From Ginglymostoma cirratum (Eukaryota): a stretch of DNA of 64,000 nucleotides. The notes beneath the pieces are model-generated. The model was given only the letters and a program-made list of their open reading frames with translations, did not search any database and was not told where the DNA came from. A program made the position numbers and the translations under genes. Below are positions 1 through 64,000 of the stretch, in pieces (position 1 is the stretch's first letter; every line of letters begins with the position of its first letter). Location: assembly GCA_024137785.1 (NCBI GenBank), contig JAHRHZ010000218.1, positions 31,684,574-31,748,573 of the forward strand, written 5' to 3'.

Positions 1-110
1 GGAACTGTTTCAGTGTATTAGTGTTAACTGTTGACTCTAAGACCTGGAGTGGAATTTTCAGTTCCTGGATTACAAATGGGTTTGGTGTGAGAGCGGTTAA
101 AATTCTATCA

Positions 111-280
111 GAGATAATAGGAACCGCAGATGCTGGAGAATCCGAGATAACAAGGTATAGAGCTGGATGAACACATCAGAAATCTGATGAAGGGTCTAGG
201 CCCGAAACATCAAGCTTTCCTGCTCCTATGATGCTGCTTGACCTGCTGTGTTCATCCAGCTCTACACCTTGTTATCTTGG
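111..280. mobile_element. PLE family-A tail foldback (inverted arms) with a degenerate hammerhead core at 184-211
   Basis: 111-175 is the reverse complement of the PLE tail at ~15508-15572. 184-280 is the same tail in sense, starting CTGATGAAGGGTCTAGGCCCGAAACATC. A near-duplicate TTGGTGTGAGAG(C)GGTT lies at 82-98 and 277-292. Confidence 0.85.
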
Positions 281-454
281 TGTGAGAGGGTTGTGGAGGT
301 GTCTGGGGAAGGAGTGGTGGAAATAGTTTGTCATGTAAAATGGAATTGAGAAAGAACAGTATCCAGTTGAATTTAAGGAGGAAGTTTAGACATAGTAGAT
401 GGTCCTGCGTGTTTTGGCCCCATTTTATAAAGGTGAATCTTTATCCTCTCTCCT

Positions 455-1030
455 AGTGAGACTGCATCTTGAGTATTGCATACAGCCTTGGTCCCCTTAC
501 TTGACGAAGGCGATGTAATTGGACTGGAGGCAATTCAGACGGATTCACTTGATTGATTCCACAGATGAATGGTTTGTTTTATGAGGAGAGATTGAACAGT
601 TTAGGCCTTCACTCTCTGGAGTTTTGAAGGATGAGAGATCTAATCGAGGTACATAATCTGCTAAAGGAGATTAGACATACAGAGGATGTTTCCTTGTGGG
701 GCAATCTAGAATGAGAGATTATAGTATTAGGATAAGGGGACAGAAGATTTAAATTACTTGTCTCAACGGGTCATGAATTTGTGGAATTCAATACCCTAGA
801 ATGTGTCCTAGGTGAACAATGAGTAAATATAAGGACGAGATAACTTTTTAATTAGTAACAAATCTAAGGAGGAGAATTTTTAATTAGTAAGGTGTTGAAG
901 AGTTATGGAGAATGGGCAGGAAAGTGGAGTTGAGGCTGAGATAAAATAAGCCCTGATCATATTTGTTGGCAGTGCAGGTCTGAGGGACTGAATTGCTCAT
1001 TCCTGCTCCAAGCTTGTATTTTATGTTCTA
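455..1030 (+). mobile_element. CR1 LINE 3' fragment, decayed
   Basis: Degenerate HLEYC..WSPYL coding segment, then GTGGAATTCA and a 3'UTR similar to the clearer CR1 at 54432-55040. Confidence 0.8.
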
Positions 1031-1852
1031 GGTTTAAGCCCGAAGCTTGTCTGCATATTGCTGAAGGCAAAATGTGACAGATGTTTGGGCTGAATGGCCT
1101 CCTTTTGTGCTGTAACAATGCTAAAGTTCTAACCAGTGCGATCTGCCCATGTTTTAAAACTTGCTCCTTTTCTTTTAAAAATTGATTTGAGGAATATTTG
1201 TTTATATTTAAGAATGTTACTTACATGCAAATTAATTAACACAGCTGAAATGAGAAGAAATGACAATTATATTTTTAAAAAAAAGACTTCCTTATGGTTC
1301 CGTTGTGGTACTGAAGTCCGATTCCTGAGTAAATTAAAGAAAAAAATCAAATATACCTATTAGTATCCTTGCAGGCAGCTTAAGTCTTCAAGCCGCCAGG
1401 GAGGCTGCAAATGAATACAATTAGTGGAACTCCCAATGGTGATTAATCCACGCTTGGGTCTGGAGGCTGTGCACCCTTGTTTTAGACTCTGTGACTTTGT
1501 TACTCACACTGACCTTTACCTCATTTCCTTCCCTGTGGGCTCTTGAATATTTCAATAAATTCAGCTTAAACCTTCTTTCCTGCAGTGTAAACATTCCCTG
1601 CGTCTGTGGCTTCTCCTTAAAAGGCAGGTGCCTCATTCCAGCTCATAATTTACTTGCCTTTCGCTGCCCTTTCCAGTTCCTAGACGCCTTTGTCCTAAGA
1701 ACTGGACCGGTACACTAGATGGGGGTCAGACCAATTCTACGCACAAAACTGCAGGTTAGAGACTCGCCGTATCCAGTGGTGTGTTACAGTTAACTCAGAA
1801 AGCTGTGTTGCTGTGGCAACATGTTGTTATATGGATTTCTGAAACGTGACTG

Positions 1853-2048
1853 GGGGTCAGTCAGCTAAGTTGGCTGGACAGTTGGTTTGTGATGCAACAG
1901 TGTGGGTTCAGTTCCTGCACCGGCTGAGGTTATCATGAAAGACTCTCTTTCTCAGCCCCTTCTCTCGCCTGAGGCATGGTGACCCTCGGGTTAAACTCAC
2001 CACCAGATGTGGCTCTCTAATGAAAGAGCAACTTCATGGTAACTTTAG
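1853..2048 (+). mobile_element. tRNA-derived SINE (family with CCTGAGG..GGTGACCCTCAGGTTAAAC body)
   Basis: A-box-like CAGCTAAGTTGG and B-box-like GGTTCAGTTCC. Homologous copies at 60405-60622 (+), 8915-9100 (-) and 34160-34358 (-). Confidence 0.7.
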
Positions 2049-2143
2049 AACCTTTACAACCATCACTGTCCAACAGGAATGACCATCCTGGTCATGTCTA
2101 ACTCGGAATCTCTCCCATTCTTACCAACTTACCATCTGACCTG

Positions 2144-2520
2144 TCCAGCCTGCTCTGCCATTCAATAAGATCATGGCTGATCTTTTCATGGACTCAGCTC
2201 CACTTACCCATCCACTCACGATAACCCTTAATTCCTTTACTGTTCAAAAATATATCTATCTTTGCCTTAAAAACATTCAATGAGGTAGCCTCAACTGCTT
2301 CATTGGGCAGGGAATTCCACAGATTCACAACCCTTTGGGTGAACAAGTTACTCCTCAACTCAGTCTTAAATCTGCTGCTTCTTATATTGAGGCTATGCCC
2401 TGTAGTTCTAGTTGCACCTAACACTGGAAACAACCTCCTTGCTTCAACCTTATCTATTCCCTTCATAATTTTATACCTTTCTATAAGATCTCCCCTGCAT
2501 TCTTCTAAATTCCGATGAGT
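2144..2520 (-). mobile_element. CR1 LINE 3' fragment
   Basis: ORF 2194-2538(-) contains RGDLIERYKIMKG...FTQRVVNLWNSLP, the CR1 ORF2 C-terminus. Confidence 0.92.
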
Positions 2521-3314
2521 AGACTGGGACAAACTCAATCTCTTGGCTTAGCTGTACTATGAATATACCTCACTTGGTCATCAGGTCCTGGAGTGGGGCT
2601 TGAAACTAGAGCCTCTGGCTCAGAGACCAAGACCTTACTCACCGTTATACAAAACCTGCTGTAAAGCAAGTATCAATCCACAATATGCCCTTCCTGATGT
2701 AATGTTATTGGCTGCAAAGGAACTGGATATTATGCAGTGCAGATAAGAGGACATAACAAATTTTGAACAGGTGAACTGTCTACTCCTCAGTGTCATCCTG
2801 AGATTTTGGGATGAGATTTCTAGCCCCCAGTGATGGGCTGACACATTGATGTATGGGTGGGTATACAAAACTGTGTCGCTGGATACAGAGTTGGGGTTTT
2901 CTGGCCCCATCGCATGGTCAGGCCATTTAGACTGACTGGGATTTAGCTGCTGGCTTCCATGCTCCTCACAGGTGGCTTGGCACAGTCCAGCTGCTTGGAG
3001 GCCACATCCTGTAGGTAGCATGGGCTTGGATCACCTCTGTGCCCGTTCAGGATGATCTGTGGATGCAGTGGAAACTGTGAGCAGAGCTTGCCACCCACCA
3101 GACCACTCCACCCAAACCCCCAGCTCCACTGCATCTCCCTGCCACATTCCATCCCTTTAACCCACCTCACCCTGCCACCAGCCCACCTCAGAAGTGGCTG
3201 CAAAGGCTGTTGTTTAGTTTCAGGATAAATCTGGCAGGATGGGCACCTTTCATGATGGGGCATCCACTTCTTCATTTGCCTAGCGTGGCATCCTGGATTC
3301 TGAATGAGAGAACC

Positions 3315-3618
3315 TAGGTGGCATGGTGGCTCAGTAGCTGGCACTGCTGCCTCACCACACCAGGTACCCGGGTTTGTTTCCACCCACAGGTGACCATCAC
3401 TCTGGAGTTTGCACATTCTCCCTGTGTCTGCATGGGTTTCCTCCAGGTGTCCCAGTTTCCTCCCACAGTCCAAAGATGTGCAGGTTGGATGCATTGGGCA
3501 TGGAAAGTGTAGGCTTACAGGGATTTGGTAGGGGGTTGGTGGATCTGGGTGGGATGCCCTGGAGAGGATTGGTGTGGTCTCAATGACCTGCTTCTACACT
3601 GTAAGGATTTTATGATTC
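3315..3618 (+). mobile_element. HE1-like V-SINE
   Basis: tRNA head GGTGGCTCAGTAG, V-domain GGAGTTTGCACATTCTCCCTGTGTCTGCATGGGTTTCCTCC...CCCACAGTCCAAAGATGTGCAGG, and a CR1-like tail. Confidence 0.9.
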
Positions 3619-3959
3619 CATGGACCTTCTTTCAAGCTTCCAGCTTCAAGAGTGCACCTTCTGCTGGGTATTATATACAAGATCATGGTGATAGTTCTCC
3701 ACACAGAGCAAGACTCGGGACTCTGAGCTTGATGTACAGCAGATACCCCTCCCTTGTGTTCTATTCTCAGTTTGCTGACTCAAAGTTACCACACCCTGTT
3801 CTGATTTGCTTTGGTAATCCATCCATGTGTAATCACTTTCCTTTTGTTGTTGATTTTACAGTTTTCCTTGCTTTGCCCTGTTTAATATTATTTCCCAACA
3901 CATGACTTTTCATTTGCCCATGTTAAATGATATTGAAATCTAGAAATATCATTTCAGCG

Positions 3960-4311
3960 TGGGCAGTACAGTGGCTGAGAGGTTAGTATGGTGCCTCAGA
4001 GCGACAGGGACCTGGGTTCAATTCCACCCTTGGTTCACTATCTGTATGTGGAGTTTGCATATTCTCCCCATGTCTGTGTGGGTTTCCTCTAGGTGCTCTG
4101 ATTACCTCCCACAGTGCAAAAATGTGCAGGTTAGGTGGCTAGGCCATGCTAAATTGCCCCTTAGTGTCTAGGGTTGTGCAGGCTAGGTGGACTAACTATG
4201 GTAAATGCATGGTTAAAGGGGTAAGGGGGCAGGTGAGATGTTCTTCGGAGGGTTGGTGCAGACTTGATGGGCTGAATGGCGTCTATCTTCACGGTAGGAA
4301 TTCTATGATTC
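3960..4311 (+). mobile_element. HE1-like V-SINE
   Basis: Same head, V-domain and tail (ends GAATTCTATGATTC). Confidence 0.9.
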
Positions 4312-4349
4312 CTAGTCTTTAATGTTGCTTTGGCTATTCACTGGAACCA

Positions 4350-4515
4350 AAGCAACATGCTGTGGAACCTGGAAATCTGAAATAGAAACAAAATGCTGGA
4401 GAAACGCAAGAAGTCTGACAGCATCTGTGGAAAGAGGAACCGAGCTCACTTTCAAATCCAATATGATGCTCTTTCAGAATTGTTCAGCATTTCTCCAGGA
4501 TTTTCTGTTTTTGTT
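4350..4515. mobile_element. PLE family-B tail remnant, partial foldback
   Basis: AAATGCTGGAGAAA...CAGCATCTGTGG matches 50718-50850; CAGCATTTCTCCAG follows downstream as an inverted arm. Confidence 0.6.
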
Positions 4516-4686
4516 TATTATAGGCTGTTCATTCATTCATGGTTGTCCCTCCCATCTTAGCTTCTTTAACAAACTCAAGAGTTTTGTTTCTCTCCCTAGT
4601 CGGCAAATAATTGAAAACCGGAATGGCTCCAGTAACTGATCACTGGATAAGGCACTCAACTAATTAACCAGGTCCTGTTTTACATG

Positions 4687-5329
4687 AGAGATAAAAGGTA
4701 CTGCAGATGCTGGAGAATCCGAGATAACAAGCATGGGGCTGGATGAACACAGCAGGTCAAGCAGCANNNNNNNNNNNNNNNNNNNNNNNNNNNNNNNNNN
4801 NNNNNNNNNNNNNNNNNNNNNNNNNNNNNNNNNNNNNNNNNNNNNNNNNNNNNNNNNNNNNNNNNNNNNNNNNNNNNNNNNNNNNNNNNNNNNNNNNNNN
4901 NNNNNNNNNNNNNNNNNNNNNNNNNNNNNNNNNNNNNNNNNNNNNNNNNNNNNNNNNNNNNNNNNNNNNNNNNNNNNNNNNNNNNNNNNNNNNNNNNNNN
5001 NNNNNNNNNNNNNNNNNNNNNNNNNNNNNNNNNNNNNNNNNNNNNNNNNNNNNNNNNNNNNNNNNNNNNNNNNNNNNNNNNNNNNNNNNNNNNNNNNNNN
5101 NNNNNNNNNNNNNNNNNNNNNNNNNNNNNNNNNNNNNNNNNNNNNNNNNNNNNNNNNNNNNNNNNNCTCTATCCATCCTCTATCCGCCTCCCCCTCTCTC
5201 CCTATTTATTTCAGAACCCTCTTCCCCTCCCCCATTTCTGATGAAGGGTTTAGGCCCGAAACGTCAAGTTTTCCTGCTCCTATGGTGCTGCTTGACCTGC
5301 TGTGTTCATCCAGCCCCATGCTTGTTATC
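4687..5329. mobile_element. PLE family-A foldback insertion spanning an assembly gap; intact hammerhead core at 5238-5265
   Basis: The inner part of the left arm (~4723-4766) is the reverse complement of the right end (~5286-5329). 5167-5329 matches the PLE tail at ~15385-15540. 13-bp TSD CCTGTTTTACATG at 4674-4686 and 5330-5342. Confidence 0.9.
4767..5166. other. Assembly gap (400 N)
   Basis: Run of N. Confidence 1.
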
Positions 5330-6810
5330 CCTGTTTTACATGCCTTGGTCTTCTCTGATTCAGCCAAAGTTCAATCAATTTTGGAAGGACTCCACCTATA
5401 TTATTCCTTCCAACCCCATGGCCTAATCACACATACTGCACTCTCTGAAAATCTTGGTAAAGCATCTACACAAACACCCACTGAGTTTTCACTTACCCAC
5501 AAGTTTTGTTACCTCCAGTTAGAACTCCGAGTCACTGGAGAATTGAGACATTCCTCCAACAAAATGATGCGAGTTCCCTCAATTTATTATTTCTAAGGCA
5601 GTTCATTGTCTGTTCTTTCAGAATGTCCTGCAGCATTTGCCTGACAATACAAATGCAAATATTTAGATCTCGAGGTTTCTGTTTTTGGATTGCACATCAT
5701 TTCATTCTCTGATATTTTCAGGCAACTTGCATCTGTTCCAGGCACAGCAGCACAGTGCCGTACGCTAACCTTCCCTGTTGTGGAAATTTGCCAAGCAGCA
5801 GTAACACACATAAAACCCATCTGGTGATGAGGAGTGTGGCTGCAATGCATCTTTTTTTCAAAAAAACAATTAGCAGTGGAACCAAAATGAATTTCCATCT
5901 GGACTGTTTCATATGAACAAAGTGAAAGCGAAGTGAAGAGGCAACAATGATAGTGACGATAACTTGAAGCCTGTGCTTTTGAAAGAAATACAGGAAAGTG
6001 ACAAGTGTATAAAGTACTTGTAGTGAAATTTGCTGGTTAGATTCTGTCTTCTACCTTTTTCTTTCCACATTTTGAAAGGATTTTCCTCGTCCCAGGCATT
6101 AATGTTTTTATCTTCTGCTAACCACATTGGTCTGTACAGTTTTTAATCTTTCTTAGGTTCACCAGAACAAATTTCGATTGCAGTCCTAAATGGTTTCTAC
6201 TTTGCAAGTGGAGACCACCTCGCTACTGTTTGTTCTGTGTAGCTGTATTAAACTGATGCTCTGATTCCCTTCAATTTTCTTTGAAAATCCAATATTCTTC
6301 TCTTGGTCTCTTTCTATACGCCAATGAGTCATTCAGTTCCAATAATATGATTGTTGAACATAGTTGTTCTTCTGCCAAGGTGTTTGCTAAAGGTGAGGTC
6401 GAAAATAGTCTACCACTTTGTTGCCTCTTCAACAATCCATGCACAAAAGCAACTCTGACTCATCCCTTAGAAGTATGTATTGTTCCTCACTTTTTTTTAT
6501 GCTTGTTCATCTGGGTACTTGAAACCAGCCAATGACTATTAAAGAAAAATGCTGGCAGTGCACACCTATTAGTCATCACCTGTAGTTAGAAAAGGATCTG
6601 TAATATGTTTTGGGCATCTAACTCTTAATCAGCTCTGGCACCCCAAAACAGTCTGACCTCTGCACAGTTCTGTGCTAACCCGTAGTGTATTTACACCATA
6701 TTATGCTTTATCTCAGTTTTTAACCATGAACTCTTTTCATCACACAGATCACTATCCAGCTGTATAAGGGTGAGCACTTGACTGAGTTTGTGCATATATG
6801 GGGCACTAAT

Positions 6811-7050
6811 GGCTCATACAGCACAGTTGTAGTGTCCCTCCTTCTGGGCCAGAATGTCTGGGTTCAGGTCCCACCTGGGCTCTCCTTCTCAATCTCTCCC
6901 CTTGCCTGAGGTGTAGTGCTCCTCAGGTTAAACCTCTGCTGGTCGTTTCTCTCCAATGAGGGAGCAGCCCTATGGTCCAGTAAGACTGTGGCGACTTGAC
7001 TTGCTGTAGAGGTGTGTCATAATGCGCCTGAACAAGTTGGTTAAAATATC
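6811..7050 (+). mobile_element. Short tRNA-derived SINE interrupted by the 3' part of another SINE
   Basis: Head GTAGTGTCCCT...GGGTTCAGGTCCCACCTG, insert ~6878-7000 (CCTGAGGTGTAGTGCTCCTCAGGTTAAAC), then the host resumes with GAGGTGTGTCATAA...GTTGGTTAAAATA. Confidence 0.7.
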
Positions 7051-8570
7051 TAGGAATACAACTGATGGGGGAAGTATCTGCCTAAATGCTATACAATCAG
7101 CATTTGACATCTGGCATTTAACAAGGATCATTACTTGGCAAAAGATAAGTGACACATCTACGTGTGCACTCCCTACAGAAATATTCTGCAAAGAAATGGG
7201 CTAATCAACATTTGCGGAAGTTGGTGATAATACTGTTCCTCTCCCTTATCTTATTTCCCAGTTAGTCCTACAAAATTTTTTTTCTCACTGTGTCTCATCC
7301 TGGTTACACTCTGAGTCACATTCGGAGAGTGTGAATCCAGTAGATGTCCTTTACTACATTTAATCCTGAGAATGGCGAGGTGTCTCAGATGAAACATCTG
7401 CAAAATAAACCAGAAGGACTGAGTGGGGTGGTATTGTTTAGTCAGCAATCCCACACACAAGACCATTGAAGAAATGGTGACTGTGAAGTGCTTGGCAGAG
7501 ATTAAACAAGTAGAACAGTTGACAATAAATCCTAGGTAGAATTAGATTGACTACCACCTCTGGAGGGACATCCTTGCCAAGTTCATTGATTTTACAGTGC
7601 TATTTTGTGGTTCTGTTTCAATATAAGGAAGAACCTACTGTGACACATGACATAAGGCTACAGCATTGCATGCACCATTGTTTTGTTTCATTTTAAGATT
7701 ATTGGGTGAGGCCCATATGCTTTTCCTCTTGAGAGACTGGAGGTTCCAGTAATTAAACAACCAATGCATGCAATAAATGTTTGATTTTCTGTGTGAAGTT
7801 TTGATGAATGTTCTCCCCGGAATATGTTTCCTGTAGATTAGGTATCTGCAGAGTTCCCATGATTAAACTGGAGAAGCTGGCAAGTGGTCTGTGTTATATT
7901 AGACAAGAGGTTTTTTTTCCCTGCATTTAGCTGCATACAACCTACAAATTCATGTAAATGGGATGGAAGCCCTATACAAATTTCAAGTGGGGCAATGCAA
8001 ATTTAAAGCCAGCAGTACTGACTTACAGACCCCACAAAACACAATGGCTGCATCAGTGAGATATTCGTTGAATATCTGAACCTATGCTAAGAGGGTTACT
8101 GATATAACCATGTAGCATAGCATGAACCGTTACAGACCTTATGGTATTAAAAGGTAATAAAATGCAGTGTAACAGAATAGTTCAGCAATTAAAATTTTCA
8201 TCCTCATTTTCATTCTCTTGCCCTGTTCTTATCTCTGAGACTTTATTCAGTTCTGCAGTTTTGAAATTTCTATACTATATCTGTCCAATGTGGGTCTTTT
8301 GTACAAAGTGCCAACTTTGGCAGCCTTATCTTCAGCTGTTTGGGTCTTGAGCTTTCCTTGCAGTCTCTCCTCCATCAAGTTTCACGTGAAACTTAGCCTC
8401 TGCCCAAGCTTTTGGTCACCTGTCCAAATATTTCCTGATTTGACTTGTTGCCAAATTTTATCTGTTAGTGCAGCTGTTACAACATCAAAAGCACTATTTA
8501 AATGTAAGTTGTTGCATGTTTACATTCAGCTGTCCTAGTTTTGCTCATGCAGTATACATTGTTATGGTAT

Positions 8571-8613
8571 TCTTGCATCTGTCCTGATGAGTGCAAGATG
8601 AAAAGCTTTGGCA
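8571..8613 (+). ncRNA. Candidate minimal type-I hammerhead ribozyme, family D
   Basis: Stem I UGUC/GGCA, CUGAUGA at 8584-8590, stem II GU-GCAAG-AU, GAAA, palindromic AAGCUU stem III, predicted cut after U8609. A second copy lies at 56316-56357. Confidence 0.65.
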
Positions 8614-8914
8614 ACATGTTTTTACTTTCAGCAATAGAACATATATTATTTAAGAATGTAGCTAATTGGAGCCAGTTTTCAAAGGGCCTTTCTCCTGTAC
8701 TTCCAAAAGGAAAAATGAGAATTGTTAAATTTGATAAAGTCCTGCTTTTGTCTCCCAAACTGCACTGATTATACAAATGAAGGAAATTCCAGCAGCTCAG
8801 TGTTAACTGTGTAGTTTACAATGCTCCCCCTTCTTCAAAGTAGATGCTTTGGCTGTAAATATTAAATGCCTAACTAGAGCATTTAAATATCACTTCAAAA
8901 TTGTCATCGTCCCA

Positions 8915-9100
8915 GTGAACCATAAGACTGCTCCCTCGTTATGGAGAGAGATGACTGGTAGTGGTTTAACTTAAGAGGCATCACGCCTCGGTTGAGGGAT
9001 GATGTGGAGAACGTAGGACATTCATGGTAATCTCATGTGATACGGGAAACGAACCCATGCTGTGCATCCGAAACCAGCTGTCCCGCCGCTGAGCTGACTG
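8915..9100 (-). mobile_element. tRNA-derived SINE, same family as 1853-2048
   Basis: GACTGGTAGTGGTTTAAC...CATCACGCCTC, with the reverse-complemented tRNA head ending GAGCTGACTG. Confidence 0.6.
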
Positions 9101-11634
9101 ATCCCTTTAAGCACATGGATAATTGTAGCAGAGGCTGGTCAAAAGTAAAACCAAAAACACTAAATGGACGTTTGCTTTGACTTTACATTCTTCCAGTGAA
9201 ATACTGAGCACTATTTACTATGAATTATATGCATTGGGTTGGGCCAGTTTGCTAAGAAACGACAGGATATGGAGGATAATCTGGACTGGAGATTTGCGAA
9301 GCTAAGAACACCTAAACCACTGCTGACGTGAAACTGGATTGGAGCCTGCCCTGATTCCTTCACTGCACTTACCAAATATTCCTTCTAGCAGATTTTCTTC
9401 TAAAATTTTGTTTTGAACATCAGCACTGCCTTAATCTTTTAATCCTCTTAAATAAATCCATATGTGTGCAGTTCTGAACACTTTCTGCATCTGCAGCAAC
9501 GGGGACTTGTACATTCATGATGTTCTTCCTGCAAAGATGATGATGGTTCGCATCACAGCTCAGCAGGTTTAATCATTGGCTGGCAAGATGAAGTGTTCAA
9601 ATCCGGATCTGTTCATGCCTTTAGCACTGCCCTAGATACCCATCAATGACTATAACGTGCCTGAAAAGGTGTGGGTACAATTAACCAGGATCCCCATTGC
9701 GTGCTTGCTTGGAAACTCCGTGATTATGTGAACACTGAGAAGAGCTAAGACCTATTGCCCTTAATGCTCGAATAGTTTGCTTTTGCTTGAGTACTGCCTA
9801 CTTGGATGAGACCTTAGAGGTTGACAAGCATCTTTGGAACTGTATGCAGCAAGTTGTCAATGACTATAGAGTAGTTGAAGGAAGTTTGCAACAATGGAAG
9901 GAAAAATTAAATTTGTATCTAGACTTTTAAAAATAATATTAGGACCTCTCAAGTGATTCACAGCTAATGAAGTATTTTTGAAATTTACTTGGTGATGTGT
10001 TGCATATTGGTGTTGTAGTTACATATTTGCATGAAGCATGATCCTTCGTAGGTGAGATAAAGATCAGATTATCCGTTCTACTGATGCTGGGTAAGAAATG
10101 AACGTTAGCCAGGATATGGGGAGAACAACCCCGCTCTTCTTTCAAATGATTCCATTTGGATCTCTTTCAACCACGTGAGAGGACCCACGTGAGAGGGCAA
10201 GTGGATCTGGGACCTCGTCTGCATTGTTCTATCCAGAGGGATGTTGCTTTGTTACTGACAGTGATTACGTTACAAATGTGAGAAAGTAACGTTAACAATA
10301 AATCAGCACTGCATCTCATTCTCCAACCATGAGAGAGAGCTTTGATGAGGTGTGTCAAAATGAACCAAATGTGTCCGTACAACAGTTTGGTAGCTTCAAT
10401 ATAACCATTAATGCTACTGGCTCTGTTTAATTTCAGATTTATTAATTCAGTTTTAAATTCCCCAGCTACCATAGTGTGATTTTAACTCCTGCCTCTGGAT
10501 CATTGATCCAGGATTACCCATCTAATAATATAACTGCTATGCTACCATACCTGAAGGTCAGTATTTATGTTGCACATTATTATCCTCTTTCTTTGTCTCT
10601 CAATCCTTTTTATTGCTTTCTTTCTCATGGACGCATCTAGCTGCCTCATAAATGCTTTAATGACACATGCAGTAGTTTCCAATGTGTTTGACATGCCTAC
10701 CACTCTGAGCAGTTTTCATGAATTCATCATTGGATTATTTTGTGACAATCTTGTTGAATCCCTTTATAATTCGTAATGGCATTGAAGAATGAACGCTGAC
10801 CAAGACACTAGGAAATCTTTCAGACACTGCATCCCATTGAACAATGGGATTTTATTGTTAAGCAACCAGCTAGACATGGCTTCTGTTACATTTCCCATCC
10901 TAAAGGTGACACCTTGAGGATAAGGCCTTGGATGCGTGCCAGCCGAGGTGTTCTCCTCTATCGTCTAAAGAGACCCTTGGGGATCTTCTAATTCCGAGGG
11001 AGGAGTGGGAAGACTGTGTCTTGCACCCAGTCAAATTGACATTCAGTCAATATCAATCAAAAGGTTAATGCTTTAAAATCAGAATTCTGCTTTGAAGTCC
11101 TGATTTGTGGGAGTACTGAGATGAGTCACATCATTCAATGTTCATAACATTGTAATTTCTCCATCAGCAAGAGGTGGGTTCAAGCCTCACTGCAGAACTT
11201 AAGCTTGCAACATTTGCTGACACCTCAGTGCAGTACTGGGGGGAATGCTGTCACTGTTGGAAGTGCCATCTTTCAGATTTTGATAAAACATGGCTAGGGC
11301 TGCCTATTGGATGTGAGGGAGTCCCTATGCCCTTTGGGGGCAACCCTGGAGTTGGTACCCCTCTTAATCCCCCAGCATATCTAACCCAACTGCAGCACAC
11401 CCCCTTCCCCCCCACCCTCTATTGACAGGGTCTCCCAGCTGCAAATGGGCTCGAATCTGGTATCCATTTTCACTTCTTCCCTGAGACTGCTTGTAGTTCT
11501 GGCTGTGGCCATTAGTCTGCCCTGTCGCTGCTGGGACTACAGAGCTGTCAGCAATACTACCGCCAGTCCGTGAGAGGCAAAAGTCCCACTCTGATCCAAT
11601 TAAGGCTGCAATAATGTGTTATTGCTATGGGAAG

Positions 11635-11745
11635 GGCTGTTATGGTGCAGGGATAGTGTCCCTATCTCTAAGCCAGAATGTCCGGGCTCAAGTCCTGTCT
11701 GCCTTGGAGCTATTTTGTAGCATGACCAAGCAGGTTGATTAAAAG
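11635..11745 (+). mobile_element. Short (~110 bp) tRNA-derived SINE
   Basis: TGGTGCAGGGATAGTGTCCCT...GGGCTCAAGTCCTGTCTG...CAGGTTGATTAAAA. Further copies on - at ~30158-30270, 39725-39830, 40965-41068, 58805-58920 and 62240-62335. Confidence 0.7.
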
Positions 11746-11799
11746 TAAATATTGTCACTCCGGGCAGGTAGATTTCACATTGGTGAGGGGTTTTTCTTT

Positions 11800-12155
11800 T
11801 TATATTCACTTGTGGGACGTTAACATCACTGGCTGGCTCGCATTTTTTTTTGTCCCGGGTTGCCTTTGAGAAGATGGTGGTGAGCTACCTTCTTGAACCG
11901 CTGCAGTCCACATGCTATACAAGTCAACCAACAATGCCCTTGGGGAGGGAATTCCAGGATTTTGATGCAGCAACAGTGAAGTAACAGAGATATATTTCCA
12001 AGTCAGGATGGAGTATGGCTTGGTGCGGAACTTGAAGATGGTGGTGTTCCCATGTATTTGCTGCCTTTGTCCTTCTAGATGGAAGTGGTTGTTTGTTTGG
12101 CAATTGCTGTCTAAGGAACTTTGAATTTCTGCAGTGTATCGTGTAGATAGCACAC
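11800..12155 (-). mobile_element. CR1/L2-group LINE (second family) 3' fragment
   Basis: ORF 11924-12157(-) QQLPNKQPLPSRRTKAA...SKSWNSLP; homologous to 21775-22452. Confidence 0.8.
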
Positions 12156-14420
12156 ACAGCTTTTAGCCCAGGGCAGGTAAAACTACACCCATGGATATAA
12201 GATGCTGCCTTTCTGGAGCAAACATATTCAGTGTCACTGGTTCTTCCTCTCTGGAAGCCTTCTGTTTCCCTACTCGATGTCTGCTCCAGTAGAGTGACCA
12301 GCGCAACATGGGGAAATCTTAGCTTTAGTGTTTGTGTGGTCTGGCACCAGACACACTTTGGATCATTTGATACAGGATTCAGAATTATCCTCCTATTTTA
12401 CAAAAGAAGACACAGATTCAGGGTTTTTTTTCTGTCAGTGAAACATGGCATTGGTAAATTGATATCATTTTGTCTGTCTTTTACTGGCACCTGACCATAA
12501 GCTGCTGACAAGTGAATGAAATGTAATTGGGAACACTTAACGTGAATATACCATCAAAAATGCGTTCCGTAAGGCCGTGGTGTGAGAGAACCACAAATTG
12601 GTCAGCAGCTTATTGTCTGTGGGAGGCTATTTGAGGGCAGGTAAGGGAAGGAAACATGCCATTAATAAAGTGTCAAATGGAAACGTGCTAGAAATAATTA
12701 TCAATGTAGGATCAGCATGAATGTAATTACAGGTAATTGCACAGTGTAAAATCGTAGCAGGAAGAGATTAAAAATACAAAATAGTAGTGTGTTTGAAGAG
12801 AATATTTCTCAATTCCTGTTTTACTCCTAATATACAGAAGTGGCAGTTATTGTTTATGGGCATATGGCAAAAAGCTTTACTGGTGCCTGATCAACTTATC
12901 AGTTTCAATAATCTCACAGCAAATATCTGGTGCCAGCAAGTTACCAGCTGGCATCATTACAGCTGTACTGCCAGATCCACCAAACAATATCACTGTGTGT
13001 AGAAAGAATTGAGATATCTTAGTTGAACGTAGCTCGAAGATGTTGGCTGGTTATAAATGATTAGAAATTAGTGAACAGATTACTGACCTATTGTAACTTG
13101 CACAAAGGGTACAGAGGTCTGGGAATGTGTGATGGAAAGATGTGCTTTCTTCACAGCTTTTTTTTTGACAGCTTTGAATTAAATTGGCCTGGCCAAGTAA
13201 ACCAGACTGATACTGTCACTTCAAATTAATTACTGTATCTTTCTTGTTAAATTGAATGTGTAAGTGTGCATTTGAAGTAATAGGAGCTCCTCATAGGCAA
13301 CGCCCACAAAATCCAGCATTTTATTTTCGGGATAAACGACAGACAAACATGAAAGATAACAAATTCTATGGTTCTTAGCTGGAGTGTCTTTATTTTGGAG
13401 AAAGTAACTGCAAAGAATATTATTAGTGTGGATGTGGAAAATTTGGGTCTTTGATTACTGTCACAAAAATTAAAAAGAAACTCTTCAGGTCGACAATTCC
13501 AGATCATAAACTCTGTCTCCTGTTTTCTGAGATAGTAGCTATCAGTGGTAATTGCTGTTGCCATTTACACCTCCTCTATACCTATCATTTTGTTGCTTAT
13601 CTTGTACCATTATCATTCCTTTTGGCCAGGAAACAACATCCCTATTATCATATAAGCTATCTCACACCAGCCCCTTCCGCCCTCTGACATAATCAGGGAA
13701 GGTTATCTCATAGCTGGGAAACCATCATAGGGCCTGCCTTGCAATGAAGTGGGCTTGGCTGCCGTGTTTTCCATAGTGACTAGCTGTATTAATACAACCT
13801 GTGCCTCTCAATCAGTAATCCAGTAACATAACCATTCTGCTACTGCTCATATTAAATGATCACAAAAGCTAGGCACAGAAATTGGGGGTCCCAGGGCTGC
13901 CACTGGCCCTGTCCCCAGACCTATCCTGCTCCCCCCAACTCGAGTACAATGTTCCCCTCCTTTTAACCTGAGCACCATGCCCCCTTAGAGTCCTGTGCCA
14001 TTTATTAGGGCCTGATGTAGGCCCCTACTGTTCTGGGCCAAGAGAGGAGATTCCTGACAGTCTACAGATATTGGCGCCGCCTTGTACTCCCACGAGGAGC
14101 TCGAACAGTTCATCCACTTCACCAACACCTTCCACCCCAACCTGAAGTTCACCTGGACCATCTCCAACACTTCCTTTCCTGGACCTCTCTGTCTCCATCT
14201 CGGGTAACCACCTAGAAACCGATGTCCATTTCAAGCCCACTGACTCCCACAGCTACCTGGAATACACCTCCTCCCACCCACCTTCCTGTAAAAATGCCAT
14301 CCCCTATTCCCAATTCCTTCGCCTCCGCCGCATCTGCTCCCAGGATGAGGCATTCCACTCCCGCACATCTCAGATGTCCTCGTTCTTCAAGGACCACAAC
14401 ATCCCCCCCCCCCCCCCGCA

Positions 14421-15173
14421 GTGGTTGAGAATGCCCTCGACCGTGTCTCCCGCACTTCCCACAACTCATCCCACACACCCCGTCCCCGCAATAATAACCA
14501 AAAAAAAATCCCCCTCGTCCTCACGTACCACCCCACCAACCTCCGGATCCAACGCATCATCCTCCGACACTTCCACCATCTGCAATCCGACCCCACCACC
14601 AAAGACATTTTTCCCTCCCCATCCTTGTCTGCTTTCCGGAGGGACCACTCCCTCCACGACTCCCTTGTCCACTCCACACTCCCCTCCAGCCCCACCACAC
14701 CCAGCACTCTTCCCTGCAACTGCAGGAAGTGCTACACATGCCCCCACACCTCCTCCCTCACCCCAATCCCAGGCCCCAAGAAGACTTTCCACATCAAGCA
14801 GATGTTCACCTGCACATCTGCCAATGTGGTATACTGCATCCGCTGTACCCGTTGTGGCTTCCTCTACATCGGGGAAACCAAGCGGAGGCTTGGGGACCGC
14901 TTTGCAGAACACTTGTGCTCAGTTCGCAACAAACAACTGCACCTCCCAGTCGCGAACCATTTCAACTCCCCCTCCCATTCCTCAGACGACATTTCCATCC
15001 TGGGCCTCCTGCAATGCCACAGTGATGCCACCCGATGGCTGCAGGAACAGCAAATCATATTCAGCCTGGGAACCCTGCAGCCCAATGGTATCAATGTGGA
15101 TTTCACAAGCTTCAAAATCTCCCCTCCCCCAACCGCATCCCAAAACCAGCCCAGCTCGTCCCCGCCTCCCTAA
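14421..15173 (+). pseudogene. PLE ORF segment encoding the GIY-YIG endonuclease domain
   Basis: 250-aa open frame with the VVY(x10)YIG motif, conserved R and H residues and the C-terminal GIN. Confidence 0.9.
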
Positions 15174-15442
15174 CCTGTTCTTCCTCTCACCTATCCCCTC
15201 CTCCCACCTCACGCCGCACCCCCATCTCCTATCTACCAACCTCATCCTGCCCCCTTGACCTGTCCATCCTCCCTGGACTGACCTATCTCCTCCCTACCCT
15301 CCACCTACACTCACCTTTACTGGCTCCATCCCCGCCTCTTCGACTTGTCTGCCTCCTCTCCACCTATCCTCTCCTCCATCCATCTTCTATCCGCCTCCCC
15401 CTCCTCTCCCTATTTATTTTAGAACCCTCTTCCCCTCCCTCA

Positions 15443-15476
15443 TTTCTGATGAAGGGTCTAGGCCCGAAACGTCAAG
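15443..15476 (+). ncRNA. Minimal type-I hammerhead ribozyme in the PLE family-A tail
   Basis: UUU-CUGAUGA-A-GGGU(CUAG)GCCC-GAAA-CG-UC^AAG; palindromic ACGU stem III; predicted cut after C15473. Confidence 0.8.
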
Positions 15477-15857
15477 CTTTCCTGCTCCTATGATGCTGCT
15501 TGGCCTGCTGTGTTCATCCAGCCCCACACCTTGTTATCTTGGATTCTCCAGCATCTGCAGTACCTTTTATCTGTGATCATTATTAAATTTCTCCCAAAAT
15601 GCGCTCAAGAGCATTGGTGTTGAGCAAATGTTACAGGGCTTGTTAAAGTCACAGTGCATATATGGGAATAAGAGGTGAGAAATTGCCAGTGAATCCATCA
15701 AGCTGCCTCACCACACGATAGTTGGAGCCTAGAGTCATAGAGTTACGCAGCACAGATTGATGATTAAGTACTTCCTCAGTCACTCCCCCACCCCCACCAG
15801 CCTTTACCAAGCCTAGTCATATGATCTCGCAGAAGAAAAATTTAAAAAATAATGAGT

Positions 15858-16190
15858 GGTATAGATAAGGTGAATGGCAGGTGGCTTTTCCCTAGGCTGG
15901 GGTATTTCAAGTCTAGGGGGCGTATTTTTAAGGTGAGATGAGAACGATTTAAAAAAGACACAAGGGGCAGTTTTTTCCAGAAAAAGTGGTTCATGTGTGG
16001 AATGAACTTCCAGAGGAAGTAGTGGATGTGGGTACAGTTACAAAAGACATTTAGATAAACTTATGAATAAGAAATGTTTTGAGGGGTATGGGCCAAGTGC
16101 AGGCAGGTAGGACTAGTTTAGTTTGGGATTATGGTTGGCATGGACTGGTTGGATCAAAGGGTCTGTGTCCGTGCTGTGTGAGTATGACTC
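15858..16190 (+). mobile_element. CR1 LINE 3' end
   Basis: TTTAAGGTGAGA..TGTGGAATGAACTTCCAGAGGAAGT..GGGCCAAGTGCAGG; closely similar to 53205-53635. Confidence 0.85.
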
Positions 16191-17149
16191 CGTAAAAACA
16201 AGGTGGTGATCCCGTAGCAAAGGAAACCAACTTGGAGGGGAAAAAGATCTCTTGTTGGAACCGCTCCGCACTCCCAGCCAAGTTTCTTAAAACCAGACCA
16301 GAAGATCATAACAATCAAGTGCTATCTAGAAAGGTAGTTGTCTTCTGTATGACATGATCTTTGCCCAATGAGGAACTTTCTCCCCCTCCTCTTGAAGGCT
16401 GAAGGAGAGACGGCACCACCACTACACAATGCACTCGTGTTTGAGTGCACTGCCGAAATTCAGCCTGTAAATCTAAGACATGATTTTAAATATCACTGTA
16501 ATGGTGATGTTTGAATAGTATGGAAAAACATTCCAGGACTGGGAAGCGACAAGAGTTGATTCAATCGTGCAACCAAGTCTGCAAACCACTTCAAATTTCT
16601 TTAGTTAGAAGCGCTGGCTCGGTTTCGAAGATTATGGCTAAACTGCAACTTTTTATTGTGTTAATATTGCATGATATTTTACTGATTTGAAATATGCTGT
16701 CATAAAGAATACAGGCTATATATGTCTCTGTGTATGTATGTATGAATTAGTTTAATGACTATAAATTCAGATTATAGTCTTTAAGGTAACTTTTTTCTAA
16801 TGTTTTCATGGTAGGTGGCTGTCTCTGTCTAAGCCACCATTTATTCACAATCCTGAATTGCCTTTGTGAAGGTAGTGGAGAGCCACCCCCTTGAATCACT
16901 CCAGTCCATCTCATGTAGATTCACACACAGTGCTGTTAGGGAGGTACCATCCGAGATTAAAAATGCTGGGTCCTTTCTGCATTAGCTTTTATAAATATGC
17001 AGTTTCTGAATTTAAATTTCTCAGTTTTGGACATTATGGAACTATTTACTTTAATAAAAATTTATTCGGAAAGATGATGCAACATTAAACTGAGACTTTG
17101 TCTGCCCTTTCAGGAAAATGAAAATAATCACATCACACCATTTAAAAAC

Positions 17150-17380
17150 CAGGGGAGAATTTCCAGTGCCCAACTGATATTTATCACACAGGCAACATCA
17201 CTGGAACATTGTTATCTCATTGCTGTTTGTAGGACCTTGCTGAATGCAAATTGAATGCCCTGTTTACCTAGATTGTAACAGAGAGAGTACCCTTTGATAG
17301 CACTTGATTGGCTGTAAAGCAACCTTGAATGTGCAAAGGTCATGAGATGTGCTTTGTGAATACAAATCCCTTCCTGCAAT
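17150..17380 (+). mobile_element. Deu-domain SINE (SacSINE/AmnSINE1-like) fragment
   Basis: CTCATTGCTGTTTGTAGGACCTTGCTG..CAAATTG..ATTGGCTGTAAAGC resembles the Deu-domain and tail. Confidence 0.65.
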
Positions 17381-19749
17381 TTGAATAAATAGATAATTCA
17401 ATTTTTATGATAAAAATAGCTGCATATCAACAGGATTAGAGTTGTATCTCCTAAAAATACAGAATATAAATTAAAAAAACAATTTATTCTTCGGCACATT
17501 AGATTTGGACATGGTAACCCACTATATGTAAGCATCCTGGATTATGGTTTTCCTAGATTCAAAATGCTGTCCTATACTGAAAAATCCTGTTTATTATGTA
17601 CATTAATGAAGATTCATTTTATTAACACGTTCAATGTGCATGTTTTACCAATACATTGAAATTGATGATTGCATTTTCCATTTAAATTATATGCAATTTA
17701 TTATGTTTAAATATAATTTTATTTAAATTCCTTATTTAGTTTGTAATTATGGTGAAGAATATACATATAATTTGGAATCTGAAAGTGGCAGCATTGTAGA
17801 CACCATCAGTGTTGATAGTATCTCAGATCGCTGCGAAAAGTCAAAGCTGTCACATCTATTCCACATCTTCATTGTTTTGATTTTAGGAGCAGTGGGGATT
17901 GAAGCAATTTTCACATTAGACTGTCATTTCTGCCAACCACCATCTGCATTGCTGTTTTACCAGTGAGATGGATTTTTAACATACAATATTGACCAGAATG
18001 TATCGTATATATTCAAAACCTTACACATTATTATATTTTAAAATTTATGTTTCTTTTTTATCTTCTATTCATCCAAAGACATGGGGAAAATGATATGATT
18101 TCCATAGTGCTCCTCCAGTACTTTAAGAAGTTTTTTTGTTAAAACTGCTATAAATGTAACTGTTTTTCCTACTATTTGACCTGTCATAGAGCTGGGGCCC
18201 ATACTGTGAAAAACAGAGGATTGAACTGCTGATAATGAACTTGCTAGCTGTTTTTATTTCTGTCCTAGAATTTCTGGAGTTACTAGGCCAAGTAGAATAA
18301 TTAGAATATATGTTAGATGGACATGATATCAAGCAGAAAGTGTCTACTGTGATAATTTGCATTTCAAGGACTCAGAGTAAAATTATCAACATACATTTGA
18401 GAGCAGTCAAAAAGCAGTTACTCAAGATATGCCCTTCTCTCTGTTGACAGCAGCTAGATGGTTAAACTGAACATTTAGTAAATCAATGGAATAGCATGAC
18501 CTTTATCAGAGTCTGTATCTACTTGGAAATACTTAAATTTGGGCTCCACGTCATGAGATTTAGATTCAGTTAAATGGGGATTTTTCGTTTGATTTATTTC
18601 CATCTTTAATGATGTCTTTCTTACGTGGAAACAAATGACAAATTTGTGGTTCTACTTTTGCACTGTAAAATTATTTTTCACTATTGCATACGCTATGCGT
18701 ACACATAAAAAATAAAACTAAAATAATCTGTAAAATTACTTAGAAGTATGAATACAAATTGCAGTGGTTGATTATAGAGTATTGTCCAGCTTGGGTGTAC
18801 TGAGCTGAATGTACCTGCAATGGAAGGAAAATCAGTGTGTGAACTGATGAATCAGAGGTGTTAAGTGATTTCTGAGTTTGTTCACACTGCATAATCACAG
18901 GGACATGTAAACGTCTGGTAAAGCGAATTCTGTAAATCAAACTAAGACAACTAATGATTCTGGGGCAGTGTCAAAATCGATGATTTATCAGGGCGGTCTG
19001 GAATTTGAACATTTTAACAAATGAGAGTTTCTGCAATGCAAGGTTTACCCTGTGGCAACCTCGTGAGCGGAAAGACAATTCCAGAGGGCTGTATCTGCCT
19101 GATAAGTGAATGCAGACTCTATTCAACCAGAAATAATCTGCAAGTCCTGGAGAAATGCAATTTAAAGATCAGGAAGTGCTCGCCAACACATCTAATCAGA
19201 TAGTTTGTTGAAGAGGAAGCTTCTGAGATTGAATTGAAGGGGATAACTTCTCCTGTATAGTGAGCAACCAAATGAATAGGTAGTGCCAGAATTTTTTCCA
19301 TTTTTTTTGACTGAAATGCATGATGGATGAGAGATACTATCAGCCAGTGCCTAATTAAACTGCATTTAATCTTTATTCTACCAGATACACTTTGATTTAT
19401 GATCGTTTATTATTTAACAGGGCTTGCTTTCATTTAAAATTCTCCTCATTGATTTATATCAGACCAATACAAATATATTGTCAGATAATCCTGTAATGAA
19501 GGGAAAGAGCTGCACTTCTCATTTTCCAAACAGCTACACTCTCTCTGGATCTCGCTAAACCAGATGATATACACTATTGTCTCGGTTACTCAGTGCGATT
19601 GTGGCTTTATGAAGTTTAGGTCTTGGCATGAGGTTTTGCAGAAATCAGAACTTTCTGCTTATTCATGCACTGCAATGAACTTTTGGAACAGAGCTGATCC
19701 AGGTTTCAGACTGTTATGAAAGTTGCAAAATCTTGAAAGAAAGGGTTGT

Positions 19750-20112
19750 CAATTATAGGAATGTAGGAGAAGGATTGAAGACCATTTGGCACTTTGAGCC
19801 AGCTCTGCTGTTCAAAAAGATCATGGTTGACCTGATTCTAGTCTTGATTCCTCTTTTCACGTGTGCCCACCCCTATAACCGTTGGGAACGTTGTCAATCA
19901 AAAATATGTCTAAGTCAGCCTTGATCAAATTCAATATCCCAGTGTCCACTGCTTTTTAGGGAAGAGAATTTCAGACTATTGACCCTTTGAGAGAAAGGAA
20001 TTCACCTTGTCTCTGTCTTCAAAATGAGACCTTTTTTTGTCTTTAAATGGTGTCCTGTAGTTCTAGTCAGTCCTAGAAAGGAAAACAACCTCTCAGAATG
20101 TATCCTGTCAAG
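19750..20112 (-). mobile_element. Old CR1 3' fragment
   Basis: GATCATGGTTGA..GGGAAGAGAATTTCAGAC..GACCCTTTGAGAGAA matches the reverse CR1 3' end at 2144-2520. Confidence 0.7.
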
Positions 20113-20114
20113 TT

Positions 20115-20525
20115 ATATAGCTACTTTCATGACCTCAGGATATTCTAAAGTGTTTTACAGCTGAAGACGTACTCTTGAAGTTTAGTTCTTATGTTAGTTA
20201 GGAAATATAGTAACAAATATGAGTACAGCAGGCTCCCACAAACAATAATAGGATAATGTTTACTGTTCTTTTGTTAGTGACTTAGAGTGGAAAATATTGT
20301 TCAAGGCCATGCCATGTTCTTCTTCAAAATAGTATCATGGAATCATTTATGTGCACCTGAGAGAGCAGACAGTTCCTTAATTTTAATGTCTCATCCAAGA
20401 GACAATATCTCCAATAGTGTTGCACTGCCACACTGTCACACTGAGCTGTAAAGTTTGATTCTGAACTCAATTCTCTAAAATTGGACTCGACACCACAATC
20501 TTCTGATTTGGAGATTACCACTGAA
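20115..20525 (-). mobile_element. Deu-domain SINE, near full length
   Basis: GACCTCAGGATATTCTAAAGTGTTTTACAGC..ACAGCAGGCTCCCACAAACA..CACCTGAGAGAGCAGAC, ending in a reverse tRNA-like head. Confidence 0.7.
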
Positions 20526-20639
20526 AATTGAAGACAACCAATAACATTGGTGCAAAAAGTTTTCTTTGCACTGATGGAAGTATCTGCTTCCTATTCCTTT
20601 ATGTACAGTGAATGAATAGCAATTTTTTGACGTAAGTTG

Positions 20640-21124
20640 TGTAATGGTTTCTAGTCTGCAGAGCTGCCAAGCCAGGGGAGTTTGGATTGATATCTTTAAG
20701 TTGCTAGAGATTAAAAAAATGCTCCATCAAAATTGTGAAAAGTTATGCAGTAAATTTGGAAAGGAACTTTATAAAAAAGGATCCATGAGGAAGGAGCTGG
20801 ACAGTGTCAATTGAGCAAAAATTTAAGAAGCTGACATAGGAGTTGGTTTTCTCTGAGATTGTGTTTCTGTAATGGATAGTGTTGGTAACTTTGTTTTGAT
20901 GTTTGACTAAATATCTTTTACATTATCATCTCAGTAAGTATATTTATTTGTTTGTATCTATTTTAATAAACTTATGATCTGTTGTTAAAGAACAACTGCA
21001 GCCTCATGTGAATGTGTCAATAAATAAGTGCCATGTTAATTTACAGCAGAAGTTAAGTGACTCATCATTCAAGCTATTCTGAGATCTGACTCGTACAGTA
21101 TTAGCATCATCTGCAATCCTAACA
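20640..21124 (+). repeat. Putative solo-LTR-like repeat
   Basis: AATAAAC..TGTTAAAG..GCAGCCTCATGTG..AGATCTGACT, ending TAACA. An inverted homologue lies at ~54124-54300. The 5' boundary is uncertain. Confidence 0.35.
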
Positions 21125-21774
21125 AATTCAAATTTGAGTTGTTGATGAATGGAATAGATTGACACTCAAGTGTTAGAGGGATTCTGGCTCAGTAAAAGCA
21201 TTCAGGATATATTGTTGATTCCTTCAAAGATCTTGAGGTAAGTGTCTCATTGGGGAGGATCAGATTAGCTCTTGACATAAAACATCAGTGGCTGGAGTGC
21301 TGCCAAATTACCAAATAAATTTGTGCTGTTATCCTCTATTGGTGCAAGTGAGAGCAGTGATAATATCAATCAATGTGGCCATTGGCTTCTATCAAACTGT
21401 CTTCCTAATAGGAGTTGATATTTTTTGTCGGTGTTTAGTGTTTGCATTCTGTTCTCTTTTCATGAGAAATTGACCACTGGCATATCCGAAACAGCAACAT
21501 TTTTTTTTGGCTGCTGTCTCTCTCAATGAGTTTCATTTGTGTCATGGTAGTTAACTTAGTGTTAACCTTCACCTGGTGTGGCTCAGGACCCTAACTCTGT
21601 CATAGCAGTCTCTTCTAAAATTTGCTGCAGAGGAAGTCCTGGAAGGTATAAAGCTTCCTTGCTTTTGTCCTTGGCCAGTTGAGGGTTCTGTTTCTGCTCA
21701 CCTCTACCCTTGCCCTTCCATACAGTTAGCCAGCAGGATTCATCACAATTAATGGCTGCGTCCTAGTTGTCAGT

Positions 21775-22452
21775 GTTAATGTCCATCACCACTTGACATT
21801 CAATGGTTTTACCATCATGTGAATACCCCACTATCAACATCCTGGGAGTTACCAATTGTCAGAGACTGAACTGGACTCTCCATGGAAGTACAATGTTTAC
21901 GAGAGCAGGTCAGAGGCTAGGAATCCTGCAGTGAGTAACTCACCTTCTGACTCACCAAAGTCTGTCCAAGGTACAAGTCAGGACGGGATGGAATAATCCA
22001 CACTTTCCTGGTTGGATGCAGCTCCAACAAATATTTATAAAGCTTGACACCATCCAGGACAAAGCAGCCTGCTTCATTGGCACCAGATCCACAAACATCC
22101 CCTTCCTCCAGCACCGATGCTAAGGAGCAGCATTGCGCACAATTTACAAGATGTACTTAAGAAATTCACCAAGCCTTCTTAGACAGCACCTTCCAAATCC
22201 ACGACCCCGTCCATCTAGAAAGACAAAGGCTGGCAGATACATGGGAATGCCTCCACCAAGCCACTCACCATCCTGACTTGGAAGTATTCCGCTGTTTCAT
22301 CAGTGACGCTGAGTCAAAATCCTTGAACTCATTGTGAGTCTACCTACAATACGTGAACTGTAGTAGTTCAAAAAGGCAGCTCACTAAGGGCAACTAGGGA
22401 TGGGAAATAAATGCTGCCCCAGCCAGTGGTGCCCACATCCCATGAGTAAATG
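21775..22452 (+). mobile_element. CR1/L2-group LINE (second family) 3' fragment
   Basis: Degenerate INILGVT..LNW..RAGQRLGIL..KLDTIQDKAACFIG; tail GGGCAACTAGGGATGGGAAATAAATGCTG..GCCCACATCCCATGA. Confidence 0.85.
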
Positions 22453-23208
22453 TCTTCACACCTCACTTGCAGGTGGTGTTGTAGCTGAGATGTCATCATT
22501 CAGCAGATTGTGATCCAGAGGTGAGTTCACTCACCAGAGGGTCTGTGAGAGGGCAGTTTGGTGTTCAGTCAGATCGCTGTTGATCTGTGCTTACTCGTTC
22601 AGCTTGGACATATGGATCACAAAAACTGTGAAGTGATATGTTGATTTCAGCATCAAGTGACAGATTGCTAGAGATTGTGGAGCCGAGACACGTGAAGCTA
22701 TCAATAACTTCTCACTGTCACACTGCCTACTATTATCTATCAACATTGACAATGTGCTGCACCATGGCATTTGTCTTGATTTTAATGGTCATTCAAAGTC
22801 TTAATGGAAATGAGAGGCTTGATATGATCTGCTGAAAGTGTTTCTCTGCATGGAACACTGGTGAGACATCATTGGCAGAGCAAAAATGTAATTGATTTTC
22901 ATAAAATAGTACAAATTCATGGAATGTTGCATACCACTTAATACCCACAAAAGACCTAGCTTAGCCCTCATTTGAGATGAAGGGTTACTTTAAAAGCCAT
23001 CTTTGCTCTTGCGTAGCAGTCTCTTGTCATTCTGTATTGAGAGCTGATTTCAGAACAACAAATCTATCTTATCCCGACATTTATGACTGTTCCACTTCTT
23101 TACAAAGAAGCTTGTGCTTCTTGGCATGGCAAATTGTATTAATAAATTGGTAGCCAAGCTATAGAAGCACCTGTACTTCGCAGGTTTGCTATGACTATTC
23201 ATCACATA

Positions 23209-24067
23209 TTGCAGCAGGATCTTGATCAGCTGGGGAAGTGGGCTGAGAAATGGCAAATGGAGTTTAATATAGATAAGTGTGAGGTGTTGCATTTTGGAAC
23301 GTCAAATCAACGTAGGAGTTTCATGGTGAATGGTAGGGCCTGAAGGAGTGTAGTGGAACAGAGGGACCTTGGAGTTCAGGTATATAGTTCTCTGAAAGTG
23401 GAGTCACAGGTAGACAGGGCAGTGAAGAAGGTTTTTGGCACATTGGCCTTCATCAGTCAGGGCATTGAGTACAGAAGTTGGGAAGGTATGTTTCAGTTAA
23501 ACAGGATTTTGGTGAGGCCATGCTTAGAGTATTGTGTTCAGCTTTTGGTCACTATGCTATAGGAACGATGTTATTAAACTGGAAAGAGTGCAGAAGAAAT
23601 TTACAAGGATGTTGTCAGGATTCGACGGATTGAGCTATAGGGAGAGGTTGGACAAGCTAGGACATTTTTCTTTAGAGCATAGGAAACTGAGGGGGGATCT
23701 TACAGGAGTGTACAAAATCATGAGAGGCATGGATAGGGTGAATGCACTCAGTCTTTTTCCCAGGGTTGGGGAATCGAGGACTAAAGGGCATCAGTTTAAG
23801 GTAAGAGGCGAAAGAATACATGGGAACCTGAGGGGCAACTTTTTTGACAGAGGGTGGTTCACATATGGAATAAGCTGCCAGCAGAAGTGGTTGAGTTGGG
23901 TACATTAACAACATTTAAAAGGCATTTATATGAATACATGGATAAGAAAGGTTTAGAAGGATATGGGCCAAGTGCAGGGAAATGGGGTTAGTGTGAATGG
24001 GTATTTTGGTCGGTACAGACCTGTTTGGGCCGAACAGCCTGTCTCTGTGCTGTTGGACTCTATGACT
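23209..24067 (+). mobile_element. CR1 LINE 3' fragment
   Basis: ORFs EQRDLGVQV..RPCLEYCVQ and LERVQKKFTRML..LRGDL..YKIMRG; ends ACTCTATGACT. Confidence 0.95.
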
Positions 24068-25096
24068 CACTGGTCAAATGTTTCTACATTTACATATCTA
24101 TTGGAAAAACTATATGATTGAAAGTCTAACCGCAAGTTTAGTCAAGAATCACTGCTGAAATTTTGTGCCTTTTTAACTTGAAGAGTTGTAATTTTAATTT
24201 TAAACTTGAATTCATTTGTGTAAACAAGTGAACTTAATAATTTGTGGTGGATGATTATGGGAGAGTTAACAGTGTCCATATCACTGGTGAGTCACATTGC
24301 TCCAGCTTGAAGGATATCAGATATCAATAAATCCAGCAGCAATATTTCCAAGATGTACAGGGTGTCCAATTTAGCATTCATCTCTTAATCAGCATATATA
24401 TGGGAAAAAACTTACCTGTTCATATATCTCCTGCTGTTTATGGGAACTTGTGTGCAAATTGGCTGGTGTTTTTTCTGAAATTACAACAGTGACCAGAATT
24501 TGAGGACATTCCTTTTGCTTCAACAGTGCCTTTCAATGCCCTAAGATCATAAAATGTGCTGAATTACTACAAATTTTGATCTTGTCGTAATTTCCTGCAG
24601 CCAACAACTAGATTTGTGGTGTGCATAAGTTTTCCACCACTAACATGTACTCCGTCTATAATAAAGTAAGGTGCTTCAACGGGCTTCAGCAGCACAAAAA
24701 ACCACTTCAAAGGGCTATTTTATGGCCAACAAGTTCTGGAGTGCTCAAGCACCACAATGAGCCAATGTAACTGTCTGCCACCAAAACCCTGGTCCTTTTC
24801 TTTTGCCTTCTTGAGTTTTCCCACGTTTTGGGAAGCTGTGCATCTGGCAAACAAAAGATACGATTGTGACTTTCCAAATGTTTTTGTGTGCCCCTTAACA
24901 TTGCAGAATTCACTGGCACGTTGACAAGCAAGAAAGTACCCAAGGTATGACCAAGCAAATCCAATAGAACAAGTTCTGTTCAAAGCATTCCTGTGCCTTT
25001 ATTCATGGAGAATTAGAGAGGGACAGATGTCTGGGAGGGTTGAATAAACCTGCCAGCTGATAAGAATGAACAGTGGTGGGAGTGACGAGTACCTGA

Positions 25097-25097
<1 letters not shown>

Positions 25098-25128
<31 letters not shown>
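25098..25128 (+). repeat. (TGTC)n microsatellite
   Basis: About 7.5 perfect units. Confidence 0.95.
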
Positions 25129-25699
25129 ATATACAGAGAGATTAGGCATGTAAGACTCAAAGTTGGCTTGTGTAACCACAAAGGTGTCACAAGATGGAAA
25201 AAATGACAGATGAAATGAAAACCTTGCCAGTGGAATTCGGATAAAGTGTTTCTGTGGGGTGATGTGTTGTGCTAAAGCAGTCATCCAGAGATACCTGTGC
25301 AACCTGTGTTTACTGTCTGCTTTCAGAAACTGCAATTATTTCTGCAGCCAAGTGACACTGTGATGCTACAAGCACAATGCATTTTTCTGTGTTTTACGGA
25401 ACAAAGTTGACCCATATTCCTGTCCTCTAAGTGAAAGGATCCTTGCAGGGCGTACTATTCACACCTATCTAGTTTGTTTGGATAACAGCATGAGTTAGAA
25501 AAACGATTTAACTCTGTTTATTTAACCAGATTTTGTAGATTTTATTTTCCCAAACACTGGATGCAACAAGAGTTTATTGTGTTTTAAATAGCATTGCTTC
25601 GGTTGTTTTCATATTGGAGCTGTGTGCTTTGGATGAGAGTGAGCGTATTGTGAACTGCTGTTCTCCTTTGTCCATATCTCTGCTCGGTTAATAAGTCGC

Positions 25700-26300
25700 A
25701 TAGAAAGGAAAGCACCTTTTGATAACCTCGGGATGTACCAGTGTGCTTTGCAGCTAATAATACACTTTAGAAGTGTAGTTATCATTGTAACATTGAAAAA
25801 ATGATGGCCAATTTGCACAGTGCAAGATTCCGCAAACCACAGTGTAACAATGGCCCAATTATCTTTTATAATGAAACAAAAACAGAAATTTCTGGACAAG
25901 CTCAGCGGGTCTGGCAGAATCTGTGGAGAGAAATCAGAATTAATGTTTCTGGTCCAGTGACTCTTCCTCAACAGTTCCAAGGAAGGGTCCTGAAATGTTA
26001 ACTCTGATTTCTTTCCACAGTGTTGTCAGCCCTGCTGAGCATTTCCAGCAATGTCTGTGTTTGTTTGATTTCCAGCATCTGCACATCTTCTGGTTTTTAT
26101 CTTTTATAATGATGATGTTTGAAGGATAAACATTTGCCAAGATGTAAAGTAGAATCATCTGCTCTCAAAATAGTTCTAAGGAATCTTTTGCATTTACAAG
26201 AGTGGACTTCATTTAATATCTTATCCAAAAGGCAGCCCCTTTGACAGTGTAGCAACCCTTCAGTATGGCACTGGAAAGTCAGCTTAGATTTTATGCTAAA
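25700..26300 (-). mobile_element. Deu-domain SINE hosting a foldback insertion
   Basis: GGCCAATTTGCACAGTGCAAGATTCCGCAAAC is the reverse Deu-domain; the SINE continues after 26112. Confidence 0.65.
25875..26096. mobile_element. PLE family-B tail foldback with 16-bp TSD
   Basis: Inverted arms centred near 25972; TTATCTTTTATAATGA at 25859-25874 and 26097-26112; hammerhead cores decayed. Confidence 0.85.
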
Positions 26301-26364
26301 AAAATGGTAGGGTTAGGATGCTATTGGCAAAAGTGGACATGATGATTGGTTGCAGAATGATCAT

Positions 26365-26660
26365 GGTTCAGTGGTAATGTTACTGGACTAGAAATCCAAA
26401 TGCCAGAAAAACGCTCTGGGAACGTGAGTTCAAATCCCAATGCAGTTGGTGGAAGTGGAATTCAGTTAGTATTCCGGAAAACAACGTTAGATCAGTAATG
26501 GTAATCATGAAGCCATCATTGATGTTGCAAAAATCCATTTGATTCACTAATATCCTTTAGAGAAGGAAACCAGTTGTCCTTACTTAGTCTGGCCAACATA
26601 TGATTCCATACTCACAGGAAAGCCGGCCACACCAGTGACACCCACATCCCATGGAAGAGT
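26365..26660 (+). mobile_element. tRNA-derived SINE (TCCTTTAGGGAAGGAAA family)
   Basis: Homologous to 48445-48782. Confidence 0.7.
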
Positions 26661-27904
26661 AAAAGGGACAAAACGACACAGTACGACTCTGAAGGACATT
26701 TTCTTCAGCGTAATCTTAACCGATTTGAGGTGTGCTTCTCCAGCCCGGTAATAAATTTAGGAACATTGCACTTGACCTGAGTAATTTAGAGATAAATTGA
26801 ACTGCATTCCGTACCTACAAATCATCTTTGAAAGAGGGCTCAGGGACGCTTATGAGCACTTATTGTGGGGGGAAAAAAGTACCTTTATAATCGTGATCAA
26901 TCGTGATAAGCCTGCAGAAAAAGAGTGGCTGTCAAGTATGTTTCAAAATGCCATGTACATTGGATACTTAAGTATCAGCGTGTCGTGTCATTCCTTCTGA
27001 TTTAACAAGAAATAATTTACGTTCAATTATATTGCAATTTGAAGACTATAGGTTCTATGGAGAAGAGCTCTTTGTTATTACTTTGTTTGTGTAGGTACAG
27101 TTGATGTGTATTCTGCAGTTTACACTCCCTGAATATCCTTCTTGGCTGATCAGTATTAGCATGATGTGCTATGTATTGCTTAACATTAATGTATTTTTCT
27201 TTTGGAAAAAAATGATCTTGTGATAGGCAAATTAGGTATTTGAAATCTGTTGCCTGCATCTGTGGATTTAGTCCATCACTTCACTTGCATAGATTTTGGC
27301 TTTGAGCTTCAGTATACATGATGAGTATCCAAAAAGTAGATGCCTTGGATAGGAAGATAAATCCACAAAGAATAATGAACGCAGATCATTATTTTTAATG
27401 GTATGTTAGATATGTGAATTTCAGTATCTCTCTGAAGTGGTACTTTTATTAGTTATTGGATGTGGTGCTGCTCATATGGTTGGCATTTGTTGCCCTTCTC
27501 TGGTTGTCCTGGGAACAGAGCATTGGATCTACTCCAGTCCAGTAATAATGGTACTTTAGCCAAGAAATGCATCACGACTAGGAAGATGAAGTGCAGCATA
27601 ACTTGAATGGAAAAAATCCTACATAGACTGAGTAATCCAGTTAACAACATGCCAACGTATAACAATCATGCAGTGACAAAATTAGGCAAATTTAGCAGGT
27701 GACAGAAAAGTGGTAGACAGGATATTTAGAAAGGGTAAAATTGAATTAAGTTGTTAAAATTATGAGGCAATACACCATTTGTAAATTATAGGCACTGATG
27801 CACATCATATTTGATCATTTTAGTACCTAATTGAGTTTCAGAACTATGTGAGGGATAGGGCATTATCAGAAGTGTCTGTACTATATCCTAATTGTATTTT
27901 TTAA

Positions 27905-28712
27905 AGTTTCATTCATGGGATACTGGGGGCAGCATTTATTGCCCACCCCTATTTACCGTTTGAGAAGGAGGTGGTAAGCTGTGTTCTTGAACCGCTGTAC
28001 CCCATGTGCTGTAGATAGATTCACAATGCTTTTAGGCAGGTAGATCCAGGATTTTGACTCCATGACAGTGATAATAGTTCCAAAACAGGTGGTGAGTGGC
28101 TTGGATGGAAATTTGCACGTAGTGGATTTCCCTCATGACTGCCGCTCTTGTCTTTCTAGATGGAAGTGTTTATGGTCTTGGAAGATGCTGTTTAAGGAGC
28201 CTTGGTGAATTTCTGCAGTGCATCTTGTAGATGGTGTGCACTGATGAGCATTGGTGGTGGTGGGAATGGATGTTTGTGGATGAAGTGCCAATCAAATGGG
28301 CTCTTTGTCCTGGGTGGTGTCAAGCCACTCATCCAGGCAAGTGGGGAGTATTCCATCACATTCCTGATTTATGCCTTTTCTGTGAGGGATAGGCTTTGGG
28401 AGTCAGACAATGAGTTATTCACTGGAGAACATCTATCTTCTGACCTGTTTTTGTAGCCACAGTATTTATACAGACAGTCCAGTTCCATTTCGTGTCAATG
28501 GTAACCCTAGGATGCTGATTGTGGGGAGGGGTTCAGAAATTGTGATGTGCCATTAGATGTTAAAGGGCAGCAGTTGGATTCTCTCTTGTTGGAGATGGTC
28601 ATTACCTGGAGTTTGTTTGATACAAATATTACTTGTCACTTGTCAGCCTAAATAAGGATATTATCTGGGCCTTGCTGTATTTGAACATGAACTGCATCAG
28701 CATTTGATGAGC
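27905..28712 (-). mobile_element. CR1/L2-group LINE (second family) fragment
   Basis: Reverse homologue of 21775-22452 (GCATTTATTGCCC..GGTAACCCTAGGATGCTGAT). Confidence 0.8.
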
Positions 28713-29457
28713 CTAAATAATTTGTATTCACAGTCGCATTATGCGGTAAAGTTCGAAGTGATCCACAAAAGGAACTATTAGAATAGAGGACCTAAAGCTG
28801 AGTCAATAAGGTGGTTTTTGAGGAGCATCTTAAGAAGAAAGAAATGTAGATTGTTTTACAGAGAGAATTCCAGTGTTCTAAGCTTTGGCAACATGATTCA
28901 CTTGGTCCTAATGATGTTTCCAAATTCCAACAGATTGGCACAATGGCCATGACTGAATATCTCAGCCATGTCCCAGTTCATGATATGTTTCTGTCATTCA
29001 GTTTCCCATGCTGGACAAGTCTTAATCAGGATTCATGACTGAAATACTCTACTCTTCCATTTTCTATGCCAATGTTTCTGTAACACATGCTAATGCAACA
29101 AACAGAATTAGACTTAAGGGCTGGGATGGATTGTGGAGAAATCAACCAATGAAATTTTGGGTGCTGTCCCAGGTCCTGAAGTCATGCTGTTCAGATTATA
29201 ATGACCTGGAGTTTCCAAGGAGTGTCAATCATTGGCACCTTTCTCGGACCTTCCCCAACTGGACACTGTACATTTCTTGCAGGGCGTTTTAACCCTGATA
29301 TAACCAGAGATGTGGAACACAGCGCCTCTTGGAGAGCTCCATTGCAGAGGAGTAGAGCTGGGCAAACACAGGGCACGTAAGCTTTGCACAGTGCTACATT
29401 CAAGCTGCAGTATGAAGTCTTGTGAATGAATGAGTGGATGGGGTAGGAAAGTGGGTA

Positions 29458-29694
29458 CATAAACAAAGTTTCTGGGAAAGCTCAGCAGGTCTGTCAACAT
29501 CTGTGAAGGGAAAATCAGAGTTAACGTTTCGAGTCTGGTGACCCTTCCTCAGAACTGTTCTGAGGAAGGATCACCGGACCCCAAACGTTAACTCTGTTTT
29601 TTCCTTCACAGATGCTGACAGACCTGCTGAGCTTTTCCAGAAACTTTGTTTTTGTTCCTGATTTATAGCATCTGCAGTTCTTTTGGTGTTTAGT
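29458..29694. mobile_element. PLE family-B foldback with two divergent hammerhead cores and a 14-bp TSD
   Basis: Long inverted arms around CAGAACTGTTCTG (centre ~29556); TAGGAAAGTGGGTA at 29444-29457 and 29695-29708. Confidence 0.9.
29519..29556 (-). ncRNA. Minimal hammerhead ribozyme, family B (intact core)
   Basis: Minus strand reads AGUU-CUGAGGA-A-GGGUC(ACCA)GACUC-GAAA-CG-UU^AACU. Confidence 0.75.
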
Positions 29695-32111
29695 TAGGAA
29701 AGTGGGTAGGTTGGCAGGTGGGGCCAGATAGTGGTCAGGTTCTGGTTGGTGGAGAGGGGTCAGACTGTGGGAAGTTAGGGAGGTGACCAAGTGTCCAGAG
29801 AGGTAATCAGTGAATAGGGATGTAGCTGGGTTCAAGGATCTGATTGGAGCAGGGGAGGGGTGCGTTAACTGGATGCCAGTATTGTAGTTAGCCAGGTGAT
29901 GGGGTTTTTTTCTGACTAACATTTCCTGACAACAATTCAGGTAATTGTACTGGCTTTGGTCTCCCAGGCAGTGACTTTTGCACAAAAGTCCCAGAGATCT
30001 GGAGAATTGCTTGTTGGATGTTGAAAATTCCCTGGGAACTGCCATGTACTTCAGCTTGTTTGGGCTTTCACATGTCATGATGCAAATCTCTATTTGTACA
30101 TCAGGCCTCCATTGGTCCAGGGGCCTGAAGGTTTGGACCAATATGTTTAGACTGAAGCTATTTTCTAATCAATCTGCTCAGAATTATTACTACGCACCTC
30201 AATGACAGATGGGACTTGAACCTGGGCTTCCAGGTCAGAGACTGGGACACTACCACTGCAACACTAAAACCTTGTGTATGGATTGGATGCAGTGAGGGAG
30301 AATGCAGCCCTATGGTCTTCTAAGACTATGGTGGCTTTACCTTGTAAACCAAGTCAGAAATTACTTTCATCGAGGCTGGTAGAATTTAGAATGGCCCACC
30401 TCCTGAACGATTACAAACAGAGCTATAATTACATGCACAGCAGAATCATGTATTAAACTTGGAAAGATTGCAATAACAACAAAAGAAATGGCCTCAAGGT
30501 CATACTGAAGCTTGGCAATTGTACAGTTTTTAGAAATTACAGAAGATTTGTGTTAAATGGTTAAATAATAACACACTTGCTGTACGTTCGTTGATTTATT
30601 TGATAACCAGAAACTATGTTTACACCAATCATGAACAATGCAGGAAGTGAAACTTGAATTGTAATGATAAAACCAAGTTGTTACCAAATGCTTCAGCCAG
30701 CTTTAGGAAAAGAGAGATTACAGTAGGTTAGTTAAAATGAATGTCCTTTTATTAGGCAGTTGACTTTCACAATTACAGAAAATCCTATGGCAGATTGGCA
30801 GGATCATGCCATGGTCAACAGAAGTGGATACTATGAGGGTTATATCTGAACTAACTGCAGATGGACAGCCTTACATAGGATTCTGAAGCTCATTGCAAAG
30901 GTGATTGTATTTCTGTTTCTGGGGAGTGGGCAGTTCTGAGATCAGGTTCCTGCCAGTCAATTACTGCTTTCAGCCATAAGGGCATTGTAGCTCTTGGGAA
31001 TGGATTGGCATTTTTGCACCACTACTCACCCTAGGGAGTTAATGCCCTGACAATGCTATAGGGCACTGCCTTGTACCAAAATGGATCAGTCCCAAAAGGG
31101 GAGACGACTTTTCAGGTTTGTGAAAATTGAGGGCAATCACACGAATGCCACCAATGCAAGCTTTCAGTCGAAGATTGTTTTAACAGTCTGGTTGCAGCCT
31201 TATTGGCAAACTGCCATGTCATTGTTGAGTGTTTTGCAGGCTGCTAATAGACAGATAAATCTTCAAGGAGCTGTAGGGTGTTACAGTTGTGAATAAAATT
31301 AGATTGAATCCAGGCTCAGTCTCCTCGCTGCACCGCTAGGGGTTGATAGAGTAATGATGTCAGTTCACCGAGTGACAAGAGGGATTCGACTGGCTCTACC
31401 TTGAAATGAATGGCAGCTTGAACATCTGGCATGTATTCCAGCTCTGTGTGCAATGAGAGTCTCTACAGCAATACTCCTTAAAGAACAAATATTATCTGCT
31501 GAAGTTTAAGTATTGCTCTGAGAACCAGAAAGGGTGTCATTCAGACAAGGCTGGCGTCAGTAATTAAGCTGTCTCAGCTGGATGAACTGTTGCACACGTT
31601 ACACATGGATTGGGAATGAGTGAGCTTGGTCCTTTGTCAAGATGCATGAGAAAATGGAATCAGACATGTGATACCTTCGATACCAATTAAGGCGAGGTGA
31701 AACCCTGTACCATATCAGATTGCAATCTCATCTAATATGACTTCCTTCAACTTATGGTTTTAGTTTTTTTTAAGCAAGGCTGCGTCATCTCTGCAGCCTC
31801 CTCTTAATCCGAACTGAATAGCTCCTTTTTACAGAAATCTCAGGTGTAGACTCACTTCAGGTGAAATTCCTGACATTAAGGTTTTTTGGATGAGAGACAG
31901 ACGTAACTGAAGCCCTGTCTGTCTGTCCAGGATGAGGCCCACTTGGAGTGTTATGCCAAGTGTCCTGACCAATATTTACCTTCTTCGTCAATATCATAAA
32001 ACAACAGATTAATTAGTCATTACAAAGTGCCTGTTTGGGGGAGCTTGCTGTGCACAAATTAGCTGCCACACTTCCTATGTTAAAACGGTGACTACATTTT
32101 AAAAGGTACTT

Positions 32112-32637
32112 AGATAACACAGTATGGAGCTGGAGGAATACAGCAGGCCAGGCAGCATNNNNNNNNNNNNNNNNNNNNNNNNNNNNNNNNNNNNNNNNNN
32201 NNNNNNNNNNNNNNNNNNNNNNNNNNNNNNNNNNNNNNNNNNNNNNNNNNNNNNNNNNNNNNNNNNNNNNNNNNNNNNNNNNNNNNNNNNNNNNNNNNNN
32301 NNNNNNNNNNNNNNNNNNNNNNNNNNNNNNNNNNNNNNNNNNNNNNNNNNNNNNNNNNNNNNNNNNNNNNNNNNNNNNNNNNNNNNNNNNNNNNNNNNNN
32401 NNNNNNNNNNNNNNNNNNNNNNNNNNNNNNNNNNNNNNNNNNNNNNNNNNNNNNNNNNNNNNNNNNNNNNNNNNNNNNNNNNNNNNNNNNNNNNNNNNNN
32501 NNNNNNNNNNNNNNNNNNNNNNNNNNNNNNNNNNNNNNNNNNNNNNNNNNNNNNNNNNATGCTGCCTGGCCTGCTGTATTCCTCCAGCTCCATACTGTGT
32601 TATCTCTGACTCCAGCATCGGCAGTTCTTGCTATCTC
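32112..32637. mobile_element. PLE family-A-type foldback insertion spanning an assembly gap, 15-bp TSD
   Basis: Perfect 47-bp inverted repeat at 32112-32158 and 32559-32605; TTTTAAAAGGTACTT at 32097-32111 and 32638-32652. Confidence 0.9.
32159..32558. other. Assembly gap (400 N)
   Basis: Run of N. Confidence 1.
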
Positions 32638-33024
32638 TTTTAAAAGGTACTTCACAGGTTGTAAAGAAATTCAAGACACTGGATGTTTGTGAAAAGCACG
32701 ACATAACTTCAAATCTTTCTTCCTTTGTGCCATTAATGAAAAAGTAAACAGATCACTGGCAAAATAGGAGATCCAGATTTGCAACTGAATCTTTTGTTCT
32801 TAAAATCAAAGGAGGAAATGTCACCCACCAATTCATACTGGTCAACTTCTCTGCTGTACATAAGTCCAGTGTAGTGCTCAGCTATTTCCTGATTCTCCCT
32901 TGTTGTATCCAGGAAAAACTAAAGATTCCAGTGCTGCAGCAGTAGTATCCCTGTCTCTGAGCCAGGAGGCCAAGGTTCAGATCCCGTGAGCCATTGCAAA
33001 GGACAATGGCAGCTAATGCATGTG

Positions 33025-33240
33025 ACCACCACTGCACCATTCTGACTTGAAATTTATCACCAGCCCTTCATTATCAGAGTGAAAATCCTGTAACTCCTTT
33101 ATTAACAGCATTGTGGCTGTCTCTACATCCTCAAGGACTGCAGTGGTTCAAGAATGCAGCTCATCAACACCTTCCCTAGGGCAGATAAGGATGAGCAGGA
33201 AGTGTTGGCCTAATCAGCAAGCCCTATGAAATAATAAATA
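33025..33240 (+). mobile_element. CR1/L2-group LINE (second family) 3' end
   Basis: CTGACTTGAAA..AAAATCCTG..GGACTGCAGTGGTTCAAGAATGCAGCTCA, as in 22260-22450. Another copy lies at ~38085-38352. Confidence 0.7.
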
Positions 33241-34159
33241 AAAATGGGGAGATGCTCTGTCCACCCTCTCTGTCTCTACATCTTGCACCGCTATGGAATG
33301 TTTTTGGTTTGGTCAAGATGATTTAAGCATTTTACATCCCTGTTTGCCTGCAATTTGTTTACAAAATCTTTCTGTCAATCTAAATGCCGATTGTTTCCAC
33401 GTTCCCTATACTCGGCACATAAAAACTAAGATGTCTCATCCATCATTTTTATCTGCTCCCTGACAGCCTAACAAACATGGGAAAGGAGCCAAAAACCACA
33501 AGAGTTACATATTCCCTGGAATGCAGCAGCCATTTTGAAAGCTAGCCAGAGTACGTGGTGTAGCTATATACTGCGCAAGATTGAGGACCTACTGCTTATC
33601 ACTGTATTTCAGCTTACTTTACTGTTAGACAGAAACATAATTGATGATCTTAAGTTGCTGAACAGCTCCATTTTTCAACAAAAAGAGTGATTTTTATTCA
33701 ACAATATGCAGCACACTTAGGGTACTATCTGCTATAGTTTTGTAAAATCAGTAAAGTGCCCAGCCAGAACAATGATGCGTGATTGGATTGAACAGCAGAG
33801 GCAGTATAGTCTACTCCTGCTCCCATCTCTTGTGTTCCTGTGCCTAGACAGTCACTTGATTACAATGCATTCATTATTACGACGTTGTGACGGGAATGCA
33901 TTTTGTCAATAAGAGATTTAATCAGATGGCTGAGGCTGGAACGCTCATGTTTTGTTTTTGACCATTTATGGGATGGTTATTCCATAAAGTGAGAGCTGGA
34001 CCTGTTTCTAGCTGGAGCAGGATCACCTTGTAAGAAAGGAAAGTACTGTATGGCATTACTCATGGCCTGTTGGATTAGTTACAGTCATAAATGGTGGCAT
34101 CGGCAGCATGTTGCTTTTACTTGTATAGCTTTACTATGGGCTTCTGTATTAGTAGTTGC

Positions 34160-34358
34160 CTTAGTACCAGAGGGCCATTGGGCTACTATCCCATTAGAGC
34201 AATGTCTGGTGGTGAGTTTACTGTGAAGGGTTCCATGCCTCAGGAAGAGATTGAGAAACTGGGACCCTTTCAGTGATCTTGGCCAATGTTGAGAATTGAA
34301 CCCACGCTATTGGTGTCACTCTGCATTGCAAAGCACCCACTGAGCCAACTGACTCCCA
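34160..34358 (-). mobile_element. tRNA-derived SINE, same family as 1853-2048
   Basis: CTGGTGGTGAGTTTA..ATGCCTCAGG..GAATTGAACCCAC..GAGCCAACTGACTCCC. Confidence 0.65.
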
Positions 34359-34361
34359 CTT

Positions 34362-35109
34362 ATAGAACATAGAACATAGAACATTACAGCACAGTACAGG
34401 CCCTTCGGCCCTTGATGTTGCACTGACCTGTGAAACCAATCTGAAGCCCGTCTAACCTACACTATTCCATTTTCATCCATATGTTTATCCAACGACCATT
34501 TAAATGCTCTTAAAGTTGGCGAGTCTACAACTGCTGCAGGCAAGGCATTCCATGCCCTTACTACTCTCTGAGTAAAGAATCTACCTCTGACATCTGTCCT
34601 ATATCTATCACCCCTCAATTTAAAGCTATGTACCCTCGTGCTAGCCGTCACCATCCGAGGAATAAGGCTCTCACAGTCCACCCTATCTAATCCTCTGATC
34701 ATCTTGTATGTCTCTATTAAGTCACCTCTTAACCTTCTTCTCTCTAACGAAAACAGCCTCAAGTCCCTCGGCCTTTCCTCATAAGACCTTCCCTCCATAC
34801 CAGGCAACATCCTGGTAAATCTCCTCTGCACCCTTTCCAATGCTTCCACATCCTTCCTATAATGCGGTGACCAGAACTGTACGCAATACTCCAACTGCGG
34901 CCGCACCAGAGTTTTGTACAGCTGCAACATGACCTCACGGCTCCGAAACGCAATCCCTCTACCAATAAAACCTAACACACCGTACGCCTTCTTAACAACC
35001 CTATCGACCTGGGTGGCAACTTTCAGGGATCTATGCACATGGACACAGAGATCTCTCTGCTTGTCCACACTACCAAGAATCTTACCATTAGTCCAGTACT
35101 CTGTATTCC
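34362..35109 (-). mobile_element. Young CR1 (HER1-like) LINE 3' fragment with (GTTCTAT)n tail
   Basis: 223-aa open frame LYKTLVRPQLEYCVQFWSPHYRKDVEALERVQRRFTRM...; ATAGAAC repeats at 34362-34382. Confidence 0.96.
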
Positions 35110-35518
35110 AGATCTCTGTATCACACAATTCATATTATGAATTCCAAATCCAGTGATGATATCATTACACCACTGTCTCTGATTTGTTTTACCAATGAAT
35201 TATGTTAATTTTAAACTTCCCCGCTTCAGCGGTGAAACTTGAACTTGTGACTCTGGATCATACTCCGATTCTCTGGATTGCTAGTTCAGCAACATAACCA
35301 CAACGCTATTTGTACCCCTATTGGCTGCTAAGGTTAGATGAAGAGTGAAGGGAAGCTTGTATGGAAGAAAAATCCTGATAGAGACTTGGTGGGCCAAATG
35401 GCCTGTTCCGAATTGTAGACTCAATGTGATTCCATGTAAATGTGACATTGCCTAATTCTGCATCTGCCACTTGAGGGAGGTGACGGTCTAGTAGTATTAT
35501 CACTGCATGGTTAATTTC

Positions 35519-35840
35519 GGACAGCACAGTGGCTCAATGGTTAGCACTGCTGCCTCACAGCACCAGGAACTCAGGTTCAATTCCACCCTCGGGTAACTGT
35601 CTGTGTGGAGATTGCATTCTCCCTGTGTCTGCATGGGTTTCCTCCAGGTGCTCCAGTTTGCTCCCACAGTCCAAAAATGTGCAAGCTAGGTGGATTGCCC
35701 ATACTAAATTACCTATAGTGTTCAGGGGTGTGTAGATTAGGTGAGTTATAGGGGAATGGGTCTGGGTGGGATGCTCTGAGGGTCAGTGTGGATTTGTTGG
35801 GCTGAAGGGCTTGTTTCCACACTGTAGGGATTCTATGATT
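35519..35840 (+). mobile_element. HE1-like V-SINE
   Basis: GTGGCTCAATGGTTAGCACTGCTGCCTCACAGC head, V-domain and GGGATTCTATGATT tail. Confidence 0.92.
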
Positions 35841-37473
35841 CACTACACTAACATCAAAAAAAACTTATTCTGTGTTAGTTACAGAAACGTGGCACATTTA
35901 CAGCAGTCCTGGAGAAATGACAGCATCACAATCATTACGAGGATGAAGGGGGGAATGGGAGACATTTGAACTTTTTTTGAAATGTATTCACCGGATGAGG
36001 GCATCAGGAACTAGGCAGGCATTCAGTACCTGTCCCTAATTGCCCCGACAGCAGTTGGAAGTCAATCACATTACTGTGGGTCTGGAGTCACGTGTAACTC
36101 AGACTGGGCGAAGCAGGTTCCTTCCCTAAATGACATCATTGAACCAAATGGGAACATATCAGCCTATAGCTAAGCATCAATATCCTGGCTGTTCATTGAT
36201 ATCGTCCATTCTGGTGTGAAAAAGCTTTTTCTTTATAAGTTAAATACCTGCTGCATTGTATGATTGGACATAATGCCCCTTGGACTTCTGTAGTATCGTA
36301 TACAGATCAAGTGTAAAACCCATTCTGGGGTCTAAAGATTCTGCCTCAGATATCAGTGAGACAAAATACCTTCGATGCCATCTACTTCATGTGGTACACC
36401 TCATTTCCACTACTAAGCGGTAGTACATCTCATAATAAAACTGTTTTCTTGGAGATCCTGTGGACCAGGATCTGTCTTGTGTGGCTAATTCATCAGCAGT
36501 TCATCTTCATGAACTGGAACACCTTCATGAGCAGGTGACTAATCTGCTGTTAACCTGGCTGCAGCAACAAGGTGTTTTAGAAAGCCTTCTTTATAACCCC
36601 TTTCCTTGCTGTGACCGTGTTATACAAGGTAAATGCTTGGTTGTGGCCTATTTTGATTAGATTTCAATCACATTGCTGTCTTGTTGAAGGTATCACCGTA
36701 TGTATTTGCTCTGGACCTCTTCCTCAAGACCATGCTTGAATAAACACGTACAGTTGTCTGAGGTGTCATCTCTAAGTCTCAATGATAGAATGTGGGAAAG
36801 AGTTTTATGATCACACAAACAATGTCACCATATCTCCAACATGGTTTCAGACTTTTGCCAAAAGTCTATGGTTTGACCAATATCTTCTCATCCTGCCTCA
36901 GTCCTCATGCCCATAATGCAGTTCTTCAGGCAGGGTGCGAATTTTTTCTTCGATCCCCATTCCATCTCCAGTACAAAAGGCTTCAGTATAACCAACTTCA
37001 CGTTCATGCACATGAATGAAGTAGAAACATGGTTTCCTGATTCAAAGATATTAATATGATACAGGAGTAAATAATATAATGGCTTACAGAGATTGTTTTT
37101 GTATGAGAGAGAGCAAGCATTGGCTTACAGTAGTCATTTATTGCGGGTTTCAAGGGATTGACTGTGATGCTTCGATGCACGTTTAAAGGAAGGAGGTGAG
37201 GAATTATCATCTGCAGATCAAAGCTCGCTCTGGTTTTTAAACTGGCTTCTTTCCATTGCAATGCACTGTGATCAGCAATGGTGAGACATCAAAATCCTCC
37301 CCCTCCCCCCCCACCCCCCCAATTAATACAGACTGTCCCACACAACCATGATGCCATCTTCGTTACATTAACCATAGTCTCCACCTTGGCAAAATACTCT
37401 TGACACCAATAAAGCTACAGTTAAAATCCCAGGCCAACAACAGTAAAAAAGAGAGAAACTCCCTTTAAGATGA

Positions 37474-37780
37474 AATCATAGAATCCCTACAGTGTGGAAG
37501 CTATTTGGCCTCAACCCCCTCTGAACAGCATTCCATCCAGACCCACGCTATTACTCTGCATTTCCCATGGCCAATTCACATAGCCTGCACATCCCTAAAC
37601 ACTACAGACAATTTAGCATGGCCAAGCCACCTAACCTGCACATTTTTGGACTGTGGAAGGAAACCCACGCAGATATGGGGAGAATGTGCAAACTCTACAC
37701 AATCACCCAAGGATAGAATCAAACCCAGGTACTCGGTGCTATGAGGCAGCAATGCTAACCACTGAGCCATTGTACCACCC
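37474..37780 (-). mobile_element. HE1-like V-SINE
   Basis: Reverse copy running from AATCATAGAATCCCTACAGTGTGG to GCTAACCACTGAGCCA. Confidence 0.9.
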
Positions 37781-37789
37781 TTTAAGGTG

Positions 37790-38035
37790 GACGTGCATTT
37801 CAGAAACACTGGATGTCCCAAAGTACCATTGAATTATCTTTGAAGTGTAGTAATGTAGGAAATGCAGAAGGCAGTTTTGCACCCAGCAAATTGCCACTAA
37901 CAGTAATGACAGACCAGCTTTTATTGTGTGTGTTGTAGGTTGAGGGATAAATGTTGGCCAAAATACTGGGGGTTAAATCCCTGCTTTTGTTTGAAATAAT
38001 GCAATAACTGTACGCACCATCCACAGGATCCACTG
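37790..38035 (-). mobile_element. Deu-domain SINE fragment
   Basis: TTTGAAGTGTAGTAATGTAGGAAATGCAG..GTTGAGGGATAAATGTTGGCCA. Confidence 0.6.
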
Positions 38036-51697: not shown

Positions 51698-51747
51698 GAG
51701 ATAACAAGCATGGGGCTGGATGAACACAGCAGGTCAAGCAGCATCAT
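51698..51747 (-). mobile_element. 50-bp PLE family-A tail micro-insertion, 14-bp TSD
   Basis: First 46 bp identical to 4721-4766; CAAACTTGACCATC at 51684-51697 and 51748-51761. Confidence 0.9.
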
Positions 51748-51874
51748 CAAACTTGACCATCTGTTCCTTACAATCAGGAGCAAATATTTTTCAATCCAAT
51801 ATGAAGAGAAATGATAGCGAGATCTAGGATTTGTAAGAGACCTTAGTCTATATGGCTGCCAGTGGAAAAAGAAC

Positions 51875-52907
51875 AAAAAATACAAAAGAGAAGTACAGCA
51901 CAGGAATAGGCCCTTTGGCCCTCCAAGCCTGTGCCAATCATTGTGCCCTAACTAATCTAAATAACAAACCTTCTGCCATTATTCAGTCCGTATCCCACTA
52001 TTCCCTCCCTATTCATGTAACCTTTCGGGTGCCTCTTAAATGTTGCCAATGTGCCTGCTTCCACTACCTCTTCTGGCAGTGCATTCCAGGCTCCTACTAC
52101 TCCCTGTGTGAAAAACTTCCTTCGCACATTTCCCTTTAAACTTTCCTCCTCTCACCTTGAACCTGTGCCCCCTTGTAATTGAAACTTCAGTACTGGGAAG
52201 AAGCCTCTGATTATTCACCCTATCTGTGCCTGTCATAATTTTGTAGACCTCTATCAAGTCTCCTCTCAACCACTGTCTTTTCTGTGAAAACAATCCAAGT
52301 CTGTCTAACCTTTCCTTATAGCCAATGCCCTTGAGACCAGGCAACATCCTGGTGAATCTTCTTTGTACTCTTTCCAAAGCTTCCAGGTCCTTTTGGTAGT
52401 CTGGCGACTAAAACTGCACACAATACTCCAGATGCAGCCAAACAAGGGTTTTATATAGCTGCAACATGGTTTGCCAACTCTTGTACTCCATACCCTGGCT
52501 GATGAAGGTGAACATGCCTTCTTAAACACCTTGGCCGCCTGTGTTGCCACTTTTAGGAAAGTGTGGACCTGCACCCCCAGATCCATCTGAATGTTATTGT
52601 TCCTTAGGGTTCTGCCATTTACAGTATAACTCACACCTAAATTTGATCCTCCAAAATGTATTACCTGGCATTTGGATTAAGCTCCATCTGCCATTTCTGC
52701 ACCTAGTCTATCCTGTTGTATCCTTTCACAATCGTTGGCACTATCAGCAACTCCATCAATCTTCATGTCACCTGCAAACTTGCTAATCAGACCACTCACA
52801 TTTTCCTCCAAGTCATCTATATATACTACAAACAATAGAGGACTTAAGCCTGATCTCTGTGGAATGCCACTAGTTACTGGTCTCCATTCTGAAAAACACT
52901 CTTCCAC
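51875..52907 (-). mobile_element. CR1 LINE fragment (RT to 3' end)
   Basis: ORFs SGIPQRSGLSPLLFVVYIDDL..KFAGD and ERVQRRFTRMLPGL..LRGDLIEVYKIM. Confidence 0.95.
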
Positions 52908-53204
52908 CGCTAGAAAATAGGGATAAATACCTATTTCTTCCTGTCTCCAAAAATGATAGACTGGATAAACACAATTCAAATACAGGCTTTGAGCCAGGAA
53001 ATAATATTGCTACATTCTGCTACATGTTACTTTTTTCTCTAAATATCGATCTAACTGTAAATTATACTGTTGGTTAAGCTGACTCGGGCTTTTAATACAA
53101 ACATCCAAATTGTTGGCCATGAATTTTAAGTACTCCAGACTGCTCACTTTGTCTGATGGTAATCCACAGTCAGTCTGGGATCCAATCAGGAATAGAGGGT
53201 TTAA

Positions 53205-53635
53205 ATTAGAAGAGACTGGATAGGCTGAGACTTTTTTCACTAGAGCATAGGAGACTGAGGGGTGACCAAATATAAGTTTATAAAATCAAGAGGACTACAG
53301 ATAAGGTGAATAGCAGATGTCTTTTCCCTGGGTGGGGGATTTCAAGACTAGGGGATGCATTTTTAAGGTGAGAGGAGAAAGCTTTAGAAAAGAGATGAGG
53401 GGCAACTTTTTTTACCCAGAGGGTGGTTCATGTATGGAATGAACTTTCAGAGGAAATGGTGGATCAGGGTACAGTTATAACTTTTAAAAGACATTTGGAT
53501 AAGTACATGAATGAGAAATGTTTGGAGGGATATGGGCCAAGCACAGGCAGATGGGGACTAGTTTAAATTTGGGATTAAGGACAGCATGGACTGGTTGGAC
53601 TGAAGGGTCTGTTTCTGTGCTGTATGACTGTATGC
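53205..53635 (+). mobile_element. CR1 3' end
   Basis: AGACTGAGGGGTGACC..TATAAAATC..TGGAATGAACTT..GTGCTGTATGACTGTATG. Confidence 0.88.
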
Positions 53636-54431
53636 TCCTTGGGAATCAAATCTCTGAGACATCATTCACTGAGAACTCCAACTGATTAGGAGCCTCCCTG
53701 TTGCACTTGGAGTGAACTCTCAATCAATGTCATTAACAATGTCTTCAGTCTGTGACCAAAAGCTTCACAGGGTATGGCTGGCAATGTGCTGTCCTGTCTG
53801 AATTGATTGAAACAACTCCATAAACAGAAAGATGTCCAATTGGCAATGCCAAAGAACAGTGTGGGCTACCCATGGTGGGAGCTCAAAATGTTTGGGAATT
53901 CACATGGCGGTTTACTTGAATGATGAACCAATTAACATTTCAGACTCTTGGGTTGTGGGATAAAACAAGCCAACACCTTGCCTCTAAATTGACTAAATGG
54001 AGACAGTTTCTTTCAGCAGACAAGAATACGTAATGTGCTGCTAGAAGTTAATTTTTCACTAGTGGATTCTAGCAAATGCAAAGATATAATTTATTGATTG
54101 TCGTTCCCACTAGAAATCAACTTTAATGACTTTTGCTGATGCCAGTCCTGGACAAGTCAGATCTGAGAGTAAAACCTGGCTTGATAGATTATAAGACTAA
54201 TTTTTGCAATTGGTTACTGTGATGGTTACACGCTCAAAATTTTCACATGAGGCTGCCAATGTCCTTTAACATAAGAAAACAAGTTTATTACACAAAAATG
54301 CTAAGCTACATATAGACAGTTTAGAAAAGTATTAACGTATACTTTGAGATGTATGGCATATATATCTGGCATCACATCAGCACTGAAATTCATATCACAC
54401 TGCCAATGATATAAGAATCATATTAAACAGC

Positions 54432-55040
54432 ATGTCCTGTTAACCATTCATTGTGAGAAGTTCCGAGCATAGAAGCAGGGATATGTTGTTGCAGTTATAC
54501 AAGGCCTTGGTGTGGCCACACCTAGAATACCTTGTGCAGTTTTGGTCTCCTTTTCTGAGGAAGGATGCTCTTGCTCTTGAGGGAGTGCAGCAAAGGTTTA
54601 CCAGGCTGATTCCAGGGATGGCGGGACTGACGTATGAGGAGAGATTGACTAGGTTAGGATTGTTTTTGTTGGAGTTAAGACGAATGAGGGGAAATCTCAT
54701 AGAGACTTATAAAATTCTAACAGGACTGGACAGGGTAGATACAGGGAGGATGTTCCTGATAGTGGGTGTGTCCAGAGTCAGGGGTTACAGTCTGAGGATC
54801 CGGGATGGACCACTTAGGACAGAGATGAGGAGACATTTCTTCACCCAAACAGAGGTGAACCTGTGGAATTCATTGCCACAGGAAGTAGTTGATGCGAAAT
54901 TGAATGTATTGAAGAGGCAGCTAGATATCGCACTTGGGGTGAATGGAATCAAAGGTTATGGAGACAAAGCGGGTTTAGGCTACTGAGTTGGATGATCAGC
55001 CATGGTCATGATGAATGGCGGAGCAGGCTCCTATCTTCTA
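54432..55040 (+). mobile_element. CR1 LINE 3' fragment
   Basis: 177-aa ORF LLQLYKALVWPHLEYLVQFWSPFLRKD...NLWNSLPQ. Confidence 0.95.
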
Positions 55041-55464
55041 TTTGCAGTAGCAGCATAGTGATAGTGCTGAACCCAGTCTGTGTTTGCAAGCTTCAGAACA
55101 GTATGTCCACCAATATATGTGATTTTGCTATCAGACATCATTTATAAAATATTCCAGAATGTGCTAAGAATAATACCAGAAAAGAGTTTAAGATTATCAG
55201 TCATGTTCACAACATAATGCATTTACATTTGCTAGAAGTTATGTATATTATCCCACAGGACCCTTTTTTATGAAGTCAAAAGTTACATACCTTTTTCATT
55301 GGAAAACAAAAAGAACTAATGCTAAATCTCTGTTGCATTCCTGTGGCAACACCCTAATTAATCAGTCTACCTGCCTGGTCTGAGAATTTAGATTGACAGT
55401 TAATTGTTGCTGCTGTATCTCCCTGTTAACGACAGCCCAACAAATCAGTCATGATGTGGAGGTG

Positions 55465-56282
55465 CCCCGTGTGCGCGCACACACTCTTTCACTGTCTCTC
55501 ACTCACTCAATCACTCCCTCTCTGTCTTCCCCCCCACCACACACATGCCCGCACTCTCTCCCTCTCACACGTGCACACTTTGTCTCCCCCCCCAATCTCT
55601 CTCCTCTCTCTCTCTCTCTCCACTCTCACACTCACATTCTCTCTGTCTCTTTCTCACCCCTCACACACAAACATTTGAATCTATGGGGTGAACTTGTATT
55701 TGCAGAAACATTCTAGTTTGTTCAAAAAGCATGCAATTTGTAGACAGTCAGTCAATGTGGCATTTTGTAAATTCCTATTTTAGAACCCGTTTGTGTTTTG
55801 GTTTGGAGTCAGACAGTTTCTATTTCTAAACAAGGCCTCACACCTAACATGAGATAACAAGGTGTAGAGCTGGATGAACACAGCAGGCCAAGCAGCATCA
55901 GAGGAGCAGGAAAGCTGACATTTCGGGTCTGGATCCTTCTTCAGAAAAACCTAACGTATTGTCTGACCTAAAATATCACCTTTTCTTTATACTGATAAAA
56001 CTTTTCATTCTCTCAGGACAGCGACTTGTAAGGAATTCAGGGATTTACATATACATATTAATCAATTAAAACCTTCTAATCGATTGAAGATTTAACAGTA
56101 CCTCAGGTTTGTTTAATACATCCTGATCAGTGGTGTGACCCTTTGATTTTTTACTTATAAATTGTATGTCTGATACTATGTGTTGCACTAATGCCTGATG
56201 GAGGAGTGAAGCTCTGAAAGCTTGTGTTTTCAAATAAACCTGTTGGACTATAACTTGGTGTTGTGAGATTTCCGATCTTGTT
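55465..56282 (+). mobile_element. Putative PLE family-C 3' region (CT/CA-rich tract plus tail with a decayed hammerhead at 56195-56223)
   Basis: Low-complexity 55470-55670, then CTGATGGAGGAGTGAAGCTCTGAAAGCTT followed by AAATAAACCTGTTGGACTATAA. The PLE assignment is inferred from the hammerhead architecture; no ORF is seen. Confidence 0.55.
55851..55948 (-). mobile_element. Solo PLE family-A tail nested in the family-C region
   Basis: Minus strand TTCTGAAGAAGGATCCAGACCCGAAATGTC..TTGTTATCTC; ACCTAAC at 55842-55848 and 55949-55955. Confidence 0.88.
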
Positions 56283-56315
56283 AACAAATTAGTGACATAT
56301 TTTTCCAAGTCTGTT

Positions 56316-56357
56316 TCTTGCATCCTAGTTCTGATGAGTGTTAGCATGAAAAGCTTA
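56316..56357 (+). ncRNA. Second family-D hammerhead-like motif (partly decayed)
   Basis: TCTTGCAT..CTGATGA-GTG(TTAG)CAT-GAAA-AGCTTA. Confidence 0.5.
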
Positions 56358-56470
56358 ATTTCTTGTCTCTTTTTTAGCAAAATAAGTTCTTTACTGCAAG
56401 TAATTATTCTTGGATTCTGTGCCAAAAGCAGGAAGTATGCATATTTTTCAATCTACTCTGATCTTTTCTG

Positions 56471-57052
56471 CAAGATGGCGGCAGAGTAAGACGCTCCAAC
56501 TGGAATTCCTCTGCTCCACCTGTTCTCTTTCTTTTCCTTTTTTTCTCTTTTCTTTTCCCCTTTCTGCGTTAGGCGAATGGAGGAGCTGACGAGCTATGGA
56601 GGCAAATCCCAGAGCAGAGGCCGGCGCGAGGAATGTGGTCCCGGAGCAGTGGCTGGAGCGAGGGAAGCGGTCCCGGAGGAAACTTACCTTTGAGCAGTTG
56701 AGAGCCAGTGTGGAGTGGATTAGAGGCTTGGAACAGAGCGGAAATAGTTGTTGGACTGGGCCTGGCATGGTGGTCAGACCATGTGGAGAAGCCCCTATAC
56801 TGAGCTGCAGCAATGTAATGTTTATTTGAATGTTTTTTCATCTGACTGTTATGTCAATTCTTTGACAATGTATTATTCCTAACTTATTCTACAAACACTG
56901 TGAAGAAATGCAGCTACTTTTCTTTTTATTCCTACTTTGTATCTAAGGTTTGTACCTAAGATGGCACCTTAAGAGGTGACACTGTAAATCTGTTCACTGT
57001 ACTCCTGTACTTGAGTATACATGACAATAAAGGATATTCTATTCTATTCTAT
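56471..57052 (+). mobile_element. Non-coding retroposon with a YY1-like 5' end and an AATAAA+(ATTCT)n tail
   Basis: Starts CAAGATGGCGGC and ends GACAATAAAGGATATTCTATTCTATTCT. Confidence 0.65.
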
Positions 57053-59270
57053 AGTATCCATTGTACTTGCACATTTCCAAACTGATGAGGGAATTCTATT
57101 CCCTTCCTGCTTACTGATCACTGAGTCTTATGTTTTGAATGTCAAAATCAATTTGTCCATTGGTGAGATGTTGAAGAATTTGCCAGTGGTTTAATATTGG
57201 TAACACTTTTCTCAAAACGAAACTGGTAGCTTGGTATGAATTTTTGAACTCTGAATTTGAAACAAAGATAACCTTGATTGAAAGGATTGAAATTTCTTGA
57301 AAAGAAATTAGCTTTCAACAGTCCTGAAGCCTAAAGGTGTGTGCCTCATCTCTCAATAGCATACATTTCAGTAAAAAGTGCTGGAGAAACATGGTAAATC
57401 TGCAACATCTGTAGAGAGAATAACAGAGTTAATGTTTCAAGCCCATGATGACTCTTGAGTTTCTGAACATTTTTGTGTTTGTTGGTTGTGTTTGTATGTG
57501 CATGCATTTTCTGTATCTATCTTTTGATTTTAAATGATCCTGTAACAGTAGCAAAACCTTTCTTAGCTGCCATCTTAGTTTCAGTCAAAAGTATGTTTGC
57601 CGTGGATCCCTGAGCATCTTTGCTGCTTTGTGTCACGGTAGAATCTTTTGAGGTTTAGATAATTTATCTGGCCTTTCGAAGTTGATTGACCTGGGTCTTG
57701 ATGACCAGTCCTTGAAGGTTGTGAATGTCTTTTTTTTTGAGCAGTCCCAGATTTTACTGCCAATGTTGAGCAAGGAAAGAATTGAATCATTTTATCTTTC
57801 TTGATCACTGTTCAGAAGTGGCAAGTTTGACATGGACAGAATGGTGGTTGTAATCTCCATTGTAGGGAACAGCAAGGAAAAAGCTCTATCAATAGCGTCT
57901 AGTTACTCTGGTTTTCTCTTGCTAAGATTGGGGGAGGAGAGAAATCAATCTGTTAATACATAGGCTCATGACTGCCTTAAGCAAGTACAGATACAATTGA
58001 TTGTGTGTCAGTGAGTAAGGATTGTGCTTAGCTAAGGACTGGAGAGGGTGGTGGAGATAGGAGTATGTGAAGATGTCTGAGCACTAATAAATCGTTGATG
58101 AACAAAGGGAACAATGGGACAACAAAAGTGAGCGAGTGAATGGAGGTTGACAGGTGTCAATTGTATCAGTTTGGGGACATAGTTTTCCCTCCTTTCTTAT
58201 TTGAAAGGAGGGGATCGTATTTGAAGCTTCAGTCAGGAAGGAGATTGGATGGCTGAGAATCTTATGACCAGACATGAGATCTTTCCGTGCTAATGAATGT
58301 TGCGGTAATGTTGGTGAAGTAATGTTTAGGCACCACTGAAGTTGAATTTAAAATATACAGCGAAGCTCCTCTCCCAGATTGATGCAAATGATCTGTCAGA
58401 TATCACGATGAGTTAATTAAATGTTGTTTTCATACCTGTTCAGTTCAGTGGTCCTGTGGGAGGTTTATGTCATAAGAATTTGACGTTGTTCAAACACACG
58501 TCACCAAGTCCTAAACAGCACAAAAGAAATCCTGGATGAATATTTGCTTCATGAGGTACTGTATTGAGTTTGTGCAGAAATATGACTTGTTATAGTGTTG
58601 TTTCAGCTACACTTAGTGACTGTCATTCTAAGGCCTACAACTGAGCACCAGTCCCGAGAAACATCCGTCAAGAAAATTCCTTCTATTAACTGCATGTCTG
58701 AGTCTTTAATCTGTTCTGTAGATCATTGGTTTTCAGTGTCCACTAACCATTACTAGTTTTAAGTTGACTCAGGAAACATATATTTAATCAGACTGATCAG
58801 AAAGCTATTTTCTAATCAATCTATTCAGTGATTTTATCAGGAAAAAATCAGTGATTTTATTACACAGCTCTGGAGCTGGTGTGATTTGAACCTAGGCCTA
58901 CTGGTTTAGAGGTAGGGACATGATGCAGACTACCTCTGCTATGAAGTTTTGGTTTACCTCCTGTCTTGTCAATACTACAATTGTTTCCTTTTCATTCAGG
59001 TTAGCTATCATAATCGTGGCTTTCTCAATGCCTCACAACACGGTGATTAAACAGTGATTCAAGCCAAAAGCAGCTTTTAAGTTTGAAATGTCTGCCATTT
59101 GAAATGCAGATTGACTCATTGAATGGACTGGAAAGTATAAGTTTGATTGAAACACAGTCAAGTGATTTGGAAGATGTCATAAAATTGCACATTGCAACAG
59201 CAGTCATTTGGCCCATTCCATCAGGCTAGGTCTCTCAAAAAAGTATCCAACCAAACCCACCACACAGTTT

Positions 59271-59383
59271 AAATAAAACAATGAACTGCAGATGCTGGAG
59301 ATCTGAAACAAACAAAAATAGAAGTTACTGGAGAAACTCAGCAGGTCTGGCAGCATTTGGGAAGAAAAGAGTCCAGTGACCCT
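59271..59383 (-). mobile_element. PLE family-B tail fragment
   Basis: AACTGCAGATGCTGGAGATCTGAAACAAA..CTCAGCAGGTCTGGCAGCAT..GAGTCCAGTGACCC. Another fragment lies at ~57370-57460. Confidence 0.8.
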
Positions 59384-60404
59384 GTGCAGCTTTCTGCCCA
59401 TAACCCAAATGTTTATTTCCTTTTTAAACAGAGTTCCAGCTCACCTCTAAAAGTTATTTTTGAATCTGCTTCTGTTGTTCAGGCAACAAGGAATGCATGC
59501 AAAATTTTACACATATCTGATCTTTTAGCATCAAATTGATCCATGGAAGTCCTGTGACCAAAATAACATAGCAGCAAGAATCAGTCATCAAAATTGAACG
59601 TGTTGTAATTGGTAACAAACTAAATATTGAATTTCATTAGAAATGTGAAGTAACACATAAATGGGCTTTTGCGGCAGGCACTATTCCAGAACTAATTTAA
59701 AAATGTGCTTATGGTGATACCAAAAGCTGTGATGTAGAATAAACAGAACTTCTCAACAGTGGTGAGTTCCACTTTCACTGATCTACAACCTGGTTCCTTT
59801 GTTGTACCTTGAGGATCCAAGCTTTGAGCTTTGCTCACCAGAGAAATATCAGATTTGATTTCATTGATGCTTTTCGTACTTTGTAATTTCTTATGCTTGT
59901 GAATTCTCTGAATGAGTGATTTCATGGTTGGTGGGTGGAGGGTGTTGAGAGATGGAACTTATTCTGAATTTGATTAGGCTATAAACAGACAAATGCAACT
60001 AAAGCACAATGCTCAGTAACCTTTTAATGATGTAATACGCATTAATTATAGCCAGTCAACCTCTCTGCCATTGAAAATCAAATGCACAGTCTCATTCCTT
60101 TAAGGATTTAATTGAACATTTATTGTTCAATATACCTTTGAAAATTACATCTCTTTTATTGTCTCTTGATCTGCCACCATGATGTGGGCTATTGCTTCCT
60201 GCAGAGTACTTGTACCCAATGTGGCAATACTAGTGTTAGTTCTAACAATTTAAGAACTTGATGTGGATAATGTGGAAATGAAAGATTTAACAAAAATTAC
60301 CACCAGCCTGGTATAGACATCAATTGTAGTCACAGGCACTTCCGTGTTTGGGCTAATGCTAAGCTTTTGTGGGGGGGTGGGGGGGCAGCTGGTGGTGGTG
60401 GTCG

Positions 60405-60622
60405 TCATGTAGCTCAGTTGGCTGGACAGCAGGTTTATAATTCAGAGTGATGCCAAAAGCATGGGTTCAATTCCTGCACTGGTTGAGGTTACTTTGAAGG
60501 GCTCCACTCTCAACTTCTCCCCCTAACCTGCAGCATGGTGACCCTCAGGTTAAACAACCACCAGTCAGCTGTCTCCAATGAGAAAGAAACCCTGTGGTTC
60601 TCTGGACATGTGGTGGCTTTTA
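60405..60622 (+). mobile_element. tRNA-derived SINE
   Basis: TAGCTCAGTTGG A box, GGTTCAATTCC B box, and GGTGACCCTCAGGTTAAACAACCACCAG body. Confidence 0.8.
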
Positions 60623-62394
60623 CTAAGCTTTTTGGTTACAAACTAAATCATGTTTGTCACACTTCAAGTTAAGGTGGAGACTGAGACTTTTATACCCTCA
60701 GGTCATTACCACGATATGGTGATGAAAGCACGAGCATGTCTTTTCAAGGCATACTGCATGCCAGCTGTTAGACATATCACAACATCTAAATGATTTTTTC
60801 TGTGACCAATTTGTGATTACATCCTTCCATTCTAGTTGGCATTTCTTTGCTCGGATATTGTGCTTGGTGGCCACTTTGTAATCTTTCACTTTGAACAGGT
60901 AACGAGTTGTACTGTTGCTCGAACCATTGGCTCAGATCCCAGACATACTGTCGAGGATGTTGTGCTATTCTTATCTTGTAGAGCAAAATATCATTGGGAT
61001 TAAATGGGCAGTGATAAGTTTAACAAATAGCACGTCTGCCTTGGAATAACATTCCTCAGTTTGTTGGCAGAGGCAATAGAAGCCAGCAACAGGGAACTTC
61101 TCAGATCCTTGGAAGCTTTATATTGTTCTTGCACCATGAATCTTTAACCTGTGCCTGCTACCTCTGGGTGTTATTCAGAGAAACAGATGCTCATACAGGA
61201 TAGGACAATTGTCAAGAAGAATTACTATCTAGAGCCTGTGATTGTAATTTATGTATACATTAGGCTCAGGAGGTGAGCAGAATTTCTTCTGAATCCTGAA
61301 CGCACCACAGAAATATTTCAAATCTTTTATACCCTTCAAAACTAAGCCTGCCTTTGAAGTCTGGCAGGTCATCCAGTCCATGCCCACATTATGCACCTTG
61401 TAAGAAAATAGTCACTTTGTTTATCTGCAGCTTTATATCTGTCCTAATTCTGTGTACAAAATAAGCTAAAAATTCTTTGTATGGATTAAAACTCTCTGCC
61501 TTTGAAAAGGCTAACGTAATGCTGGGTTTTAAATTTATTCAAATGTAGACAACCCGCAGATGTGGTTTGATTGAAGGGTAGCTTTGTTTGGTCATTTCTG
61601 TGTCTCTGTGTTTCCTCTCCTTACAAAAGATGCTGTACTTCAAAACATTCACCTATTCAAGTACAAAAACAGAAGAGACATTTCATGCTGCTGCCACATC
61701 AATATTACAGCTAGTGGAACAGTTGTAAAGGAATTCTTAGTCTTGATGTTACTTGAAATAGCGAAATGAATCTCCCTCTCTTCCACCCTCCACATCATAA
61801 TGAGAAAAGTGGCCTAGTAGCTGGGATTAATATTTATAGGAAGATTGGTATCTCTAGCTGTATCTCAAAGCAGTCCTGACTCTATCAGTGTGCTCAAGTT
61901 AGGACTTTAGGACTTAGAAAGGGATGATCAGCTCATCTTCTGTGTTGAAAATACACCACTGCAGGAGTCCTGCCAACTTGTTAAAGCAGGATTCACATTC
62001 TCAAGAGATGTTGCTATCGCAGTGATGAGTTAAGAACTCGTTTTATTGATTACAACATTAAGCAATCCTTTGAAGGGCATTTCTTTTCCTTCACAGTATT
62101 TCTGTCCAGGCTAAACCTTCCTTTGGGTTTCTTCTGAGGGCTAAGTTATTATGCATCTTGGCAACTATGGCACCACATATTGTGGACATCTGCTGGTCAC
62201 TAAATGAAATAATAGTATTTGTTACAATTACATTTTAATATATTTTCTAATCAACCAGCTCAGAGATGTTATGGCACATCTCTGCAGCAGGCAGGACTTA
62301 AACCTGGGTCTCCTGGGCTCAGAGGTAGGGATGCTATAAAAATCCTTAGTATTGTATTTTAATAATTTAATATTAGTGAAGACACAGTGGAGAA

Positions 62395-62850
62395 TTACTG
62401 GAAAGGTGCAGGGCATAGTGACTCACAGGTCTGTGGAGAGTCTTGAGAAGCAGAAGTTTCTCCCTATCAATGAGGAGAAAATAGAGATGTTCAAATCCTG
62501 ATGGGTTTTGATACAGTCAATAGGCAGAAACTGTTTCCAATACCAGCAGGGTAGATAACCAGGGGATATAGATCTAGATTGATAGATATAAAAGCCAGCA
62601 TTGAAATGAAAAAAGTTATTTTTATACACCAGTGAGTTCTTGTAATCTGGAACGCTCTGCCTGAAAAAGTGGAAGTAATGGTTTCAGCTGTAACTTGCTT
62701 AAAAAAGGGATTTGGGCAAACACTTAAAGAGGGAGATAGCAGGATTAGACGAAGGAGCAGGGAGAGGGGCAGCTTTGGATACGCTTTCAATGAACCAGGA
62801 GACAGACATGATGAGCTGAATGGCCTCCTTTAAATGCTTCACCCTACTTT
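62395..62850 (+). mobile_element. Old CR1 3' fragment
   Basis: ATAGAGATGTTCAAATCCTGATGGG..CTGGAACGCTCTGCCTGAAA..GCTGAATGGCCTCCT. Confidence 0.7.
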
Positions 62851-63549
62851 ACGTCTGTGATTACAACTTTAAATATTAGACAACATCATAATTGGGGATT
62901 TAAGATCTGACATTTTTGAATTATGTTGACATTTTGCTCATGAATACATGCATGTAATTGCAGTGGGCATTATAAAACAAGTAAAACCTTCTGGCTAAGC
63001 TTTAGCATGGTGATGACTACTTTTATCCTGTGACAGCACCTTAACAGTTAAAAATGAGATTTGTTCAGACAGGGAAAAATATCTTCCTGCTTGGTTTGAT
63101 ATAATTGTTGCTGGGTCATTGGTTATCAGGCTGATGCTACGGAATTCAATGCAAGTCAGTGAATTCGTAGAAAGTACCTTGTGCGTCTTGTTCAAATATA
63201 TTTTGATTGTCAGCTCTTTCAGACTTTCATATGGCCCTTTTAAAATTAACTGAGCTCTGGTGATTCTTTTTTTGGAAGTATTTATTTAACTGCCTTTAAA
63301 TATGGAGTTTATCTAGAGCCTTTTAAAGAGAACTGTTCAGACCAGATTAAAGAATATTAGGATTGGGAGCCAGCTATTTGGCAACTTGAGTGTCTTCCTT
63401 TATTCAAGAAGGTCATGGCTTTTTTTTTACTTCAACCTGACTTCCTTGCTCAATCCCTATATCCCTTAATTTCCTTACTGAGTATTATATACTGGTGGTG
63501 GTTTTTCCTGGTGATAGTTCCCTCTTAATGTGAATAAAACAAAGACAGA

Positions 63550-64000
63550 ATTCCCAGAATTGTTACCGTGCACAAGGAGGCTATTCAGCCCATTGTATAT
63601 GCACTGGCTGTCTGAACATTTTTGATTTAGTAGTAATCTCCAGCCTTTTTCCCAGCAACCCTGCAATTGTTTCTATTTAAATAATCATCCAGCACCCTCA
63701 ACTGAACCTGCCTCCACTACACCTCCAGGCAGTGCATTACAGACCCTATATGCTCATTATATGAAAAGGTTTTTTTTTCACCTTGCATTTGCTTCTTTTG
63801 CAAAACATTTAAAACTGTTCCCTCTTGTTCTCTATCCATTTACAAGCAGGAACAATTTCTCCCTATAGAGGTAACAAGGTGTAGAGCTGGATGAACACAG
63901 CAGGCCAAGCAGCATCAGAGGAGCAGAGTTTTGGGCCTAGACCCTTCTTCAGAAAACAATTTCTCCCTATCCACTTTGTGCAGACCACTCGTGATTTTGA
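63550..64000 (-). mobile_element. CR1 3' fragment (runs off the window) hosting a PLE micro-insertion
   Basis: GGAGGCTATTCAGCCCA..CCTCCACTACACCTCCAGGCAGTGCATTACAGA. Confidence 0.75.
63867..63954 (-). mobile_element. 88-bp PLE family-A tail micro-insertion, 16-bp TSD
   Basis: Minus strand TTCTGAAGAAGGGTCTAGGCCCAAAAC..; AACAATTTCTCCCTAT at 63851-63866 and 63955-63970. Confidence 0.9.

Follow-up and report, generated by a model that had tools for sequence, protein, structure and literature searches.

A fossil Penelope-like terminal repeat in Ginglymostoma cirratum carries a hammerhead motif with a 2-bp stem II and a candidate tail/loop pseudoknot

We characterized a hammerhead motif in a 64,000-nucleotide stretch of Ginglymostoma cirratum DNA (the window), together with the repeat family to which it belongs. 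The motif lies in a short insertion that is the end of an extinct Penelope-like element (PLE), a 5′-truncated fragment of the element's terminal repeat (pLTR); the subfamily A profile that recognizes it was built without the window copy. An earlier sequence-only reading had described an orphan hammerhead with a complete core, a 4-bp stem I, a tiny stem II, a palindromic AAGCUU and an 8-nt upstream complement. This anatomy read back as described, whereas the motif is no orphan, as it belongs to a large repeat family. The features are collected in Table 1.

Table 1. Features of the two family copies in the window (positions of the window; + strand throughout)
Position	Strand	Feature	Evidence
8540..8636	+	Copy 1: 5′-truncated pLTR fragment of a Penelope-like element, subfamily A, whole insertion	Subfamily A profile match, E 8e-31
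8553..8559	+	Decayed TATA-like box, one substitution	Alignment; putative promoter role
8571..8577	+	5′ tail, 7-nt complement of 8592-8598	Sequence; predicted at transcript start
8580..8583	+	Stem I, 5′ strand	Sequence; two-sided change between subfamilies A/B and C
8584..8590	+	Catalytic core CUGAUGA; contains an AUG that is out of the ORF frame in most A/B copies	
8591..8599	+	2-bp stem II and 5-nt loop; 8599 (position 11.1) is U, a CpG-decay position	
8600..8609	+	GAAA core, 6-nt palindrome 8603-8608 and cleavage position 8609 (U, a CpG-decay position)	
8610..8613	+	Stem I, 3′ strand	Sequence, subfamily comparison
8616..8636	+	Start codon and first seven codons of the RT-endonuclease ORF; 7 nt past the predicted cut	
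55046..55448	+	Copy 2: subfamily C element, GIY-YIG endonuclease C-terminus remnant and 3′ UTR	Profile E 1e-34; tblastn E 9e-8
56284..56410	+	Copy 2 continued: TATA region, tail, hammerhead (core 56331), ORF start	

Direct reading of the window gave both halves of the core, CUGAUGA and GAAA (8600-8603). One of the four stem I pairs is G-U, stem II consists of a G8591-U8599 wobble and U8592-A8598, and the cleavage triplet is UUU, with position 17 at 8609. By sequence, the motif has the C3-A9, G12-A15.1, U16.1 and H17 of a type I hammerhead core. Stem III is possible in trans only, the AAGCUU palindrome giving a duplex of -4.3 kcal/mol by computation. The tail at 8571-8578 complements 8591-8598 with seven Watson-Crick pairs and one G-U; since three of these eight pairs occupy stem II bases, the full 8-bp helix and stem II are mutually exclusive, while five to seven tail pairs are compatible with a G10.1-C11.1 pair. 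Rfam returned no match at the gathering score in the window, and unrelated weak matches alone at 8450-8750.

The second copy that the sequence-only reading had placed at 56316 is real: a pattern joining tail and core matched twice in the window (8571 and 56316), as compared with 0.00 matches in 100 shuffles. Its two pieces are colinear in the subfamily C profile (positions 48-201, then 221-348); a repeat-rich stretch of about 835 nt separates them. This intervening segment, 55449-56283, is a nested insertion within copy 2 and contains, besides low-complexity sequence, the ends of two or more other repeats that bear hammerheads and lie on opposite strands. Loop II of this copy is altered and no longer complementary to the tail.

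The window also contains other relics of this kind. A second PLE relic, GC-rich and with a 370-aa open frame, occupies 14094-15580 (+); its matches to the RT thumb and the endonuclease, at 14170-14987, are weak (E 2e-6 to 9e-6), and they are followed by an ordinary long-stem-II hammerhead core at 15446-15469 (+). Other long-stem-II hammerhead-like cores lie at 184-207, 5238-5261 and 56195-56222 (+) and at 29527-29552 and 55921-55944 (-). The repeats that bear these cores and the core at 15446-15469 match one another, and at E 1e-3 blastn linked none of them to the present family. The regions 4660-5240 and 32092-32690, which are open in many frames inside PLE-end repeats and have no Pfam match, are apparently tandem or low-complexity expansions. 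The 140 longest of 310 unmasked frames gave no Pfam match, and no host exon was found.

We searched 4.36 Gb of genome for the core. The exact pattern matched 369 times against none for its control, and a looser pattern had 704 exact matches against 3, confirming the proposal that the motif is repeated. None of 55 copies selected by their endonuclease sequence matched even the looser pattern, from which we infer a copy total likely of the order of ten thousand; the family is thus likely one of thousands of decayed copies. From this genome, 156 copies were compared, and they fall into three subfamilies. Aligned copies share a common 3′ end and start at variable 5′ positions. Of 56 core-centered loci, 16 have an inverted piece no more than 600 nt upstream, and two loci (L065 and L077) are partial tandems. 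A core pattern that retained the CpGs had nine matches, none of them with both CpGs, and so yielded no young copy.

The longer copies reveal the parent element. Decayed GIY-YIG codons lie upstream of them; the peptide from one locus had 149 matches among the 150 scored of 4484 candidates, and all 89 loci selected by endonuclease matched the family DNA profile, 55 of them continuing into the hammerhead on the same strand. The relatives are proteins of about 840 aa containing RVT_1 (E 1e-8 to 5e-12) and GIY-YIG (E 1e-4 to 7e-3, just below the Pfam cut-off), and the family loci match their N-terminus, RT, thumb and endonuclease (EN). The element therefore has the single ORF of EN+ PLEs, with the RT followed by a C-terminal GIY-YIG endonuclease. 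It shares further PLE traits in its 5′ truncation and its 3′-terminal pLTR, in which the start of the ORF recurs, as well as in the inverted 5′-truncated neighbor copies and partial tandems, which occur in the family and are absent at the window copy.

The final 50-60 nt of the repeat encode the N-terminus of the relatives' proteins: in the 156 copies, read in three frames, an N-terminus profile had 44 matches against 3 for its reversed control. In four of five loci located with a relative's N-terminus, the pLTR and hammerhead stand directly upstream of the RT-endonuclease ORF, which identifies the segment at 8616-8636 as the first seven codons of that ORF. Had full-length copies failed to join ORF and hammerhead, a PLE origin would have been refuted; they do join. 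Thus, the suggestion of an old PLE relic holds, by the endonuclease remnants upstream, the 55 of 89 loci and the four of five loci, whereas the statement that no ORF is nearby does not, as copy 1 ends in a start codon and first codons and copy 2 retains an endonuclease remnant. The alternative suggestion of a retrozyme is not needed, the copies being 5′-truncated pieces of an ORF-bearing element. A non-LTR retrozyme would be an ORF-less tandem array of hammerhead repeats; the family copies instead run colinear with what is left of an ORF, and the loci examined showed no tandem array.

The ORF start itself is variably preserved. Copies with an ATG at the offset of 7 nt past the cut number 16 of 36 in A, 22 of 58 in B and 1 of 30 in C. 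Across the T-run the frame is noisy: the modal offset occurs in 9 of 21 copies of A and in 9 of 33 of B. In subfamily C, where 3 of 14 copies have the modal offset (again noisy), the AUG in the core is perhaps in frame, as also at locus L303. No intact copy was seen among the loci examined, including the best 150 matches to the thumb-endonuclease region of the relative P0004, nearly all of which contain stops. At one further locus, L304, a long ORF remnant (residues about 1-510 of the relatives) lacks its own pLTR, and an inverted 3′ end of the same family stands in its place.

We parsed 63 full-length relatives and scored 46 of them for clade motifs. The CX2-5CxxC linker was found in none of the 46, the CxC..H..H (CCHH) motif of the EN in 40 and DKG in all 46. 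Lack of this linker, the CCHH motif in the EN and the DKG motif are given in PMC8557442 as Penelope/Poseidon features. These motifs point to an element of the Penelope/Poseidon type, an assignment made by elimination; the protein searches returned no named PLE.

Upstream of the tail, the family alignment has two CCAAT boxes and a TATA box, the latter 45-47 nt ahead of the core. Transcription typically starts about 30 nt after a TATA box. The tail lies about 30 nt past the TATA-like box in the family, so that the RNA would start 1-3 nt before it. In the window copy, a 15-nt deletion after the box shortens this distance.

We then considered how far the window copy has decayed. Three column pairs of the alignment split into C/T followed by G/A, the signature of CpG decay: the tail end, positions 11.1-12 (T31/C14 then G27/A16) and positions 17-1.1 (T33/C17 then G31/A23), the latter two counted in 55 copies. 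These columns indicate that in the active family stem II was likely closed by G-C and the cut site likely read UUC; at 11.1 and at 17 the window copy has U. To compare the parts of the motif we used a ribozyme-blind sample, 89 copies anchored by the upstream UTR alone. Core identity was 0.838 against a background of 0.806 (P 0.07), the tail was weakly above background (0.847 against 0.788, P 0.04), loop II was not higher (0.75 against 0.77), and all 11 core letters were kept in 7 of the 89 copies. Against downstream and spacer backgrounds all parts scored higher, those regions being truncated or variable between subfamilies. An apparent core excess in a biased sample chosen by the ribozyme profile (0.877 against 0.794, P 2.5e-4) was mostly gone under ribozyme-blind anchoring. 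The family copies thus decay about neutrally.

An orthologue of the window copy was present in one other organism (organism A, three studies). Its flanks differ at 10 of 315 and 12 of 283 positions, and the repeat at about, or up to, 6 of the 93 positions 8545-8637, a figure obtained by subtraction because paralogues hide the exact sites; divergence is about 6.5% inside the repeat, on the same basis, against 3.7% in the flanks. In organisms C, D and E the repeat is present, and most flanks are without cover, so that they are uninformative on synteny. The proposed check of synteny thus found one orthologue, no more conserved than its flanks, and the hallmark of the C10/RECK type, conservation of a single locus above its flanks, is absent.

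These results bear on the suggestion that the copy was exapted, the host having taken it over as a functional ribozyme in the manner of the amniote hammerheads in introns. That it keeps all core letters, as do few unselected copies, and that it has an orthologue at all would fit this idea. At least 704 copies have an intact core, however, so that one intact somewhere is expected, and this one was picked for being so; the core is at best slightly above background in the family, positions 11.1 and 17 and the TATA box are damaged, the repeat has changed no less than its flanks (22 of 598 positions in all), the window offers no partner within 47 kb, and Rfam gives no hammerhead match. We therefore regard co-option as highly improbable. 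Neither an inverted partner, suspected at 8400-8470, nor a target-site duplication was found for the insertion, and the nearest partner copy in the window is no closer than 47 kb. As a solo copy with its partner at least that far off in the window, it likely does not cut. The window copy is a dead terminal-repeat fragment, today likely without function, and matters solely as one sample of its family.

Whether the tail pairs with loop II was addressed by comparing the subfamilies, which a mixture model on the 156 copies resolved into 43 (A), 80 (B) and 33 (C) members. Stem I covaries by a two-sided change at its pair -4/+29: most A copies (23 of 30) and B copies (35 of 46) have U-A there, and most C copies (16 of 22) have A-U. 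A C-specific pattern supplied 23 of the 33 C copies; the 3′ base of this pair was not part of that pattern. The tail word, stem-loop II, core and palindrome are identical in the three subfamily majorities, whereas the TATA-to-tail spacer, the linker and outer stem I differ, the tail ending 7, 8 or 9 nt before the core according to subfamily. The tail ends in A or G, either of which can pair with U, and seven tail/loop pairs are common to all three subfamilies. Among 15-nt background stretches, 1.3% contain a 7-nt complement, or 0.2% with Watson-Crick pairs only, a post hoc figure. The covariation that had been proposed as a check did not appear: no tail/loop pair shows a two-sided change between the three subfamilies, and among decayed copies compensations were not enriched (1 against 3.2 in shuffles, 420 cells). 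With a conserved complement and no two-sided covariation, a tail/loop-II pseudoknot in the family hammerhead is a plausible candidate structure.

Searches for more distant relatives do not bear on this question, since the hammerheads they gave have long stems II. A second genome scan returned 31 PLE loci with credible hammerheads in nine, all of this kind, and a metagenome scan returned one distant locus with an ordinary minimal hammerhead; viral scans and a first genome scan for related loci found none. The core pattern occurred in 85 distinct contexts in viral contigs, which we read as chance matches in coding sequence. The 31 loci of the second genome scan (L306-L336) are contigs in bacterial or archaeal genome bins that encode relatives of the PLE RT, nine of them with pLTR-type hammerheads; they are likely animal-host DNA in the bins.

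Given the PLE origin, we judge it slightly more likely than not that the pairing is an activating contact; inhibition and coincidence divide the remaining probability. In the inhibitory case the tail/loop-II helix would be a hairpin that ties up stem II, together with part of the core in subfamily A, keeping the RNA uncut until a partner copy or an element protein refolds it. Both the window copy and each of the three subfamily majorities have the tail/loop hairpin as their minimum-energy fold (-8.2 kcal/mol as a monomer, against +0.8 for stems I and II), and in A and C the hairpin can extend by an eighth pair onto G10.1. Insertions derive from uncut RNA, and an Anolis PLE ribozyme is described as cutting solely with protein present (PMC11167929). 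Against this, the folding program models neither pseudoknots nor dimers, the window fold is no stabler than shuffles (z 0.38), and in B the seven common pairs stop exactly at G10.1-C11.1, as those of an activating contact would. An inhibitory hairpin seems to us unlikely.

The complement might instead be functionless, the tail serving as an initiator or 5′-end sequence and the loop being kept by descent or by coding constraint. The tail's place about 30 nt past a TATA-like box would suit an initiator, only three subfamilies were seen and these are related, and the core AUG may be in frame in C, as noted above; moreover, viral type I hammerheads with a short helix II and no loop contacts exist (PMC13725137). 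What speaks for more than coincidence is the low background rate of such matches and the constancy of the tail next to bases just 5′ of it that vary between subfamilies. That coding constraint by itself keeps loop II invariant is a weak explanation, since most A/B copies have the core AUG out of frame. We consider a functionless complement unlikely.

We therefore favor the reading, with moderate confidence, that window 8540-8636 is a dead pLTR fragment whose hammerhead likely worked solely in the active ancestor, as a dimer, with the tail probably steadying the 2-bp stem II. For the family as such, the RT-GIY-YIG ORF, the order promoter-like boxes, tail, hammerhead and start codon, the three subfamilies and the decay are established. 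In a tandem element, the CCAAT/TATA promoter of the repeat would start the RNA 1-3 nt before the tail, and the 5′ hammerhead could pair through the AAGCUU palindromes with a 3′ hammerhead reached by read-through, the tail helix stacking on the short stem II. The cut would fall 7 nt ahead of the start codon and strip the cap together with the upstream AUG inside the core. Since the 3′ ends of insertions lie some 50-60 nt beyond the cut site, their RNA template would have been uncut at the 3′ hammerhead, as is reported for the Anolis element PAc (PMC11167929). A bolder form, which we think quite unlikely, makes the dimeric hammerhead, its stem II completed by the pseudoknot at the transcript start, a translation switch that removes the cap and the out-of-frame core AUG; the cut would leave a 5′-OH RNA beginning 6 nt before the true start codon, and some ribozymes in fungal virus UTRs may be a parallel.

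What role hammerheads play in Penelope-like elements has yet to be settled. In vitro their cleavage is poor, and in the one reconstituted system insertion did not require them (PMC4209133, PMC11167929), and unprocessed RNA is the main PLE template (PMC11167929). If the favored reading is true, a base-paired contact and a cut 7 nt before a start codon would permit a clean mutational test both of activation and of a role in translation.

Dimeric hammerheads in PLE pLTRs are known (PMC4209133, PMC6765202), and an inverted partner near the insertion is part of the described PLE layout (PMC8557442). The pLTR hammerheads of Cervera and de la Pena 2014 (PMC4209133) share with the family their type I topology, location in the pLTR, 4-5-bp stem I, G10.1-C11.1 pair and a palindromic stem III implying dimers, and they likewise occur mostly as solo copies of truncated elements with inverted pairs nearby. 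Minimal PLE hammerheads are described as having a long helix II, an extra base between positions 9 and 10.1 and no tertiary contacts (PMC4209133, PMC6155905), whereas the family has a 2-bp stem II, no such extra base and a 7-nt tail complementary to the loop; the shortest stem II in the hammerhead table of PMC8557442 is 3 bp. The family also differs from Drosophila Penelope, whose promoter is TATA-less (PMC2377424).

In Anolis, the Poseidon element PAc (Frangieh et al. 2024, PMC11167929) resembles the family in having its hammerhead at the pLTR-ORF junction and insertions that reach past the cut into the ORF start. The PAc ORF begins at stem II, upstream of the cut, while that of A and B begins 7 nt after it. 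Animal non-LTR retrozymes (bioRxiv 10.64898/2026.07.22.740005) likewise have a type I hammerhead from PLE pLTRs and common solo copies; they are ORF-less tandem repeats, whereas the family copies derive by truncation from an element with an ORF. A similarly short helix II, of 1-2 bp, occurs in the type I hammerheads that chryso- and fusariviruses have in their 5′ UTRs (PMC13725137), and the cut of one of these precedes a start codon by 7 nt, as in the family. The viral hammerheads have a long monomeric helix III, with no loop contacts reported; the likeness noted is one of architecture.

The closest precedent for the contact is the set of pseudoknotted hammerheads of Perreault et al. 2011 (PMC3088659), including the human C10 intronic one, which have a short stem II and a Watson-Crick contact from the stem I side to the stem II side, as in the family. 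About 40% of that set is predicted to use such a contact, and one ribozyme with a 1-bp stem II depends on a 6-bp pseudoknot. The contacts there were tested by mutation or truncation, whereas that of the family is predicted; unlike those cases, the family hammerhead needs a dimer for stem III and shows no single-locus conservation. Supplement searches for the motif gave no hammerhead of this kind, and we found no PLE hammerhead combining a 2-bp stem II with a tail/loop pseudoknot in the literature searched, which did not extend to Lunse et al. on small PLE variants, where one may be described. Thus, hammerheads in Penelope repeats and pseudoknotted hammerheads are each already known, and it is their combination with a 2-bp stem II that we did not find in that literature. 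The window copy is an ordinary fossil of a known class that carries a structural variant of the PLE hammerhead.

Follow-up and report, generated by a model that had tools for sequence, protein, structure and literature searches.

Insertions of Penelope-like elements (PLEs) have published hallmarks, which in the available parts of the reports include an inverted pseudo-LTR (pLTR), a one-sided tail of 30-40 nt, a target site duplication (TSD) of variable length and a minimal hammerhead (PMC8557442, PMC3846280, PMC4209133). In the EN+ PLE insertions described by Craig et al. (2021, PMC8557442) and Arkhipova et al. (2013, PMC3846280), an inverted 5'-truncated copy lies beside a direct pLTR, and this arrangement, the head-to-head junction with a short palindrome, the tail of 30-40 nt at one end, the variable TSD and the assembly gaps all recur in the DNA analysed here. 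The examples presented in those sections have an ORF or captured DNA between the pLTRs, pLTRs of about 180-220 bp and TSDs of 8-10 bp.

The minimal hammerheads of metazoan PLEs, as described by Cervera and de la Pena (2014, PMC4209133), share with the motifs found here the sequence CUGANGA, an extra base between positions 9 and 10.1, a G10.1-C11.1 pair, a short helix I, a palindromic 15.2-16.2 and the lack of a loop III. The same source reports hammerhead pairs on opposite strands, 100-700 bp apart, in Schistosoma. For the PLE protein of the anole, it has been described that both strands are cut and extended in vitro, that reverse transcription starts at two internal sites bounding the tail, and that insertion does not need ribozyme cleavage (PMC11167929). 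Non-LTR retrozymes, according to the sections available (Cervera and de la Pena, 2020, PMC7229834; Li et al., 2026, bioRxiv 10.64898/2026.07.22.740005), are PLE-related, short and non-coding, with a type I hammerhead and a long TSD, as is the element described below; they form head-to-tail tandem repeats with ribozymes on the same strand and release circular RNA.

Layout of the palindrome and its relatives

We analysed a stretch of 64,000 nucleotides from Ginglymostoma cirratum (the window), in which a 237-bp palindromic element with its own 14-bp TSD had been predicted at positions 29444-29708. The element consists of the following parts.

29444..29457, no strand: left copy of the TSD, 14 bp, exact match to 29695-29708
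29458..29555, minus (sense) strand: inverted, tail-less PLE pLTR end of family A, 89/98 identical to the right arm
29519..29556, minus strand: minimal type I hammerhead motif with intact core, from the motif match and the features given in PMC4209133 (activity predicted only)
29553..29559, no strand: head-to-head junction AAC-T-GTT, 7 nt between the two C3 residues, with 29556 unpaired
29557..29592, plus strand: broken hammerhead motif, with C in place of G12 at 29582 and helix II interrupted by an A.C mismatch at 29570
29557..29654, plus strand: body of a direct copy of the family-A pLTR end, from sequence comparison of the arms
29655..29694, plus strand: 40-nt PLE tail, on the right arm only, homologous to the ends at 50718-50757, 59280-59310 and 26067-26096
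29695..29708, no strand: right copy of the TSD, exact match to 29444-29457

The TSD, TAGGAAAGTGGGTA, occurs only twice in the window, and the match between its copies ends at both edges without extension, enclosing an insert of 237 bp that carries no ORF. When 5000 random pairs of similar spacing were drawn from the window, no shared word exceeded 10 nt in 4994 of them; the other six (14 or 16 nt) were the TSDs of the palindrome and of the second copy (25859-26112) themselves. The predicted outline was thus borne out by the exact TSD and by the 98-bp arms (29458-29555 and 29557-29654), which pair at 89/98 positions. Both strands give a fold energy of -156 kcal/mol (z -20 and -23; 0/200 shuffles as good), and the predicted fold, a hairpin of about 98 bp, agrees with the expectation that a transcript across the element would form long dsRNA. 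The centre is narrower than the 7 nt originally described, with a single unpaired base (29556) between AAC and GTT, which pair. Contrary to the picture of a symmetric palindrome, the right arm is longer by 40 nt (29655-29694). Because of this one-sided tail, the termini are not inverted repeats: the terminal 30 nt match at 9/30 positions, and at 5/30 in the second copy.

Several related insertions were identified in the window, in a family A, to which the palindrome belongs, and a family B.

25859..26112, no strand: second family-A palindrome (A2), with a 16-bp TSD, a 222-bp insert and a tail of about 30 nt on the right
4360..4519, no strand: older family-A palindrome (A3), with the tail on the left, a 7-nt centre AATTGTT and a deletion in the right arm; no TSD found
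57360..57490, no strand: two-armed family-A copy, decayed (A4), with a deletion of the centre; neither a recognisable tail nor a TSD found
59280..59390, minus strand: single family-A arm with tail (A6), with an internal deletion and an end inside helix II; no TSD found
50706..51447, minus strand: 5'-truncated family-A PLE (A5), with a 12-bp TSD, EN remnant, 3' UTR, degenerate hammerhead and pLTR with tail
14070..15573, plus strand: 3' half of a family-B PLE (B3), with RT C-terminus, CX4CxxC linker, GIY-YIG, 3' UTR and pLTR with tail

The second palindrome, A2, had been predicted as an independent copy with a different TSD; this was confirmed (TTATCTTTTATAATGA, 16 bp, of which the final 3 nt are possibly part of the element), but both of its cores are broken. 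It is 76-79% identical to the palindrome at 29444-29708, and its own arms are 74% alike. Three family-A copies have nearly the same size and centre (7, 7 and about 5 nt between the cores). The arms of the palindrome are 91% alike, as compared to 65-82% identity to other family-A arms, and in the arm body they have 14 non-majority columns in common, four of which occur in no other arm.

The relationship to PLEs is most direct in A5, a 718-bp copy (50718-51435) in which the arm is contiguous with a GIY-YIG remnant inside one 12-bp TSD. The left arm of the palindrome (29458..29555) is 76% identical to the pLTR of this copy (50757-50853), with a range of 76-78% between palindrome arm and A5. The remnant, a C-terminal GIY-YIG at 51435-51226, matched P0001 in tblastn (49% over 70 aa, E 2e-14) and is identical to the EN of the family-B element at 26/53 positions; a homologue search with the 53 aa gave one hit among three candidates, without a useful name. 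Upstream of the core A5 has a different sequence and no quasi-palindrome, which, together with an identity of only 76-78%, makes it a relative rather than the parent of the palindrome. In family B, copy B3 has an intact hammerhead core (C3 = 15446) and a GIY-YIG domain (Pfam, E 2e-5), and is 89% identical to a Rhincodon typus protein; a profile of the family-A arms matches its pLTR at E 3e-8. The RT C-terminal sequence of family B matches proteins with RVT_1 plus GIY-YIG, and its linker, CX4CxxC, is of the Neptune type (CX2-5CxxC). The corresponding region is missing from the family-A copies, and no RT remnant was present on any family-A copy within the window.

Judged by these sequence relationships, the palindrome is almost certainly of PLE origin. 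The original prediction of a PLE rather than a DNA transposon is supported by an arm that is the 3' terminus of a GIY-YIG copy, by long and variable TSDs, and by termini without inverted repeats. A single scan of bacterial and archaeal genomes for contaminating copies of the arm motif gave no matches. No tRNA genes were found in the window, and a Pfam search for host genes in 139 of its 182 non-repetitive stop-to-stop frames of at least 60 aa (the longest 150 minus 11 inside the family-B PLE) gave no hits, a scan that short exons would escape.

Element ends and hammerhead cores

TSDs were found at 9 of the 14 PLE insertions tested (14, 16, 12, 12, 13, 15, 14, 7 and 16 bp; median 14), with lengths of 14, 16 and 12 bp in family A, and none was seen at the other five. 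The 7-bp TSD falls in the chance range, as 493 of 5000 random pairs give 7. Neither fixed TSDs of 2-9 bp nor randomly scattered inversion centres, which had been named in advance as findings that would speak against a retroelement, were seen in this single window, where TSDs range from 7 to 16 bp.

The ends downstream of the core fall at two positions: measured from C3, family A has tail-less ends at +95 and tailed ends at +135, and family B has them at +94 and about +127. The tail measures 40 nt at 29655-29694, about 30 nt in A2 and about 33 nt in family B. Exactly one tail is present in six of the seven two-armed insertions (A1, A2, A3, B1, B2 and B4), while A4 looks tail-less on both arms; under independent choice, 6/7 has p of about 0.06, and 6/6 alone would have 0.016. 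Two tail-less solo arms have TSDs of their own (51698-51747 and 63867-63954), which identifies the inner end as a genuine integration end.

Among the 15 insertions in the 64-kb window, three were not mappable at the 5' end; in the two families, 7 of the 12 mappable ends fall 1-7 nt upstream of C3 and none at the scissile bond. This count was made post hoc and is biased to copies long enough for detection, and p-values of 1e-5 or smaller, which presuppose uniform truncation, are not relied on. A 3' splice site as the 5' boundary is unsupported: an AG at -4/-3 occurs in family A only, where helix I also explains it, and is absent from family B.

The core sequences are as originally quoted, intact on the minus strand and changed on the plus strand (G12 to C). 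The minus-strand motif (29556-29519) has the features of a minimal type I hammerhead, CUGANGA...GAAA-N-N-UH with helix II, a short helix I, an extra base after A9 and a palindromic 15.2-16.2. It consists of helix I AGUU/AACU, CUGAGGA, an extra A, a 5-bp helix II and GAAA-C-GUU, with C3 at 29552 and a predicted scissile bond between 29523 and 29522; helix III (ACGU) is possible only between two molecules. The plus-strand motif departs from the minimal type I core at G12. The pattern CTGANGA-N8-24-GAAACRT has four matches in the window as compared to 0.13 expected, a number reached by 0/100 shuffles; one is the minus-strand core of the palindrome, and the other three lie in family-B ends.

A covariance-model search for hammerheads, proposed with the original prediction, gave no hammerhead family in Rfam, neither among 3 hits for the whole window (E up to 1) nor among 11 hits for 29400-29750 (351 nt, E up to 10). 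No match is expected for a motif without helix III, and the ribozyme call is based on the motif and the published descriptor rather than on a model score. The Rfam hits in both scans were hairpin-shaped miRNA-precursor and cis-element models only, under their gathering scores.

In the predicted fold of the whole element, helix II has a probability of about 1e-15, with a penalty of 21.4 kcal/mol. Helix II is disfavoured in the left arm on its own as well (P about 2e-4), so that the model lacks a ribozyme fold even outside the hairpin, and two motifs co-folded without constraints failed to adopt a dimeric hammerhead structure. Since the cores lie on opposite strands, any one RNA has a single core in sense, and an intramolecular dimer of the two ribozymes was rejected on this ground. 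Cleavage as the origin of the element ends was likewise rejected, as no end lies at the scissile bond. The suggested working two-ribozyme element is therefore not supported, given the opposite strands, the mutated core, the near-absence of helix II from the whole-element fold and the position of the ends. With its cores on opposite strands and buried in the read-through hairpin, the palindrome is probably a catalytically dead by-product and not a retrozyme, as far as folding models indicate.

Origin of the palindrome

We consider it likely that the palindrome is a PLE by-product formed at insertion, with no part played by the ribozyme within it. It would be the minimal product of a GIY-YIG PLE, an inverted tail-less pLTR end head-to-head with a tailed pLTR end. 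Seen directly in the sequence are the match of the arm to a PLE 3' end, the TSD, the tail on one side only and the junction just 5' of both cores. For double priming in particular, we regard the chances as even. By this route, the endonuclease would make staggered nicks 14 nt apart, and reverse transcription of the PLE RNA would be primed from each 3'-OH, beginning at the inner start site (+95 from C3) for one nick and at the outer (+135) for the other. Both cDNAs would pass the uncleaved ribozyme and end a few bases 5' of the core, at the RNA 5' end or a strong stop, after which their 3' ends would be joined via the AAC-N-GTT quasi-palindrome and filled in. The product would arise anew at each insertion and probably be a dead end, with the ribozyme as a passenger, buried in the hairpin if transcribed.

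The resemblance of the arms to each other, and the occurrence of the same arms as solos and on long copies, fits such de novo formation at each insertion. In this small sample, the 5' ends at the core together with the single tail would agree with priming of both nicks at two internal sites of one RNA. The centre AACTGTT at 29553-29559, as opposed to the AACAGTT-like centres of A2 and A3 when the tail is set on the right, is what random repair of a mismatch at the centre would produce, but could be one point mutation. The similarity between the arms would also be compatible with fold-back synthesis, gene conversion or a palindromic master.

More tentatively, shark PLEs may shed many short strong-stop cDNAs that begin at the two internal RT start sites and end at a constant position on the 5' border of the hammerhead, with one RNP priming both nicks on one RNA, one per start site. 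If true, this one rule would yield solo stubs, inverted pLTRs, the one-sided tail and palindromes; the ribozyme region would set the cDNA end, as transcript 5' end or RT stop, and not by cutting; and shark genomes would hold thousands of natural read-outs of PLE integration. Such a rule was not found stated in the literature passages searched.

It is possible, but rather unlikely, that the same PLE origin holds and the inverted arm was made by fold-back self-priming, in which a single cDNA, or alternatively an antisense template, would self-copy after folding back at the short palindrome in the centre. This was proposed for rotifer PLEs from head-to-head junction palindromes (PMC3846280), and the tail has been attributed to EN-mediated resolution (PMC8557442). 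It accounts equally well for the arm-to-arm identity and the AAC-N-GTT centre. However, the tail-less solos with their own TSD share the inner end, which must then arise without fold-back; the family-B junction at 180-183 has AAAT between the cores and no foldable palindrome; and in vitro, reverse transcription began at two internal sites that flank the tail (PMC11167929).

We find it improbable that a non-autonomous palindromic master, SINE- or retrozyme-like, gives rise to a unit transcript that PLE proteins retrotranspose in trans. The near-identical size and centre of three family-A copies and the separate TSD of each mapped copy would agree with it, as would the reports, in the portions available, that pLTRs can mobilise sequence in trans (PMC3846280) and that tandem retrozymes are argued to come from pLTRs (bioRxiv 10.64898/2026.07.22.740005). 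Against it, these arms are also found singly and attached to long copies, the two-armed copies vary in inner structure, and the solo ends fall at the junction positions. The two-armed copies of family B each have their own variant set on both arms, that of B2 being also found in the solo B6. The 98-bp hairpin would bury the RT start region and the ribozyme, and neither a promoter nor a tandem array was seen. A self-propagating non-autonomous family of palindromes, the original prediction taken at its strongest, is made less likely by variants that the arms have in common within an insertion rather than with the corresponding arm of other copies, and by the solo and long copies.

MITEs of cut-and-paste DNA transposons are small, hairpin-forming and flanked by a TSD. 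A MITE or foldback transposon moved by a transposase would agree with a short, non-coding palindrome with a TSD, but is highly improbable: TSD lengths that vary (14 and 16 bp in two palindromes, 7-16 bp across relatives) and the asymmetric ends already refute it; in addition, the arm forms the terminus of a GIY-YIG retroelement, and the 139 ORFs scanned with Pfam included no transposase, which is weak evidence. It is hardly credible that the palindrome arose by chance or through an assembly error such as a fold-back read or a misjoin: two 400-N gaps in the window, both inside two-armed family-B copies, indicate that hairpins trouble assembly, but the arms differ at 9/98 positions, an exact TSD bounds the structure, and older, diverged copies have the same layout.

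For PLE by-products formed at insertion, the density of 15 PLE-end insertions per 64 kb suggests a very large genome-wide sample, and the end positions of such stubs can separate double priming from fold-back self-priming in PLEs. Such stubs also matter for annotation, as they resemble MITEs or microRNA hairpins, and they break assemblies. Transcription of such palindromes, if it occurs, would give rise locally to long double-stranded RNA.

Comparison with described elements

The cores of the palindrome are only 7 nt apart and helix II has 5 bp, as compared to 7-8 bp in the Schistosoma hammerheads, and sharks are not mentioned in the available part of that report (PMC4209133). The words 'shark' and 'cartilaginous' have 0 occurrences in the main text of bioRxiv 10.64898/2026.07.22.740005. 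The palindrome falls outside the retrozymes, defined by head-to-tail repeats with ribozymes on the same strand, as it is head-to-head, with cores on opposite strands, one of them broken.

The Poseidon element PAc of Anolis carolinensis (Frangieh et al., 2024, PMC11167929), the source of the in vitro data, resembles the insertions described here in having ends about 100-150 nt downstream of the hammerhead, two ends that bound the tail, and insertion without ribozyme cleavage; the sections available mention neither palindromes without an ORF nor a 5' boundary lying at the ribozyme. PAc belongs to the Poseidon clade, whereas the family-B ORF has the linker of Neptune. As an object the palindrome is ordinary, a PLE stub of an architecture already published for these elements. 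It differs from the EN+ PLE examples in that the two arms stand alone, each ending just 5' of the ribozyme core, inside a TSD of 14 bp.

Structure of the palindrome and origin of its arm

The 14-mer TAGGAAAGTGGGTA is present at 29444 and 29695 and nowhere else in the window, and the insert between the two copies is 237 bp. When 5000 random pairs of windows of similar size and spacing were compared, the longest shared word was at most 10 nt in 4994 pairs, and the remaining six were the target-site duplications (TSDs) of the palindrome under study, A1 (29444-29708), and of A2 (25859-26112), which has a 16-bp TSD and in which neither hammerhead core is intact. The arms of A1 (29458-29555 and 29557-29654) are paired at 89 of 98 positions, and the right arm extends 40 nt beyond the left. 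The fold energy is -156 kcal/mol on each strand (z -20 and -23), with none of 200 shuffles equally stable. Re-reading of the sequence agrees with the original prediction on the 14-bp TSD, the 237-bp insert, the inverted arms and the second copy with a different TSD. The 7-nt centre that it described is the distance between the C3 residues of the two hammerhead cores, since the arms pair around a single unpaired base, 29556. An artefact reading of the palindrome was excluded. Long dsRNA had been expected from any transcript across A1, and read-through would indeed give a 98-bp hairpin; no host exon was recognised in the window, where the 139 of 182 candidate frames scanned gave no Pfam match.

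Local searches identified two related families of repeat ends in the window, A (including A1) and B, with the family-A profile matching family-B ends at E-values as low as 1e-8. In total, 15 insertions of Penelope-like element (PLE) ends were counted (7 A and 8 B). A5 (50706-51447, minus strand) contains a GIY-YIG C-terminal remnant, a 3' UTR, a degenerate hammerhead and a tailed arm within a single 12-bp TSD; the remnant is 49% identical to protein P0001 over 70 amino acids (E 2e-14) and shares 26 of 53 residues with the family-B endonuclease. Because A5 links the same arm to a GIY-YIG remnant inside one TSD, the A1 arm is, on sequence evidence, the pseudo-LTR (pLTR) end of a PLE. The A5 arm is 76-78% identical to the A1 arms, and A5 is thus a relative, not the parent. 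A longer family-B copy, B3, likewise joins the arm to PLE coding sequence and carries the CX4CxxC linker, a type that marks the Neptune clade (PMC8557442). Pfam recognises a GIY-YIG domain in the B3 frame 14349-15170, whose best two of 11 database matches are proteins from Rhincodon typus (89%) and Stegostoma tigrinum (85%); the window therefore most likely comes from a carpet shark. The ray protein P0003, "divergent protein kinase domain 1C isoform X2", is mostly alignable with PLE RT-EN sequence and is probably a gene model that took in a PLE.

PLE-derived copies in the window
14070-15573, plus strand: B3, Neptune-type PLE of which the 3' half remains, with a tail, a GIY-YIG domain and a hammerhead whose core is intact; frameshifts near 14180 and 14410; no TSD found
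4674-5342 and 32097-32652: two-armed family-B insertions with a gap; TSDs of 13 and 15 bp
82-292: B1, family-B palindrome; tail on left, 4 nt between cores, left-arm deletion; TSD 12 bp, lengthening to ~16 with one indel
51684-51761: tail-less family-B stub, 50 bp; perfect 14-bp TSD; stops short of the hammerhead
55842-55955, 63851-63970 and 41577-41673: tail-less solo arms of family B, each with its end 2-4 nt upstream of the core; the first has a 7-bp TSD, the second a 16-bp one and the third none
40833-40960: family-A-like arm in decay (profile E 1e-5) with TCAG-GT-CTGAG after it, which may mark a former head-to-head junction whose cores lie 2 nt apart

The window's two 400-N gaps fall within the two-armed insertions 4674-5342 and 32097-32652 and are probably assembly gaps due to the hairpin. 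The stub is identical to 4720-4766 over 47 nt, which points to a family-B subfamily of recent age. Of the five older palindromes besides A1 that are ungapped or small, four (4360-4519, 57360-57490, 82-292, 25975-25995) have lost sequence from one arm or across the centre, in some cases at short direct repeats (CTGAG), a pattern that would fit inverted-repeat instability. Outside the PLE families, an inverted pair of 107 nt (47770-47876 and 48441-48547, 564 nt apart) is 75% complementary. Decayed repeated frames (23528-23987, 34457-35134, 42281-42720, 43922-44110, 52036-52676, 53211-53556, 54444-54986, 15833-16150) resemble CR1/L2-type LINE 3' ends, with no Pfam match for the two tested, and a dispersed repeat of ~300 bp (3345-3612, 3989-4308, 35515-35835, 37559-37664, 38725-39058) resembles the shark HE1/V-SINE family.

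Ends of the copies and a possible insertion mechanism

Of the 14 insertions tested, which were all but the decayed A7 (40833-40939), nine show a TSD (14, 16, 12, 12, 13, 15, 14, 7 and 16 bp, the 7-bp one within chance) and five show none. Because the right arm outruns the left, just 9 of the 30 terminal bases of A1 agree with the opposite end in reverse complement; in A2, 5 do. A MITE or DNA transposon, which the original prediction had argued against, is excluded by the lack of matching terminal inverted repeats, the variable TSD lengths (7-16 bp) and the PLE-derived arm. Its PLE inference is borne out by the arm shared with the GIY-YIG-bearing A5, the variable TSDs and the one-sided tail.

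Outer ends take two values from C3: +95 (A) or +94 (B) without a tail, and +135 (A) or ~+127 (B) with one. Exactly one tail was found in six of seven two-armed insertions (A1, A2, A3, B1, B2, B4); the decayed A4 has no apparent tail on either arm, and with A4 included this rule is weak (p ~0.06 for equal independent choice). The 5' ends lie 1-7 nt upstream of C3 in 7 of the 12 placeable insertions (the junctions of A1, A2, A3 and B1 and the solos B5, B7 and B8, with B5 less certain for want of a TSD). The others are far upstream (A5, B2, B3) or stop downstream (A6, B6), and none of the 12 is at the scissile bond; no 5' position could be assigned to A4, A7 or B4. This clustering at the ribozyme's 5' edge, taken together with the one-tail rule, is a lead from one sampled window; the combination was not found stated in the accessible passages of the literature searched, key subscription papers and Repbase excepted. 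No further copies of the A1 arm were found in the prokaryotic genomes scanned.

The A1 arms are 91% alike, versus 65-82% to other arms, and have 14 non-majority columns in common within the arm body (19 listed, minus 5 in the centre or flank), 4 of them private. Seven such columns are common to both arms of B4 and six to both arms of B2, all six recurring in the solo B6. Arms within one insertion are thus most like each other, B1 (two columns in common) and the older A2 (arms 74% alike) being weaker cases.

With the PLE protein of the anole, both strands are nicked and extended, reverse transcription begins at two internal positions on either side of the tail, and the RNA inserted is uncleaved (PMC11167929). 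Applying these data across clades, we infer that staggered nicks 14 nt apart could provide two primers at the A1 target, one copying the RNA from +95 and the other from +135. Both cDNAs would end just 5' of the hammerhead core, and their ends would pair at AAC-N-GTT before fill-in. The centre is AACTGTT in A1 and AACAGTT-like in A2 and A3 (oriented tail-right), which is consistent with central mismatch repair and also with one point mutation. The stop may reflect where the transcript begins or where the RT halts at the ribozyme. In Drosophila Penelope, the corresponding region has a promoter and an intron (PMC2377424), the latter terminating at the 5' end of helix I (PMC4209133). A pyrimidine-rich run upstream of the A5 core (50853-50880, minus strand) resembles a 3' splice site, with TAG as its last bases (-5 to -3); A1 has CAG there, and family B has no such site. 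The main rival, in which the inverted arm would be made by fold-back self-priming (PMC3846280), is made less probable by the tail-less solos with their own TSDs and by the non-palindromic B1 junction. Less probable too is a palindromic master element.

Hammerhead motifs and comparison with known elements

The minimal-hammerhead pattern has four matches in the window versus 0.13 expected. As originally described, the minus-strand core of A1 is intact and the plus-strand core is altered (G12 to C at 29582); the latter also has a helix II mismatch. An Rfam search of A1 and the window matched no hammerhead model. The minus-strand motif, with an extra base after A9, G10.1-C11.1, a short helix I and a palindromic ACGU replacing helix III, has every consensus feature of PLE minimal hammerheads as given in PMC4209133, where such motifs occur in pLTRs, some paired on opposite strands 100-700 bp apart. 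Its predicted cut, between 29523 and 29522, is 33 nt from the centre and coincides with no element end.

Minimal motifs are thought to need a dimer for cleavage (PMC4209133, PMC6765202), and the two A1 cores cannot dimerise because any one transcript holds just one in sense. Helix II has a probability of ~0.82 when the 45-nt motif is folded by itself, falling to ~2e-4 in a lone arm and ~1e-15 in the whole-element fold (cost 21.4 kcal/mol); unconstrained co-folding of two motifs gave no hammerhead dimer. Since helix II is disfavoured and each transcript has one sense core, catalysis is not expected at A1. The proposed working two-ribozyme element is therefore not upheld, its cores being on opposite strands and one mutated.

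Retrozymes are defined as head-to-tail units with same-strand hammerheads (bioRxiv 10.64898/2026.07.22.740005, PMC7229834); A1, with cores on opposite strands, is rejected as one. The PLE signature in PMC8557442, PMC3846280 and PMC8969392 comprises an inverted truncated copy adjoining the pLTR, a tail of 30-40 nt at one end and a variable TSD. A1 resembles these elements in its inverted copy and single tail, the TSDs of its family vary likewise, and it is a PLE inverted-pLTR stub of an already published kind.
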